The position numbers and the translations under genes are program-made. Source: an uncultured Oscillospiraceae bacterium (lineage in GTDB: Bacteria; Bacillota; Clostridia; Saccharofermentanales; UBA5734). Taken from it: 64,000 nucleotides of DNA. Below are positions 1 to 64,000 of this stretch, piece after piece (position 1 is the first letter of the stretch; each line of letters begins with the position of its first letter). Under the pieces are notes generated by a model, which made no database searches, was not told the origin of the DNA, and saw only the letters and a program-made list of their open reading frames with translations. The stretch lies in contig CAZZCN010000001.1 of the NCBI GenBank assembly GCA_964652975.1, forward strand, positions 27,191 to 91,190, read 5' to 3'.

Positions 1-621
1 AAAAAGATCAGAATTGTTATCATATAATCCAACAAAACTTTTAAAATAAGAAAAATCCTTTGAAAACTCATTGTTGATAAACTCTATATAAAGCCTCGCT
101 TTATCTCTGTTTGCCAATCCTTGCATAACAGCAACCATATTAATCGTATCATAAAGCACTCTGTCCTCTACACCGGCAGCTTTTGCTTCAGTAATGACTG
201 CTTTTAGATTAAAATAATATAAGACATTATCATTATAAGCAATACCGGCATCATCTGCTGCAATCGAAAACAATTTTTCTATAGGGGCTGTCATTTTAGC
301 CAATGTAATATTCTCCACAATAGGTTCTGTGCTTTTGTGAGACACAGTTATTGCTGAGCTTTCTTCTTCTGAAGAAGAATTCATCCATTCGCTTGATGTG
401 GTGTTGACAACACTTGATGTATTGCTGACAATACTTGAGGAGGAGATATCAGCACTTGAATTCTCTGTTGTAGAATTTCCCATTTGAGAAGATGCCTCCG
501 TAATATTTGAACTCGAATTTGCAATTGAAGATGAATCGGGTATAACTTTATCAGTCCCGCAAGACACTAAAATTATTATCATCGTAAGTATAAAAGCAGT
601 CAATTGAACTATTTTTCTCAT
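1..621 (-). CDS. Lipoprotein, probable GxGYxYP-family putative glycoside hydrolase (3' part outside the window; not in the ORF track)
   Basis: Manual translation from ATG 621 (GGAG RBS): MRKIVQLTAFILTMIIILVSC (lipobox), Ser-rich linker, then ...VAVMQGLANRDKARLYI, resembling the LQGLVNRxxPRLY motif of GxGYxYP N-terminal domains. Frame is open to position 1. Confidence 0.7.
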   Translation of the reverse strand, partial: MRKIVQLTAFILTMIIILVSCGTDKVIPDSSSIANSSSNITEASSQMGNSTTENSSADISSSSIVSNTSSVVNTTSSEWMNSSSEEESSAITVSHKSTEPIVENITLAKMTAPIEKLFSIAADDAGIAYNDNVLYYFNLKAVITEAKAAGVEDRVLYDTINMVAVMQGLANRDKARLYIEFINNEFSKDFSYFKSFVGLYDNNSDLF

Positions 622-674
622 ATTATTGCTCCATTTCTTCGTAATTTCATTGCGATAGCAATTTTCAAATCACT

Positions 675-2168
675 CTATTTTATCTTGTCAATTGCAGCAT
701 TAATCTTTGGAGTCATTTCCTGAACAACTGACGACCAGGGCTTTGAATCATACAGCACATTTCCCCAGAGTGACCAATAATAAAGTTCAGGCTGGAAACG
801 ATCAAAATATTGAATTACCGGATATGCATTCAGTCTTTGGTGCTCAAATTGATCATTTAGTACTTTCTTAAATGCTTTCATTGAAGCAGTATCAACACTT
901 TGAGCATCTTTTGTCAGCAGTCTTTCAGACAGCTGTGGCACAGTTGCAATCTCGACAGCTGCAATATAATCAGCAGCTGCGTTTGGGTTTGCAGCACCCT
1001 TTAAAATGATAAAACCCTTAATATATGATGGAACATAAGGTTTGTCTGCTTTCGGATCACGAGGCATCGGAGCATAACCCAGATTCTTGTTTTCAATCAT
1101 ATCAGGTAAATAGATATGAGGCGCGCCAATTATTAACATACCGATTTTCCCTTGTCGCATTCTGCTTAGTTCATCATTAAAATCCAACTTGGTTGTTACA
1201 TTGTTTTTTGCCGGACCTAAAGACTGTAAAAAGCTTACCGCTCTTTGAAGGTTCGGGTTGTTTAAATTAAGTGTATAGCCCGATTCATTAACAGAAATAT
1301 AGTCCTTGCCACTTGTTAATAGCAATCCATCCCAATAAGCGCTCTGGGCTCCCCACATATCTACGATACCATCACTGTCGATGTCCTGTGTGAGCTGCTT
1401 TGCATAATCAAGGAAAGTATCCCATGTCCATTTTCCGTTATAATACTGTGTTAATGGCTCTGTAAGTCCTGCATCCTTCATAACCTTTTTGTTATATGCA
1501 ATACCGTTGCTGGCAGTACATTCTGTAACAATAAACGAATTTTTTCCGTTATATTTTACAAGGGCCTGTGAATTTTTATTTCTCTGCCACAATGGAGCAT
1601 TTAAATCCATTATTTTTCCTGCATCTTGTGCTAAATCTGCTTTTAGAACCATTGGCCAATTACGGGATGCTTCCACATAAGCGGCATCTGCTGGATTGCC
1701 CGATGCTTTCATAGCTGCAAGCTTTTGATTCATTGTCAATGAATCCACTATTGTGTAGCTGACGTCACCGCTATATAGTGATTTATATGCCTTTGTCCAA
1801 TCTGTAACCCATTGCGACTTTGAATCCCATGGAATTACAACTTTAATTTTTTTGTTCGTTCCGGTATTGTAATTCGGAACAGTTACCTTGCTATAATCTA
1901 TACTGACCCCGATACCGGCACCTGGATCAAATTTTGTATTTGAAACAGACTTGCTCGAATTTGCTGTAGATGCAGCATTTGAAGAAGTACCTTCTTGTGA
2001 AGAGCCACTATCTAAATATTCATCGTCCGAAGAAGCACTGCTGCTTTCAGAAGTCGTAGAAAGAGTTGTTGAGATGGGTGTCGATGATGTTGTTGTCGGT
2101 TTTGGTTTGCAGGATATAACATTAAATAGCAATGCTAAACATAATAAACCAGTGATAATTTTTTTCAT
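675..2168 (-). CDS. Carbohydrate ABC transporter solute-binding lipoprotein
   Basis: Lipobox VISC, S/T linker, SBP_bac_1-like motifs (YNKKVMKDAGL, WTWDTFLDYAKQLT, DSDGIVDMWG). Confidence 0.88.
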   Translation of the reverse strand: MKKIITGLLCLALLFNVISCKPKPTTTSSTPISTTLSTTSESSSASSDDEYLDSGSSQEGTSSNAASTANSSKSVSNTKFDPGAGIGVSIDYSKVTVPNYNTGTNKKIKVVIPWDSKSQWVTDWTKAYKSLYSGDVSYTIVDSLTMNQKLAAMKASGNPADAAYVEASRNWPMVLKADLAQDAGKIMDLNAPLWQRNKNSQALVKYNGKNSFIVTECTASNGIAYNKKVMKDAGLTEPLTQYYNGKWTWDTFLDYAKQLTQDIDSDGIVDMWGAQSAYWDGLLLTSGKDYISVNESGYTLNLNNPNLQRAVSFLQSLGPAKNNVTTKLDFNDELSRMRQGKIGMLIIGAPHIYLPDMIENKNLGYAPMPRDPKADKPYVPSYIKGFIILKGAANPNAAADYIAAVEIATVPQLSERLLTKDAQSVDTASMKAFKKVLNDQFEHQRLNAYPVIQYFDRFQPELYYWSLWGNVLYDSKPWSSVVQEMTPKINAAIDKIK

Positions 2169-2175
2169 GATAAAT

Positions 2176-4638
2176 TCACCTCCAAAATATATTTTTCTTT
2201 TTCTTAATATTTAAAGCAACAAAAAAACTGCTGCATATTACTATTGCTAAAACATAGCCTAAAATATCAGTATCACCGGTGTTCGGATTATTCGCGGTTT
2301 TGCCTGACTTTGCGAATACAAAATATCCAAACTCCGTAGCATCAAAGCTATAATATCCGTTAGCACTACCCATATTAATCTTTTCTAATGTGTTTTTAGA
2401 TATATTATAATAAAACAAATCATAATCGCCCGTTAACAGCTGAGCTGGAATAGCCATTTTTACATTGACAATCCCGTTGCTATTCAATGTGATTTCCTTT
2501 TGTCTTTGGTCATATATCGTAATATAATATAATGAAAAACTTCTGTTCTTCATATAAATATTTGAATATATCGAATCAAATACCGAGCCTCCCTCCACAG
2601 TATCAGCGCCTAGACGAAGCTGATTTACTCCGATTGGCAGAGAGACGGAAGTTGTCTTGACTGTTATATCAAAATCTGTGTTTTTGGCTGCAAATATTTT
2701 TTCGGTTGTATCTGCATCGCTTGGAATTACAATATTGGTTCCATCATAAGTAATGGTTTCCAAAATGCCGATATACAATAAAAAGCATCCTATTTCCTTG
2801 TTTTTTGGATCTGAGCTTGAAACTCTTATGTAAACTTCTCTTGTGGGATTATCTGTTAAAAAACCACTCAAATCAGCATTATATGCCCCATAATTTGTCA
2901 GGTCTTTTATTCCGTTTGCTTCCGCTAAAATTTTTGTCCACTTTATTCCGTCCTTTGACGCTTCGAATTTATACAAGTTTCCTGCTGAAACGTTTAGTTT
3001 TACGTCTTTAGCCGTAGTGTCAACCTTAAATTTATATACTAAAGTGTTTTCACCAATAATACCGCGCATTGGATTGCCAAAAAAGTCACCTGGAATAGTG
3101 CCACTGTCTGATTGCAGATAATCCATTTCATTAATAGAATTTGGAGCAAATCCTATATCTATAGTTGTTTGGCTACCCACAGGAGGTAGTACTAATAATG
3201 GGTCCTTTTCCAGATCTACTGCATCTGGCACTCGTCCATCAGCAAAGTAAGTCAAGGTTAGTTTTGACAGAATTGTCCCCCACCCGTCATCGATAGTTGG
3301 GTCAGCAAGTTTAATATATAATGTTTTATTTTCATTATTTTGTAAAAATCTTGAAAGCCGTAATTTACGGGTTGTCTTATTAATTCCATTTACGTCCTTG
3401 GTATAAGCTCGTGCAATTCTTTCATAATTGACATTATCCGAAGACACAAACACACTATACTCATCACTCATTGCTAAAGCTATGTTTGCAACTGTTGTAT
3501 TATCCGGTAAATCAAATTTGTAAGTAAAATAATCGTCATTTGTTGAGAATCGAAATCCCTGACCTGCACCGGTGTCATTTGTAATATGATACAGGTAATC
3601 TGTTTCAAAAGTTGAATTCGGAGTAAATGAAATCGCCTGTAACGGGTCATAAATTTCATCTGCATTTACAGTATCCCCGGCGTCCTTTGATAAATCCATA
3701 AAATAGTTGATTTGAATATCCCGCATTGCCAATGCACCACCGGTATATACCTTTATAAATACAGTTTTTTCATCATTATTTGTAAGAATGCCGGAGTTAT
3801 CTCCCCCCGCAATTATATTATTACCCTGCGGTGTGGAAGCCATTACAAATTTATCCATCCAATTTACAGCGTCCTTGGACACTGCAAACTTGACATTCCC
3901 CCAGCAAAAGGAGTTAATTGTAAAATTTGTTGTATTATTCGGCAAATCAAAACAATATACCAAATTGCCTCCGCCCCATATGTTTCTTTGAGAAATACCA
4001 CTACTATCCGAGCTATAACCGGCATCACCATCACTGCTGTATGAGTATAATCTAATAAACTCATCCGAAGTACCGACTATAACTTTTTTTGAAAGCATTG
4101 GTTGTGTTGTCGAAGATTGTTCCTGCTTAAACCCTGTTATATAGTTTACTACAAAACTTCCAAAGCTATATCCGCCTTCCGAACTGTCTGCAGCAAAAAC
4201 TCTGACATATATCATTTTGCTTGGATTATTTACCAAAAAATTCTGATTAAAAGGGGTATATATCAAATCTAAAGAATCATAATCAGTCGCATACCAGGTT
4301 TCTTTATCGCTTGATACATCCACTCGTCCGTTTGCAAAGCCATAGGCGTTAAATGCTGCATTAATGCAGTTATCGGGTAGGTCTATAACATATGTAATAG
4401 AGTTGTCCAGGGCGACATTCCGCCAGGTCTGCCCCCAAGCCAATACAAATGTTGAAGTATTTTCGCTATCAACATCAATATAGGATGAGTCAGAGGTTTT
4501 ACCTCCGTTATAGACAATCAACTGCTTCATTGAAGATTGCACTTTTACGCTTGCGTGTAAAAATGTTGAAAACGGCAAGGAAATGACTATCATTAAAACC
4601 GTCAAAAATAATGAGCACACTTTTTTAAATATCAACAT
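2176..4638 (-). CDS. Cell-wall-anchored protein with four copies of an uncharacterised beta-rich module (module A)
   Basis: Start placed at ATG 4638 (GAGGAG RBS). Signal peptide; 4x YxxDLPxN...(V)SxDxxxW...FLxNNxxKxxYI/VK; C-terminal NPNTGD + hydrophobic helix + KKKK sorting signal. Confidence 0.8.
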   Translation of the reverse strand: MLIFKKVCSLFLTVLMIVISLPFSTFLHASVKVQSSMKQLIVYNGGKTSDSSYIDVDSENTSTFVLAWGQTWRNVALDNSITYVIDLPDNCINAAFNAYGFANGRVDVSSDKETWYATDYDSLDLIYTPFNQNFLVNNPSKMIYVRVFAADSSEGGYSFGSFVVNYITGFKQEQSSTTQPMLSKKVIVGTSDEFIRLYSYSSDGDAGYSSDSSGISQRNIWGGGNLVYCFDLPNNTTNFTINSFCWGNVKFAVSKDAVNWMDKFVMASTPQGNNIIAGGDNSGILTNNDEKTVFIKVYTGGALAMRDIQINYFMDLSKDAGDTVNADEIYDPLQAISFTPNSTFETDYLYHITNDTGAGQGFRFSTNDDYFTYKFDLPDNTTVANIALAMSDEYSVFVSSDNVNYERIARAYTKDVNGINKTTRKLRLSRFLQNNENKTLYIKLADPTIDDGWGTILSKLTLTYFADGRVPDAVDLEKDPLLVLPPVGSQTTIDIGFAPNSINEMDYLQSDSGTIPGDFFGNPMRGIIGENTLVYKFKVDTTAKDVKLNVSAGNLYKFEASKDGIKWTKILAEANGIKDLTNYGAYNADLSGFLTDNPTREVYIRVSSSDPKNKEIGCFLLYIGILETITYDGTNIVIPSDADTTEKIFAAKNTDFDITVKTTSVSLPIGVNQLRLGADTVEGGSVFDSIYSNIYMKNRSFSLYYITIYDQRQKEITLNSNGIVNVKMAIPAQLLTGDYDLFYYNISKNTLEKINMGSANGYYSFDATEFGYFVFAKSGKTANNPNTGDTDILGYVLAIVICSSFFVALNIKKKKNIFWR

Positions 4639-4688
4639 AAATATATCTCTCCTCACCAATAAAATTACTGTCATTTTGTCTTTTTGTT

Positions 4689-4726
4689 TTGATACATAGC
4701 GGATAATCTCATCCGCTATGTATCAA
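4689..4726 (-). other. Perfect 16-bp intergenic stem-loop with no U-tract on the coding strand (RNA stabiliser, processing site or weak terminator)
   Basis: TTGATACATAGCGGAT-aatctc-ATCCGCTATGTATCAA; followed on the minus strand by A-rich sequence. Confidence 0.75.
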
Positions 4727-4748
4727 TTTAATTATATGCTATTTCGTG

Positions 4749-6974
4749 TTACTGAACAATTAATGCAATTCCCAAAATGTCTTTCTTAACTGACAATAGA
4801 TCGCTTATAGAAACCTTGCCATCATTGTTGATGTCTGCCGCTGATTCATAAGCACCAGACAGTGCAGTAATTTTGAGTAAATGCGCCTTTGCTGCTGCCA
4901 GGTCTGTCAGACCAATGACACCTTCACCTGTAATATCTCCTTTAATCACAATTGTATAGGAGCTCACAGAATCGCCAATAAAATATTGCACAACATTTCC
5001 TGTTCCAAGTTTATCGGTTGCCAACAACGCATCATTAATACCATAAGGTGGTTTTTTAACTTCATATTCTGCCAATAACGGCATAGTTTCAGATTTAAAT
5101 TCCCCTGCCGTTTTACCGGGGTTTACTTTTGTTAACTGCCTATGCATGTTGTATTCCACATAAAAGCCCCCAACAATAGTTCCGGCTGCATTTAATGAAG
5201 TAAGCTTAACATAAATAACCTTGGTTGGATTGCCATCTAAAAAGGTTTGGTTTGAGGAAGTGAAGTAATAGCTTCCCAAGCCAGCATTTGCGGTGGTAGT
5301 GCTTGATACCCAGTTGCTCTTGTCCTTTGAAATTTCCACGACAAGGTCACCATTATTAAAAGTATTGAAATTAACATTGCTGCAGGCATCCGGCAAATCA
5401 ATTCTATAAATCAAGGATGCAGTCGTGTTATTTTGAATCAGTCTCCAATAATTTTGAACCGCCCAAGATGGATTCCAAAAAATTGACTCTGTTGCAGAAT
5501 CAACAAATTCTGTGTCTATCAATCCTTTCGATTCGCCCAAAACAAGTACGGCATCGGTTGTAGCACCTAATTGTGAATTGGTGCCAACGGTATAACTACT
5601 CAATTTGGCACTTGCATTTGCAGAAAAACCAACACTTCTGATAGCTAACCAATTATCTGCGTCAAGATTGTCTTTTCCCGATGCAAATTTTACAAAAATA
5701 ACCTTATTTGGATTTCCTGAGAAAAAATCACCCTGGCTGCTTCTACCTACGGAATAAACATTCTGAGCAAGGTTAATTTTGTTGCTGGTAAATGTCGGGA
5801 CCCAGTTTATATTGTCCTTTGACACAGATACATCGACATATCCCCATAGAAATGAATTCAGAACGAAAGACTCCGTATCATCAGGTAAATCAAGACGATA
5901 AGTCAGAGAAGAAGCCAAAAGAGATTTTTGGTTATCTGCTGCAAATATATATGGGCCTGCTGTTTCATATAATCTTGATGATTCGTTTAGTGTTGTAACA
6001 TTAAATGTGCCCGAATAAGAATTTTCTGAAGCATATGCAATAAACCCAAAACTGGACATAGCCATCGCACCGCCAGATGAAACTTTGATATAAACAACCT
6101 TGTCAGCATTATTAGTCAAAAAGTCTCCGTTTATACTGCTTCCAACTAAATTCAACTGCTGTGGAGCTTCAGCATTGGCATAAGTTTGTGTCCAATTTGT
6201 ATTGTCTTTGGAAATGTTTACAATTACATTGCCCCAACAAACTGCATTTAATTTGAAGAAACCTGTATCATTTGGTAAATCCAGTCGATAGGTTACATAG
6301 CCACCACCCCAGATATTCCACTGACCACCAGAAACAGTGGCATCACCACCGGTTGAATTTGAAAATACCCGTCCTGTTTCCGCAATAGAACCAGCTGTAA
6401 AGGTTGCATTATATGCTGGCTCTTCGCCTGTCTGATAATTTAAGTTAAACGCGGAATAGAAAAATGTACTTGCAGCCCCGGAGTGAGAAACCTTTACATA
6501 AATTGTTTTTGTTGGATTATTTGACAAAAAGCTTTGATTTTGCGGTGTGAAATAAAGCCAGCCACTGGCGGTTTCGGAAGTTGTTGCCGGCGTCCAGGTT
6601 GTCTTGTCTTTTGAAATTTCAATTATGCCATTTGCGCCTTCCCATAGTTGGTAGGCTTGAATATTGCTGATATTCACTGTATTATCAGGAAGAGTATATT
6701 TATAAGTTACCGATTGTACTCCGAAAACTTGTCGCCAACTTTCCCAGATAACATCCGAGGTGTTTGTGCTTTCTGAATCAAAATAGGCTGCATCACCTGG
6801 TATAGTTAAAGCAACCACCTTATTAATCGGTGTTGCCTCGGCACCAACGGATACACTAAACGATGAAAAAATCGAAATAAGCATAAGAAGTGCCAAAAAT
6901 GCCGAAATAATCTTTTTTGTTTTTAACATTTGAATTTCTCCTTTTCTGTTTTTTACATTTTCTGTTTTTAACAT
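4749..6974 (-). CDS. Secreted protein: 4x module A, pre-dockerin module and type-I-like dockerin
   Basis: Signal peptide; four YxxxLPxD/N..SKD..W..NxxKxxY/FxK repeats; C-terminal GDITGEGVIGLTDL...AADINNDGKVSISDL duplicated loop. Two in-frame RBS/ATG (6974, 6929). Confidence 0.82.
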   Translation of the reverse strand: MLKTENVKNRKGEIQMLKTKKIISAFLALLMLISIFSSFSVSVGAEATPINKVVALTIPGDAAYFDSESTNTSDVIWESWRQVFGVQSVTYKYTLPDNTVNISNIQAYQLWEGANGIIEISKDKTTWTPATTSETASGWLYFTPQNQSFLSNNPTKTIYVKVSHSGAASTFFYSAFNLNYQTGEEPAYNATFTAGSIAETGRVFSNSTGGDATVSGGQWNIWGGGYVTYRLDLPNDTGFFKLNAVCWGNVIVNISKDNTNWTQTYANAEAPQQLNLVGSSINGDFLTNNADKVVYIKVSSGGAMAMSSFGFIAYASENSYSGTFNVTTLNESSRLYETAGPYIFAADNQKSLLASSLTYRLDLPDDTESFVLNSFLWGYVDVSVSKDNINWVPTFTSNKINLAQNVYSVGRSSQGDFFSGNPNKVIFVKFASGKDNLDADNWLAIRSVGFSANASAKLSSYTVGTNSQLGATTDAVLVLGESKGLIDTEFVDSATESIFWNPSWAVQNYWRLIQNNTTASLIYRIDLPDACSNVNFNTFNNGDLVVEISKDKSNWVSSTTTANAGLGSYYFTSSNQTFLDGNPTKVIYVKLTSLNAAGTIVGGFYVEYNMHRQLTKVNPGKTAGEFKSETMPLLAEYEVKKPPYGINDALLATDKLGTGNVVQYFIGDSVSSYTIVIKGDITGEGVIGLTDLAAAKAHLLKITALSGAYESAADINNDGKVSISDLLSVKKDILGIALIVQ

Positions 6975-6989
6975 TTGAATTTCTCCTTT
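6918..6989 (-). repeat. Direct duplication (45-nt period) of RBS plus start codon
   Basis: AAAGGAGAAATTCAAATGTTAAAAACA occurs twice on the minus strand; translation reads KGEIQMLKT twice. Confidence 0.9.
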
Positions 6990-7093
6990 CAAATAATACC
7001 ATGATCGCCTGCCGACCCTAATAGAATCTTTTTGCCTTAACCCGAAAAGTTTCCCTAAGCCATATAACCCCTCCTTTTAGCCTTTAGCTTCCA

Positions 7094-8116
7094 TTAACCA
7101 ACTATTCCTGTTCTTTCTATGCTTTCTGTAAAATAACGCTGCAATAAAATATATATAATCAGTAAAGGTAGAATTGCAAGCATTGCACTTGCCATTGTCT
7201 GAGTAATCACATCATACGGATTGGATGTATTCAAGCCTGATCCTAAAAGCATTTTAATGTTTTGCAAAACCTTTGATACTACCGGCAGATTGTTGAAATA
7301 CATTGAATTGTAGAAAAAGTCATTCCAATACCATACAACAGAAAAGAGTGTAACAGTTAAAAATGGCGCTGAGGAACTTGGCAGCATAATCCGAAAGAAA
7401 GTATGCACCCTGCCACAGCCATCAATATAGGCTGCATCTTCCAATTCTTTTGGTAATCCTTTAAAAAACTGGATGAATATAAAGACAAACAAACCACCTT
7501 TAATCCCTTGCGCAAAAAGAGCCGGCAAAAAATAGGCTGCCATCTGGTCAATCAGAGATATTGTAATGGCCTTCCCCGTAAAAAGTCCTATTAAGCTACC
7601 TATTCCAAAAAAGTCAAAGCTTATAAAATTGACATACGATGGAATGATTATGGTAAGGGGCGGAACGATTATCGAGAAAAGCAAAAGTGAAAAAAGCAGT
7701 CCTTTAAAACGAAATTTGAAACGGGCAAATCCATATCCGGCAAGGCTACACGATATCAGCTGTAAAACTGTGCAGACTATTGTTATTTCCCCGGTAGTCA
7801 ATGCTATACTTAGAAAGTTCAGCTTTTCTATAACCTTTTGAAAATTTTCCAAAGTAAAATGCCTGGGTATCCAGACTACGGTGGGATCGAAAATCTCCTT
7901 TGGAATACGAAGAGAAATACTTAGCATAATCAGCAAAGGATATAAAAGCACAACGCTCAAACAAACAAGAAATACAAACCTGATAACAGCTATAATCATC
8001 AGACGAAGCGCTTTTGAACGTCTAAATACATTACTTCCGACATTCGTATCATACTGAAATAATTTTTTGTATTTATTTATTTTATGGGGTATATCTATAA
8101 GTCTTCTTATGTCCAT
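7094..8116 (-). CDS. Carbohydrate ABC transporter permease (MalG-like)
   Basis: EAA-loop variant PKELEDAAYIDG, YWNDFF, LQRYFTESIERTG; start moved to RBS-supported ATG 8116. Confidence 0.92.
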   Translation of the reverse strand: MDIRRLIDIPHKINKYKKLFQYDTNVGSNVFRRSKALRLMIIAVIRFVFLVCLSVVLLYPLLIMLSISLRIPKEIFDPTVVWIPRHFTLENFQKVIEKLNFLSIALTTGEITIVCTVLQLISCSLAGYGFARFKFRFKGLLFSLLLFSIIVPPLTIIIPSYVNFISFDFFGIGSLIGLFTGKAITISLIDQMAAYFLPALFAQGIKGGLFVFIFIQFFKGLPKELEDAAYIDGCGRVHTFFRIMLPSSSAPFLTVTLFSVVWYWNDFFYNSMYFNNLPVVSKVLQNIKMLLGSGLNTSNPYDVITQTMASAMLAILPLLIIYILLQRYFTESIERTGIVG

Positions 8117-8177
8117 CAGTAAAACCGATCCTTTCTTCAAAATGCTGCTCAAAACCTAAAAGGTAAATACAAATCTT

Positions 8178-9083
8178 TTATGTGCTAATCCTTCTGTTTA
8201 TAACAAAATATACTATGATAATTACAATAAATATAATAATAAAATAAATAAGGGCGAGAGCTGAACTATAGTCGATATTCAGGCTTTGAGCATATGTCAA
8301 TATCAACTTCATGACTGAATTTGTATAATCTGTAAATTCATCAATAATGGTGTATATAATATTCAAAAGTATCATAGGTATTATCATAGGAAACGTTACC
8401 CTCCAAAACTCCTCCCATTTGGTGGCACCTTCTACGCTGGCCGCCTCATAAAGTTGCTTTGGGACTGTTTGCAGTCCTGCCAAAAAGAGAAGAATTTGAA
8501 TGCCGGATTTCCAGGAAAGGCTGAAAATATTATTTACCAGATTTAAGATCATAGTAACAATGCTATTATCAAAACCTGAACTCATAAGTATTTTTTGTAG
8601 CCCTGAAGCTTGAAACAAAATTGAATTTCTATCTCCCGAAAGGAGCATTTTTGCCATTTCGTTGCTGTTAAGCATATCTATTATAACTCCACTGGCAATG
8701 ATTACAGGTAGAAAATATACTGCTCTGAAAAAAGTCCGGCCTCTGAATTTCCCGTTTAAAAGCATCGCAATGAAAAGAGAAAAGAAAAGAATTATTACAA
8801 CACGGCTTGCCATAGATACCAGGGATTCAGTTAAATCCCGAACAAATTGTGGATCCTCCGTAAATGCCTTCATGTAATTGGCAGCTCCAATAAACCTATA
8901 GCTTATACCACCACCATCTGGAAAACTTATTTTATTAAAGGAAAAGATGATTGCTTGAACAAAAGGCTTTGCAAAAAAGAAAACAAACCCAATCAGCCAT
9001 GGCAGAACAAACATAAGCCCTGCTAATTCATTTTTCCTTTCATAGGATGTTTTGCGTCTGATTTTTTTAAATGAATTCAACAA
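8178..9083 (-). CDS. Carbohydrate ABC transporter permease (MalF-like)
   Basis: LAGLQTVPKQLYEAASVEGA, FVLPWLIGF; start uncertain (TTG about 9083/9080). Confidence 0.92.
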   Translation of the reverse strand: MLNSFKKIRRKTSYERKNELAGLMFVLPWLIGFVFFFAKPFVQAIIFSFNKISFPDGGGISYRFIGAANYMKAFTEDPQFVRDLTESLVSMASRVVIILFFSLFIAMLLNGKFRGRTFFRAVYFLPVIIASGVIIDMLNSNEMAKMLLSGDRNSILFQASGLQKILMSSGFDNSIVTMILNLVNNIFSLSWKSGIQILLFLAGLQTVPKQLYEAASVEGATKWEEFWRVTFPMIIPMILLNIIYTIIDEFTDYTNSVMKLILTYAQSLNIDYSSALALIYFIIIFIVIIIVYFVINRRIST

Positions 9084-9084
9084 C

Positions 9085-11307
9085 TCACCGCCCATCTTCA
9101 ATAAAATAACCTTTTGCCGGAATAGTATTGCCATCAATAATAATGTCTTTGTCTGTATAGTTGATTAAAATTGCCTTGCCGCTTTTATAATATGTTTTTG
9201 ACACGCCATTTTGGATATTTTCAAAATCAGTTATTATTGTGCTACCTGTTTTTTTGATAATTTCAGAATATTGTTTATACTGTTGCGTAATGCTTTCACG
9301 CCAAAATGCATAGTTTGTACCAATGTTATCATCAAGTACAGTGTTACGTAAAACTGTATCCGTATCTCTTACGGCGAGTGTATATTGCAGTCTCGAGCCT
9401 GTAGCTATGGCATTAAGAAAAAATTCATTAGGTGAATGGTTTAGGTTTAAAGGAGTTGTCGTGTAATCCACCAGTCCTGAAATGCTAAGTTGATAAAACG
9501 GGACAGCCTCATCAATAATATCCAGTTTATCGGTGCTTGTCGGAACGTTTGATAAAATATTTGCATATTTAAAAGCATAGGCATTTGAATTGGTCAACAA
9601 TAAGCTGCCTGCTCCGGTTTTTAATATTTCAAGCGAAGTTTCGAAGGCGGTCTGAGTTTGGTTTCTTTCAGATATAACACTTGAAAAATCAGAATAGTTT
9701 AAGCTGCCAAGACTATTAATTGCCAGGCCTGTTGCATTAAAATCCAAATAGCTTTTAATAATCTTTCGTGTATTGGCTTCAAGCAAGGATGGACGAACAA
9801 GAAACAATGTAGGCTTCGTTAAATCCTTGATAAAGGTGCTTGGCTTATAGAAACTTTGTCTCACAATAGAGCCATTCAAATTTTTTGCAGCCTCAAAATA
9901 TTTTTGGAAAGGATATCTTTCTTTGGTATAAGTAATTAAATCTGTTTGAGGATAAAACCCGATGCCGTTATCCTTCGCATATTCACTTAATGTCTTATAC
10001 GAGCTCCTGCCACCTAGCGCAACGCTTGGAGTGAGGCTTTTTGCAATATTTCCATTTATCTGCTCCGAAGTCCACTGTGTCAATCTTACATCAAAATCAT
10101 TAATACCTTGCTCTTTAAAATACTGCATTATATTTTTAGCATCTGAAAAAGTAGTTAAAGGCTTTGTAATTTCAAAAGGAATTCCTAAAAAGCTCGTTTT
10201 TTTCTTTATCGCCCCGATAAGGCTGATCAGCGGACCGATCCTGTTTTGCTTTTCTTTTAATCCGTCATGCTTAATCAAGTAACTTTTATAAGTTGCTGCC
10301 ATTTCTTTTAGCCCGTTTACGACACTCAATGGGAAATACCGTATTTCTATTAAAGGAAGTGAAGGCTTGGTTTCTTGATAAACCGCAAAGTTTTTGCTGC
10401 CTTCATAGCCTTGGTCCAAACTGTATGAACCAATTTTTCTTATTTCAAATGAGGAATATATATTATTATAGCTGTTCTTCTTTTGCGAGGTGGCGGCATG
10501 AATGACAGACTGCGAATCGCCCTCTGAAATCACTGCTAAAAAAGCACTTTTATTGTTCTTTATACCAAACACCGGCAGACGGATTGTCTCCTTGGAATTT
10601 CCCGTTACATCAGGTACAACAGATGCATCACCGCCATAAACAGGCTCGGAATATTCATTTGCGTAGGTTCTGCCATTGTTAAAATGTATTAAGCCACCAC
10701 TGCCATCGGGGACAAGCATAAATCCTCTGTCATTTAATCCTCCGGCTCCGAAAAACGGGGCTACATCAACTCCATAAATAGTATTTGTCCCTTTTTCTTC
10801 AATTTTAGAAACAGGAACTTTTATGGAGAAATAATCATCCAATAGCTGGACCTGTAAAGGAACCATGATTTTTAGCGATGGAAATGTAAAATCAAACTCT
10901 GCTCCGTTTTTCATAAGTCTGATTTTCATTCCGCCCTCGTTTAAACTGCTCGAAATATTATTTGTCGTGTTCAATTGGTTTGCAACGCTGTCGTAGTATG
11001 TAATAGAAAGAATCGAGGAGAGTAAAACCCTGTTGACACCTTTTGCTATTGAATCCTGGTCTACTCCGACAGGATTGGATAGTAATATTTGATTATCAGC
11101 CTTATTATAAAGTGCAAAGGTCGCTTTTTCCCTGTTGATGTATAAAGCCAGACTGTCATTTTCCGCCACGCACTCAGTAAATCCATCAATAGCAGGCTTT
11201 ACACCATCGGCATATGAAAAAATCCAAAGTTCTTCTTTATTCGATATAAAGGAACCTATCATACAAAATGTAAGCAATATGCAAATATATTTTTTGAATT
11301 TTTTCAT
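9085..11307 (-). CDS. DUF5696-like secreted protein
   Basis: N-terminal signal/anchor; GFMLVPDGSGGLIHFNN, LPVFGI, PLTTFSDA, VPFYQL motifs; typical position between a Yip1 gene and permeases. Confidence 0.78.
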   Translation of the reverse strand: MKKFKKYICILLTFCMIGSFISNKEELWIFSYADGVKPAIDGFTECVAENDSLALYINREKATFALYNKADNQILLSNPVGVDQDSIAKGVNRVLLSSILSITYYDSVANQLNTTNNISSSLNEGGMKIRLMKNGAEFDFTFPSLKIMVPLQVQLLDDYFSIKVPVSKIEEKGTNTIYGVDVAPFFGAGGLNDRGFMLVPDGSGGLIHFNNGRTYANEYSEPVYGGDASVVPDVTGNSKETIRLPVFGIKNNKSAFLAVISEGDSQSVIHAATSQKKNSYNNIYSSFEIRKIGSYSLDQGYEGSKNFAVYQETKPSLPLIEIRYFPLSVVNGLKEMAATYKSYLIKHDGLKEKQNRIGPLISLIGAIKKKTSFLGIPFEITKPLTTFSDAKNIMQYFKEQGINDFDVRLTQWTSEQINGNIAKSLTPSVALGGRSSYKTLSEYAKDNGIGFYPQTDLITYTKERYPFQKYFEAAKNLNGSIVRQSFYKPSTFIKDLTKPTLFLVRPSLLEANTRKIIKSYLDFNATGLAINSLGSLNYSDFSSVISERNQTQTAFETSLEILKTGAGSLLLTNSNAYAFKYANILSNVPTSTDKLDIIDEAVPFYQLSISGLVDYTTTPLNLNHSPNEFFLNAIATGSRLQYTLAVRDTDTVLRNTVLDDNIGTNYAFWRESITQQYKQYSEIIKKTGSTIITDFENIQNGVSKTYYKSGKAILINYTDKDIIIDGNTIPAKGYFIEDGR

Positions 11308-11347
11308 TAAGTCCATCCTTTCTGTAAATGTCGCACTTTCTTCTTTT

Positions 11348-13432
11348 CTATTTTAATCTGTATAAAAGTTCGGAAATAATTGCTCCGAAAAACGAAATCG
11401 ATTGCTGAATCAATCCAAAGGCTAAAAAAACAATAAATGCTATTATGGCAATCCCTAACATAGTAAGCAGAAGAGAAATTATTGTTTTCTTAAGTGTATA
11501 TTGATGAATTGCCAACAGACCACCGACAAGCACAGCAATGCTCCAGATCATTCCTCCCCATAAAAGCCATACTACATAGATCCATTCTTCAATTGTCAAT
11601 AAGTGACTTAACAGGACAGAGATATAAATTGTGGCGGTATAAGGGATTAATGAATAACCACAAACTGTGAAAATCTCCCTGAAACGTCCCTTGCCATCGA
11701 GCAAAGTGCAAACCCCCCAGTTAGAACTTACAAAGGCTATAAATAAAACAATTGTCTGAACAAACGGGAAAAATATATTAAAATCATCCGGGTTGGAATA
11801 ATTAAACCTAAAACCAGTCGCCTGACTTTTTAATATGGTGGCGGCAAAGAACAGCAAAACAATAACGGCTGGTACAAAATAGGAAAACTTTTTGTGATTC
11901 TTCAATTCTTCAGTGGTGCTGACAGGGTGAAACAAGACACTTAAATGCACGTGTTTTTCAATTTCTTTTTTGTCTTTTAAGCGATGCTTTTTGAGATAAC
12001 GAAAGAGAAAAATCAAACCTGCAAGTAAAATAATTGCGATAAAACATATTAGCGGGAATTTCGCCTTCAAAAAATCCGTACGATAAAGTGCAAATGCTTT
12101 TGAATTTTCAGCTCTGTTTTGAGCTTGTTGATAGTAATACTGTGCCTTATCGTTATTTCCTTCAGCCATCAATGCTTTTGCAATACCGTTGTATGCCATT
12201 TGATAGTTTGAGTCAAGCTTCAAAACCTTTTCCCATTCGCTTTTTGCATCTTCATACAAACCATCATTATAAGAATTAACGGCTTTATGAACTGCTATTC
12301 CAAATTCAGTAGGTATGAATGTCGTAATGGAAGCCTTGGCAGAATCCAGAACATAAATTTTATCTTCATAGCTTTCAATTGCAACCGGTAACTTAAATGT
12401 TCCTTCCTGCTGACCTATACCACCATAAATCAAAAGAAGATTACCTTTATTATCATATTGAAATATTCTTCCGCGAATGCTGTCAAGAATATTTATCAGG
12501 CCGTTTTCATCAACATTAATGTCAACAATTTGGCTAACTACAAACTTAGATGCAATAAAAGCAACTTCCAGGTCGCCGAAAGAATTTTGGTTGCGTAGGA
12601 CGTTCACTCCTTTAGGGTTAAGTTTTTTAACCCTGTCTGTTACCACAGCTGAAGATTGAGTGCAGGTATATATAAAACCTTTGTTGTCTATGTCAAAATT
12701 ATAAAATTCATCCGGTACATATTGAGATATAAGTTCATTTTGCTTTTTTGTCATAAGTTTTTTCCAGAACAAATCACCCAGTAAATTCAGTGTAACCTGA
12801 ACTCGATTACTGCCGTAAAAGCCATAAAAAGTGCCAGATGTGTCATAAACAACAGCACCTTGATAAAGACCGGCAGATATTACATAAATATAGCCGCTGT
12901 TATCAGCCACAACTTTCGAGGGCTTGTAGATATAATCCGATGGAATTAAATCTGACTGTGGTTTTGTGAGAAGATTGAATACATTACCTTCTATGTCACA
13001 AATTATTACTCTTGCATTGCCCGAATCTGCAATGTAAATTTTTTTCATTCTGTCTACGAATAGTCCGGTAGGATTGACAAGCTTCAAAATTTGACCTTTA
13101 TATTTAAAGTCACTGATGATTCTTGAATTATTAAAGTTTTCATCAGTAACAACAACACGCCCGTTACCACTGTCTAATATGTATATACCGCCATCACTGT
13201 CAATAAACATATCAGAAGGTGTTTTCAAATCAGATATTGCAGCTCCGCTTAAATCTTTTATGTTACTTGTCGTAGTAATCGCATGTGTAACATATCCTAT
13301 CTGTGATGGAACAGCTGTATTAAAGGAATTATATGTGTACCCCTTGTATGGCTCTATTGCTTGTACTGAAACTGGTGGTAAACAAACAATAATCAGCACT
13401 AAAGCCAATAAGATTATTCTAATTGTCTTCAT
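11348..13432 (-). CDS. NHL-repeat beta-propeller / TPR / Yip1-domain membrane protein
   Basis: NHL repeats (PSDMFID..IYILDSGN; PTGLFVD..IYIADSGN), TPR-like segment (WEKVLKLDSNYQMAYNGIAKA), TM helix, C-terminal multi-TM Yip1-like region (NWGVCTLLDGKG). Confidence 0.82.
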   Translation of the reverse strand: MKTIRIILLALVLIIVCLPPVSVQAIEPYKGYTYNSFNTAVPSQIGYVTHAITTTSNIKDLSGAAISDLKTPSDMFIDSDGGIYILDSGNGRVVVTDENFNNSRIISDFKYKGQILKLVNPTGLFVDRMKKIYIADSGNARVIICDIEGNVFNLLTKPQSDLIPSDYIYKPSKVVADNSGYIYVISAGLYQGAVVYDTSGTFYGFYGSNRVQVTLNLLGDLFWKKLMTKKQNELISQYVPDEFYNFDIDNKGFIYTCTQSSAVVTDRVKKLNPKGVNVLRNQNSFGDLEVAFIASKFVVSQIVDINVDENGLINILDSIRGRIFQYDNKGNLLLIYGGIGQQEGTFKLPVAIESYEDKIYVLDSAKASITTFIPTEFGIAVHKAVNSYNDGLYEDAKSEWEKVLKLDSNYQMAYNGIAKALMAEGNNDKAQYYYQQAQNRAENSKAFALYRTDFLKAKFPLICFIAIILLAGLIFLFRYLKKHRLKDKKEIEKHVHLSVLFHPVSTTEELKNHKKFSYFVPAVIVLLFFAATILKSQATGFRFNYSNPDDFNIFFPFVQTIVLFIAFVSSNWGVCTLLDGKGRFREIFTVCGYSLIPYTATIYISVLLSHLLTIEEWIYVVWLLWGGMIWSIAVLVGGLLAIHQYTLKKTIISLLLTMLGIAIIAFIVFLAFGLIQQSISFFGAIISELLYRLK

Positions 13433-13439
13433 TTGTCTG

Positions 13440-14300
13440 TTATTCCCCCTTGATCCCTGAATGTGCCATTGTTTCCAGTATCGAACTTTGCGATATTACA
13501 AATATAATAATAGGCGGAGTCATCAAAAACAATGCAACTGCTGACCCTGCTCCCGCTCTTGCAATTCCGGCGGTGGCAATTTGAGAAAGCACAGCTGGCA
13601 AGCCTTTTAATGTTTCATCATAAATATAATTGATTCCAGTTGCATTCCAGAACCCTTGAAATGCAAATATGATTAATGTGATCCAACCCGGTTTAACACT
13701 TGGCATAACGATATTCCAGAATATATGATATTCACCTGCTCCATCGATGCGAGCAGCCTCAATAATTTGAAAAGGAATTGTAGTCATAAACTGACGCATT
13801 AAAAATACACCGAAAGTACTTGAAAGTGCAGGAATAATCAGGGCAAAATATGTGTTGATCATACCTGTTCCGGAGAGAATTACGTAGGTAGGAACAGCAG
13901 TAACCTCAGTTCTGAACAAAATTGCCCAGACCACCAGCTGAAAAAATACAACGCTGCCTGGAAACTTAAACTTGGCCAATGGATAAGCTGCCAAGGAAGC
14001 AATTATTATATAGGTCACTGTACCAAAGCTCGCAACAAAAACGCTGTTAAAAAGATATCGCAGAAAAGGAACCCATAAATTAGAAGCAAGAGAAAACATC
14101 ATTGTAAAATTATCAAGTGTCGGATGCTGTGCAAAAAAGCGTGGAGGAAATAGAAACAACTCATTCAAAGGCTTAAATGCATTTACTACTGTATAAACAA
14201 GAGGTAAGACCATAAATAGACCGCCCAGGCACAGAAGCGAAAAAGCTGTCATATTTCCCCAGATGGAACGGGTTATTTTTTTTCTTTTAAAAATTTTCAT
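13440..14300 (-). CDS. Carbohydrate ABC transporter permease (MalG-like)
   Basis: FLMRQFMTTIPFQIIEAARIDGAG; AFKPLNELFLFPPRF. Confidence 0.92.
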   Translation of the reverse strand: MKIFKRKKITRSIWGNMTAFSLLCLGGLFMVLPLVYTVVNAFKPLNELFLFPPRFFAQHPTLDNFTMMFSLASNLWVPFLRYLFNSVFVASFGTVTYIIIASLAAYPLAKFKFPGSVVFFQLVVWAILFRTEVTAVPTYVILSGTGMINTYFALIIPALSSTFGVFLMRQFMTTIPFQIIEAARIDGAGEYHIFWNIVMPSVKPGWITLIIFAFQGFWNATGINYIYDETLKGLPAVLSQIATAGIARAGAGSAVALFLMTPPIIIFVISQSSILETMAHSGIKGE

Positions 14301-14338
14301 CCAAGCATCCTCCTCTCTTCTAAATAATAATTAAATAA

Positions 14339-15292
14339 TTAATTCCCTGATAGTTTTTTAAAGACACGGTTAATTACAACCCAGAACAACAGCATAATAC
14401 CGAATAAGAAGACTGCTATTGCAGATGCATATCCCATTTCAAAGCGTATTGTCCCATAATCAAGGATCTGTAAAAGAATAGTATTGGTAGAATAGTCGGT
14501 ACTCGGGAATCCGGTAAGAGCCATACTTTGATAACCAACAGCAAATGAAGCTGAAATGGTCATTACCGCTCCGAATAAAAGCTGTGGTGCCATTTGAGGT
14601 AATGTAACATACCAAAGTTCCTGATAACGATTGCGAACTCCATCTATTGCAGCCGCCTCATAATATTCAGGATTTATTGTCTGAAATCCCGCAACAAATG
14701 ATAAAAAACCTGCGCCCATGCTAAGCCAGATAATAACTAAAATAACAATTCCCATGTTATATTGTGCATCAGTGAGCCACTGAATAGGTTCTGTTACTAT
14801 GCCAAGACGCATAAGAGTGCTGTTGGCAAGCCCATATGTATCCCCTGCAAAAATAAAAAGCCATATAAAGAAAACATTGCCGGCAAGTGTTGGTGAGTAA
14901 AATACCAATGTTAAAAACGAACGGGAACGAGGAGAAAAATCATTGATAAACCATGCAACCAAAAAACTTAGGAAGAAACCCAACGGTCCTGTTACAGCTG
15001 CAAATATTAATGTGTTTCTAATACTGATGGGGAAAATGGAATCCTCAAAGAAAAGCCTTATATAGTTTGTAAGCCCTGTGAAATTCGGAAATCCAACCAT
15101 GTCAAAATCTGTAAAACTGATAATGATGGCAGATACAACAGGTAATAACCCAAATGTGATGAAAAGTATTGCAAACGGAGCCAGCATAGAGTAATACACA
15201 GCATTTGCTTTGACACTCTTTGCAAGACTTTGTCTATTTGCTATTGATTTAGGTGTTTTACTATTTAACACTTGCCTTTTCTCCTTCTTCAA
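14339..15292 (-). CDS. Carbohydrate ABC transporter permease (MalF-like)
   Basis: YYEAAAIDG; RFEMGYASAIA. Confidence 0.92.
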   Translation of the reverse strand: MKKEKRQVLNSKTPKSIANRQSLAKSVKANAVYYSMLAPFAILFITFGLLPVVSAIIISFTDFDMVGFPNFTGLTNYIRLFFEDSIFPISIRNTLIFAAVTGPLGFFLSFLVAWFINDFSPRSRSFLTLVFYSPTLAGNVFFIWLFIFAGDTYGLANSTLMRLGIVTEPIQWLTDAQYNMGIVILVIIWLSMGAGFLSFVAGFQTINPEYYEAAAIDGVRNRYQELWYVTLPQMAPQLLFGAVMTISASFAVGYQSMALTGFPSTDYSTNTILLQILDYGTIRFEMGYASAIAVFLFGIMLLFWVVINRVFKKLSGN

Positions 15293-15308
15293 TATTTCAC
15301 AAAACTAT

Positions 15309-18194
15309 TTAAGGCTTCCTTAACTTATTTCTATATTCTTTATTCTTTCGTTCAATTTCCGTATCAATATATTTTGCATATTTATTAAGAATTTCACGTT
15401 CATTGTAGTTGTAATATACAACATTTCGAAAAGCATTCGTTACGTTTCTTGTTACATCATAGCTGCTAGGTATTTGAGGAACTGCATAAACTGTTTTCCA
15501 TTGCTCCATCAACATATTATATTCATTGGTCTGCCAGGGAAGCATTTCCAATGATTTGATATTTGCAACATTATATCTGGCTGCCGGTCCCATAAGTCCC
15601 TCGATTTCAATTCCAAATTTCGCTTGAATCCGATCAGAAGTCCACCAGTCCAAAAAAGAAAAAGCGCTTTGTTTATCCTTTGATCTCTCCATCAATACAG
15701 ATGCAGTACCACTTGAGGTTTCAGCACGATTTATTGTTCCGTCCACTTTTTTTGTACCCGGTATTTTTGTCATTTTCCACAAACCCTTTAATTCAGGAGC
15801 CAATACATCCAGAATATTATATGTAGTATACGGGGCAATCCCCATTGGCATCTCTCCTGTTCTGAAACGATTGTAGAAATCATATACAAGCGGAACACTG
15901 TAATCCGTAAAAAAGTCTGTCCACATTTTAAAAGCATCTAATGCCTGTGTGGTATCAAAATTTGTTTTTGTTAGACTTTCATTAAAAAATGTCCCTCCGT
16001 TTTGATAGATAAGTGTTTCAAAAAAGCCCTGGTCCGTCGGAATACCAACATCCAGATTATTGTGCTGAATGATTGGAAGTATTTTGTAAAAATCATCCCA
16101 GTTATCTGGTGGATTTATGCCAAGTTCATTAAATATATCAGTTCTATAAAAGAGCATATTATAGTCCTGGGTATTGGGAATGGCATATATACCGCCATTG
16201 AATTGATATTTTACATAGGCTGAAGGATAAAAACGCTCTTCGATTTTCTTAAAGCCTTCAAAATTTTTTAAATTGGTAAGTGCTCCTCTCATCGCCAGGT
16301 TGACAGGCAGATCATTTGCAACAAGCAGTGCGATATCCGGCCCCTTGCCTGCAAGAGTAGCTTGAATCAAGGTATCGGATCCATTGACTAAATTCAGTTT
16401 CACTGCAGTATTAGTGTCAGGTGTAAATTGTTCATCAATCAATCCACGGACAATTTGTGCCTGGTCTCTCCCCGAATTTACCCAGACCTTGATACTCTTA
16501 TTTGCGTTGTCACCCTTTTTTAAAACTCCGATTGAGTTATAATCAATATAAAACGAACCCATGAACCCTTTAATTGCAAATGATATTTCCTCGAAAACGT
16601 CTGACTTTGCCTTAGGTGCTGATAAACCAGTTGGATAAAGTTCAAAGTAATCCAACTCCAAAGGTTGCTCCTTGATGCTAAGCAACCATGAGCCCAAAGA
16701 GCTTATGTTTCCCTTAAAAGAGTCAAGTCTCAAAGGAATAGAAGTTGGATTTTCAATAAAGCTGTCGATTTGATTTGCAAATTCCAGTAAAAATGATGCT
16801 TGTGACCCCTTGTTTTTTACAATACCTTCAACCACCCTGGCTTGTAACTTTAACTCAGATGATATAATCTTTAAGTCTTTAACAAGCCCTGGAATTGCCT
16901 TGTCTAAATTGTAATCTCTGTACCGGTCTGGAACTACGCCCGTAATTTGAATGACTTTCCTATATATATTATTCAGGGTGTAAACCATATTCTCAAGCTT
17001 TTTTAGTGTATCTGACATATCCCCCAAAATTGCTTCCAATGAAAAAGTATGCACTCCTTCTTCAAGATAGATTTTGTATGGCTTGTCACCGCCAGCCACT
17101 AAAACATACCAGTCAATATTAAAAGGGAATTGAATATTTCCTAATTCGTTATATAAGAGCTTGCCGTCAATCATAAGTCGTCTTGAGCTTATCATTCCAC
17201 GATTGTAATTTTGCTTGACACGAAAAGCAATACTATAGAGTCCTGTTTTATTTACCTTTACGTTATATGTTAATACCTGGCCTGGAATCTTCCAATTGTT
17301 TTGACCTATTGTATTCAGTAAAATAAGCGTCGGATCGGAAGGACTTGTTGCAGAAGATATTCTGTCAGTTGACGGAAAAAGCATAGGGCTTGATTTTAAA
17401 ATCGCATCCTCTCCCTCTACACGGACTCTATCATTGGCGACAGCATATCCACTTTTATCGTATTGTTCTTTTATCACACTGTAATCCGGACTGCTTTGCA
17501 GGGGTGAAATGATAAGTTTTTTAATATACGCCCCCTCTTGCGTGAATTTTATATAAACGCTATGCATTCCCGTCTCAAAAAATATTTTAAACGGCTCATT
17601 GTAATAGCCGTTGTTATCACTAAAATATTCTGTTGAATACCTCTTAATCTCAATTTGTTGTGGTCGAAGCTGATTTTTATTGACATCGGTTTTGAAGGGA
17701 AACACCTCGTTTGTATAGCTTCGTTTTAAGTTGACTTGCTTTGCTTGTGAAAAGAGAAATGCTCCATCAACCATAAAATCAAGGAGTATATCCCCACCCT
17801 TTTTTCCTCCTGCCGAATAATCCAAGCCTATATTGTAAAATCCGCTTGATAAAATCTCAAATGAAAATCTGGCTCCACTTGTTTCAGAGCTTAATGAAAT
17901 CATATGCTCTTTTGTATCAATATCTGTAGCCTTAAACTGCTGGCCATTATCATCCTTAGACAAAGCAGAATCAACAGTTACATTTATTTCACCCGATTTG
18001 ATGTTCTCATATTTTTTAATGTAGTCATCATAGCTGATAGATGTATCACTTGTGAGAATTTTTTGAGGTTCTTTATTCATCCCCGTGTTTTCAGCTGCCA
18101 TAATACTTAAAGGATACGAAAATACCGCAGTAATTACAATGAAAGTATAGCAAAAAGTAAATATATTGATTTTTTTATTGCTAAAAAGCTTCAA
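15309..18194 (-). CDS. Very large (961 aa) extracellular solute-binding protein with N-terminal beta-sandwich and helical extension
   Basis: C-terminal ~400 aa SBP_bac_1-like (GRDQAQI, GPDIAL, MLFYRTDIF, FYNRFRTGEMPMGI); N-terminal ~550 aa extra domains (VEGED, LNTIGQNNW); signal/anchor helix, no lipobox. Confidence 0.85.
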   Translation of the reverse strand: MKLFSNKKINIFTFCYTFIVITAVFSYPLSIMAAENTGMNKEPQKILTSDTSISYDDYIKKYENIKSGEINVTVDSALSKDDNGQQFKATDIDTKEHMISLSSETSGARFSFEILSSGFYNIGLDYSAGGKKGGDILLDFMVDGAFLFSQAKQVNLKRSYTNEVFPFKTDVNKNQLRPQQIEIKRYSTEYFSDNNGYYNEPFKIFFETGMHSVYIKFTQEGAYIKKLIISPLQSSPDYSVIKEQYDKSGYAVANDRVRVEGEDAILKSSPMLFPSTDRISSATSPSDPTLILLNTIGQNNWKIPGQVLTYNVKVNKTGLYSIAFRVKQNYNRGMISSRRLMIDGKLLYNELGNIQFPFNIDWYVLVAGGDKPYKIYLEEGVHTFSLEAILGDMSDTLKKLENMVYTLNNIYRKVIQITGVVPDRYRDYNLDKAIPGLVKDLKIISSELKLQARVVEGIVKNKGSQASFLLEFANQIDSFIENPTSIPLRLDSFKGNISSLGSWLLSIKEQPLELDYFELYPTGLSAPKAKSDVFEEISFAIKGFMGSFYIDYNSIGVLKKGDNANKSIKVWVNSGRDQAQIVRGLIDEQFTPDTNTAVKLNLVNGSDTLIQATLAGKGPDIALLVANDLPVNLAMRGALTNLKNFEGFKKIEERFYPSAYVKYQFNGGIYAIPNTQDYNMLFYRTDIFNELGINPPDNWDDFYKILPIIQHNNLDVGIPTDQGFFETLIYQNGGTFFNESLTKTNFDTTQALDAFKMWTDFFTDYSVPLVYDFYNRFRTGEMPMGIAPYTTYNILDVLAPELKGLWKMTKIPGTKKVDGTINRAETSSGTASVLMERSKDKQSAFSFLDWWTSDRIQAKFGIEIEGLMGPAARYNVANIKSLEMLPWQTNEYNMLMEQWKTVYAVPQIPSSYDVTRNVTNAFRNVVYYNYNEREILNKYAKYIDTEIERKNKEYRNKLRKP

Positions 18195-18541
18195 TGTGAT
18201 TTTATCTCCCTCATAGAAATTTAAGGTCCTTTATTCATCTATGCTACTATAATACAACATATAAAATACGATATCTTGTCTTTTTTTATCAATAACCGGT
18301 ACTATTTTGACTAATTAAATCTTAATCAATACTATATAATGTCTAATTTTTAGAAACATCATACAAATAATGTAATTAATATTTATATTTTATTATTGAA
18401 ATGTGCAATCAATTTTATAAAAGCACAACAATTTATTGTTGTTTTTTTGATTTATTTATTTACATATTCATTTTAGAATACTATAATGAATGTAAAAATA
18501 TGCATTTTAGCAGATGAGGGGGTGAACTTATTCTATATTTA

Positions 18542-19387
18542 ATGTCTGATAAGTATTTTAGCAAAAACATCGGGTTTAATTTCGAATTGTTTGAAAATGC
18601 TCAAATAATTCCGGATCATATTCATGATTATTACGAATTTTTTGTTATTTTATCCGGCAGGGCAATTCATACAATTAACGGGGAAACGCAAATTCTTTCA
18701 TCTGGTTCCTTGTATTTTATACGTCCCAACGACTATCATTCCTTTAAATCCATTTCAAATGAGAGTTTTAAAATTATTAACATGACATTTTCGGTCGAAT
18801 CTGTAAACGACTATTCTTCTTATATAGATAATAGTGAATTTTGGGATAATTTTATGATACAAAAGCAAATTCCTTTTATCACTCTTACACAGGTCGAAAT
18901 TGATGAATTATTTAAAAATTTGAATATGACAACTAATATTCAAAAGGGTCCTAAAGGTTTTACTTATTTAAATCGTTCTCTTCTATCTTTTCTATTTTAC
19001 AAACTTTTGTTTGCTGATCAACAGAACAATCAAAACAGCATACTCCAATGGTTTGATACGCTAATACTATCCATGCAGCAAAAAGAGAATTTTGTTGAGG
19101 GAATTCCGGCACTAATCAGAATTTCCGGGAAAAGTCACGAATATTTATGCAGGTCCTTCCAAAAGTATTTACAATGCTCACCCGTTGATTATATTAATTT
19201 TTTAAGGTTGAAATATGCAGAATTTATTTTGGTAAATACGAGATTTCCCATTTTAGATATCTCATTAGAATGTGGCTTCAATAATCTTAGCCATTTTAAT
19301 CATAAATTCAAGGAGGCTTATCATTGCTCTCCATCAGAATATCGAAAACAAAACAAGGAATTGCATGTACCTAGTGACAGCAATTAG
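18542..19387 (+). CDS. AraC-family transcriptional regulator (cupin + HTH), divergent from locus 1
   Basis: HIHDYYEFF cupin; ISLECGFNNLSHFNHKFKEAYHCSPSEYRK. Confidence 0.93.
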   Translation: MSDKYFSKNIGFNFELFENAQIIPDHIHDYYEFFVILSGRAIHTINGETQILSSGSLYFIRPNDYHSFKSISNESFKIINMTFSVESVNDYSSYIDNSEFWDNFMIQKQIPFITLTQVEIDELFKNLNMTTNIQKGPKGFTYLNRSLLSFLFYKLLFADQQNNQNSILQWFDTLILSMQQKENFVEGIPALIRISGKSHEYLCRSFQKYLQCSPVDYINFLRLKYAEFILVNTRFPILDISLECGFNNLSHFNHKFKEAYHCSPSEYRKQNKELHVPSDSN

Positions 19388-19610
19388 GCTTCTGAAACCA
19401 ATTCTATATTTTACGCAATTTAATAACAACTTTTAATGGCATTTCTTTCATCCGCTGCAAAGTTACCTTCAGCTAGAAAACCTTTCTCTGTCTCGTAATC
19501 GCTATATCCAAACCTTATATCACTCGCCATTTTTGGGCCCATCTACCCGCTGTACATTGCCTGCACTATTATTTATGGTACAAAAAAAAGTTTATATCAA
19601 TTATTTTAAC

Positions 19611-19894
19611 GTAAGGAGAAGTCCAAATACTTTCATCTCATGTCACATTAAAATTTACATCATAGGATTCGGATAGTATTGCACTTTGTTTTGTTAGATA
19701 AATATGACCTTCCTATATGTACCTTATATGTGATTTCCGTTCGTTAGTGCTAGACTTTGCCAGAGAACTTATAAGATATCTTTACTTACTTAAGATTCCG
19801 TCTCACAGCGGACACCCTGTCATTGTCTAACGGTTCCTGCTGTCTGGCCCGTTCGGGATTTGCACCCTATTGCAATATCCAATGTCGGACGAAT
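19611..19894 (-). mobile_element. Degenerate group IIC intron 5' fragment (about domain I; no DV/DVI, no RT ORF)
   Basis: Minus strand: ATTCGTCCGACAT..ATAGGGTGCAAATCCCGAAC..GGAACCGTTAG..AGGGTGTCCGCTGTGAGACGGAATCT..CATATAAGG..TAACAAAACAAAGT, matching recalled IIC domain I hallmarks; starts right after a terminator. Confidence 0.8.
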
Positions 19895-19895
19895 A

Positions 19896-19939
19896 TAAAA
19901 ACCCCCTGTATTCCTTTTATAGAATATCAGAGGGCTTTT
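19896..19939 (-). terminator. Rho-independent terminator ending locus 2
   Basis: AAAGCCCTCTGATATTC...GAATACAGGGGGTTTTT imperfect hairpin plus U-tract about 100 nt after the stop at 20042. Confidence 0.7.
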
Positions 19940-20041
19940 ACACTAATTAATTCTAGTTCTCCAACAAGAAATTTTTACGATTGAAATTTTGATAGTAATC
20001 TTTTTGCCTGGGTAATGAAATAAATTTACATTACGCATTTG

Positions 20042-23000
20042 CTAAATGTTTTGGTTTATTGATGCAACACCGATAATTTCTTTTTTCACAGCTACCAGAT
20101 CACTTATAGTTACGCTTCCCTTGTTTTTTGTATCAGCCGCCTTGAAAGCAATTCCTGCCAAGGTGCTGCTCTTAAGTAAATGAGATTTAACAGCCGCCAG
20201 ATCAGAGACATCTATTGTACCGGTCTTGTCAACGTCTCCATATATAACAGCAGTTTGGTATGATAATTGGCCGTCAATATTAAAAACAATCCTTGTGCCG
20301 GTTGATACCAGGGCTGAGTTCCCAAGTGTGCTTGATCCGTTTTTAAGTGTTACTTCAGATGAAACTTTTGTCAAACTGCTGATAAAGCCTCCAACAGTTG
20401 TGTTTTTCGAAATATTACTTACATAGCCATTTGACTGTTTATAACTGCCCATACCAACCGAAGGAGTTGGACGATATAGGAAATTAGGAGTTCCAAATAT
20501 TGTATTTGCAATTTTTGTGTCTTTAATATAATCTGTACCCGCCAGGAAAATATTGGTTGAAATATTAATTCCGGTATCAGAAGTTATCGCCACAGTGCTA
20601 CCTGCCAGTCCCTTATCGTAGAATTTGGGATTGTTGGCAGAAGTATCATATACCACAAGGTATTTTTCACCACCAGTCAATTTTAACGGAGATTGTAGCT
20701 GAGTATAATTGAATCCATCTGATCTGACAGTATTTAAATTGATGTTTATCACTGAAGAACCTACTAATACTGTGTTTGCTGCGGAAATGGAATCAGTTCC
20801 ATCAGTCAGCACTTTATAAACATATTCGGTTGTTTGAGTTGCACCTTCAAAATACGGTGCTCCCAGATGAGATACAGTTATATCACCTGATGGAGAGAAC
20901 ATGAACCCGAGTTGACCGGTATAATCATTTCTTATTCCGAATTTAGCTCTGTCAAAATTCTGTATAGCCATACGTATTGGATTTTGTTGTGAAATATCAA
21001 TATTCCGGTAATATAACCCATCACTCGGGTAGTTTGAGCAATATGCAATAAAAGCCGAACTGTTATCAACAACCAGGGAACTTAGCATAGCCGAGTAATT
21101 TGCATTAGGAACAAAAGTAACCGCCTGCTCATTGGTCCATGAAACATTATTCCCGTTTACCGAACCTGTCATACAATAGCTCTTGGAATAAACATCACCG
21201 TTATAAATATTGTCCTTGTCACTTTGGAACGTCAGAAGAAGGTCTCCATTCGGCAGGCTGGTGATATATGGCGCATTTGTGCGTTTATCTGTTACAACCG
21301 GTGTGTAGATAATTTTGCCTTCTGCGGACCAGTCTGTCCCGTTGCTTGATATTTTGTACTTAAGCCCGTATTTGGCTGGTAAAAGGTCTGTACACTCATA
21401 TACAGTGATATATCTTCCGTCAGCCAGCTGTGTAAATACCGGCATGCCATCTCTTGAAGTGGTTGAAGATGTTACGTTGGAAGCACTGCTCCACCCGGTT
21501 GAAGGATTATAAGTTTTCATTTGAATGTACTGATATGAACCATCTGAAAGTGTGCTCGCCCCGTCATTTGCATACATGCATACTATGTTTCCGCCTATCT
21601 TCCCGATAACCGGCTCCCACACTCCCCTGAAGTCCGTTGCAGTCTCGCTTGCTATTATCGCACCTGTCGAAAGCGGGTTCCATGTTGCACCATTATCTGT
21701 GCTCTCTTTAACTTTCAAAGAGGTATACCAGGTTCCCGAACTTTGATAGCTAACCCTGTAGGAACACCAGATATTTCCGTTGTCAAGCACAAACAATTCA
21801 GCAGTGGAGCAGCTCTTGCCGCTCTCACTGGCAATAACAACCGGAGTCGTACTGAAGCTTTGTCCCCCGTTGTCTGAATAGACCACTTTAACACTGGTTA
21901 CGTTGACATCGTCTTCATTGGTATCAAAAGTACACAATATTCTGCCGTTGCCTAGTTTCTCCATACGCGGGTAAAATACTCCATTTGCTGATGGTTTATA
22001 GATTGTTGAAATGCTGCTGCTCAAAGTGCTGCTATCATAATCATTGAAAAGCCCTGACTGTCTTGTAAACTTGAAAGTGGGTTTTGCAAATGAATAATTG
22101 TCTCCACTTATACCGGTTTCAACCGCAAAATAAGTTACGCCATCGCCATAAATGGAATTCAAAATGTTTATGGCAGGCTCTGGTACCGGTTTTGTTATCT
22201 TGTCATAGAAAGTTGGGTAATTTGCATCCGAAATCAACACCAAAGCATAATTCTTACCGGGTACCAATCTAGGCGGAGCCGAAGGATAGAGCGTAGTGCT
22301 GTAATTGTAGCCGTATTTGTCAACTGTCAAGGCATCGTTGTATACCAAGGCAGCCGAAATCTCGGTGAAATTTGCAGGATTCAAGTTCCCCGTTGCGGCA
22401 CCGCTGTATTCAAATATTTTGACCGTTGTGAATGCGTTTCCAGGGATATATGGGGCTCCAAGCGATGTTACAGAAACAGTTTCATTGACTGTAAAACGAG
22501 TGCCTACATATCCATAAAAGCCATTGGTCGGAAAATAACTTGTCAGTCCTGGATTTGTCATCATATCGGTTGTCTTGGTCTTATTAAAAGTAAATGTTGG
22601 CTTTGCAAATGAGTAGTTGTCACCCGCTTCGCCTGACTCAATCATAAAGTACGTAGATCCGTCGCCAAAAACCGAGTTTTCGACGGTAACAACTGAGTTG
22701 GCCACCGGTTTTGTAATCTTGTCATAAAATGTTTTGTAATTCACGTCGGCAATCAACACAATCAGATAGTTACGGTTCGGTAAAAGTATCACAGGCTGCA
22801 CAGGAACGATCTCTGTGCTGTAGTTGTAACCGTTTTCGTCGGTTGTCGCAGAATTACTAAGTACGATGCCTGCCGACAGTTCAGTGAAATTTGAATATGC
22901 AATATTCCCAGTTGGGCCACCTGAATATTCGAAGATTTTGACGGTTGTTGCTGAATTGCCTTCTATGTATGGCGCTCCAAAAGATGTTACAGTAACCGGT

Positions 23001-23179
23001 TCTTTTACTGTAAAACGGCATCCAACGTAACCATAGAAAGTGTTCGTCGGATAAAAATTTGTCAACCCGGGGCTTTCCAGCATGTTTTGCCGGACGGTTG
23101 TTGCATAAATACTGCCGTTAAACAACGACATTACCAACACAAGCACTAAAAAGACCGCTAAACAATTTTTCTTTTTCAT
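20042..23179 (-). CDS. Secreted modular glycoside hydrolase: 2x DUF4082-like (B1), GH93/BNR-like propeller, DUF4082-like (B2), pre-dockerin module, dockerin
   Basis: YPRMEKL, Asp-boxes SDNGGQSF and STDNGATW, VWEP, RDGMP; repeats FYGYVGxRFTV..FAKPTF; dockerin GDVDKTGTIDVSDL..AADTKNKGSVTISDL. ATG 23179 has AGGAG RBS; in-frame TTG at 23206. Confidence 0.8.
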   Translation of the reverse strand: MKKKNCLAVFLVLVLVMSLFNGSIYATTVRQNMLESPGLTNFYPTNTFYGYVGCRFTVKEPVTVTSFGAPYIEGNSATTVKIFEYSGGPTGNIAYSNFTELSAGIVLSNSATTDENGYNYSTEIVPVQPVILLPNRNYLIVLIADVNYKTFYDKITKPVANSVVTVENSVFGDGSTYFMIESGEAGDNYSFAKPTFTFNKTKTTDMMTNPGLTSYFPTNGFYGYVGTRFTVNETVSVTSLGAPYIPGNAFTTVKIFEYSGAATGNLNPANFTEISAALVYNDALTVDKYGYNYSTTLYPSAPPRLVPGKNYALVLISDANYPTFYDKITKPVPEPAINILNSIYGDGVTYFAVETGISGDNYSFAKPTFKFTRQSGLFNDYDSSTLSSSISTIYKPSANGVFYPRMEKLGNGRILCTFDTNEDDVNVTSVKVVYSDNGGQSFSTTPVVIASESGKSCSTAELFVLDNGNIWCSYRVSYQSSGTWYTSLKVKESTDNGATWNPLSTGAIIASETATDFRGVWEPVIGKIGGNIVCMYANDGASTLSDGSYQYIQMKTYNPSTGWSSASNVTSSTTSRDGMPVFTQLADGRYITVYECTDLLPAKYGLKYKISSNGTDWSAEGKIIYTPVVTDKRTNAPYITSLPNGDLLLTFQSDKDNIYNGDVYSKSYCMTGSVNGNNVSWTNEQAVTFVPNANYSAMLSSLVVDNSSAFIAYCSNYPSDGLYYRNIDISQQNPIRMAIQNFDRAKFGIRNDYTGQLGFMFSPSGDITVSHLGAPYFEGATQTTEYVYKVLTDGTDSISAANTVLVGSSVININLNTVRSDGFNYTQLQSPLKLTGGEKYLVVYDTSANNPKFYDKGLAGSTVAITSDTGINISTNIFLAGTDYIKDTKIANTIFGTPNFLYRPTPSVGMGSYKQSNGYVSNISKNTTVGGFISSLTKVSSEVTLKNGSSTLGNSALVSTGTRIVFNIDGQLSYQTAVIYGDVDKTGTIDVSDLAAVKSHLLKSSTLAGIAFKAADTKNKGSVTISDLVAVKKEIIGVASINQNI

Positions 23180-23333
23180 TTTTTTACACTCCTTCTTTTT
23201 TAACAATTTTGATAACTACCTATTTTTAATTTTTTAAATATATTTTGAAAATATATTTTGCCGGTAATTGTATATTTGAAAAGCGATTAGTATGATATCG
23301 CGGCAAAATAAAAAGTTTTGGTGAGACTGTATA

Positions 23334-24827
23334 CTATCGTTCAATAGAATTGCTTTCTTTGAGCCGTTTCAGCACAGTATAGAGAAGATATGCGGTCACG
23401 CCTATAAAGATTGCTACAAATATGACGAAAATTATTGTAAGTGTGTTTCCGTTGTTTTTACCTCCCTTAGAATTTCCGCCTCCGCTTGAATTGATGTCAG
23501 AATAATCTTTTAAACTGTCCGATCCGGAAATATTTCCATCGGATTTATAATCTGAAACATTGTCAGGTGCAGATGTGGTATTGCTGTCTATCTTGCTTTC
23601 TTTTATCTGGCTTCTGTTATTATTTGACACGCTTGATTTGATTTCCAAATAAGTTCCGGTCTTCATATAAAGTCCGGGCGATGGTTCGTTGGTGGTACAG
23701 AATGCGAGGATTTTACCATCTCCTATGTCAACACTGCTGGGCATCGTAGACCATTTTGTATCCGGAACCGGAAAGAGTTTGTATCGTGTACCCCATACCA
23801 CACTGCTCCCGCTAAGCCAGCCTTCTATTGCATAACTGCTGGATGCCTGAGTTCCAAATGAGATTTGATTGTCGTTATCCGACTGAAAAGTACATAGGAG
23901 CCGTCCGTCACCAAGTTGAGTTATAAACGGAGCGTTATTGACTCTTCCCGGATTTGGAGTGTCCAGTATGGACCTTTCCCCTGTCCAATCCCTGCCGTCA
24001 GGTGATAGTTTGTATTTCAGACCAAAGAGCGATGGCTGAGTGTCTGTACTTTCAAACACAACTATGTAACGTCCGTCTTTCAACCTAGTCCATACCGGCA
24101 TGCCATCACGGGAGTCTCCGGGCGCAGAGACAATTATCTGCTGGCTCCATTTGCCGTTTTCCCATTTTTTCGCCAGTATGTTTTGTGAGCTGCCAGTAAC
24201 ATCTACCCTGTCTGAATCATCGCAGTACATGACATAAAGGTCTGTTCCAGAATAATATGGATGCGGTTCCCAGATTCCTCCGAATCTTCCGGCTGAGAAT
24301 GTCTCATCAACAACTGCTCCTGTTGGCTGCTTCTGCCATGAAAGTCCGCCATCCTTGCTGACACTGAATTCTATCCTGGTATGCCAGTCGCTGCCGTTCT
24401 CCGCCTTCCAGCTAAGTCTGTAAAAACACCAGATTTCACCATTTGAGGTTTGTAAGAGTGACGGAGTGGCGCAAGTCACGTTTTCTTGTTCCCTGACAAC
24501 TACCGCACCGCTCCATGTCTCACCAAGATTTTCACTTTTAATGAGTTTTATTTTTGTTGCGCCATAAGAGTCTTCGTCTGTGTCAAATGCTACAAGCAGC
24601 TTTTTGTCACTTGTAAGAAGCGGTCTTGGATAATAGGCATTAAAAAGTCTCGGGGTATATATTTTTCTTGCCTCACTCCATACTATGGTGTTCGATGCGC
24701 TGATAACAGGTATATGTAAAGAGTTCAAAATCCCACCTGCTGATACAATCAAAAATGATAATACAATAAGCGCAGCACTATAGCGTTTTTTTCCTGTTTT
24801 TGCGTTTTTACAGTTTAATTCCGTCAT
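23334..24827 (-). CDS. Membrane-anchored GH93/BNR-like glycoside hydrolase, paralogue of the propeller in 20042-23179
   Basis: YYPR, SENLGETW, SKDGGLSW, IWEP, RDGMP, NAPFI; Ser/Gly linker and C-terminal TM with basic tail. Confidence 0.8.
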   Translation of the reverse strand: MTELNCKNAKTGKKRYSAALIVLSFLIVSAGGILNSLHIPVISASNTIVWSEARKIYTPRLFNAYYPRPLLTSDKKLLVAFDTDEDSYGATKIKLIKSENLGETWSGAVVVREQENVTCATPSLLQTSNGEIWCFYRLSWKAENGSDWHTRIEFSVSKDGGLSWQKQPTGAVVDETFSAGRFGGIWEPHPYYSGTDLYVMYCDDSDRVDVTGSSQNILAKKWENGKWSQQIIVSAPGDSRDGMPVWTRLKDGRYIVVFESTDTQPSLFGLKYKLSPDGRDWTGERSILDTPNPGRVNNAPFITQLGDGRLLCTFQSDNDNQISFGTQASSSYAIEGWLSGSSVVWGTRYKLFPVPDTKWSTMPSSVDIGDGKILAFCTTNEPSPGLYMKTGTYLEIKSSVSNNNRSQIKESKIDSNTTSAPDNVSDYKSDGNISGSDSLKDYSDINSSGGGNSKGGKNNGNTLTIIFVIFVAIFIGVTAYLLYTVLKRLKESNSIER

Positions 24828-24828
24828 T

Positions 24829-26241
24829 TTAGTTGCCTTCCACAAACGTTGCTTTTCTTTTACTTAATTTGGCAATTGCAGCTGTCAGTAAAGCCACAAG
24901 TAGAATTATCAATGATTTTACAACACCGGAATCTGATGTCTGTGCATTGTCGTCGGAATTCTCCTGGCTTCCGGAAACAGTATCGGTTGTTTTAATTTTA
25001 AACAGGAAATTGGGCGTTCCAAATGTCCTGCCCGGTTGAGCCAGATCATAAACAGTATATGCGCCATCTGATACAAGGTTTGTCTCACCACCGACACTGT
25101 ACGAAGGAGATATGATTTGAATTGCGGAATTTGTGGTGTCAGTTACGACTGAAGCTGCTCCGTTCGGATAGTAAAGTGAAGGATATGTCTGGGTATTGCT
25201 GGTCATCTGAATTAAATATGTTTTTCCTTTTAACAGCTCAATTCCATTCGCCAGCAAAGCATAGTTGAATCCCATAGAGTCTTTTGACTGTGAGTTGACT
25301 GTTACATTCGCAGTTGCGAGCAGCTGCAGATTGGAAGCGGGAATGGTGGCACCTACATCAGGAAGTTTGGCATTCACAAGGTAGAGATTTACTTTCGATC
25401 CCGTTGCATTGGCAATTGCAGGAACGCCAAGCGATGTCACTGTTATTCCATCTTTTTGTGCGGTAAAAACGTAACCCGCTTCTCCGATATGTACTCCGCT
25501 GGTGACAAGACTGTGTTTGGTGGTATCAAATTCCGCTAAAGCAGAACTCAAGTCCGCTGCCTCTGATTCTGAAGAAGACGAAGCAACCGAAGATGTCTGT
25601 GATGATGAAATCGATGATGAGCTTGTCGAGGACACCGTGGAGGAGGTTGTAACGCTATTAAATGTAAAAGTTGGTTTTGCAAAAAAGTAGCCGTTACCAA
25701 ACTCGCCGGATTCTACAATATACACTTCATCGTTTGCAAAAACAGAATTTTTGATTGTTATTATCGGATTGGTTTGTGAGAAAGTTATTTTGTCATAAAA
25801 CAGTGGATAATTTGTTGGATCTGAAGTAAGTAGGATAAAATAATTCTTCCCTGTTGACAAAGTCACCCCGGTACTAAGCGCCGTGTAATTGTATCCGAGT
25901 GAATCTTTTGTCGAACTATTGGTTGGTACAACTGCTGAAGCAATATTGCTAACCGCCGAAGGTGCAAGGTTACCACTAACAGTTCCGCTGACCTCGGCAA
26001 TTCTTACCGTTGTCGATGTGTTGCCGGCAATGTAAGGCGCGCCAAGAGAGGTTACTGTAATTTCTTCAGACACGGTAAAATAGCATCCCACATAGCCGTA
26101 AAATGTGTTTGCAGGATATAAATTCGTCAATCCTGGATTGTTCATCATGTTTGACACAACCGTATCCGCGTAGAGTCCTGTTGTCAAGGTTGTTGAGATA
26201 ACAACAATCAAGGCAAGAACCAATAATGATTTTCTTTTCAT
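24829..26241 (-). CDS. Surface protein with B1+B2 DUF4082-like modules and sortase-like sorting signal
   Basis: NPGLTNLYPANTFYGYVGCYFTV..FAKPTF; GEAGYVFTA..FGTPNF; NAQTSD + hydrophobic helix + KRK; ATG 26241 has GGAGG RBS. Confidence 0.75.
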   Translation of the reverse strand: MKRKSLLVLALIVVISTTLTTGLYADTVVSNMMNNPGLTNLYPANTFYGYVGCYFTVSEEITVTSLGAPYIAGNTSTTVRIAEVSGTVSGNLAPSAVSNIASAVVPTNSSTKDSLGYNYTALSTGVTLSTGKNYFILLTSDPTNYPLFYDKITFSQTNPIITIKNSVFANDEVYIVESGEFGNGYFFAKPTFTFNSVTTSSTVSSTSSSSISSSQTSSVASSSSESEAADLSSALAEFDTTKHSLVTSGVHIGEAGYVFTAQKDGITVTSLGVPAIANATGSKVNLYLVNAKLPDVGATIPASNLQLLATANVTVNSQSKDSMGFNYALLANGIELLKGKTYLIQMTSNTQTYPSLYYPNGAASVVTDTTNSAIQIISPSYSVGGETNLVSDGAYTVYDLAQPGRTFGTPNFLFKIKTTDTVSGSQENSDDNAQTSDSGVVKSLIILLVALLTAAIAKLSKRKATFVEGN

Positions 26242-26319
26242 AATACACCTCCATTTAAGATTTTTTATATAACACCGGCTGGCCTTGCCGGTAAATCTAT
26301 ACATTGGTTATTATCGTAA

Positions 26320-27300
26320 TTATTTGAATTTTCTTTTTACTATAAAAATTATTACAATCATCCCTGCAGTAAGAATGGCTACGATAATCAATCCAAATAT
26401 AACTATCAGATTGCTGTTATTGGAATCGTCCGATTTATCCGGCTGTGAAGTGACGACCGGGACAGACTCCTGCGATGATGCAACAGAATCCATGGAAATT
26501 TCCACCTCATCTACACTGATGTCGACTTCGCTCGATGTTGTCGCAGAGGATGATACAATCGAATCTGCTTTTGATGCTGTAGAAGATGATGAAGCCTGGA
26601 TTGATGCAGGTTTTGATATTTGAGACGAATTTACTGTGTAAGTAAAATCAGGAATACCAAATGCAACCTGCGGCTTGCTTCTATCCAGAAGAAGATTCGC
26701 CCCTTCTCTTACAAGATTGAATTTCTCTGTGTTGTCGACATTAAGGACAAAAGTTGCAGACAAAATCCTGACTTCCTCGGATGTAAGTATTGGTATTGTT
26801 GTGGCATTCATACCGCTGTTGTAAAACTTCATACAGTCAAATTCGTCAAACTTTCCTGTAACATATGTCATGTAATATTCGGTGTCTTTTGTGAGTGCAA
26901 AAGGTTTGCTAAGTTTTACACTTACATAGCCCTTTGAGTTTGGAGTCTTGCCTGCAAAACTAAAAGGAACAGTCTGGACAAGCTCAACTTCCTTGGGGAG
27001 TGTCATTGTATCTTGTGAACTTTTGACCTTGGCTTTGTATATGAAAAGTTTTGTTTTTATATTTTCTTTGAAATATGGTAAAGATACGGAATTAATGCTT
27101 ATGTCAGCCTTTGGTGTAAACAGGAATCCAATTTCTCCGGCAAAGTCTTCACGGATATTGTATCTGCTTTTCTCAAAGGTTGTTATTGCACTCTTTTCTG
27201 TCAATGCCAATGAACTGGACATAAGAAGGCACACGGTGCACACAATTACCACAATCATTGTTGATACGATTTTAATGGAAAAGTTTTTTGAATTTTTCAT
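26320..27300 (-). CDS. Membrane-anchored protein with a single B2 DUF4082-like module
   Basis: IREDFAGEIGFLFTP..FGIPDF matches IRNDYTGQLGFMFSP..FGTPNF of the dockerin protein; Ser-rich linker, TM, KRKFK. Confidence 0.75.
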   Translation of the reverse strand: MKNSKNFSIKIVSTMIVVIVCTVCLLMSSSLALTEKSAITTFEKSRYNIREDFAGEIGFLFTPKADISINSVSLPYFKENIKTKLFIYKAKVKSSQDTMTLPKEVELVQTVPFSFAGKTPNSKGYVSVKLSKPFALTKDTEYYMTYVTGKFDEFDCMKFYNSGMNATTIPILTSEEVRILSATFVLNVDNTEKFNLVREGANLLLDRSKPQVAFGIPDFTYTVNSSQISKPASIQASSSSTASKADSIVSSSATTSSEVDISVDEVEISMDSVASSQESVPVVTSQPDKSDDSNNSNLIVIFGLIIVAILTAGMIVIIFIVKRKFK

Positions 27301-27397
27301 TTTTATCCTCCGTTTTCTGCTTGTTATAATATGTTCTTTTGGTTTTTTAATATCTGTAATACTTCTTTTTTTAATGTTCTTGTTCTTTCATTTGTTG

Positions 27398-27480
27398 CTG
27401 TTCTTTTGGTTCTTTCGGTTTTTTAGGTTCTTTGGATTCTTTCGGTTTTTTTAGGTCCTTTGGGTTCTTTGGGTTCTTTA
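27398..27480. repeat. Degenerate 9-nt tandem repeat
   Basis: About 8-9 copies of GGTTCTTTN-like units; reads KEP/KKP/KNP on the minus strand. Confidence 0.75.
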
Positions 27481-27537
27481 AGAGCTTTTCCTTTTTTTCA
27501 GACTTTTTATTCTTCTTATAATTATTGTCTGTATTTT

Positions 27538-28770
27538 TTATATCTGGTCTTTCCCGCAAAGAGCAGGGAGTTTAGAGCAGTCATAGTAAGCATCAAGCAT
27601 AGCCTTCAAGTGGTGTTCCGGTACATCAGCCGGAATATTGTGGACCCCTGCAAAAATATACCCGCCCCCCTTTGACAATTCTGATATGTTTCTGTGTACC
27701 CTGGCATAAACTGTCTCATAGGTATCAGATGCAGGATTCTCAACGGAATCGTAACTGCCACCCCAGAAAATCAACTTTTCACCGTATTTGTCTTTTAAGT
27801 TACCTGCGTCCATTCCTGCTGCAGAAACCTGCACAGGGTTTAGAATATCGAGGCCGCACTCAATAAGATCGGGAATGATTTCACTAATGGCACCACATGA
27901 ATGGAGCGAAATTTTCATTTCTGTAGTCTTTTTCCATCCATCAAAGTATTTCTTGTAAATCGGCTTGTATACTTCTCTCCATTTTTCTGCACCTATGATT
28001 ACACCCCTTGAATCTCCAAAGTCATGGGCAACCCCCAAAATATTGCAATATCTGCCTATGGCCTGGTCAAGCTGCTTCAATTGTGACAGTCCGGCTTCAC
28101 ACCCTTTGTTTACAAACTCTGCGGCCTTTTCAGGTTCAGCAGCAAGATACATCCACCACGTGCTGAAACCTCCCGGTTGTACCTGAAGATCCTCTATGAT
28201 TTCTCCACATGCAATTGAATATTCCGTGTTGTCATATAGCCACTTCGCCTGATTTTCAAGCTGTCTTAAGTATGCATCGGGTAGTTGTGGAGAAGGGTTG
28301 TAGTCCTTGGGGTCAAGTTCATCAATATCCACTTCAGGCTTGGATCGGTCGGGTATTTCGTCAAAATAAAATCCGCCTGCAGGACAGTGCCAGTTGAAAT
28401 TTTTCCAGTAGATACTTCCGTTTTCTTTTTTCTCGAAAATCCAGCTATCCGGTGCACTGAAGCTTTTGCCCCATAGTTCAATCTCTTTCCAAAATTTTGA
28501 GGAATCAGCCCCCCAAAGAGGAGATGGACAGAGTTTTGAAGAAAGCATTACAATATCTCCGCCTGCTTTTTCGAGATAATCAAGTTCTCCAACAGCGTTC
28601 GTCATAAAAGTATAGAGTCTGGATTTTCCTTCACCAAGGCCGATAATCTTCCGCAAACGCTCATAAGCCAGAAGATGAAATCCGGCAGTCTCGCTTCCAC
28701 CAAGCCCGAATGGAATTTTGTCTGTTGTCTGTCGTGACAGCAATGCCGCCACTCTTTCTCTTGAATTCAT
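27538..28770 (-). CDS. Uroporphyrinogen decarboxylase / MtaA-CmuA methyltransferase-like family protein
   Basis: MNSRERV N-terminus, DFG, HSCGAI..IIPDLIECGLDILNPVQ, FWGG, GGGYIFAGVHNI. Confidence 0.88.
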   Translation of the reverse strand: MNSRERVAALLSRQTTDKIPFGLGGSETAGFHLLAYERLRKIIGLGEGKSRLYTFMTNAVGELDYLEKAGGDIVMLSSKLCPSPLWGADSSKFWKEIELWGKSFSAPDSWIFEKKENGSIYWKNFNWHCPAGGFYFDEIPDRSKPEVDIDELDPKDYNPSPQLPDAYLRQLENQAKWLYDNTEYSIACGEIIEDLQVQPGGFSTWWMYLAAEPEKAAEFVNKGCEAGLSQLKQLDQAIGRYCNILGVAHDFGDSRGVIIGAEKWREVYKPIYKKYFDGWKKTTEMKISLHSCGAISEIIPDLIECGLDILNPVQVSAAGMDAGNLKDKYGEKLIFWGGSYDSVENPASDTYETVYARVHRNISELSKGGGYIFAGVHNIPADVPEHHLKAMLDAYYDCSKLPALCGKDQI

Positions 28771-28912
28771 AAATTTTCCTGTTCCGCACAACAGCATTTA
28801 GTGTGCTAATATATTCAAAAATCGGTTTTAATTTTCAATGTTTCTAATTCCTGGACAAGTATTTCAGTTTAATCATTCAAGTCTGCCAATATTTCGAATT
28901 CAGGTCTGCAAA

Positions 28913-29770
28913 TCAGATTTTCATACCCGAAGTTGACAATGTATCTACAAAGTAACGTTGAAAAGTCAGGAACACAATCAGTACAGGCAAAATCGCCAGA
29001 ACTGATGCAACCATTATGAGTGCCATGTCTGTCTGAGACACATATTGCGATTTCAAATTGCTGATAAGAACCTGTATTGTAAAGTTTTCGGGCGAATTGA
29101 GATATATAATAGGTCCCAGATAATCATTCCATACTCCCATGAACCACATTACAACTTGAACGGCAATCGCTGGTTTTATAATCGGAAACATCACTCTTGA
29201 ATATAGTCCGAAGGCCGAGCATCCATCTATACGGCCTGCTTCAAACAATTCATTGGGTATTCCTGTCATAAACTGTCGCAGGAAAAATATCATTCCGATG
29301 TTACCGAAAAGCCCTGGCACTATCAAAGGAAGAAGAGTATCTGTCCACCCCAGTTCTGTAAAAAGTGCGAACTGCGGAAGCATTACCACTGCAAATGGAA
29401 GCATTATCGTTGAAAGAAGCGCTATAAAAAGTTTGTCGCCATGTGGAAGCCGCATCTTTGAAAAAGAGAATGCCGCCAATGAAGATGTAAAAGTCCCTAT
29501 TGTAATTACAGGTAATGCAACCAGAAAACTGTTCTTAAATCCTACAATCAAGTCGGCATCTTTCCAAACACTTAGATATTTGCCGAAATCAGGTTTGGAA
29601 GGTATTAGATTTATGGTAATACTGTAAATTTCCTCGATGGATTTTAGCGATGTCGACACCATCCACAGAAATGGAAACACCATGGTTACTCCAAAAGCAG
29701 AAAGAAAGACTATTCGCAAAATGGTTTGCATTGCAATTTTTGTATTGGCTTTTTTTCTTCTTGTCTGCAT
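28913..29770 (-). CDS. Carbohydrate ABC transporter permease (MalG-like)
   Basis: FFLRQFMTGIPNELFEAGRIDG; WNDYLGP. Confidence 0.93.
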   Translation of the reverse strand: MQTRRKKANTKIAMQTILRIVFLSAFGVTMVFPFLWMVSTSLKSIEEIYSITINLIPSKPDFGKYLSVWKDADLIVGFKNSFLVALPVITIGTFTSSLAAFSFSKMRLPHGDKLFIALLSTIMLPFAVVMLPQFALFTELGWTDTLLPLIVPGLFGNIGMIFFLRQFMTGIPNELFEAGRIDGCSAFGLYSRVMFPIIKPAIAVQVVMWFMGVWNDYLGPIIYLNSPENFTIQVLISNLKSQYVSQTDMALIMVASVLAILPVLIVFLTFQRYFVDTLSTSGMKI

Positions 29771-29789
29771 CGGTTCTCCCCACTTGATA

Positions 29790-29945
29790 TTTCTTTATCT
29801 CTGTAGCTCTATATCTTTGTTATATCTGTATATCTGTATATCTGTATCTGTGTTATCTAAGCATCTGTGTATCCGTGTATCTTGGTAATTCTGTAATCTC
29901 TACCTCTGTATTTCTTTACTTATATATCTCTATATTTCTGTATCA
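29790..29945. repeat. Low-complexity degenerate (ATCTGTAT)-like repeat between two permease genes
   Basis: tatatctgta tatctgtata tctgtatctg tgttatct.. atctgtgt atccgtgtat; similar to the last codons of the upstream permease. Confidence 0.65.
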
Positions 29946-30817
29946 GATTTTCGCAACCTGAACTGAATAAATGTTACAACGAATGTTATTAGCGCCAGAA
30001 TCCATGCCATCGCGCTGGCATAACCCATTTGAAAGTTGTTCATGCCCTTCTGCCACAGGTAGTAAACTATCGATGCACCACTGTATTCAGGGCCGCCACC
30101 AGGCAACATTACGAAAATGCTTCCAAATGTCTGCATATTGGCTATAAACCCCAACACCATCAAATAAAACAATACAGGCTTTAACATCGGGAAAGTAATA
30201 TATCTAAAAGTGTTCATGCTGCCACTGCCGTCAATTTTTGCCGCTTCATAGAACGAGACCGGAATATTTTTAAGTGCGGCAATAAACATTATTATCATAG
30301 GGCCAAGTCCGCCCCATACTCCGAGAATTATCAGTGACGGTTTGGTAAAATTCGGATCGCCCAGCCAGTTGGGACCTTTTATCCCGATTCCGGAAAGCAG
30401 GATGTTAAACAACCCGTAGTCTGCATTGTATATCCATGACCAAAGGACGGAAATAGCTATTATCGAGGATATAGATGGAAGATAATAGATGATTCTAAAA
30501 AATGAATTTCCGCCTTTGTCTTTTTTCATTAATAGCGCAAGACCAAGCGAGATTGCCATGCCAATTGGAACCCCTATAAAGTAGAATATTGTATTGTATA
30601 AGGCTTTCCAAAAATTTTCGTCTCCGAACAATTCCTTATAGTTTTGAAGACCTATCCATTTCATTGAAGTTAGAACGCTCCAGTTGGTGAAGCTGGCATA
30701 GACCGAAATAGCCACCGGTATCATTCCGAAAATCAGGAATTGGATAAATGGCGCCGCAACGAAAAGGTATCCCCAACGTCTCTCTTTTAAAATGTACTTC
30801 GGTGCTTTCTCTAACAT
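29930..30817 (-). CDS. Carbohydrate ABC transporter permease (MalF-like)
   Basis: FYEAAKIDG; FQMGYASAMAW; start moved to ATG 30817 (GGGGG RBS), which removes the overlap with the SBP gene. Confidence 0.93.
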   Translation of the reverse strand: MLEKAPKYILKERRWGYLFVAAPFIQFLIFGMIPVAISVYASFTNWSVLTSMKWIGLQNYKELFGDENFWKALYNTIFYFIGVPIGMAISLGLALLMKKDKGGNSFFRIIYYLPSISSIIAISVLWSWIYNADYGLFNILLSGIGIKGPNWLGDPNFTKPSLIILGVWGGLGPMIIMFIAALKNIPVSFYEAAKIDGSGSMNTFRYITFPMLKPVLFYLMVLGFIANMQTFGSIFVMLPGGGPEYSGASIVYYLWQKGMNNFQMGYASAMAWILALITFVVTFIQFRLRKSDTEI

Positions 30818-30833
30818 GCGTCCCCCTGTAAGA

Positions 30834-32189
30834 CTACTTTTTATTAGCATTCTGGAGTTCGATTGATTTGTCCAATAATTTTTGCATTTTGGGCTGAACA
30901 TCCGCACAATATTTTGCTGCCGAAACCTCTCCGGACCACACTTTCGTTGCATCCTGCCAGAAAAGCGCAAGCCACTCGGAATTATAGGTGTTTTCGTTGG
31001 CATAGCCTCTTCCTGTCTCAATTATATTGAAAAACACGTCTTTGCTTACCGGAGCCTTGTTCATCTTGCCATATTCATTCTTAGCCATGGCAATTATATT
31101 AGGAACGGAAGCACCCAGTTGAAAATTTGTCCTCTGGCCTTTCTCATCAGACGAAAAATATGCCGCCAATGCGAATGATGAATCTTTATATTTACTGTCG
31201 GATGATATGCAATAACCTGCTGTACCAAGCCATGTCACCGACTTGCCTGTGTTTGGACTCTTAGGCCATGGCATCAAATCCCACTCATACGGCAGTTTCC
31301 AGAACGAAGCCTGATCCCATGGTCCCATGGCAAAAATTGCAATATTCCCATTGAGCCATCTCGGATATGCGCCTACAGATGCATCTTCAGTAATTGAAGG
31401 CATTACAAATTCCTTCAATCTTAAATCGGCCACCCATTGCATAGCCTGTGTGAAAGCAGCTGTATCAACAGTTACTTTTTTGTTGTCGGCGCTTATGAAG
31501 TCGGCACCGTTTGACCAGACTGCTGATTCAAGCATGTAGTATCCGGTTCCATATATTTTTTTGCCTTTAGAATCGGTATATGTCAGTTTCTTGGTGTTTT
31601 CTACGAATTGATTCCAGTCCCAGTTATTTGTAATAGTCGGGGCGGTTATTCCCTTTTCAGCAAATATCTTTTTGTTGTAGACCATTGACCATGGACCGAT
31701 GTCTTTAGGAAGAGCCCATAAGTCGCCTTGACCTTTTATTTTACCGTCATAACGCCAGCGGTCGAGTGATGACTTCCAGAGAATATTATCTTTTATGTTT
31801 TTAGAACCGTCTGCAAATGACTGCAAGTTCAGTATTTTACCTGAATCCGCCCATGCCATTAGGTTTTCAGGTTTCATAAAAAACACATCAGGTGCTTTCT
31901 TTGCCTGTATCATTGCATTCAGCTTGATATCATATTGGTCACTCGGCGAAATGACATATTTCACCTTGACACCTCTGTTTTCAGTCATGAAATCCTTAAT
32001 CATCTGGCTGTATAATGTCTTTTCAGATTCATAACCCCATCCCATAAATGATATCTCTCCGTTTAGCGATGTCTGAGATGAACTGGTTTTGCTCGTATTT
32101 GATTGAGATGAAGCAGGCTTGGTGCATCCGGTAATTGCCGCTGTGGCAATCAGGGTTGAAATAGTCAGGCAAATTATTTTTTTAAACAT
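30834..32189 (-). CDS. Carbohydrate ABC transporter solute-binding lipoprotein
   Basis: Lipobox ITGC; APDVF, ALPKDIGPWSMVYNKKIF. Confidence 0.92.
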   Translation of the reverse strand: MFKKIICLTISTLIATAAITGCTKPASSQSNTSKTSSSQTSLNGEISFMGWGYESEKTLYSQMIKDFMTENRGVKVKYVISPSDQYDIKLNAMIQAKKAPDVFFMKPENLMAWADSGKILNLQSFADGSKNIKDNILWKSSLDRWRYDGKIKGQGDLWALPKDIGPWSMVYNKKIFAEKGITAPTITNNWDWNQFVENTKKLTYTDSKGKKIYGTGYYMLESAVWSNGADFISADNKKVTVDTAAFTQAMQWVADLRLKEFVMPSITEDASVGAYPRWLNGNIAIFAMGPWDQASFWKLPYEWDLMPWPKSPNTGKSVTWLGTAGYCISSDSKYKDSSFALAAYFSSDEKGQRTNFQLGASVPNIIAMAKNEYGKMNKAPVSKDVFFNIIETGRGYANENTYNSEWLALFWQDATKVWSGEVSAAKYCADVQPKMQKLLDKSIELQNANKK

Positions 32190-32372
32190 TTTCGTCCTCC
32201 CTTGGTTTTATTCCTTCTTTTATTATCTCATGTCTCTTTGTAATTTCTATGAAATTTAGTTATTCTTACCTATATTTTAGTCTGTTAAGTCTGCCTATTG
32301 TAATTAATCTTTTTTGTCTATCTCGTTTTCCTACTCCCTACTTATCAATTTGGTTTTCAGACATCAGTTAGT

Positions 32373-34175
32373 CTAAATCCACCTCGCAGGCAACATATTT
32401 ATCCGTTCCATTTGTTCTACGGATATCTTTGGATTTCTCTCAAAATCTAAAATTCCGTTATGTTCATCTTCAACATCTGTAAATTGTGTAACGCAGTATC
32501 CCTTGAAAGATGGAATTGACTTTATCGCTGTAACCAGATTTTCAATTTTAAGGGCAAATTCTTCACAGTTTTTGACTTTTCCGTCGTATCCCCATCCGTT
32601 GGTTCCTTCAATTGCTATTCCGCAAAACTCCGACATGATCACGGGTTGACCCTTGTACGTGAATCCGTCTGCGAATACAAACCTCGGATGTAATGGACCA
32701 ATCATCGAGTTCTGAAGATATTCCAAGCCAGCATAATTATTAACAATATCATCACCCTTCGGAGAATAGTCGTGAATGGTTACTATATCTGTTTCAGTAT
32801 GTTCCCAACCGTCGTTTCCGATTACCAGCCTTGTAGCATCCATTGATTTGGTAAGAAAATACAACGACCTGACAAAGGATTGCTGAGCTTGATTGCTTCT
32901 AAGTGCGGATACCCCCCATGACTCATTCATAGTTACCCAGGTCATAATAGAAGGGTGATTATAATCTCTTCTGATTATCTCAATCCATTCTCTCGTAAGA
33001 TTTTGTATTGAATCCATATCATAACGATATGCTGATGGCAATTCTTCCCAGACAAGAAGCCCCTGCCTGTCACATTCATATAAAAAGAGCGGATTTTCGA
33101 TTTTCTCATGAATTCTGACTCCGTTGAATCCCATGCTCTTTATTAACTTGACATCCTCTTCGAAAATTTTAAAATCAGCTGGAGTAATATATCCCTTGGG
33201 GTAATATCCCTGGTTTAAAAGCATTTTAAGATAGACAGGAACACCGTTCAAAAGTATGTAGCCATCCCGCGTTTCAATTTTTCTCATGCCGAAATAACTT
33301 GTCACCTTGTCAATTACATCACCATTTGAAATTAGACTTAACTCTATATCATATAGCAAAGGGCTTTCGGGACTCCATGATCCGTAACCGATCCAAGGAA
33401 AAAGACTGCTTTCTATGTTAATACTTTTGCTGACATTTACCGAATTTATCACTATTGTTTCGCTTTTTATCATGCTGCCTTCAAACATAATGTTTATTTC
33501 AAGCAAGGAGTTCTCAAAACCGGTTATCGAGATATCGGTATTCACACATTTGGAATCGCAATCCGGTGTCAATCGTAAATTCGTTATATATTCTCTTCCT
33601 GTTATATCAACCCAAACACTTTGCCAGATTCCGCTATACGGTTTATAAAAACACCCGAATTCCTCTTGTGAAGTCCACTTTTGCTTGCCCCTTGGATTAC
33701 TGGCATTTTCGAATTCATCAAAAACGCACACGCATATTTCATTCATTTCTTCCTTTATCAATTTGGTTATATCAAAAACGAATGAGGAGTATCCTCCGGA
33801 ATGCGTACCTGCCATATTCCCATTTACAAAAACCACAGTAAAATAATCAGATGCTCCAAAATTAAGAAGATACCTTTTATTATGATCTATATCTTCAAAG
33901 TAGATTTCTCGCTTGTAAATTAAAAATTCATGCTTCTCTTCAGTCAGAACACCGGACATCTCACTCTGGCAGACAAACGGAACATTAATCTGTTGTTTTG
34001 ATGAGTTGATAATATTCTTTATGTCGCAATAATTTAATGAATATTTGTTATCGCATGAATATGATGTTCTGATTGTATCTGTTCTGCCGTTTTTAGCAGT
34101 ATCACCAAAAGCGAAATCCCATTTGCCATCAAGCGGTATGAAATATTCTCTTTTATAATCCGGTCTTGGGTGCAT
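32373..34175 (-). CDS. Glycoside hydrolase family 2 (short, cytoplasmic)
   Basis: HPRPDY, LDGKWDF, FGASDY, HSGGY, PRGKQ, SGIWQSVW, YFGMRKI, NHPSI..W..NESWG (acid/base), SEFCG (nucleophile); no signal peptide. Confidence 0.92.
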   Translation of the reverse strand: MHPRPDYKREYFIPLDGKWDFAFGDTAKNGRTDTIRTSYSCDNKYSLNYCDIKNIINSSKQQINVPFVCQSEMSGVLTEEKHEFLIYKREIYFEDIDHNKRYLLNFGASDYFTVVFVNGNMAGTHSGGYSSFVFDITKLIKEEMNEICVCVFDEFENASNPRGKQKWTSQEEFGCFYKPYSGIWQSVWVDITGREYITNLRLTPDCDSKCVNTDISITGFENSLLEINIMFEGSMIKSETIVINSVNVSKSINIESSLFPWIGYGSWSPESPLLYDIELSLISNGDVIDKVTSYFGMRKIETRDGYILLNGVPVYLKMLLNQGYYPKGYITPADFKIFEEDVKLIKSMGFNGVRIHEKIENPLFLYECDRQGLLVWEELPSAYRYDMDSIQNLTREWIEIIRRDYNHPSIMTWVTMNESWGVSALRSNQAQQSFVRSLYFLTKSMDATRLVIGNDGWEHTETDIVTIHDYSPKGDDIVNNYAGLEYLQNSMIGPLHPRFVFADGFTYKGQPVIMSEFCGIAIEGTNGWGYDGKVKNCEEFALKIENLVTAIKSIPSFKGYCVTQFTDVEDEHNGILDFERNPKISVEQMERINMLPARWI

Positions 34176-34222
34176 ATCTTTTTCCCTTCTCAAAAACATA
34201 TTTTATGTAATGGTATATTTAT

Positions 34223-34250
34223 ATTATAGCTCATTATTATCTATTGTCAA
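34223..34250 (-). promoter_or_regulatory. Sigma-A promoter of locus 2
   Basis: TTGACA-N16-TATAAT on the minus strand, about 50 nt upstream of the GH2 start. Confidence 0.7.
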
Positions 34251-34414
34251 TATATTAAATATATATTTTTCCATTTATTTATACTTTTATATGCATTTAG
34301 CTTCTTTTTACTTGCGACCGTTACATTTTTTCTGTTTGCTATTGTATTTTATAACACTATTGTGTATAATCCATCTTGTATAGCACCTTATTAATAACCC
34401 AGAATATTTTAATT

Positions 34415-34436
34415 ATGATGTAGTTTGATACATCAT
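34415..34436. promoter_or_regulatory. Inverted repeat, candidate operator upstream of the HTH regulator
   Basis: ATGATGTA-gtttga-TACATCAT between a TTGTAT-N17-TATAAT promoter candidate (34342-34370) and the RBS. Confidence 0.45.
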
Positions 34437-34470
34437 TAATAACGGGTTCAAAGGAGGAAGGGATACGATA

Positions 34471-35433
34471 ATGGATATCAATGATTCTACTATCAACAAA
34501 AATATTACGCTTCAAATCACAGATACTGATAATTTCGTGAAAGTTGCGAAAGCTCTTGGATCCGATTTACGGGCGAAAATTCTTTTGCTTTTGAGCTCGG
34601 AAAACCTTAACATAAACGAACTCACTGAAAGACTTCAGCTTCCATTTTCAACTGTTGCACTTAACGTGCGTGTTCTGGAAGATGCTGGTATCATATTGAC
34701 CGAGTTGCAGCCAGGCTCCCGCGGTTCTGTTATGAAAATATGCAGTCGAAACTATGACACAGTATTTCTTGATCTTCACATTCCAGAGCCTAAGGAGAAT
34801 TCAGTTAACAGTTTCTATCTTGATATGCCTATCGGTCATTATTGTGACTGCAAAATATACCCTACCTGCGGCATCGCCAGCGAGAAAGGACTTATTGATG
34901 CGGATGATTCTCCAAGAAGTTTTTATCATCCTGACAGGACATCTGCCCAGTTATTGTGGTTTTATAAGGGATATATTGAATATAGATTTTCTAATAGCAT
35001 TCTCAAAGGCGGGAAGCCTGAACTCATGGAGCTTTCTATGGAACTTTGTTCAGAAGCCCCTTTTTATAGGCTAGACTGGCCATCTGACATTACAATATGG
35101 ATTAACGATATCGAAATATGCACATGGACCTGCCCAGGTGACTTCGGTGGCAGACGAGGCAAGCTGACACCCGAATGGTGGTCCTCAACAGCTACTCAAT
35201 ACGGCCTGCTTAAAACATGGCAGGTACAAAGCAAAGGTACTTTTGTGGACGGCATTAAGATGTCCAGTGTCGCTGTGCAAGATTTGCCGCTTGAAAAGAA
35301 TGATTTTATTAAAATGCGAATCGGTATTAAAGATACAGCTAAAAATATCGGCGGATTAAATTTGTTCGGAGAAAAATTCGGAGACCACCCCCAGAATATT
35401 CAGATGAGACTTGATTACTCACTTTTGAAATAA
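34471..35433 (+). CDS. ArsR-like winged-HTH regulator with large C-terminal domain (type found beside sugar loci)
   Basis: KALGSDLRAKIL..LNINELTERL..STVALNVRVLEDAG; C-terminal PTCG, WPSDIT, PGDFGGRRGKLTPEWW, QYGLLK. Confidence 0.88.
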   Translation: MDINDSTINKNITLQITDTDNFVKVAKALGSDLRAKILLLLSSENLNINELTERLQLPFSTVALNVRVLEDAGIILTELQPGSRGSVMKICSRNYDTVFLDLHIPEPKENSVNSFYLDMPIGHYCDCKIYPTCGIASEKGLIDADDSPRSFYHPDRTSAQLLWFYKGYIEYRFSNSILKGGKPELMELSMELCSEAPFYRLDWPSDITIWINDIEICTWTCPGDFGGRRGKLTPEWWSSTATQYGLLKTWQVQSKGTFVDGIKMSSVAVQDLPLEKNDFIKMRIGIKDTAKNIGGLNLFGEKFGDHPQNIQMRLDYSLLK

Positions 35434-35477
35434 TTTGGTTTAACACAAGAAGCTCTGTTTGCGTTTTGCATACTTTA

Positions 35478-35587
35478 ATTACTTCAGATTCCGCCTCACG
35501 ATGGAACCATTATCTTAGGGTAACGGTTCCTACTACCAATCTTTTTCGGGATTTGCACCTTATTGCAATAGCCCATGTCATGCGTAC
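35478..35587 (-). mobile_element. Short group IIC intron 5' fragment
   Basis: GTACGCATGACATGGG..ATAAGGTGCAAATCCCGAA..AGGAACCGTTA..GTGAGGCGGAATCTGAAG; homologous to 19794-19894; directly after a terminator. Confidence 0.75.
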
Positions 35588-35589
35588 AC

Positions 35590-35624
35590 AAAAAAACCTT
35601 GAAAGTCAGAAAACTAACAAGGTT
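35590..35624 (-). terminator. Rho-independent terminator after xylB
   Basis: AACCTTG-ttagttttctgacttt-CAAGGTT followed by a T run. Confidence 0.72.
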
Positions 35625-35712
35625 GTTTGTTTTTGTATAAATTTTTGAATTACTATTCTTCTAATTATGAATAATATACTTTAAGGAATAGTTTGTAAGA
35701 ATATCGCAAATT

Positions 35713-37239
35713 TTATCTTGCCAACATCTTGAATGTTCCTTTCAAGTTTTTATATAGTTCCTTGTAGACCTCATATGTTTTTTTCATTTTTATCGAATTT
35801 TCACTGATTGGTGTAACAACATCGTCCTTAGTGATGAGCTTGTCACAAGCATCTTTTACGGAAGGATATAATCCTACGCCGACACCGGCAAGAATTGCAG
35901 CACCGAATGCACCGCCTTCATTGGATTTGAGTGTTGTTATAGGGCATTCGTAAATATCCGAGAGCATTTGTCGCCAGACTTTGCTTTTGCCGCCTCCGCC
36001 GCACGCCAGCATAACGTCAAACTCAACACCCATCTCAGCAAGCACTTCGCTGCAGTCTTTCATCGAAAACACTACGCCCTCCATAACGGCACGGATAAAA
36101 TGCGCTCTGGTATGCATTGCGGATATGCCAAAGAAAACTCCCCGGCAGTCCGGATCAAGGTGTGGAGTTCTTTCACCCATGAGATATGGAAGATATACAA
36201 GTCTGTCGCAGCCGACCGGAATCTCGGCAGCTTCCTTGTCTGTTATGACATATGGATCAACGCCTTTGGACTTGGCTTCTTCAATTTCGGGTATGCAAAA
36301 TTCATTCTTGAACCACTTGAGAGAAAGTCCTGCCGCTTGAGTCACTCCCATGACATGCCAGGCTCCGGGTACGGCACAGCAGAAAGTATGCACCCTGCCT
36401 TTCGGATCAATTGATAGTTTGTCAGTGTGTACAAAAACAACACCTGATGTTCCTGTTGTGGTAAAAGCCCGTCTGTCGGCTACAACTCCTGTTCCAACTG
36501 CAGATGCGGCATTGTCCCCGCCTCCTGCAACAATTTGAGTTCCGGCGACAAGTCCGGTCAAGGCGCTGGCAGTTTTATTAACAGAACCGGTAACTTCACA
36601 TGACTCATAAACTTTACCCAGGAGTGAAATGTCTATGTTCAGTGCATCAAGAACCTCTGTGGACCAGTTCCTTTTAGCTATGTCCAGAAGCTGCATGCCT
36701 GAAGCATCAGATACGTCGGTCGCATAATCTCCAGACAGCATGAATCTGATGTAATCCTTAGGCAGGAGTATGTGCCTGCATTTGGCGTATATATCAGGTT
36801 CGTTGTTTCTGACCCATAGTATTTTCGATGCGGTAAATCCTGTCAATGCTGGATTTGCAGTGATTTCGATAAGACGCTTCGCACCGACAAGTTCGGTTAT
36901 CATATCGCACTCTTTCTGAGTTCGCTGGTCACACCAGATTATGGATGGCCTCAATACATTATTATTCTCGTCGAGCATCACAAGTCCGTGCATCTGGCCT
37001 GAAAGGCCCACGCCGCTTACATCGCTCGGATTGATCTTAGATTTGCTCAGGACATCTTTAACAGTATTGCAGACCGCATTCCACCAATCCGCGGGGTCTT
37101 GTTCCGCCCAACCGTTGTTTGGTTGACTCATGCCATAATCTGAACTTGACGACGCAACAACTGTACCATTTACGTCGAACAGAACCGTCTTCGTACCGGA
37201 TGTTCCAATGTCAATTCCTATCAAATAATTCATAAGCAT
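35713..37239 (-). CDS. xylB: Xylulokinase
   Basis: FGGY kinase motifs GIDIGTSGTK, GLSGQMHG, WCDQRT, GGGDNA, PYLMGERTP; adjacent to xylA. Confidence 0.95.
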   Translation of the reverse strand: MLMNYLIGIDIGTSGTKTVLFDVNGTVVASSSSDYGMSQPNNGWAEQDPADWWNAVCNTVKDVLSKSKINPSDVSGVGLSGQMHGLVMLDENNNVLRPSIIWCDQRTQKECDMITELVGAKRLIEITANPALTGFTASKILWVRNNEPDIYAKCRHILLPKDYIRFMLSGDYATDVSDASGMQLLDIAKRNWSTEVLDALNIDISLLGKVYESCEVTGSVNKTASALTGLVAGTQIVAGGGDNAASAVGTGVVADRRAFTTTGTSGVVFVHTDKLSIDPKGRVHTFCCAVPGAWHVMGVTQAAGLSLKWFKNEFCIPEIEEAKSKGVDPYVITDKEAAEIPVGCDRLVYLPYLMGERTPHLDPDCRGVFFGISAMHTRAHFIRAVMEGVVFSMKDCSEVLAEMGVEFDVMLACGGGGKSKVWRQMLSDIYECPITTLKSNEGGAFGAAILAGVGVGLYPSVKDACDKLITKDDVVTPISENSIKMKKTYEVYKELYKNLKGTFKMLAR

Positions 37240-37394
37240 ATCCTCTTTTCATAACGTTATTTAAATTCACTATCAAACAAAACCAGTCTCCTATGATGAA
37301 ATTCAATAATATATATCAACTTAATTGTATCAAGAATTTCTATAAATAAAACGAAACGCAATTATTTCATTATATTCTATAAAATAACGATTAG

Positions 37395-38711
37395 TTAGTT
37401 GAATAAAATCGTGTTTAACAGATTCTCAAGATATTCCTGTCTGCCGCTTTGGTTGGTGATAACTTCGCCTTTTGCCAACGTGTATTCTTCAAGGTCGGCA
37501 AGGCTTAACTTCCCATCTATTATATCTTTTCCGAGTTCACTATTCCAGCTTTTATAACGGTCCGAAACAAATTCGTCGAGTCTGCCGTCTTCGATTATGG
37601 CAACCGCTTTTCGCAGTCCAAGTGCAAAAGCATCCATGCCGGCTATGTAGGAATAAAACATGTCCTTGTGCTCAAAGGAACCACGTCTTGTCTTTGCGTC
37701 AAAATTAAGCCCGCCGTTTGTGAATCCGCCAGCTTTGAGTATTTCAAGTACACACAGTGTGGTGTCATATACGTTTGTCGGAAATTGGTCGGTGTCCCAT
37801 CCAAGAAGCAGGTCTCCCTGGTTGGCGTCAATTGATCCAAACATTCCGTTTATCGCTGAAACGCGCAGTTCATGCTGAAAAGTATGACCGGCCAATGTTG
37901 CATGGTTGGCTTCGATATTCATCTTGAAATCCTTGTCCAGTCCGTATTTGCGTAAAAATCCTATTGCCGTAGCCGCATCAAAATCATATTGGTGCTTTGA
38001 AGGTTCCTTCGGCTTGGGTTCAATGTAAAAGTCGCCTTTGAATCCACGGCTTCTTGCATAATCCACAGCCATCCTCATGAGTCTGGCCATGTTGTCAAGT
38101 TCAAGTCCCATGTTAGTATTAAGAAGCGTCTCGTAACCTTCTCTTCCACCCCAGAAAACAATTCCCTCTCCGCCGAGTTTGATTGTGATATCGATATTTT
38201 TCTTGAGTTGTGCTCCGGCATATGCAAAAACGTCAACATTCGGAGAAGTTCCAGCCCCATGCATGTACCTTGGGTTGCCAAAAAGTTTAGCGGTTCCCCA
38301 TAGGCACTTGATTCCTGTCTCCTTTTGCTTGTACAAAATATAATCCGAAATCTCATCAAGACGCTTGTTGGATTCATGAAGTGTCTCAGCTTCGCTTACC
38401 AGATCGTAATCGTGGAAGCAGAAATATCCTATTCCAAGCTTTTGCATCAGTTCAAATCCAGCGTCAACTCTGGCAAATGCAACTTCACTTTCTTTTGCCG
38501 CATTGAAGCTCTTGTCCTGAGTCCCTACACCGAACATATCCGCTCCTTCAGAACTCATTGTATGCCACCATGACATTGCAAACTTAAGGTGCTCTTTCAT
38601 TGTCTTGCCTGCAATCATTTCGTCTGCGTTATAAAAATGAAATGCCATCATATTCTTGCTTGCAGGTCCTTCATAAGCTATTTTCTTAATATCAAATATT
38701 TCCTTTGTCAT
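37395..38711 (-). CDS. xylA: Xylose isomerase (class II)
   Basis: [53 protein letters not shown]. Confidence 0.98.
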
Positions 38712-38757
38712 AATCTTCTACCAACCTTTCATATTCCTTTAATATTCTATTTTTCGT

Positions 38758-38810
38758 GTGTGTGCTCGTGAACACACTATAAATTATAACACCTGTTTTT
38801 GTTATGTCAA
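38758..38810 (-). promoter_or_regulatory. xylAB sigma-A promoter with an adjacent palindromic operator
   Basis: TTGACA-N16-TATAAT (38810-38783); imperfect 20-bp palindrome GTGTGTTCA-CG-AGCACACAC (38777-38758) at the predicted +1. Confidence 0.72.
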
Positions 38811-38992
38811 TCTTATAAATGAGAATTTTCAAAAATGTTAATAAATATATTCATAAAAATATTACAAAATCCATTGATGATTCAAGTGAACTGTCGCAAT
38901 AGACAAAAAGAGGTAAAAGTTCCTGACTCAAAGATTATTCATGCTACTTGTCCATCGTTCAAGGAAATAGTGACTTTACTGATGCAATAAAG

Positions 38993-40534
38993 CTAAAAGT
39001 TGCAAAAAAGAACATAACTACCGTCGCCAACATCAGAAAACACTGTGGAAGCTGATTTTGCAATGTCGCTCGGAATCTTACAATCTGAAATGGTGTTGAA
39101 TCGTGCAAAAATACTATCTGTCTGTGTTGAACTTCCACTTTCCGGGTTAGCGTCGTATGTCGAGGCAATATACTGTCTATCCTTCAAATATGCTTGGAAT
39201 TCGTCAAGGACTATTCCGTATTTTCTAATTATAAGTGATGCCGGTATTCCGACATACCTGATATGCCATGGTTCGAATCCCTTCGTCGTCTGCACTTCCT
39301 TGCCACTCAGGTATCTGATTATATATCCGTAGTTCCAGCAGTTCTTAGAAAGCCATATGCCAAATGTGGTTTTCGAAAATTCCTGTTCGAGGCCTGCATT
39401 TATAACTGTAATATCAGCTGTGTATCCGCCATGATGTTCGCTTGTGCCTGGAAATGCGATTAGCTGCTCCGTCTTAAGCTTTGCCTGTGCAAGCGTAAGT
39501 CCATTTTGCATGTGATAGTTCACTTTATTTTGAAAATACGTATTTTGAATTGCGTAACCACGGTATGTGTCCCTTATGGTTATGGAAGTCATGCCTTCGG
39601 ATTTGGCTTTATTAAGCATTTGCATCATAGGGTCTATACATTCCGGTCTCATTCGGAATGGTGCCTTTTCACTTGGTCCAAACGGAGACGGATCGAATGT
39701 TTTAAGCTTTGAGGTGTCGTTTGTCTGCTCCTTTGTTAAAATGAATCTCGGGCTTATGATTCGGAGCTGTGATTTTACCGGTATATTTCCCATCGCTTCA
39801 TTTTTGACCGTTGATATAAGCCAGTCTGATCCGCTTTTGTTAAGATTAATATGCAGCATTTCAATCTTTTGGTTGTTTTTGTCTGTACTCAGTGCAATCA
39901 GAACGCCGGCATTTTGCATTGATTCATTGCCAGTGTTTGCTATGGGTCTCATAGAAATTTTACCGTTTGCCTCACCTAAGTTAACAATGGATGGATTTGC
40001 ATAGATAAGCATTTTGCACTGGGAAGAGTTTGTAAAGAGCGTCAGATTCTGCATTAATTCCGGCATTTGCCCTATCGGGACAGCGTGGAAATTTGCAGGA
40101 AGTGCGGGATTAAAATTCTCAGGAATTTTGACATCCGGAATTTTCGTGTCCACAGATGTGCTTTCACTTATTGATGATTTACTTGAATCAGTCTTTGACT
40201 GCGGAGTCAAAGTTACCGTCGGGGAAGGCGTTGATTCAATCTTGGACTGTGCCGATGAACTGTCTGTAACATTAGAAATAGCAGACACTCCAGAACTTTC
40301 ACCACTACCTGACCCTTGCTTGTTACAAGAGGTTAATAGTGGAGTTGATAGCAAAGATATGATAAGCAAAAGACAAATCGCTGTTGTACGAGAGAATCTA
40401 TTTCCTCTGTGCAACTTATTAAATTCTCGAACTATTCTGTGCAATGTTCTTATTATTATTTTCTGAATTATTTTTACAATTTGATTGAATTTTATTATTT
40501 TCACGGATTTGAGATTTACGTTTTTATTACTCAT
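38993..40534 (-). CDS. M15B (VanY-like) D,D-/L,D-carboxypeptidase, probably a lipoprotein
   Basis: YRGY..Q, PGTSEHH..D, GYIIRY, EPWHIRYVG; hydrophobic stretch + LTSC, Ser-rich linker; start codon uncertain. Confidence 0.85.
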   Translation of the reverse strand: MSNKNVNLKSVKIIKFNQIVKIIQKIIIRTLHRIVREFNKLHRGNRFSRTTAICLLLIISLLSTPLLTSCNKQGSGSGESSGVSAISNVTDSSSAQSKIESTPSPTVTLTPQSKTDSSKSSISESTSVDTKIPDVKIPENFNPALPANFHAVPIGQMPELMQNLTLFTNSSQCKMLIYANPSIVNLGEANGKISMRPIANTGNESMQNAGVLIALSTDKNNQKIEMLHINLNKSGSDWLISTVKNEAMGNIPVKSQLRIISPRFILTKEQTNDTSKLKTFDPSPFGPSEKAPFRMRPECIDPMMQMLNKAKSEGMTSITIRDTYRGYAIQNTYFQNKVNYHMQNGLTLAQAKLKTEQLIAFPGTSEHHGGYTADITVINAGLEQEFSKTTFGIWLSKNCWNYGYIIRYLSGKEVQTTKGFEPWHIRYVGIPASLIIRKYGIVLDEFQAYLKDRQYIASTYDANPESGSSTQTDSIFARFNTISDCKIPSDIAKSASTVFSDVGDGSYVLFCNF

Positions 40535-40774
40535 TATTCATTTGTCCTCGCTATTTATATTGATTTGGTTTTTGTAGATGTTATACAATCTATTATTATA
40601 TCAGAATGCACTTACATTTTTCATAACTAAATATTTGTATTTTTTAAGTTTTAATTATTATATTATTATTACTGTTATTATCATTGGACCCGCTGTACTA
40701 TTGTTTTCAGTCTTTAATTAATAACTGTGACCTATAGTGCATGTATAGAAGATGAGTATATTCTTTTCGGATTT

Positions 40775-41683
40775 TTATAGCATGTTTTTGCGGTAAAAAA
40801 TAATGCCGGTAACCAGTGAGGTTACTACTGATATACCAACAATCAATGTGAATGCCCATGACTGCTGCGCAAACGGGAGTTTGACATTCATGCCGTAAAT
40901 GCCCGCAACCATGGTGGGTATGGCTATAATAAGGGTAAGGGCTGTAAGTATCTTCATTATCTGATTGACGTTGTTTGATAGTACTGATCCAAATGCATCC
41001 ATCAGAGCGTCCAGGTCAGAGTTGAAAATATCCGCCATTTCACTAGCCTGTTCTATTGCAACAACTGTGTCCTCCATCAGGTCGGGAGATTTAAAGAACT
41101 TATCATTTTCCTTTATATGCGTAAGTAATCTCTTCAAGCCCTTGAGAGAGGTGTTGATTGCAGTTAAGCTTCGCTGGTAATCCATAAGCTGGAAAATCTC
41201 ATCGTTGTTTACTTTCCTTTTCATGCTGGTCTCTAAGCGTTCAGTATCATCATTGATTTGATTTAGAAATTTTATATACAAAACTGCAATTTCGTATAAG
41301 ATTTCGAGAATTATAATGTCTCCATGTTCTGCGGTTGTTCTTTCATCATTCATCATTTGATTAATAAGTGGTATATTATGCTTGCTTACTGCGACAAAGC
41401 ATTTGTCGTTATAGAAAAATCCTATTGGTGTTGTTCGCAGCTTTTTGTCATGAGTGGCATTGATTGAATGAGGCAGATCAACATAAACCGAAGTTATATG
41501 ATTAAAGTGAATGCGTGTCAGCGCGTTCTGATCAAGAGCTGTTAAAAGTAAAGCTGTTTCGATTTTGCTTTTGATGGCAACTTTGTCAAATTCTTTGGCA
41601 TCAGGTGCAACAAGTAAATATTTTGATATCGATGGTTTTCCACTTGCCTTTTTATTATTCTGATCATCATATTCGGTAAACAT
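40775..41683 (-). CDS. corA: CorA-family Mg2+ transporter
   Basis: NNVNQIMKILT, IPTMVAGIYGMN signature, two C-terminal TMs. Confidence 0.9.
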   Translation of the reverse strand: MFTEYDDQNNKKASGKPSISKYLLVAPDAKEFDKVAIKSKIETALLLTALDQNALTRIHFNHITSVYVDLPHSINATHDKKLRTTPIGFFYNDKCFVAVSKHNIPLINQMMNDERTTAEHGDIIILEILYEIAVLYIKFLNQINDDTERLETSMKRKVNNDEIFQLMDYQRSLTAINTSLKGLKRLLTHIKENDKFFKSPDLMEDTVVAIEQASEMADIFNSDLDALMDAFGSVLSNNVNQIMKILTALTLIIAIPTMVAGIYGMNVKLPFAQQSWAFTLIVGISVVTSLVTGIIFYRKNML

Positions 41684-41823
41684 TTGCTATTAGCCTCCTG
41701 ATATATTATTTTTATGAACATGCATATTCTTCTTGCTACTTCAGATAACATAAAAGGAAGCATGCTTATGTATTATTATATCACTAATAATACAACAATC
41801 ATAAAAATCATATAAAAAGTGAA

Positions 41824-42693
41824 TTAATCAATCTCGTCAATTAAAGGAATAGAATCCGATGCACCTTTTCTTGAGACTGCTATCGAAGCAGCCTTTGAGG
41901 ATATTCTAAGTGACTCTTGAATTGACTTGCCGTTTGCAACCGAAGCAAGAAAATATCCTGCAAATGTGTCACCCGCTGCCGTTGTATCTACAACAGCAAC
42001 AGGAAATATGTCCTGTGTATATGTAGAGTCGTTGTCGTGATAGACAACACCATCCTTACCAAGTGTTAGGACGACTTTCATTGCCGGATTGGATGTCACC
42101 AGTTTCTGAACTGTTTTAATAGGATCTGTTTCCTGTGAAAAATATGTCCCCTCTTCTTCGTTCAAAATAAGCCATGTGACATACGGGAGTATTTTAGTAA
42201 GATCCGGACTTACCGGAGACGGGTTGAGCATTATCCGGATACCTTTGTCATGAGCTGTTCTGGCGATGTATTCAAGACAGCTTATTTCATTTTGCAGCAC
42301 CATTATATCGTCTTGATGAAAATGAGAAAGCACCTGTTCAGCATATTTCTCGGTTATTAAATGATTCGCCCCAGCATAAAGCAAAATGCAGTTCTGACCG
42401 TCCTTGTTGACTTGAATTATTGCATGTCCGCTTTGGCTGTCTGCCTGTTTGATAAAAGAAACATCAACATTGTTATCGAGCAACTTCTTGCGGAGAATCT
42501 CTCCATCCTTGCCTATGCAACCTGCGTGAAAGACCTCAAGACCCGCCTTTGACATGGCAATCGATTGATTAAGCCCCTTGCCTCCGCAAAAAATTTGTAG
42601 ATCTTTTGAGGAGCGCGTTTCACCTGCTTTTACAAATTCTTCGACAAAGTAAACATAATCAATATTAAGAGACCCGAAATTCAGAATTTCCAT
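41824..42693 (-). CDS. rbsK: Ribokinase / PfkB-family sugar kinase
   Basis: GSLNID, GGKGLNQS, GHAII, LQNEI, NPSP, DTTAAGDTF. Confidence 0.85.
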   Translation of the reverse strand: MEILNFGSLNIDYVYFVEEFVKAGETRSSKDLQIFCGGKGLNQSIAMSKAGLEVFHAGCIGKDGEILRKKLLDNNVDVSFIKQADSQSGHAIIQVNKDGQNCILLYAGANHLITEKYAEQVLSHFHQDDIMVLQNEISCLEYIARTAHDKGIRIMLNPSPVSPDLTKILPYVTWLILNEEEGTYFSQETDPIKTVQKLVTSNPAMKVVLTLGKDGVVYHDNDSTYTQDIFPVAVVDTTAAGDTFAGYFLASVANGKSIQESLRISSKAASIAVSRKGASDSIPLIDEID

Positions 42694-42873
42694 ATAACCT
42701 CGCAAAAATAAATATGTGCATCATTAGTATGCTGTAATAAATATTGGTAAAATATATTTTCAAATTACTTATTCGATTAATCAAATGTTATGTATTCGCA
42801 TAATCATTATTAACAATCGGTCATCATTAAAAGTATTTTATAATATCAGCCAAACAAATTCAAATGGATTGTT

Positions 42874-44187
42874 CTATTTATATTCCGGCAGCCATCCATT
42901 GTGAGCTTCAATCAAATCGTCACACATTGCAACAATATCATCGATTGAAAGTTCTGAGCTTGTATGCGGGTCAAGCATGGCAGCCTGGTAAATGTGTTCC
43001 TTTTTCTTTGTTCTTGCAGCTTCAATTGTCATAAGCTGGACGTTTATATTCGTCATGTTAAGTGCTGCGCATTGTACCGGAAGATATCCGACTTTAAGTG
43101 GATGAACACCGAATGAGTCTGCTATGCAAGGGATTTCGACACATGCCTCTCTCGGCAGATTATCGATCAATCCGGTATTAATAACATTTCCCCCGAATTT
43201 GTATGGTTTGCCGGAAACAATGGCATTTATTATATAAGATGCATATTCTTCAGTTCTGGCATGGGAAAGCTCAGGGTTGTCAATCAATGAACCTTTCATG
43301 CTCTTCCAGCCTTCAATTTGTGCAACACAGCGTCTTGGATACTCATCGAGGGGTATGTTAAATCGTTCAATCAATTCAGGATATTTTGACTTGATAAAAT
43401 ATGGCGTATACTCTGAATTATGTTCACTCGACTCAGTAATATAGTATCCGAATTTGTGCATTAACTCGTGGCGTACCTTATCCCAGCCGGGAGCACCCTT
43501 CTCCAGAGATAGTTTCTTTATAGTCGGGTACAGGTCGTTGCCATCTTTGTCTTTAATATCTAAAAGCCACGCCATATGATTAATTCCGGCAATATTCCAA
43601 TGGATATCGTCAGAATATTCAAGTCCTACACCTTCGACAAGTCCTTTCGCACACACTTGAACACTGTGACAAAGTCCTACAGTGTTAACTCCGGTATATC
43701 TTTGCATGTATCCTGTGAGCATTGCCATCGGGTTAACATAAGTTATGAACCATGCATTCGGACAGACTTCCATTATATCTGTCGCAAAATCCTCCATTAC
43801 AGGAATTGTCCGCAGTGCCCTGAAAATCCCTCCGATTCCGAGAGTATCGGCTATTGTCTGCCGAAGACCGTATTTACGTGGTATTTCAAAGTCTGCAATC
43901 GTGCAAGGATCATATCCTCCTACCTGGATTGCATTGACAATAAAATTAGCACCACTTAATGCTTCTTTTCGATTGCTTATACCACAGTACTTCTTTATCA
44001 CCGATGCCCCGCCGTTTATGTTTCTGTTAATTGCCGAAAGCATTTCGAAGCTCTCATTAAGTCTCAATTCATCGATATCGTAAAGGGCAATCTCTGCTTT
44101 CGATGTGTATTCGCCAAGCATGCAGTCTCCAAGTACGTTTCTTGCAAACACTGTGCTGCCAGCCCCCATAAAAGTAATTTTAACCAT
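42874..44187 (-). CDS. melA: GH4 NAD+/Mn2+-dependent alpha-galactosidase/alpha-glucosidase
   Basis: ITFMGAGSTVF, QTIADTLGIGGIFRALRT, NPMA, GLCHSVQ, GINHMAW, TESSEH. Confidence 0.9.
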   Translation of the reverse strand: MVKITFMGAGSTVFARNVLGDCMLGEYTSKAEIALYDIDELRLNESFEMLSAINRNINGGASVIKKYCGISNRKEALSGANFIVNAIQVGGYDPCTIADFEIPRKYGLRQTIADTLGIGGIFRALRTIPVMEDFATDIMEVCPNAWFITYVNPMAMLTGYMQRYTGVNTVGLCHSVQVCAKGLVEGVGLEYSDDIHWNIAGINHMAWLLDIKDKDGNDLYPTIKKLSLEKGAPGWDKVRHELMHKFGYYITESSEHNSEYTPYFIKSKYPELIERFNIPLDEYPRRCVAQIEGWKSMKGSLIDNPELSHARTEEYASYIINAIVSGKPYKFGGNVINTGLIDNLPREACVEIPCIADSFGVHPLKVGYLPVQCAALNMTNINVQLMTIEAARTKKKEHIYQAAMLDPHTSSELSIDDIVAMCDDLIEAHNGWLPEYK

Positions 44188-44420
44188 ATTCAAAGTCCCC
44201 TCTCGAATTGTTGTATTTTGTGTCAGTGTAGTTTTGTCGGTTCCACTTTCTCATTATCGTTTGTCAGTCTCGGTTTGTCAGTGGCGTTTTTTAAGTTTCG
44301 TTTTGTCAGTGGCGGTTCGTCAGTGGCGGTTCGTCTTTATTTTGCACGAATTTTATTTTGTCATTTTATTTATCAAATCATTTTACAATGTTTATGTTAT
44401 GTTAGCCATATAAATATTGA

Positions 44421-44496
44421 TGTTTTATGTTGTCAATTTTATTCTTAATGTTGTTTTATGTTGTCAATTTTATTCTTAATGTTGTTTTATATTGTC
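44421..44496. repeat. 31-nt tandem repeat (two perfect copies plus a partial) overlapping the oxidoreductase stop codon
   Basis: TGTTTTATGTTGTCAATTTTATTCTTAATGT at 44421 and 44452; partial at 44483. Confidence 0.88.
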
Positions 44497-45644
44497 GGTT
44501 CAATCTTTACAAACCGATTCTCCTCTACAGACCGGTTGGCCTTTAGACACATGAGTGCGCTTAATACGCCAGTCTCTAGTGGTGCACAGGATTTTTCAGC
44601 ACCTCTCATGACATTGATGAAATTATTTAGCAGGACGGAATCCCCGCCGCTGTGGGTCATACTTGACGTATCGATTTTATATGTCCTCGTCTCAGGTTTG
44701 TGATGCATATGCACTTTTACTTCGTTTGTGTACCAGTCGAACTCTACCGTTCCATTGTAGCCGGCAAGTATTGCTCCGCGCTTTGCCGCGGATTTTTTGA
44801 CAAAAAAGTTCTGCGTGTAAACCATGTGCATTCCCCGTGAGTATTTCACGAGCGCCGAACCAGAATCCTGGTTACCGGTGTCTTTTGCAAAAGCACACAT
44901 ATTGCCTTGAACTCCGTCATACGATATATGTTCTATATAAAAAGGGCTTTGTGGACAGGTTTCGTATTCATTGCATTTTTCGCAAAGTAAATTCTCTTCC
45001 TTGTCACCTTTGAATATCTGCTTGGAAATTGTTGCACATATTTCAATCGGGACATCCTGGAGCAGGTAATTTATATAGTCAAAATCATGGGTTGCCTTCT
45101 GTAAAAACAGGCCTCCTGTCTCCTTTTCGTTGCGATACCAGTTCTGGTAATAAACAGCACCGTACGGCACATAATTGAATGCGGCGACATGTTCTATCGC
45201 GCCAAGTTCTCCGGAATCGATAATTTTCTTTACCGCAGATAAAAGCGGCGTATATCTCAAAGGGAACGACACCACGACCTCACAAGGAAATTGTTCACCG
45301 GCTTCCTTTAATGAGATCAAATCCTCCATTGTTGTTGACACAGGTTTTTCGAGAAAAAGAGGAATCCCCTTCTTTAAAACTTTTATAGCATTTTCTGTGT
45401 GTGTCGAGCATCTGGTGCCGACCATTACTCCGTCGAATTTTTCGCTGTCAAGCATTTCGTCTGCAGAATCGTAGAAGTTGATATTTGTTGTTGATATTTT
45501 AAATTCTGTCAGCATTTTAATTACTTCTTCAGGGTCTTTTACATCGGTGACTGCAGTAAGTGTGACACCGAGGTTGAAGGAATACATGTCCCTTAATAAA
45601 TTGCATATTCTGTTTCCACAGCCAATTACTCCAACTTTCAACAT
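44487..45644 (-). CDS. Gfo/Idh/MocA-family NAD(P)-dependent oxidoreductase
   Basis: KVGVIGCGNR, LEKPV, GGLFLQKATHDFD, Cys cluster, HSGGD. Confidence 0.92.
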   Translation of the reverse strand: MLKVGVIGCGNRICNLLRDMYSFNLGVTLTAVTDVKDPEEVIKMLTEFKISTTNINFYDSADEMLDSEKFDGVMVGTRCSTHTENAIKVLKKGIPLFLEKPVSTTMEDLISLKEAGEQFPCEVVVSFPLRYTPLLSAVKKIIDSGELGAIEHVAAFNYVPYGAVYYQNWYRNEKETGGLFLQKATHDFDYINYLLQDVPIEICATISKQIFKGDKEENLLCEKCNEYETCPQSPFYIEHISYDGVQGNMCAFAKDTGNQDSGSALVKYSRGMHMVYTQNFFVKKSAAKRGAILAGYNGTVEFDWYTNEVKVHMHHKPETRTYKIDTSSMTHSGGDSVLLNNFINVMRGAEKSCAPLETGVLSALMCLKANRSVEENRFVKIEPTI

Positions 45645-46588
45645 AATGCTTTCTCCTTTTTGGGCTCGCTTAAAAGCAATTTATTCAACTCGTCTTCAAC
45701 TTTTGATGGATCCATGTCAGTAATCAAATAACTGTGTTTATTTGAAGTTGATTTTCGCCATGTTGTAACGCCCTTGTCATCAACTTTTATCTCGCCGTAT
45801 TCGTGAATTTTCCAGAAAGGTGCTTCACCTCTTACCGCATAAAGAACTGCTGTAAGATCCCAGCTTTCACGGTTGCCGTTGCAATAGACCTCATAGCTTT
45901 TGCCGACCGGAGTAGCAACACTCCTGTCAATCAATGGCTTCCCGGTCAATATCTTTTGACCTATCTCATAACTTGACAATATTATCGGGACTGGTGAATT
46001 GTCAAAAACACCCTGAGCAGATTTTATGTCGGCTACTATGTTGTATTCACCTTCCATTTTTTCGTGTCCCCAGACCACGTCTCCATCCATATGGAAGAAG
46101 CCACCCATTATGACCATTTTGTCAACCTTTTGTGCCACCAGCTCAATTCCGTCAAGTGGGCTGAATTCATCTGCACCGCTTTCAAGTAGGTCATGAAGGT
46201 TGTTCAAAGGACCGATCGCCACTATCACAATGTTACCCTCGTCATCTTCGGCAAGAGTCTTCCTTAGTAAGGAAACCGCGTCTGGTGCGTCAGCCCGGGT
46301 ATTGTATCCATGGGGAAAATTGTCGTATACGTATTTTGCATATGCACCTAATTCAGGGGCGTCCTTGAACCCGTCCTTCTTGTATGAGCCAATCGGCAAA
46401 GACCTTCCGTAATAGATATTTATTGCGTCTATGCAGCCTATTGCACAGTCAAGTGAAGTGCAGTGAGTTATAGCAAGAATCTGAGTCTCCCCAAGATCAG
46501 CAAGTGCATGTGCAACAGCAATGGCTCCTGCATCATCGCAATCCGCACCTAAATCTGTATCGAGTATCATTTTTACAATTTTGTTCAT
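45638..46588 (-). CDS. Nucleoside hydrolase (IU-NH) family protein
   Basis: ILDTDLGADCDDAGA Ca-binding motif, IGPLNNL, MGG, EYNI, SWD. Confidence 0.88.
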   Translation of the reverse strand: MNKIVKMILDTDLGADCDDAGAIAVAHALADLGETQILAITHCTSLDCAIGCIDAINIYYGRSLPIGSYKKDGFKDAPELGAYAKYVYDNFPHGYNTRADAPDAVSLLRKTLAEDDEGNIVIVAIGPLNNLHDLLESGADEFSPLDGIELVAQKVDKMVIMGGFFHMDGDVVWGHEKMEGEYNIVADIKSAQGVFDNSPVPIILSSYEIGQKILTGKPLIDRSVATPVGKSYEVYCNGNRESWDLTAVLYAVRGEAPFWKIHEYGEIKVDDKGVTTWRKSTSNKHSYLITDMDPSKVEDELNKLLLSEPKKEKALC

Positions 46589-46604
46589 AATATTCTTTTC
46601 CTCT

Positions 46605-47459
46605 TTATTTTATACCACTCATCACGAGTCCTTTTGTAAAAAACTTCATTCCTCCGAAGTATATGGCTATTGTTGGAGCTGAAAACAACACACTTGCCGC
46701 CATTAGATAATGCCAGGGAATTACTCCGTGGCCTGACCTGAGGGAATTGAGTCCCAGTGACAATGTAAACTTGTCCATATCGCTGATATATATATTAGGG
46801 CCGATAAAGTCTCCCCACACTCCTACAAAGGTGAATATTATCAGTGTGGCGATAATGGGTATGCAATTCGGAACTATTATTTTTAATAATATATTAAAAG
46901 AACTGCATCCGTCAATATATGCCGCTTCGTCAAGCTCTCGCGGGATTCCCATAATAAACTGGCGCATCATGAAAATGTAGAATGGACTACCACCGATTGA
47001 AGGAATTATAAGTGGCAGATATGTCCCTATCCAGCCTATTTTATTGAACAGCGCATATGATGGAACCATTGTCACCGCCCATGGAATCATCATTGTTGAC
47101 AACAGGACGTAGAACAGTATCATATTCGCTTTGCATCTGAATCTGGCGAAACCGTATGCCACCAAAGTGGAGCTTACCAGTATCAGTGCAATGTTCGAAA
47201 AGCAGATCATCAGAGTGTTTGCAATCCATTTACCCATCTGGTCAACCTGGAATAAAATATATCCGTAATTTTCAATCAGGTTCATTTTTGTCGGAAAAAG
47301 TGATGGTGGTATTGTTACTATTTCGGACTCCGGTTTGAATGAAGAAAGAACCAGCCATGCAAAAGGTATTATCGCAACACATGCAAGTGGAACAACGATT
47401 ACATATAGTATGATTTTGGTGAGTTTCTTTTTTAGTCTGTAACCTTGATTGCTAAGCAT
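46605..47459 (-). CDS. Carbohydrate ABC transporter permease (MalG-like)
   Basis: MRQFIMGIPRELDEAAYIDG. Confidence 0.93.
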   Translation of the reverse strand: MLSNQGYRLKKKLTKIILYVIVVPLACVAIIPFAWLVLSSFKPESEIVTIPPSLFPTKMNLIENYGYILFQVDQMGKWIANTLMICFSNIALILVSSTLVAYGFARFRCKANMILFYVLLSTMMIPWAVTMVPSYALFNKIGWIGTYLPLIIPSIGGSPFYIFMMRQFIMGIPRELDEAAYIDGCSSFNILLKIIVPNCIPIIATLIIFTFVGVWGDFIGPNIYISDMDKFTLSLGLNSLRSGHGVIPWHYLMAASVLFSAPTIAIYFGGMKFFTKGLVMSGIK

Positions 47460-48385
47460 TATTTATCACCGCCTTCATAGTACACAAGCGTGTTGCCGTA
47501 TTTGAAAAATATCATTGTGAAGAACAGGACTATTACAAATACAATCCAGGCGTATGCGCTTGCCATGCCGAAGAACTTGCTCGTAAACGCCATGCTGTAT
47601 ATCTGGAATGTATAGGTCGTTGTGGCGTTGCCGGGGCCTCCCTGAGTCAGCACGAATATTTCCGAAAAAACCTGCAGACAGCCGATAATTCCGGTTATTA
47701 CAATGTAAAACAAAGTAGGGCTGATCATCGGAAGAGTTACGAAGATAAATTTTTTGAAAAATCCCGCTCCGTCTATATCCATTGACTCATAAAGGTCCGG
47801 TGAAACGCTTTGAAGTCCTGCTATCAGAAGAGTGATTGTCGGTCCGATACCGGCCCATACGCTCATGATGATTATGGAGCGCATTGCCCATCCCTTGCCC
47901 AGCCAGTCAATTGCAGGAAGTCCAAACATTTGAAAAGCGCCATCCAAAAGGCCGAAATCCTTGGCAAACATATATTGCCACAGCAGTGCTCCGCTGATGA
48001 ACGGCAGGACGCTGGGAAGATAAAACATGATCCTTAAACCGCGGCTGAATCTTATTATCTTGTCTAGCAGGACTGAAAGGAAAAGTGCAATCAACAGGCA
48101 GATCAGAACCCTGAAAAAAGTGAATGTGAATGTGTTTACAGTAGCGGCAAAGAAATCGTCCAGTCTCGTTGTAAAAATAGTGATATAGTTTTGAAGCCCA
48201 AGAAACTTCGGTGGTTTTAAAAGGTTGTATTTTGTAAGGCTGAAGTACATAGAGGCAACAAGCGGAATTATTCCAAAGCATAGGAATCCCACAAGCCAGG
48301 GACTGATGTATTTGAAAAACTGCCTTGTCTTCCGTCTCTCATATGCGTTTGTCTTTTTTCTAACGGTCAATGCGCCTTCGCTCAT
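47459..48385 (-). CDS. Carbohydrate ABC transporter permease (MalF-like)
   Basis: SPWLVGF, AGLQSVSPDLYESMDIDGAG, TLPMISP, GMASAYAW. Confidence 0.93.
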   Translation of the reverse strand: MSEGALTVRKKTNAYERRKTRQFFKYISPWLVGFLCFGIIPLVASMYFSLTKYNLLKPPKFLGLQNYITIFTTRLDDFFAATVNTFTFTFFRVLICLLIALFLSVLLDKIIRFSRGLRIMFYLPSVLPFISGALLWQYMFAKDFGLLDGAFQMFGLPAIDWLGKGWAMRSIIIMSVWAGIGPTITLLIAGLQSVSPDLYESMDIDGAGFFKKFIFVTLPMISPTLFYIVITGIIGCLQVFSEIFVLTQGGPGNATTTYTFQIYSMAFTSKFFGMASAYAWIVFVIVLFFTMIFFKYGNTLVYYEGGDK

Positions 48386-48411
48386 GCTTTGCTCACTTTC
48401 TTCGTAATAAT

Positions 48412-49944
48412 TTAATCCCTGTTGTAATCAACTATTTCCTGAAGCTTGGTTTTGCCCTGGTTTATAAAATCGTTCATTGTTATCGAATTTTTAATGAGCT
48501 GTCCGCCAAGATTGCCAAGCTGGGCTTCAAAATCTGCTGCTGCACAAAATGGATTTGATGGTATGACAACTGTGTAGTTATTAGCTGCATCCAGGAACAT
48601 TTCATTTATAGCTTTTACCTTGGGATCGGATACATTTCTGAAATATTGCTCTGAGTGAAGCATGTTTCCGGGAATGTTGTAGCCTTTTTTGGACTGGATT
48701 ATACTGTAATCGGACATATGCCATTCTATGAATTTCCAGGCGGCTTCCTTGTTTCTGCTGTTTTTGGAGATGCTGAATCCTACAAGGCCGGCTGTCAAGA
48801 CCTTGTTAGGTGACGATGCGGTAGGTACAGGTGGAGGTGCAACGCCGACATCAATACCATTTTCTAGCCACTTATAGTCAGTTATCATCCATCTTCCGCC
48901 AAAGTACATGGAGACTCCGCCGTTGCCGAAAAGATACGCGCCGAAATTAGATCCGCTGTAATCGCCGGTACCACTGTCTCTCATAAGTTTAAAGAAAAAG
49001 TCCAGGGATTTCTTTGTGTTGGTACTGGATAGGTTTATGTTATATGATGAGTCAAACCATGTACCATTATTTTGAACCATGTACTGTACCATCTGCTTAT
49101 ATGGAACGAAATCCATCAACAGACCGTATCTCTTGATTGTTGTGCCTTCCTTGACAGTTAGTTTGTTCATCAATGCATAGAATTCATCCCAGGTCATCGC
49201 CTTTGTCTTGCTCGGATATGCAATTTTTGCATCGTCAAAATGCTTTTTATTGTACAGAAGCATATAGTCCGGTGACCAGTCCTTTATAATTGAATAAAGG
49301 CTGCCGGATCCGAGTTTGGTGCCGTCATAGCGATATGCCTTGCTGTTGATCGGCCAGAGCATCGACTTGGTGAACTTGGTGCTTGATGCGATGTATTTGT
49401 CAAGCGGTTCAAGTTTGTCTGCTGTCAAAAACGACATGACCTCGCCGGGTTCCATCTGGAATATGTCGGGTTCCTGTCCTGAACTCATGAAAGTCAGAAG
49501 GTTCTGAAAATAGTTGCTTTGCGACGTTTCAAATCTTACCTGGATATTGGGGTATTGCTTGTTAAAGCTTTTTGCAAGTTCAGCCTTGTACTCGTCAATC
49601 TGCTCTTTAGATGCCCATGTATAAAACCTTATACGTCCGCTTAATGTTTTGTTTGGGACAGTAGTGACTGTGGGAGCCGAACTTTTCGTAGAAACGGAAG
49701 TTACGGAAGTGTTAGAGGCATTGGTTGAAACATTTGATGTGGATGCAATACCACTCTGTCCGGTGCTTGCATTCGAATCTGTACTATCGTTCGAAACAGC
49801 TTCAGACTGAGCATCAGATGATGATACGCCACTCCCTGTTGCCGTATTTGGTTTGCATGATACAGCTGTAATGCTTAATATCATGGACAGTAGTATACAT
49901 AACAGTCCTGTGCTCTTAGTAAACGGTCTTTTGTTTTTTCTCAT
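48412..49944 (-). CDS. Carbohydrate ABC transporter solute-binding lipoprotein
   Basis: Lipobox AVSC, S/T linker, EPDIF, IKDWSPDYMLLYNKKHFD, AAWKFIEW. Confidence 0.9.
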   Translation of the reverse strand: MRKNKRPFTKSTGLLCILLSMILSITAVSCKPNTATGSGVSSSDAQSEAVSNDSTDSNASTGQSGIASTSNVSTNASNTSVTSVSTKSSAPTVTTVPNKTLSGRIRFYTWASKEQIDEYKAELAKSFNKQYPNIQVRFETSQSNYFQNLLTFMSSGQEPDIFQMEPGEVMSFLTADKLEPLDKYIASSTKFTKSMLWPINSKAYRYDGTKLGSGSLYSIIKDWSPDYMLLYNKKHFDDAKIAYPSKTKAMTWDEFYALMNKLTVKEGTTIKRYGLLMDFVPYKQMVQYMVQNNGTWFDSSYNINLSSTNTKKSLDFFFKLMRDSGTGDYSGSNFGAYLFGNGGVSMYFGGRWMITDYKWLENGIDVGVAPPPVPTASSPNKVLTAGLVGFSISKNSRNKEAAWKFIEWHMSDYSIIQSKKGYNIPGNMLHSEQYFRNVSDPKVKAINEMFLDAANNYTVVIPSNPFCAAADFEAQLGNLGGQLIKNSITMNDFINQGKTKLQEIVDYNRD

Positions 49945-50159
49945 AATAATCAATCCTTCCATTCTCCTAATAATAATGTTAATGCTAATGATAATATTAA
50001 TTTAACTCTTAATTATTTTGATTTGCATTTTTGTATCATTCTGTTTTTGTATTTTGTTTTTAATGTAATATTTTAAATTCTTTTGACTATAATAACAATC
50101 TCTTGACTGATTCTGGATTTTCTGACTAATTATATTATCCTCTCAGTTATTCCGAAACC

Positions 50160-53100
50160 CTATTGCTTCACGATAGTTATGTCATCGATAGCAACCGCTG
50201 CATCTTTGTGAAAACTCCACACAAGAGTATAGTCATCGAAATTTTTCAGTGTGAATACAGATTCGATTGTTCCTGTATCCCCGGGCATACCGGTAAATGT
50301 CTTGAGACCGACATCGGAAGCCACTTCTCCGATGTTGCTTCTGGCAAAGAATAAAATATACCCGTCTGACTGCGTTCCGCGCAGGATTTTATACTTGAAT
50401 GTGACCTTGTAAGTACCATTTTTTGCCAGTGGTATAGCTCCTACATCTGTATTTAGGAATTCATGCCATTCTTCACCTTTCATAGCGGATGCCGCTACTG
50501 AATATTTACCGCTGATTACGATATTGCTCTGCGATGTAACTATTGCACCCTGTCCGGCAATTCTACCATCATTGCACAGCGACAGTGGCAGGCTTCCACC
50601 TTCAAAATCTATTTTGCCGTTGAATGCTGACGGTGCGCCAAGTTCTGTAATGACAATATCATCAGCGGATATCGCCCCGCCGTTGAATATTCCGAAAATT
50701 ACAAATCTGTCATCATAATTACCGGTATTGAAAGAGTATCTTCTTATTCCTGTAGATCCTGCCGTACCGGTCCATGTGGAGAATCCTGTGTCGGTTACAG
50801 CTCCGGTGTCTGTGTATCCCTTGGTGCTTCTTAATGTCGTGTAATAAAAATTGCCGGCTTTGCCGTTTTCGAGAATTTTGTATTTGAATTTTATTTCATA
50901 GTTTGTATTTTTCTTGAGTTTTATTAATTTTGGATTTGAATGTGCATACTCGAACCATTCGGAGAAGTATTCCTGACGTCCTAAAAGCGAATATTTTCCT
51001 GAAATGAGTTCGCTAGCTGCATGTGTCAATCTACCCCAGTTGCTTGCTCCCATGGTAAATGGCGTTGCTGCAAACTGTCCCTCTTCAAAGCCTTCCTGCA
51101 CAGGCCAGGTAATCTTTTGTACTCGTGGCTTGTTGATGGTCACCTTTTCCATTTTGCCACCCGAAATTACTGAACCTGCCGCCCTTTCAACAAGAACTAT
51201 GGAATCGATTGAACACATTCCGCTATGTCGTATTCCGAACACAAGTTCGAACCCGCTTTCATCGCCCGTTCTGAAATCAATATTCATATTGACGGCAGGT
51301 GTGTTGGGATTTTCGAGCCATTTAGCTATAGTCCTGGCATTTACAGATCCATTTACTTCATCACTCAATTTCAGATAATAATATCCACCGGACCTTGTCT
51401 CTGTGAGCGCTTTGAATTTGAATGACAGTGAATAATTTGTATTCGGCTTCATTTTGAATACATCCTGGTTGGTCCTTGCCATGTCGATATCGTCAAAGTC
51501 CGCTATATTCATCACCATTGCATCCTTGCCGTCAAGCAGGTAGTTCTTTCTGAATGCCTCTTTTACATTGTCTTCTATCTGGCGTTTCATCTCAGAACTT
51601 GCGGATGTAACACCAAAGTCTATCGGAATTATCGGTGAGGTTTCATTTATAAGACCATCGTCAAAGTCTTCTCCTACAGCTTTTACTTTTTTGACTACGA
51701 AATCATATGCAGTAAAGCTTCCGTAATTGATTGACCCCCAATCAGCCTTGTAATCACTGAATGCATCAAGTTTCGTTATTACTGTCTTGGTTCCGGCAAC
51801 TCCGGATACGTCCTGCCATTCCGTAAGGCCTTTAGTGGAATTGATTCCACCTTTTGATGTTGTCAGCTTGAAATAATATCCGCTGGTATTGTCGCCGAAA
51901 ACATAATTTTTGAGGCTGAAACCGGGTTTGTATGAGAAACTGATTTGATAAGCGGCACCGGATTCGAATTTATAGGATTTCATCTCGGTTGCACTTAACT
52001 TTTTGGGAAGAGCTGCTGCCTTCGGGTATGACTTGACATTTACTTTTCCGATTATATAGCGGTCAGATCCGTCATTCCCCTCAATACCGAGTTTGATGGC
52101 AGGTGTGCCTTTTTCGTTGACAAGGGCTACAGCGATTTTGTATGTGCCTTTTGCCATGGATGAAGGTATTTTTATCTCGCTTCTGATATTGTGTACATTC
52201 CCGTAAAGGGCGATTGTCGGGTCAAAAGAATTATCAATATATGATAACATTTCTTTTCCAGAATCATTCAAAAGATATACCTTCATCTTGTATTTTTGCC
52301 ATAATCTGCCCATTGCGTCATTATACCAGGCTGTGTCGAGTTTAAGCGTTCCACCCGGAGCTATCTCTGAGTTGAATTCAGCCTTGTCGACAACCAGGCG
52401 GTATCCGAACCATCTGTTACCCATATCGAGCACCCAGTGGTTTTCTTTTGCCTGATCGATTACTGCTGAAGGAACCCATCCAAGAACGGTTGAATAATTG
52501 GGACGCATCTTGTAAATCATGGCGTTCATAATATCTGTCAGTGTATACCCGTAGACCTCGTCTCTGTGTTCATAGTATCCACCGAAAAATTCTCCGAGGT
52601 TGGGTACGCGCTTGCCGGATCTAAGTACATCGGCAAAAAGATGCTGGTCATGTTCAACAAGTGCTGTTGCGATTCCGTCACGCCTGAATGCGATTTCCGG
52701 CTGTTTCATGGCATAGTCAAATGCAGACCATTTAAGGAAGTCAGCATATTTTTTCGGATATTTTACCAGCGGGGTGATTTCTGATTTGAATTCGTACGAT
52801 GCGCTTACTACAAGTAATTTTTTACCCTGCCATTCTTTAACCCAGGTGTTTACAATGCTTTGCAGTGCTGCAATTCTCTTATCGTATGAATCATAGCTGT
52901 AACCGCTGTGCCATTCTCCCCAGATTCCATATCCTCTAATTTCAACTACATCAATTCTGGAGTTGCTTCCATATCTCTCCATTAGTTTTCTTAAGAAAAG
53001 TCCAAGTCTTTGTTGATAAATCGGATTAAGATAGTCATGGACCTTATTAATGGATCCTGATTCCATTATTGTTTGAGTAGGAACATTATATTTTGTGGAA

Positions 53101-53702
53101 AGCCATTCAGGTGCACCAAGTCTGGTATACGGAAGAAGCAGATTGTCGGTACATATTCTAAAATTAATATATTTCCCTTTAGAAGTCCAATAATTGATAA
53201 CAGCGTCTGTCTGAGACCAGTCATATACGCCGTCTTCCCTTTCAATCATAGCCCATGAAGTAGATAAGGAAATATTTCCCACTTCTGGCATGTCTCCACT
53301 CCAGCCCAGGTCAAGGTGTCCTTCATAAGTTGGTTCTTCAAGCGCCACCCATCCCATTCCGGGGTTGTTTAACAATTGTTCCGATCTTGTGGGGTAATAG
53401 GTGCTAACACCGCTTATGCTGACTGGTTTATCTATAACAATGGGTGTATCCTCGCCGGATTCAGACTGTGAACTTGAAGATGCATCGTTTGTTGAGTTCT
53501 CAGAAGCGGAAAAGTCAGTTGATGAACTGACATCAGACTGGCTGTTTTGTGACGAACCGCTTGATTTAATCGAGGAGCTTCCCGATGATCCATTGGAGTT
53601 TCCACTGTTTTGAAGGCAGGACACCATCAGCACAGTGCTTACAAAAAGACAAATCGAAACAGCAATCATTTTCTCAAATCTTTTGATTTTATTTCTTAAC
53701 AT
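50160..53702 (-). CDS. Lipoprotein: DUF4832-associated TIM-barrel putative glycoside hydrolase plus tandem CBM-like modules
   Basis: Lipobox MVSC; NPGMGW, SWAMIE..GVYDWS, IRGYGIWGEWHS, FRRDG, GYRL, WYNDAMG; C-terminal repeats (E)xFExG..ISGKYS..Y.(I/V).FKYK..IDDI. Confidence 0.75.
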   Translation of the reverse strand: MLRNKIKRFEKMIAVSICLFVSTVLMVSCLQNSGNSNGSSGSSSIKSSGSSQNSQSDVSSSTDFSASENSTNDASSSSQSESGEDTPIVIDKPVSISGVSTYYPTRSEQLLNNPGMGWVALEEPTYEGHLDLGWSGDMPEVGNISLSTSWAMIEREDGVYDWSQTDAVINYWTSKGKYINFRICTDNLLLPYTRLGAPEWLSTKYNVPTQTIMESGSINKVHDYLNPIYQQRLGLFLRKLMERYGSNSRIDVVEIRGYGIWGEWHSGYSYDSYDKRIAALQSIVNTWVKEWQGKKLLVVSASYEFKSEITPLVKYPKKYADFLKWSAFDYAMKQPEIAFRRDGIATALVEHDQHLFADVLRSGKRVPNLGEFFGGYYEHRDEVYGYTLTDIMNAMIYKMRPNYSTVLGWVPSAVIDQAKENHWVLDMGNRWFGYRLVVDKAEFNSEIAPGGTLKLDTAWYNDAMGRLWQKYKMKVYLLNDSGKEMLSYIDNSFDPTIALYGNVHNIRSEIKIPSSMAKGTYKIAVALVNEKGTPAIKLGIEGNDGSDRYIIGKVNVKSYPKAAALPKKLSATEMKSYKFESGAAYQISFSYKPGFSLKNYVFGDNTSGYYFKLTTSKGGINSTKGLTEWQDVSGVAGTKTVITKLDAFSDYKADWGSINYGSFTAYDFVVKKVKAVGEDFDDGLINETSPIIPIDFGVTSASSEMKRQIEDNVKEAFRKNYLLDGKDAMVMNIADFDDIDMARTNQDVFKMKPNTNYSLSFKFKALTETRSGGYYYLKLSDEVNGSVNARTIAKWLENPNTPAVNMNIDFRTGDESGFELVFGIRHSGMCSIDSIVLVERAAGSVISGGKMEKVTINKPRVQKITWPVQEGFEEGQFAATPFTMGASNWGRLTHAASELISGKYSLLGRQEYFSEWFEYAHSNPKLIKLKKNTNYEIKFKYKILENGKAGNFYYTTLRSTKGYTDTGAVTDTGFSTWTGTAGSTGIRRYSFNTGNYDDRFVIFGIFNGGAISADDIVITELGAPSAFNGKIDFEGGSLPLSLCNDGRIAGQGAIVTSQSNIVISGKYSVAASAMKGEEWHEFLNTDVGAIPLAKNGTYKVTFKYKILRGTQSDGYILFFARSNIGEVASDVGLKTFTGMPGDTGTIESVFTLKNFDDYTLVWSFHKDAAVAIDDITIVKQ

Positions 53703-56487
53703 TGTTTCTCCTCCTGATGATAAAATAAGTGCTTCCTCCGACTAAAGTGAATACCATTACCACAATGGCAATAATTAGAGGGACGTTTGGAGGTGTTGTT
53801 TCTTCGTCGCCATTTCCAGTAGAACCTGATGTTACTGAGTTGTTTTTCGATCCCGAATTCGAGGATACTCCCGGCTCGTTTGAAGATGAGTCAATTTCAG
53901 AACTTTCATTTAATGATGATTCCTCACTGATCGATGTTTCACTGCTTTCGTCTATAGAACTTTCATCGGACCCGTCTGTCGAATCTGCAGATATAATCTG
54001 TCCAAAGACAATTGTCTTGTTAATTACTGGAGAAACGTTTTCGAATCCTGTACCTGCATCATCATGTGCTGTCGTCTGGTCAAGTATTGTATAATCAGGT
54101 TCTTCGCGAAAAATTACTATTTCGTTGTCTTCACGTATTATATTCTCGCCAAGTCCGGCCACTCCTGAGATTGAAAAATCACTTATGAGGACTGATGCGG
54201 TTCCCGTCTCCAGCCCGGTGACATTATGTATTCCAAATGCTATATAGCTGCCTGAGCTGTTGTGATTTGTGAAGGAAATCTCGGCGTAACGCTTTCCCCC
54301 ACTTTCTGTTATGGTTGCAGAATCTATTTTGTTTGTAAAACTTGTGACAAATTTATAGTTTTTATCTATTCCGATAAAAATATCATCTGCCGGAAGTCCG
54401 GAAGAATTTTTGATAAGAAATGTTAAAAATCCGCTGCCGCTTGGCGGAGATTCGATGTTAAAAGCGAACCGGATTTTGTATCTGTTACCCGGAGTCAGAA
54501 CCACTCTTCTGTTGTTGGTCTGCATGTACTCTGTCCAGTCGCCTTCATATGGAAGGCTTCCTCTGACAGCAGTGTTGTTGTCAATTAGCTCACCTTCGCC
54601 TCCATTGCTGGTTAAAGCCATTGTAAGGAGGCCACTTGCACCAATCAGATCCGGAGCCAGAACCTGCCATTTTACGGCGTTTTCATCTTCTTTAAGAACC
54701 AGAAAGTCATCCATTACGATTGTAGCGGTGCCATCTGTTTGAATAAGCATGTAGTCGCCTTCTTCGAAATTTTTAACGAGGAAGGAAGCAGTCACTATGT
54801 CGCCTTCCTTAGTAATCGAGTATATTGCGTCCGGGCTAGTATCAACTGCCGCGAGTGTTTTGGGATCCCAGTGCACCCAGTAGGTGAATCCATTATCCTG
54901 TTGATTAATCTGGAAGTAGAGGAATTTAAGATTAGCTGATTCTGTCAGCTTGTATTTAAATGAAATTACTGACTGCGACCCGGCAGCAAATTTGAGTTCT
55001 GTATGTGTGGAACCCAGCAAAGCATCAATGGCAGGTGTGAATGCAGTGTATTCCAATGAAATTCCGTTGATTGAATTTGCAGAATCTATAAAATTCAATT
55101 TCTGACCTGCATGCCAGAAATATGTGTTCTGATAAAGATTGTCCGGCTTGGTACGCGATGAAAGTGTCAGATTGTCAAAACCCTCCTTGTATTGGATTGT
55201 GGTTTCGCTGGCCTGATTCAAAGTAATCTCGTCGAAGCTTATCTGTCCATTTTGTCCTGCGCCTTTGAATATCAGATATGAATTGTCAAGTGTCGCTTCA
55301 AATATGAATGAAGCATAACAATATCCCCTGTTATCGTTTCTAATCATATAAGTTGCACCGATGCTGGAATCTATCACTTCAAATGTGACAGGATTGAAAT
55401 GAACCCAATAACCGAAACTGCTGTCATTTTCGTATTCAAAAATCATTTTGTCAACATCGGTATTGGTTCTGTATTTAAAAGTTGCTATATATTTTTTCCC
55501 TTTTTCCATCGCTAGTTCTGAAGCAGATGATCCGAACAATACTGTATCATTGTCCGAGCTCAGAAGGTAATCAATCATTTTGCCACCGGCTATAACATCA
55601 GTTGTTGCAAAGGCAAGTGACGGGGCGCTGTTCCAGAAAGCAGTTTTCCGGAAAAACTCCAGACCCCTGTCCGGTGCAGCAATATCTATTGTTTCAAACC
55701 CTTCGGTTACAACTGATTCTCCGGATGTCACGTCAATTGTTCCCGAACTGACTCCAGTCTTTCCAGGCATCACAGGACCGGGGTCATCTGTTATCCTGGT
55801 AAGTGTAACATCATCCACTGACATTGCTCCCAAGCCGTTTATTCCAAATCCTACCATTAATTCGGCGTCTGATGAAGTGAACATCAGAGTTACTGTGTAG
55901 GTGTTGTCTGCGATTTTAGTTATTTCGTATGAACCGTTTTGAGTAAGTACAACGCTTTTAGGTGTTACCGTTGTAGCGTTTGCACCAAGCCAGTGAATAT
56001 ATGTGGGCCAGTTTCCGCCTGCGGTGGTCTCGATCTGCATATAATAGCGGTCGGTCTGGGCAACACTGAATTCTTTAATTGTGGCTTGTAACTTGTACGA
56101 AGTGTTCTTCAATATAGGCAATTCAGATGGCGAAGTGGTCGATACAAATGTGTTCCAACCGCCATCAGTATTGTCGTAATACATTGATTTTGTTCCGGTT
56201 ATGACTTTATTCGATTCTGTAGTGATCAAGGAATTACCATGTCTCACCCAAAATGCCGTGTCATTGAAAATATCTGTCTTTCCCTCAAAATTCTCAGTCC
56301 AGACAGTCTGCTCAACTGTCATGGCTGAAATATTAATATTTGAAAGCCCTCTGAATACGGTCAATGTAAGTAACGCTACCAGGAATAACGCAAGCAGTCT
56401 TCTTCTCTTTTCGGGTATGCTAAACCTGTAAATTCTGTTCAGTAAAACAATATGGCTGATTTCTCGAGGGAAAAACTTGTTTTTCAT
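53689..56487 (-). CDS. Membrane-anchored non-catalytic protein with about four CBM/galactose-binding-like modules (module C)
   Basis: Repeats ENFE/EGFE/EGFD..T(A/Y)FW..I.G..EL...Y...FKY..(V/F/M)D(D/E); acidic Ser-rich linker; C-terminal TM + RRR. Confidence 0.7.
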   Translation of the reverse strand: MKNKFFPREISHIVLLNRIYRFSIPEKRRRLLALFLVALLTLTVFRGLSNINISAMTVEQTVWTENFEGKTDIFNDTAFWVRHGNSLITTESNKVITGTKSMYYDNTDGGWNTFVSTTSPSELPILKNTSYKLQATIKEFSVAQTDRYYMQIETTAGGNWPTYIHWLGANATTVTPKSVVLTQNGSYEITKIADNTYTVTLMFTSSDAELMVGFGINGLGAMSVDDVTLTRITDDPGPVMPGKTGVSSGTIDVTSGESVVTEGFETIDIAAPDRGLEFFRKTAFWNSAPSLAFATTDVIAGGKMIDYLLSSDNDTVLFGSSASELAMEKGKKYIATFKYRTNTDVDKMIFEYENDSSFGYWVHFNPVTFEVIDSSIGATYMIRNDNRGYCYASFIFEATLDNSYLIFKGAGQNGQISFDEITLNQASETTIQYKEGFDNLTLSSRTKPDNLYQNTYFWHAGQKLNFIDSANSINGISLEYTAFTPAIDALLGSTHTELKFAAGSQSVISFKYKLTESANLKFLYFQINQQDNGFTYWVHWDPKTLAAVDTSPDAIYSITKEGDIVTASFLVKNFEEGDYMLIQTDGTATIVMDDFLVLKEDENAVKWQVLAPDLIGASGLLTMALTSNGGEGELIDNNTAVRGSLPYEGDWTEYMQTNNRRVVLTPGNRYKIRFAFNIESPPSGSGFLTFLIKNSSGLPADDIFIGIDKNYKFVTSFTNKIDSATITESGGKRYAEISFTNHNSSGSYIAFGIHNVTGLETGTASVLISDFSISGVAGLGENIIREDNEIVIFREEPDYTILDQTTAHDDAGTGFENVSPVINKTIVFGQIISADSTDGSDESSIDESSETSISEESSLNESSEIDSSSNEPGVSSNSGSKNNSVTSGSTGNGDEETTPPNVPLIIAIVVMVFTLVGGSTYFIIRRRNNVKK

Positions 56488-56548
56488 TCGGGTTATCTCC
56501 TCTTTTGGTATTTGTTATTTTTCTAAAATTATTTTACTTAAAGTATGC

Positions 56549-56587
56549 CAGTAATTAGTGCTAATTTAATTTTAACACTAATTACTG
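56549..56587 (-). other. Intergenic stem-loop (12-bp perfect stem) downstream of the dockerin gene
   Basis: CAGTAATTAGTG...CACTAATTACTG, extendable with AGTAT/ATACT; no long U-tract. Confidence 0.7.
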
Positions 56588-56661
56588 ATACTATGCATAC
56601 AATTGATACTTAAAATGGCAATTGATGATTTGATAATTGAAGCAATTATATTTGCTTTAGG

Positions 56662-58374
56662 TCAATTGACAATCAACTGAATGTTCAACATATGGCTCTT
56701 AATCAGTCCCAGATCAGCAACTGTGACACCATTTATTCCGTCAACGTCTGCAGCTGCAAGTCCATCACCGGTAAGTGTGATAAGTGTCACCAGATGTTTT
56801 TTCAACGTAATAAGATCGCTGATGCTGATTTTGTTGTCCTGATTGACATCGCCTTTCATTATCGGTTGTACTACATTAAACGTTACATTTGCTGTAAAAT
56901 TTGTTGTTGTATATCCGTCATTTACACTTATTGTTATCTGCTCCGTGCCTACAGCGTCTATGTTGGCTACATAACTGAAAGATTTTCCGTCAGGTGCAAC
57001 AGTCATTGTTCCTTTAGCTGTTAGACTATCGTATGTGTATGTGAAAGTACTGTCCTCAGGGTCTGTGACATTGACTGTTCCGTTATAAGTTTCGCCGGGG
57101 TTCACGCTGAAACTTACTGTTGTCGGATCTATTGAAGGCGCTGTATTCGATGTAACAGGCGCTGCTGCTGAATAGCTGGGAGCCGTGCTGCCTTTGTAAA
57201 GCGCTATATCATCGATTGAAAGATATCCACCACCATATGCTCCGATAAAAAAGCTGTCGAAACTTGCTGCGTAGTCAAGAACAAAAGTAACTGTAACTAT
57301 TTTACCGGCTCCGTCATTCTCAACTTTGTATTGCGAAATATTAACTAATTTGTCCATCCACGTGGCTTGCAGGTTATTGTCCATACCGATAAACATATCT
57401 TGTGCAGTTCCAGGAGCATCGAGCATAAGGTAGAAAAAATGCGTCGTTGTCTGCAACACTTTTGCTCTGAACTTTACTGTATATGACTGCCAGCCTGGTG
57501 CACTTGTCAAAGGTGTTGTAAGAAGCCCTGCCCATGCATCAACAAACGTATTTGGATAACCTGCTTTTACGGATTTGTTGCCGTTTAATACTTCTGAAGT
57601 TCTTCCAATCAATCTTGCTGTGCTGTCATCAATTGTTCCAAGCAATGCAGAGTCATATCTTGTCTGATATGCTCCAAATCCGCTCTCAAAGCTGCTTCCG
57701 GCAATGAGCTGCTGTCCGTTTGGACGCTCGTATGACGGTACATTCTGTCCTGCAAATATTGAAAAGTCATCAATGGTTAAGCTGGCAGTTGCAGAGAGTA
57801 CTTTGGCTTCAAGTTGAAAATACGTATTGGGTCCATTTGTTGCGGTAAAACTGTATTCGATGTATTTATATGTTCCACAATCCTGATAGTAGCTTGAAAG
57901 TATGTTTTGACTATCCAGTGTATTTCCGTATCCTGCATCAATCTGCAGAAAGCTGTCCCTAGCCCAGTTGCCATTGTTGTGCTGAGCCATGTGCAGATGA
58001 AAAATATCCGTGCTTCTGTACTTCATGGCTATCGTATAAATACCGCCGTCGTCCATTGCAAAATCGCCAACGGAACTCCCACCTAATATTGTCCATGTAG
58101 CTACAGTGGGTGTGAACTTAAAAGAACGCGATCCATTGATTGCATCCGAGCCTGTTACATAACTTCCTGCACCTTGTTGCCAAAGTATTGTGTCACTGAA
58201 AAGTGAACTTCCGAACTCCATACCGGCCTGATAAATAAGCTGTGTCTCTCCTGCGGCTGCTACAGGAACAAATATTGATACAGTTGTGATTAACATTGAA
58301 GCAATAAGAACTAGCGAGATTGATAGCAATTTTGTCATTTTGAATCCTCCTCTGTTTAATGATAGTTTCTCCAT
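56662..58374 (-). CDS. Secreted non-catalytic protein: 2x module C, Ig/cadherin-like domain and dockerin
   Basis: Signal peptide; AINGSRSF..YTIAMKYR..IDDF and VLNGNKSV..YTVKFRAK..IDDI; NTAP..TDPE..VNDG Ig-like; GDVNQDNKISISDL..AADVDGINGVTVADL; second in-frame RBS/ATG at 58338. Confidence 0.8.
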   Translation of the reverse strand: MEKLSLNRGGFKMTKLLSISLVLIASMLITTVSIFVPVAAAGETQLIYQAGMEFGSSLFSDTILWQQGAGSYVTGSDAINGSRSFKFTPTVATWTILGGSSVGDFAMDDGGIYTIAMKYRSTDIFHLHMAQHNNGNWARDSFLQIDAGYGNTLDSQNILSSYYQDCGTYKYIEYSFTATNGPNTYFQLEAKVLSATASLTIDDFSIFAGQNVPSYERPNGQQLIAGSSFESGFGAYQTRYDSALLGTIDDSTARLIGRTSEVLNGNKSVKAGYPNTFVDAWAGLLTTPLTSAPGWQSYTVKFRAKVLQTTTHFFYLMLDAPGTAQDMFIGMDNNLQATWMDKLVNISQYKVENDGAGKIVTVTFVLDYAASFDSFFIGAYGGGYLSIDDIALYKGSTAPSYSAAAPVTSNTAPSIDPTTVSFSVNPGETYNGTVNVTDPEDSTFTYTYDSLTAKGTMTVAPDGKSFSYVANIDAVGTEQITISVNDGYTTTNFTANVTFNVVQPIMKGDVNQDNKISISDLITLKKHLVTLITLTGDGLAAADVDGINGVTVADLGLIKSHMLNIQLIVN

Positions 58375-58440
58375 TTTGAACCCTCCTTCTGCTAACTTTT
58401 TTGCATTATTTATATTTCTATTTCGATTGAATCCAACCTT

Positions 58441-61400
58441 TTAATTCATAACTCCTTTTATATCAATTGCATCAATGTATGTATTTGTGTTTTCAAGCAA
58501 TGTGATCGTGACCGAGTGTGAGGTGTTCGAAAGTACAGGGCTTGTAAACACATCAGCCATGTATGCGCTGTTATGAGCTGTTGTGTATAGGTTTACAGTA
58601 TATTTTGTTCCATCAATATTCACTTCAATTGTACCTTGTGATGGCGAACGGTATCCAATAATACGGAATGCCGTACCGGTAAAGCTGAATTGTGCGGTTG
58701 ATCCTTTAACATACGATTTCCTCGCCCTGTTGAGAGTAAATACATTCGATAGAGCTGTCGCCTGTGTTATCCAATTTCCCTGATATGTTATTTTCGAATT
58801 GTTCTGTTCATAGCGTGTGCTGCCTGTCATGTCGGCCGGAGTGAATCCTGCCTGATTTTTGAGCCTTATATTGAGTTCGTCAATAATTATTCTTCCGGAA
58901 TAGTTACTGTCGACCTCATGTATGCCAAAATCCATAAGCAGCGTGTTGCTGGTTGGTGTAATTTCAAAAGAATAATCCTTGATGATACTGTCTGCAACAT
59001 TTTCAAGATTAGCTGAGAAAGGCCATACGTTGGAATCCTTTTCTTTCATATCGATATAAAAACTTCCGCTTGCTTTCTCAAGAACCTTATACTTGAAGCT
59101 GATTACATATGTTGAACCGCTGAGGAATTGAGTCATAGTCGGCTGCGTTCGTGCATAGACAAAAAATCCTGTGTCGATATAATCAGCTGCTTCAATTGTG
59201 CCCAATAGCGAAGATTTACCTGATATGACTTCGCTTCCCTTGGTTGTCATCTTGCCCCATCTCCAGATAAAGGGGTCGATTATCGAGCCTGTAAACGACA
59301 TTGACTCAAAACCTTCTCTTGCAGGTATCGTGCCACTCGGAGCCGCGGGTGCTGCATTTCTTAGTGAAGTGTAGTTCGACCCTGTTATATAGTTCCCTGC
59401 GCCGTTATCAACAACGATAACATTGTCAATATAGTATTTTCCATCATTATGCATTCCAAATGTCAGATTTTGGACAGAAGAACCTGTAGATACGTTAAAA
59501 ACCTTGTTGTTTTCGGCTGCATCTTCTCTTTCATACCATTCAAACGCCCTGGCAGAACCATAATTGACGTACATATATGCACCTATTCCGGTGTTGTCCT
59601 GTGGAAGTGAATTGGTTCCGTTAGATCCGGAAGTGTAAGCGGTCATGGTTTTTGTCTTGAAAGAGATTGTATAATTCTTATTTGCGGCAAGAGAAATGCT
59701 GGCGCCACTCTGATCGCCGGTTGTTGCTGTATGAGATATCTCAATACGGCTGTTTGTTCTTACAGCGCCGTTAGAAGCGGTTCCTGATACGCTGAAGGCT
59801 CCAAGCGATGAATTGAAGTCATATTGTGTAGCTGAAACTGTTCTTATAGTACAGTCACTTGGTGTTATTGTTCCAAAATTTACAGACCCGATTTCTACTT
59901 TATAATTAGCATCATTTCCTGTTGTAAAAATAAAGCTCTTATATCCGGTCTGCTGTGATACATCCTGCCAGGAAGATGTAAACGCTGTGTTTCCACCGCT
60001 TTTGACTGCAAAATAGTATCCATTTGCATTATCCGCAATAAGGTCAAAGCTTGAAAGGGTTTTACCCGGGAGATATTTGAAGGATACCTGATATGATGTA
60101 TTGGCGGCTAGGGCTGTTTGAGAAAGTGCAGAATAAGTCAGCAGTGTCTCACCGTTAAGGGTTGCCGGTGTACTGTTCCCGATAATAACATTGCCTATTG
60201 AATAAATTTTTGATGTGCCTATCTCGCCTGCATTGCCAAGTCTCGTCTGAGGAACATGATTTGTGTTGTCCACTATGGCAACTGCAATCTTATATGTATT
60301 GCCTGTTACGTTAGAAGGGATGGCAAAATCTGTTATAAATTCAACCTGTTCACCGTTTAGTACCGAAGTGAAATCACTCTGTGCATTTACTGTAGATGCA
60401 ATGATATTATTGCTTATATCCATCAGATAAACGGCCAGTTTATGGTCGTACCAGAAACGTCCAACTCCGGAATTGCTGAATGCCGTACGCACTTTAAGCG
60501 TACTTCCCGCATTGATTCCACCGGAGTATTCGGCCTTGTCAACCGCCAATCGATATCCCATTTTTTGGTTCGTCCTGTCAACATATCCTGTCTGATTTGA
60601 AACAACCTTGACAGCTTCAATCGCTGTCCATCCTACAATTGTTGCATAATTTGGTCTCAGTTTGAAAATCATGTCATCTGTTGCCGTTGTCCAGTTTCTG
60701 TTCAAGGCGTTTGCATCAAGATTAGCTGCATTTTGCTGAATTTCTGCCATCAAAGGTAATTTTTTGCCTGATTTAACAAATTCTGCAAGTAACTTTTCAT
60801 CTGTTTTATAATAAGAAAATCCGTCACGTCTGAAACTCAGACTCGGCAGCTTCATGCCGTAATCAAATCCTGACCAGCTAAGATAATTGGCATAGTTTCT
60901 CTTAGCATCTGTTGATGAAGTGTCATATGCTCCCATATACTCGCCGGCACAGCTAAGAACCATTACCTTGCCTTTGGAAGCGAACGCGGTGACCCACTTT
61001 CCGATTATCGCGGTCAAATTGCTGATTCTCTGTGCGGAGCTGTCAAAAGCGACTCCCGAATGCCATTCACCCCATGGTCCGTACCCTCTGATCTCCACAA
61101 CCTCGACATTTTTGTTGTCGCCATATTTCGCGACAAGTTTGGCTAGAAAAGTGTCCAGTGCATTCTGATAGTCAACACCTCTGACATCAACCATCTTAAC
61201 GGTATTGACGGGCAGGTTGCCGAACTCGGCTGCAACGTCGGTTCTGGTCACATAACTTACATTCACCCAGTCAGGTACACCTTTATATGTATACGGCAAA
61301 AGAAGTGTGTCTGTGCATATTCTCAAGTTTATTTTTTTACCTTTGGCAACCCAGTAATCTATTGTGTTATCTATTGTTGAAAAATCATATTTGCCTTGTT

Positions 61401-61680
61401 TGGGCTCGATTAAAGCCCATGAAGTAGAAAGTCCTACAGTGCCTATCTCTGGAAAATTGCCGCTGTTGCCTAAATCCGGCTGTCCTGCAAAAGTGGGTTC
61501 CTCTAAAACTACAAGGCCCATTCCGTCATTCCCTAGATTGCCAGAAATTTTCTGTGGATAAACTGTAACCACATCGCGTTGAATGTCAACTGCCCAGACT
61601 GCAATCACTGCTGAAATAATAATTGATAAAGTCAAAACATAAGCAAGTACTTTAATTGGTTTTCTCATCATCATAATCAT
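58441..61680 (-). CDS. Secreted DUF4832-associated putative glycoside hydrolase with CBM-like modules (paralogue of 50160-53702, no anchor)
   Basis: Signal peptide; GMGLVVLEEPT, STSWALIEP..GKYDFS, IRGYGPWGEWHSG, FRRDG, MGYRL, FSNSGVG; C-terminal FSFTGT..IDG..HSVTIT beta-sandwich. Confidence 0.75.
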   Translation of the reverse strand: MIMMMRKPIKVLAYVLTLSIIISAVIAVWAVDIQRDVVTVYPQKISGNLGNDGMGLVVLEEPTFAGQPDLGNSGNFPEIGTVGLSTSWALIEPKQGKYDFSTIDNTIDYWVAKGKKINLRICTDTLLLPYTYKGVPDWVNVSYVTRTDVAAEFGNLPVNTVKMVDVRGVDYQNALDTFLAKLVAKYGDNKNVEVVEIRGYGPWGEWHSGVAFDSSAQRISNLTAIIGKWVTAFASKGKVMVLSCAGEYMGAYDTSSTDAKRNYANYLSWSGFDYGMKLPSLSFRRDGFSYYKTDEKLLAEFVKSGKKLPLMAEIQQNAANLDANALNRNWTTATDDMIFKLRPNYATIVGWTAIEAVKVVSNQTGYVDRTNQKMGYRLAVDKAEYSGGINAGSTLKVRTAFSNSGVGRFWYDHKLAVYLMDISNNIIASTVNAQSDFTSVLNGEQVEFITDFAIPSNVTGNTYKIAVAIVDNTNHVPQTRLGNAGEIGTSKIYSIGNVIIGNSTPATLNGETLLTYSALSQTALAANTSYQVSFKYLPGKTLSSFDLIADNANGYYFAVKSGGNTAFTSSWQDVSQQTGYKSFIFTTGNDANYKVEIGSVNFGTITPSDCTIRTVSATQYDFNSSLGAFSVSGTASNGAVRTNSRIEISHTATTGDQSGASISLAANKNYTISFKTKTMTAYTSGSNGTNSLPQDNTGIGAYMYVNYGSARAFEWYEREDAAENNKVFNVSTGSSVQNLTFGMHNDGKYYIDNVIVVDNGAGNYITGSNYTSLRNAAPAAPSGTIPAREGFESMSFTGSIIDPFIWRWGKMTTKGSEVISGKSSLLGTIEAADYIDTGFFVYARTQPTMTQFLSGSTYVISFKYKVLEKASGSFYIDMKEKDSNVWPFSANLENVADSIIKDYSFEITPTSNTLLMDFGIHEVDSNYSGRIIIDELNIRLKNQAGFTPADMTGSTRYEQNNSKITYQGNWITQATALSNVFTLNRARKSYVKGSTAQFSFTGTAFRIIGYRSPSQGTIEVNIDGTKYTVNLYTTAHNSAYMADVFTSPVLSNTSHSVTITLLENTNTYIDAIDIKGVMN

Positions 61681-61780
61681 TCCTTTCTAATTATACGTTT
61701 GCCGTATCACTACAAAAATCAATATTATATATATCCCTCTATTGTGTATTATGACAATAATTTATGGATATTATAATACA

Positions 61781-61892
61781 ATTATGTTGATGTTATTTGC
61801 ACTTATGTTGCATGCGGATTTTTTATATGATATTATGTTGATTGATATTGCACTTATGATGTATATTTATCACATATATGATATTATGATGT
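61781..61892. promoter_or_regulatory. Direct-repeat array, candidate AraC-family binding sites
   Basis: TTATG(T/A)TG at 61782, 61803, 61833, 61854 and 61884: 21-bp spaced pairs within a 51-bp period. Confidence 0.6.
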
Positions 61893-61934
61893 TAATTCAG
61901 TTATAATACTTGTAATTGGAAGGAAATAAATGAT

Positions 61935-62804
61935 ATGGATTACAAATATTCGCTTTATACCATGGATGTTAGACCAAGTGCGGAGTTGTCAGTCTATCAG
62001 TTCGGTTATGAGACTTGTCTCGAGGGACAAAGCTATGGTCCTACGATTCGCGATTATTATCTGATTCATTATATTGTAAGTGGCAAGGGCAGTTACACTG
62101 TAAATGACAAAACATATGAGCTTGCAGAAAATGATGGATTTCTGATCCCTCCGGGTGTAAAAACATTCTATTGCGCTGATACCAATGAGCCTTGGACATA
62201 TTACTGGGTTGGGTTTAATGGGACAGAGGCAAAAAGGATATTAAATCATGCGCATTTGAATGAACATAATGTAGTTTTCAACTATAAGATCGACAATAGA
62301 CTGATTGATATTCTGTATACCATCACACAGACTGTCAATGCCGCAGAGAATGTCGAGTATTCGTCGCTCGGGTATCTTTACCGGTTTCTAGCCATCCTTA
62401 TAGCCAAGCATAACCTTGAAGACGAGACCGGCAAAAAGTCATCTGAATCATATTCTTCAAGAGCCATCAGGTATATCGAAGAAAATTATACGAAAAATTT
62501 GAAGGTTTCAGATATTACCAAAATGCTAAAAATTGATCGAAGCCATCTTTTCAGAATTTTCAAAGAAGATCTTCAGATATCGCCTCAACAATATATTCTA
62601 AAGTTTAGATTGAACAAGGCCTGTACCTTGCTTCGTTCCAGCAATTTTTCGCTCGGAGAAATCTCCGAACTTCTGCAATTCTCAGACCCTATGTACTTTG
62701 CAAGAATATTCAAAAAGCACCTGAATATAAGTCCTTCCGCCTATAGAAAACACCCGTTTGAAAGTAATATGGACATCACAGGAAATATTCAGAAGGTAGA
62801 CTAG
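61935..62804 (+). CDS. AraC-family regulator (MsmR/RafR-like), divergent from locus 3
   Basis: YQFGYETC..SYGPTIRDYYLIHYIVSGKG, PWTYYWVGFNG, C-terminal HTH FSDPMYFARIFKK. Confidence 0.93.
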   Translation: MDYKYSLYTMDVRPSAELSVYQFGYETCLEGQSYGPTIRDYYLIHYIVSGKGSYTVNDKTYELAENDGFLIPPGVKTFYCADTNEPWTYYWVGFNGTEAKRILNHAHLNEHNVVFNYKIDNRLIDILYTITQTVNAAENVEYSSLGYLYRFLAILIAKHNLEDETGKKSSESYSSRAIRYIEENYTKNLKVSDITKMLKIDRSHLFRIFKEDLQISPQQYILKFRLNKACTLLRSSNFSLGEISELLQFSDPMYFARIFKKHLNISPSAYRKHPFESNMDITGNIQKVD

Positions 62805-62936
62805 ATGGATTAGTTAGATAAAATTAAATAGATTATATATCATACAAAGCTGTCATCGAGACTGGTAAAATTTTAAATAGTCTAGCATAAAACCATTAAT
62901 GAAGTACCTTATCAAATATTTATATAGCATTGATTC

Positions 62937-63617
62937 TTACGCCGCGTACTCACCGTCATATCCTACAAGAACTGCATCCTTGACACCGGCGATAGAAGAA
63001 ATTTCATTTACGAAAGCTGTATTATCGCCTTTGATTCTTACTTCAACGGTTAGCTCGATATTACGATTGGATACTGTCTTGGACTTGAGTGAATAGTGAA
63101 GCTTGTTCAGAATAACCTTGACCTTGTCGTTCGCCTCTTCTTCGTAGTGGACAACAAATATGTATACAGGGTCTTTCATCTTGAATTTAGTGAATACCAA
63201 TAGTATGATACCTACAAAAAGCGAACCTATTATCGCTATCGGATATGTGCCGGCACCAGTTGTAATTCCTGCTACTATAGCCCAGAACATAAACACTATG
63301 TCCAGCGGATCCTTTAGAGCAGTTCTGAATCTGACAATACTCAAAGCACCTACCATACCAAGTGACAGGACAACGTTGGTACTGATGGTCATGATAACAA
63401 TGGAAGTAAGAACGCACATCAATAAAAGTGAGAGGTTGAAACCGTAGTTGTATACCACTCCTTTAAAAGTTGTCTTATAAATATAAAAAATAAATAACGC
63501 GACTGCAAGTGCTATTAGCAGATTGAAAAAAACATCAAAACTCGAAATCTTCGAAAATGTCTCGAGCTTGCTTATACTTTTCTTTATAATATCTGTAAAA
63601 TTAAGGACACCATCCAT
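62937..63617 (-). CDS. DUF4956-family membrane protein
   Basis: NVVLSLGMVGALSIVRFRTALKDP signature; adjacent to a VTC gene. Confidence 0.9.
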   Translation of the reverse strand: MDGVLNFTDIIKKSISKLETFSKISSFDVFFNLLIALAVALFIFYIYKTTFKGVVYNYGFNLSLLLMCVLTSIVIMTISTNVVLSLGMVGALSIVRFRTALKDPLDIVFMFWAIVAGITTGAGTYPIAIIGSLFVGIILLVFTKFKMKDPVYIFVVHYEEEANDKVKVILNKLHYSLKSKTVSNRNIELTVEVRIKGDNTAFVNEISSIAGVKDAVLVGYDGEYAA

Positions 63618-63629
63618 ATTACATACCTC

Positions 63630-64000
63630 TTAATAAATATTGTTTTTCTTTACTCTGCACATTAAATATTTCGAAATGGCACATCTCTCATGAGATGAAA
63701 TGCTCAGAAGACCTCTGATAAATTGTGGAAGGAACTCATCGAACTTTACCTCGAGTATAATGGTCGGTTCGCCAAATATACCTACAGAGGACAAATCCTT
63801 ATTAAAAATGTCATTTGAATTATATCCCACGGATAATTCTTTGTCAAACGTGATGCGCACATCCCCCGGATTATATATATATGCTTCACGCCTATAATCT
63901 ACAATAACTTTAGGCCTCAGCATTCCGCCGATTACTCTTCGGTAAAATTCTTGTTTAAGCCCTGTTTCATTTGACAAAAAATCATAATCCCCGTCCATGA
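63630..64000 (-). CDS. VTC-domain (polyphosphate polymerase-like / CYTH) protein, 5' part outside the window
   Basis: VDYRREAY, VRITFD, ILEVKFDEFLP, ISKY. Confidence 0.87.
   Translation of the reverse strand, partial: MDGDYDFLSNETGLKQEFYRRVIGGMLRPKVIVDYRREAYIYNPGDVRITFDKELSVGYNSNDIFNKDLSSVGIFGEPTIILEVKFDEFLPQFIRGLLSISSHERCAISKYLMCRVKKNNIY

Follow-up and report, generated by a model that had tools for sequence, protein, structure and literature searches.

Two pairs of sugar permeases encoded in one operon, with three further proteins fixed between them, raise the question of whether such a locus specifies a single glycan-uptake unit or separate importers that share an operon. The point of comparison is the group of CUT1-family (TC 3.A.1.1) sugar importers of the ABC type that draw on an orphan ATPase in common, among them MalEFGK2 and, in Firmicutes, importers driven by MsmX or MsmK. 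Like these, the locus described here has SBP_bac_1 proteins, MalF/MalG-type permeases with EAA loops and an operon that lacks an ATPase, with a MalK/UgpC-type ATPase encoded elsewhere. Unlike them, it carries two permease pairs per operon, the three extra proteins between the pairs, and one solute-binding protein (SBP) of 961 aa with two CBM-like modules, a helical bundle and no lipobox. We analysed it in a 64,000-nt stretch of DNA (the window) from an uncultured Oscillospiraceae bacterium.

Layout of the cassette

The preliminary description of this DNA claimed a closely packed run of seven genes. ORF calling on the window returned all seven on the minus strand at the same coordinates, and the Pfam domains were confirmed (Table 1). 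Calculated from the ORF coordinates, intergenic spacing from 5' to 3' along the cassette is 16, 38, 7 and 31 nt, followed by a 53-nt overlap and a final gap of 25 nt. The overlap arises from applying the first-start rule to permease 2a (P2a); an internal ATG at 9095, the likely start, reduces it to 11 nt.

A conventional lipoprotein SBP had also been placed downstream. The gene exists, but it is not the next one, as genes for a dockerin-bearing 747-aa protein and an 832-aa protein intervene after permease pair 2. Outside its dockerin the 747-aa protein belongs to no known family: a PDB search matched dockerins only, and a protein atlas search returned nothing above noise. The 832-aa protein had no Pfam or NCBIfam match and no PDB relative, and 7,999 scored candidates yielded, besides the protein itself, only one 72%-identical cluster. 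The hairpin between these two genes is followed by no T-run on the coding (minus) strand. At the other end, a 347-nt AT-rich intergenic region separates the cassette from an AraC-family gene, and other cassette copies in the genome are likewise flanked by AraC or LacI regulators. Neighbours of the window copy include dockerin, BNR-like and unknown proteins.

Table 1. Features of the cassette and its surroundings, in window coordinates.
Feature	Coordinates	Strand	Basis
Giant SBP, 961 aa	15309..18194	-	Pfam SBP_bac_1, AF2, Foldseek
Permease 1a (P1a), MalF/UgpA type, 317 aa	14339..15292	-	BPD_transp_1; NCBIfam UgpA-like; EAAAIDG loop
Permease 1b (P1b), MalG/UgpE type, 286 aa	13440..14300	-	BPD_transp_1; NCBIfam UgpE-like, E 2.6e-27; EAARIDG loop
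NHL propeller-TPR-TM-Yip1 fusion, 694 aa	11348..13432	-	Pfam NHL, TPR_2, Yip1; hydrophobic segments
DUF5696 protein, 743 aa	9085..11316	-	PF18952, E 4.6e-156
Permease 2a (P2a), MalF/UgpA type, 319 aa by first-start rule	8178..9137	-	BPD_transp_1; EAASVEG loop
Permease 2b (P2b), MalG/UgpE type, 352 aa	7094..8152	-	BPD_transp_1, E 6.8e-15; EDAAYIDG loop
Inserted secreted protein, 747 aa, C-terminal type I dockerin	4749..6992	-	Dockerin_1 at 684-740
Hairpin, perfect 16-bp stem, between dockerin gene and 832-aa gene	4689..4726		Sequence
Inserted orphan protein, 832 aa, N-terminal signal and C-terminal TM segment	2176..4674	-	Hydrophobic ends
Conventional lipoprotein SBP, 497 aa	675..2168	-	SBP_bac_1, E 1e-17; lipobox VISC and Thr/Ser linker
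AraC-family regulator, divergent, 281 aa	18542..19387	+	HTH_18, HTH_AraC, AraC_binding, Cupin_2

Copies within the genome and in other species

The 3.35-Mb genome holds 11 diverged copies of the cassette, as counted from 11 PF18952 matches. With the giant SBP, the NHL protein and DUF5696 as queries, tblastn gave 11 matches apiece, and the copy numbers of cassette parts stand at 1:1:1:1 across the 11 paralogues. Gene order is identical in the eight complete copies; one copy is permuted (C20) and two are cut by contig ends (C112 and C71). Compared with the window copy, DUF5696 (23-29% identity) and the CBM region (27-36%) have diverged most, pair 2 (34-46%) less and pair 1 (42-62%) least, and the low values in DUF5696 and the CBM region fit surface parts that set specificity.

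The arrangement recurs in other genomes, as the preliminary description had stated, with accessory genes and permeases occurring together. Of 20 loci hand-picked from 18 genera, a biased choice, 19 kept the core NHL-Yip1-DUF5696-P2a-P2b. In a second set, itself biased in that its 80 members were the most query-like, the core was kept in 65 of the 68 loci that could be assessed. For the full eight-gene order, 54 loci of this second set, all from other species, could be assessed, and 53 have it, spanning Paenibacillus, Oscillospiraceae, Lachnospiraceae and two Treponema-labelled MAGs; the remaining locus is circularly permuted. All permuted forms (C20; L057, L061 and L063) retain the blocks giant SBP-P1a-P1b and NHL-Yip1-DUF5696-P2a-P2b. 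The giant-SBP sub-module is missing in L051 and L055, pair 2 in L130 and L149, and NHL/Yip1, by tblastn, in L066. These loci indicate that cassette parts can exist apart.

Permease pairs and ATPase supply

Pfam BPD_transp_1 is present in all four cassette permeases, which NCBIfam types as UgpA/MalF-like and UgpE/MalG-like. An EAA-type coupling loop was readable in every sequence listed for the four permease families. The strict EAA core occurred in 6/26, 24/25, 16/30 and, for P2b, 30/30 sequences, and permeases without it have EAG, EAS or EVS variants followed by an ITLP/ITFP motif. E231 is invariant and G237 near-invariant in the P2a family, and A241, D244 and G245 are invariant in the P2b family. 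In a quick tree with a midpoint root, P2a of all 11 cassettes formed one clade (SH-aLRT 100), while the P1a clade (SH-aLRT 100) comprised 10 cassette genes and one ORF from a stray contig; the genome's other 16 MalF-type ORFs fell outside these cassette clades.

The operon had been said to lack an ATPase. Consistent with this, a scan of 39 of the window's 41 ORFs of at least 150 aa found no ABC_tran domain. The genome has 55 ABC_tran matches, none of them on C1, the contig carrying the window, and none, by coordinates, within any cassette. A single OB_MalK ATPase is encoded in the genome, scoring 505 bits against a UgpC subfamily cut-off of 432.

Binding proteins

In the 961-aa protein, SBP_bac_1 (E 8e-23) spans residues 581-857, preceded by approximately 560-580 residues with no Pfam match, in agreement with the N-terminal extension of about 550 residues first noted. 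Its predicted domains are a signal/anchor helix (8-25), two CBM35/CBM6-like beta-sandwiches (72-231 and 257-389), a four-helix bundle (391-508) and a MalE-like domain (566-958), in an AF2 model with pLDDT 87.2 and pTM 0.83. Foldseek matched MalE-type SBPs at E 1e-21, and a profile of the N-terminal extension matched the CBM35 of cycloisomaltooligosaccharide glucanotransferase 5x7g (E 5.5e-11); CBM35/CBM6 matches for module 1 are weak. The gene begins with TTG, with GAGGGAG upstream. The giant SBPs examined have an N-terminal hydrophobic segment in 25/25 cases and a lipobox-like motif in 3/25. As the lipid anchor is absent from 22 of the 25, the protein would need something to hold it at the cell. 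An SBP similar to the 497-aa lipoprotein SBP comes after P2b in 37 of 53 other loci, and the 497-aa protein is probably the partner of pair 2.

The DUF5696 protein

The DUF5696 protein consists of a TM helix (residues 2-24), a beta-sandwich (48-330), a (beta/alpha)8 barrel (approximately 360-650) and a C-terminal beta-sandwich (695-740), in an AF2 model with pLDDT 89.3. Foldseek matched 5opq/8rzk (E 2e-34) and 5wzn (E 3e-26) with TM 0.6-0.7, the DUF5696 profile matched GH129-type structures in the PDB at E 1.7e-10 and 3.8e-8, and hhalign against four Bacillota PF11308 proteins gave probabilities of 95-96%; Pfam itself reported no PF11308 match in the 743-aa protein. The modelled fold is GH129/GH101-like, sharing the succession of beta-sandwich, (beta/alpha)8 barrel and beta-sandwich with GH129 (NagBb 5wzn; ZgGH129/DagB 5opq, 8rzk) and GH101. 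DUF5696 differs from both in its N-terminal membrane anchor and in being nearly always encoded within the cassette.

The family comprises 4,294 clusters at E<=1e-30. Among 150 diverse relatives, D204 is conserved in 141, D230 in 143, D543 in 141, R551 in 149, D602 in 143 and N624 in all 150. The columns that align to the presumed GH129-like nucleophile and acid/base are not conserved, as mapped by alignment, and within the genome D543 is missing in 2/11 copies and D602 in 4/11. Of the TIM barrel with catalytic acids sought in this protein, the barrel is present and the GH129 catalytic pair, as mapped, is not kept, which leaves a trimming role putative.

The NHL-TPR-Yip1 protein

Pfam matched NHL at 42 bits (cut-off 20) and Yip1 at 54 bits (cut-off 28.6) in the 694-aa protein; the TPR match is weak. 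A signal peptide and an ectodomain extending to about residue 455 are followed by a TM helix (459-477) and the Yip1 multi-TM domain (498-666). NHL and Yip1 form one fused gene in 5/11 genome copies and two genes in 6/11.

A physical multi-subunit complex had been proposed, and co-folding of the Yip1 domain with permease pair 2 speaks weakly in its favour: the score was 0.49 against 0.00 for the best of three controls, which counts as a weak pass. By the tool's own account, passes of this sort mislead more often than not, except where the contact was already likely. Runs agreed in at least 62% of contacts, with partner pLDDT of at least 68. In calibration, the mark was reached by 116/157 solved complexes and 2/215 mismatched pairs; at scores of 0.60 or below, it was reached by just 18/157 solved complexes and by both of the mismatched pairs that passed. 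The Yip1-family protein YknW has been reported to modulate how the ABC transporter YknXYZ assembles (PMC4887032). As in the YknWXYZ system of Bacillus, on that report, a Yip1-family multi-TM protein is here encoded alongside ABC membrane components. YknYZ is a MacB-like exporter with a membrane-fusion protein, whereas the window cassette encodes type I importers, and its Yip1 domain, unlike YknW, bears an NHL-TPR ectodomain.

Discussion

We think it rather probable that the cassette is a conserved glycan-uptake unit of eight to nine genes, in which two working CUT1-type importers and a fixed accessory trio act jointly. One sub-module would consist of the giant SBP and permease pair 1, in which a polymer or long oligosaccharide, held by the two CBM35/6-like modules close to the MalE-like domain, would be handed on by that domain to pair 1. 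The other would comprise NHL-TPR-Yip1, DUF5696, permease pair 2 and the lipoprotein SBP. Here DUF5696, membrane-anchored and of putative GH129-type glycosidase descent, would bind or trim glycan on the surface of the membrane; the Yip1 domain, lying against the membrane domains of pair 2, could serve as an assembly or scaffold factor; and the propeller-TPR ectodomain may keep the surface parts together, possibly including the giant SBP that lacks a lipid anchor. The one MalK/UgpC-type ATPase of the genome would power the two importers in trans.

A comparable operon, xloEFG-X-GH129-axoFGE of Caldicellulosiruptor bescii, resembles the cassette in its annotation, with the order SBP, two permeases, NHL, GH129-type, two permeases, SBP (PMC8579813). 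It is reported as a single operon for which one start was mapped, induced on xylan and on Avicel together with msmK, an orphan ATPase gene; induction on xylan was 21.7-fold for XloF, 20.7-fold for the NHL protein Athe_0177 and 10.6-fold for AxoF (PMC8579813). The C. bescii cassette serves xylan, and the paper offers no explanation for its X and GH129 (PMC8579813). The cassette described here differs from that operon, as reported, in its eleven copies, its fused NHL-Yip1 gene and the two extra genes before the second SBP. A prior characterisation as two ordinary importers had been named in advance as evidence against a joint machine, and the C. bescii locus has indeed been published in these terms, as the predicted CUT1 importers XloEFG and AxoFGE, on the basis of genome reconstruction and RNA-seq (PMC8579813).

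That published reading, applied to the window, would make the cassette two independent CUT1 importers sharing an operon with unrelated surface proteins, which we consider unlikely. In its favour, each pair comes with a separate binding protein and its coupling loop is intact, the sub-modules occur apart in L051, L055, L130 and L149, co-fold support for contacts is weak, and rigid synteny could be obtained from co-regulation and unit duplication alone. Against independence stand the order kept in all but one of the 54 assessable loci across the taxa named above, the matched copy numbers of the paralogues, the cassette-only clades of P1 and P2 permeases, the trio that stays with pair 2 in every permuted form, and a giant SBP that mostly lacks a lipid anchor and needs holding at the cell. 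The idea of a structural or sensory role, in place of transport, for one of the permease pairs fares far worse, and we regard it as very improbable. Two pairs in one ATPase-less operon are unusual and pair 2 is the more diverged, but both pairs keep the ATPase-coupling loop, which makes a purely structural or sensory role unlikely; moreover, a separate SBP usually comes after pair 2, and Pfam revealed no kinase, HTH or other signalling domain.

Within the joint unit that we favour, DUF5696 could be an active enzyme, a glycosidase or transglycosylase whose active site has been re-wired, making a final membrane cut coupled to import. This reading is compatible with the joint unit and sharpens one of its steps; we give it somewhat less than an even chance. 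It draws on the GH129/GH101/GH31-like fold and remote sequence homology, and on four aspartates kept in 94-95% of the diverse relatives, alongside R551 and N624. The rest of DUF5696 has diverged more than any other part of the cassette, a pattern seen in enzyme families of many specificities. On the barrel loops, 59 residues separate D543 from D602, a spacing like that of the Asp/Asp pairs in GH31 and GH36. The two GH129-type enzymes NagBb and ZgGH129 also differ in their catalytic residues, Asp435 being the only one of NagBb's two that is conserved in ZgGH129 (PMC5698469). Weighing against activity are the unconserved nucleophile and acid/base columns and the loss of D543 or D602 from some copies in the genome, and the conserved Asp, Asn, Arg and aromatic residues would equally suit a lectin-like site.

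In its possible working, the cassette is like the Sus-like utilisomes of Bacteroidota, where many paralogous loci combine a surface binder, an enzyme-like protein and a transporter, and lie, as the cassettes do, beside substrate-specific CAZymes and a regulator. Those systems, in which SusC/D are paired with surface glycan-binding proteins and hydrolases, have no homology to the cassette, and their transporter is an outer-membrane TonB-dependent one, whereas the cassette encodes cytoplasmic-membrane ABC importers in a putative joint complex. The cassette copies may fill the role that SusC/D pairs have in Bacteroidota loci. The eleven diverged copies, each with different glycoside hydrolases and its own regulator, would serve different glycans, and this lake bacterium probably keeps one for each kind of complex carbohydrate that it eats.

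Gene content of the cassette and its missing ATPase

The preliminary description had read one closely packed stretch as a seven-gene transport cassette, and ORF calls together with Pfam and NCBIfam searches bore this out in all but one detail. Seven co-directional ORFs, with spacing of 7 to 38 nt and one overlap, encode a giant 961-aa solute-binding protein (gSBP), a first permease pair (P1a-P1b, pair 1), an NHL-TPR-Yip1 protein, a DUF5696 protein and a second permease pair (P2a-P2b, pair 2). The SBP_bac_1 domain of gSBP (E 8e-23, Pfam) begins only at residue 581. All four permeases match BPD_transp_1 (Pfam) and are UgpA/MalF-like or UgpE/MalG-like by NCBIfam. A conventional lipoprotein SBP (the 497-aa second SBP) had been placed downstream; it exists, but two genes intervene between pair 2 and this SBP, whereas in most other genomes the SBP directly follows P2b.

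Searches of the PDB, a protein atlas and homologues returned no function for the two inserted genes, and the only relative found for the 832-aa product was one cluster, 72% identical. The hairpin between them was considered as a terminator and rejected, as its coding strand lacks a T-run; it may therefore be an RNA processing or stability element.

Features of the window and of related loci (C, contigs of the same genome; L, fetched loci; coordinates without a prefix are those of the window)
Feature	Coordinates	Strand	Description
Seven-gene cassette	18194..7094	minus	gSBP, P1a, P1b, NHL-TPR-Yip1, DUF5696, P2a, P2b
Conventional lipoprotein SBP	2168..675	minus	SBP_bac_1 E 1e-17; lipobox VISC, Thr/Ser linker
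Inserted gene 1	within 2176-6992		747-aa protein, type I dockerin; no other family recognised
Inserted gene 2	within 2176-6992		832-aa protein, signal peptide, C-terminal TM segment; no Pfam or NCBIfam match
Hairpin	4689-4726		perfect 16-bp stem; between dockerin gene and 832-aa gene
AraC-type regulator			upstream of gSBP, divergent; Pfam
BNR_2 proteins	20042-24845		upstream of regulator; 1,054 aa (BNR_2 and dockerin) and 503 aa (BNR_2)
URO-D-like gene	27538-28797		uroporphyrinogen decarboxylase family; adjoins conventional CUT1 operon
GH42-like/DUF4832 paralogues	50160-53702 and 58441-61680		1,180 and 1,079 aa; weak GH42-like region and DUF4832
Second URO-D-like gene	L013:17750-18829		immediately after P1b of the permuted C20 cassette
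WbsX-family (PF14307) genes	L013:595-1725 and L017:6581-7498		beside the copies on C20 and C112

The cassette had also been described as lacking an ATPase. This holds: of the 41 window ORFs that encode at least 150 aa, 39 were scanned and gave no ABC ATPase, and none of the 55 ABC_tran matches in the genome lies on the window's contig. A single ATPase with a MalK-type OB domain is encoded in the genome, on contig C9; its 505 bits exceed NCBIfam's cut-off for the UgpC subfamily (432), and we infer that this MalK/UgpC-type ATPase powers the cassette permeases.

Elsewhere in the window, the two BNR_2 proteins could be beta-propeller glycosidases, sialidase-like or of another type, and might give a clue to the substrate of this copy. 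Farther along, a 932-aa protein without a Pfam match and a 570-aa Big_9-dockerin protein lie between the two GH42-like/DUF4832 paralogues.

Eleven diverged copies in one genome

The genome of the window (3.35 Mb in 217 contigs, 96.8% complete) contains 11 DUF5696 genes, each inside a cassette copy as located by tblastn with the window proteins. Eight complete copies share the order gSBP-P1a-P1b-NHL-(TPR)-Yip1-DUF5696-P2a-P2b, two (on C112 and C71) are interrupted by contig ends, and the copy on C20 is a circular permutation, NHL-Yip1-DUF5696-P2a-P2b-gSBP-P1a-P1b. One fused gene encodes NHL and Yip1 in 5 of the 11 copies, and two genes do so in the other 6. Identity of the other copies to that of the window is lowest for DUF5696 (23-29%), followed by the CBM region of gSBP (27-36%), pair 2 (34-46%), the SBP domain of gSBP (35-48%) and pair 1 (42-62%); the copies are old.

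Flanking genes vary between copies and include those for GH95-like, GH123, two GH28, GH38, WbsX-like, large F5/8-type-C and dockerin proteins, as well as AraC or LacI regulators. A normal-sized SBP lies near 7 of the 11 copies, in varying positions.

Of the 76 permease ORFs in the genome, equivalent to about 38 CUT1 pairs, 22 pairs are borne by cassettes. We placed the 38 MalF-type ORFs in a quick maximum-likelihood tree, midpoint-rooted and with the careful search unfinished, in which all 11 cassette P2a genes formed a single clade (SH-aLRT 100). Ten P1a genes formed another (SH-aLRT 100) together with one ORF from a stray contig, which is probably the partner of a truncated copy. The remaining 16 MalF-type ORFs fell outside both cassette clades.

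Near-identical DNA occurs in lake-water and freshwater metagenome runs, 11 of which contain at least half of the sampled words; 3 of these may be the source, and the other 8 represent five studies. No RNA run is listed among the runs containing near-identical DNA. Together with 45 dockerin matches and 2 cohesin matches in the genome, both cohesins being on contig C97, these runs point to a glycan-degrading freshwater bacterium whose cohesin-dockerin system is small.

Conservation and two-unit structure of the cassette

The preliminary description stated that the expanded gene order recurs in polysaccharide-degrading Bacillota, and we found that it does recur, with the accessory genes accompanying the permeases. 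Of 401 sampled genomes of the phylum, 46 matched DUF5696 at E<=1e-3, and in 35 a match exceeded the cut-off. Our first set of 20 loci, hand-picked and hence biased, represented 18 genera by one locus each and included two second copies. The core NHL-Yip1-DUF5696-P2a-P2b was contiguous and ordered in 19 of them. The gSBP-P1a-P1b unit was immediately upstream in 13, and in 3 it was permuted to a position directly downstream; 2 loci had no such unit and 1 could not be assessed. L066 is atypical: DUF5696 stands alone there, with a permease pair 3 kb away and neither NHL nor Yip1 detected by tblastn.

The second, independently fetched set consisted of the best 80 of at least 584 relatives from 185,579 species genomes and is biased to query-like sequences. 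It was drawn from Oscillospiraceae, Ruminococcaceae, Acutalibacteraceae, Lachnospiraceae, Paenibacillus, Cohnella and Ruminiclostridium, and also from two MAGs labelled Treponema and one labelled Sodaliphilus. The full eight-gene order gSBP-P1a-P1b-NHL-Yip1-DUF5696-P2a-P2b was present in 53 of the 54 loci with enough flank, the exception being a permutation, and the five-gene core was kept in 65 of 68. The second SBP followed P2b in 37 of 53 loci and preceded gSBP in 4. Reduced cassettes also occur: pair 2 is absent within 10 kb downstream of DUF5696 in L130 and L149, and L051 and L055 are without the gSBP unit. The permuted and reduced forms show the cassette to consist of two units, [gSBP-P1a-P1b] and [NHL-Yip1-DUF5696-P2a-P2b (+SBP)].

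The cassette is complete in the Treponema-labelled (L116 and L128, uncultured Treponema sp.) and Sodaliphilus-labelled (L137) loci, and both of the former carry the second SBP. Its presence in MAGs labelled Spirochaetota and Bacteroidota could be transfer into diderms or a binning error.

At E<=1e-30, a search of 1.84 billion representatives puts the DUF5696 family as a whole at 4,294 clusters of 50% identity, and four genomes of 2.2-3.0 Mb gave 19, 11, 10 and 11 matches, some of them fragments.

The giant solute-binding protein

The AF2 model of gSBP (pLDDT 87.2, pTM 0.83) starts with an N-terminal helix, after which two beta-sandwiches and a four-helix bundle precede the MalE-like domain. 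Foldseek with the full-length model matched MalE-type SBPs (E 1e-21) and returned SBP matches only, leaving the N-terminal extension uncovered; a protein atlas search with that extension returned unnamed clusters only. In profile searches, module 2 of the extension matched the CBM35 of the cycloisomaltooligosaccharide glucanotransferase 5x7g (E 5.5e-11), and module 1 gave weak matches only (0.006-0.01), to CBM35 and CBM6 entries.

An N-terminal hydrophobic segment was present in all 25 gSBPs examined and a lipobox-like motif in only 3; in several of the 25 the segment ends, by eye, at an Ala-x-Ala-like site. If this putative signal peptide is cleaved, something must retain gSBP at the cell, and a membrane-anchored partner would be expected.

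A GH129-like fold with a distinct set of conserved residues in DUF5696

The 743-aa protein matches DUF5696 (PF18952) end to end, from position 5 to position 612 of a 612-position profile, and scores 521.3 bits (cut-off 25.6; E 4.6e-156). In its AF2 model (pLDDT 89.3, pTM 0.88) an N-terminal TM helix precedes the three domains of the GH129 fold: a first beta-sandwich, a (beta/alpha)8 barrel and a second, C-terminal beta-sandwich. The best Foldseek matches were the GH129 structures of ZgGH129 (5opq and 8rzk, E 2e-34) and NagBb (5wzn, E 3e-26), with GH101, GH31 and GH36 entries ranking after them. At the sequence level the relationship is remote: the window protein had no match to PF11308 (GH129) at E<=0.01 in Pfam, and a 31-member DUF5696 profile matched ZgGH129 at E 1.7e-10 and NagBb at E 3.8e-8.

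The preliminary description asked for a TIM barrel bearing catalytic acids. The barrel is modelled; the columns presumed to hold the GH129 acids, mapped by motif and spacing, are variable. In Bacillota PF11308 proteins the motifs 'WFID' and 'GSEGG' are 44 residues apart, comparable to the spacing of 43 in NagBb between Asp435 and Glu478, the latter of which we take to be the acid/base. Asp435 is the catalytic nucleophile of NagBb (PMC5698469). We aligned the DUF5696 family with four Bacillota PF11308 proteins by hhalign (probability 95-96%), using a local run for the barrel region, and the equivalents of the two motifs, placed by motif and spacing rather than by superposition, landed on hydrophobic or variable columns. 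At column 533 the residues are hydrophobic; among 150 relatives, R occupies column 534 in 53, and column 575 holds D in 38, E in 27 and N in 22. A phmmer bridge from a Bacillota GH129 protein to the PDB gave an alignment that stopped short of the catalytic region. An active subfamily retaining the canonical acids was also considered and rejected: in an alignment of 181 DUF5696 sequences, built by adding sequences to alignment A1, acids at columns 535 and 575 co-occur in 28, against 28.6 expected by chance.

Six other residues are kept in nearly all of 150 diverse relatives: N624 (150/150), R551 (149/150), D230 and D602 (143/150 each), and D204 and D543 (141/150 each). The window copy holds all six, and among the 11 copies of its genome D543 is present in 9 and D602 in 7. 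Such conservation argues against a dead protein and would fit either a binding site or a re-wired catalytic site.

The NHL-TPR-Yip1 protein and its predicted association with pair 2

The 694-aa protein, with matches to NHL, TPR and Yip1, begins with a signal peptide and an ectodomain, and a TM helix then leads to the Yip1 domain. The NHL match (42 bits against 20) covers one stretch, and with partial ScyF-like matches at 62-161 the propeller is predicted from sequence. The Yip1 match (PF04893; 54 bits against 28.6) spans residues 498-666, and hydrophobic segments lie at 516-534, 551-569, 618-636 and 654-672.

We co-folded residues 455-694, which hold the Yip1 domain, with P2a and P2b, each supplied as an alignment, and obtained a score of 0.49, against 0.00 for the best of three controls. 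Of 157 solved complexes, 116 pass the mark used for such co-folds, as do 2 of 215 mismatched pairs, and scores of 0.60 or below at this mark belong to only 18 of the 157 solved complexes and to both passing mismatches. The runs share at least 62% of contacts, with a partner pLDDT of at least 68. The model thus lends weak support to an association of the Yip1 domain with pair 2. There is precedent for a Yip1-family protein as an ABC accessory in YknW, which reportedly modulates assembly of the YknXYZ ABC transporter (PMC4887032); in the cassette such an association is a prediction.

Discussion

A like-ordered cassette is already known, and expressed as a unit, in Caldicellulosiruptor bescii, the likeness being judged by annotation. 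There the xylan degradation locus forms an operon, xloEFG-X-GH129-axoFGE-xynFED-..., with one mapped start, upstream of xloE, and shows induction on xylan and Avicel (21.7-fold for XloF, 20.7-fold for Athe_0177 and 10.6-fold for AxoF); the authors interpreted the locus as two CUT1 transporters (PMC8579813). Two further Caldicellulosiruptor papers name the locus, in the parts available, without the X or GH129 proteins (PMC12285236, PMC7142884). The name 'DUF5696' did not occur in the roughly 8.4 million papers and preprints searched, and literature linking Yip1 and NHL with ABC transporters, solute-binding proteins and polysaccharide utilisation did not yield the cassette. Nor did the accessible portions of the literature on Yip1/NHL ABC cassettes, glycoside transporters and Caldicellulosiruptor assign a role to the trio of NHL, Yip1 and DUF5696 surface and membrane proteins; in those of a 2026 review of bacterial glycoside transporters, 'Yip1', 'accessory' and 'MsmX' do not occur (PMC13543919).

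The preliminary description had gone further, to a multi-subunit surface complex or an assembly in which one permease pair is structural or sensory. For the complex, recurrence and co-occurrence of the genes were found, and the evidence for contacts is the one weak co-fold of Yip1 with pair 2. A joint machine of the importers and the trio is plausible given the synteny, the copy-number parity, the cassette-specific permease clades, the unanchored gSBP and that co-fold. If the trio is instead dispensable, the cassette is two importers only and the published annotation holds. A purely structural or sensory permease pair is unlikely from the sequences, as the EAA coupling loop, scored by its core motif and by direct reading, is kept across all four permease families. 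We also considered a role for pair 2 in export or cell-surface glycan assembly and rejected it, because all parts are components of type I importers with binding proteins.

The joint machine could be carried further, to a Gram-positive 'utilisome', a single stable membrane supercomplex with channelled capture, cutting and import. NHL-TPR-Yip1 would tie the two ABC translocators to the unanchored, CBM-bearing gSBP and to DUF5696, taken as a GH129 derivative whose active site is re-wired; polymers would be captured and cut for the last time, and two classes of product imported, all at one site. DUF5696 would then be the founder of a new family of glycosidases or pseudo-glycosidase receptors, and a genomic marker of Bacillota polysaccharide loci as SusC/D is in Bacteroidota. 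We regard this full reading, new family and marker included, as speculative and rather improbable.

Much less is understood of how Gram-positive degraders of fibre and host glycans take up long oligosaccharides than of the Sus systems in Bacteroidota. The cassette, large and rigid in its gene order, is very widespread. The window adds its eleven-fold expansion in one genome, the two-unit structure revealed by permutations, two orphan surface-protein genes ahead of the second SBP, and an Asp/Arg/Asn set that is kept in DUF5696 whereas the canonical pair, as mapped by motif and spacing, is missing. The cassette is CUT1 import plus an undescribed, fixed accessory module. If the trio is part of the importer, the minimal model of CUT1 transport would need extending, a new GH129-related family of enzymes or receptors would be defined, and there would be a marker for predicting polysaccharide loci in Gram-positive bacteria.
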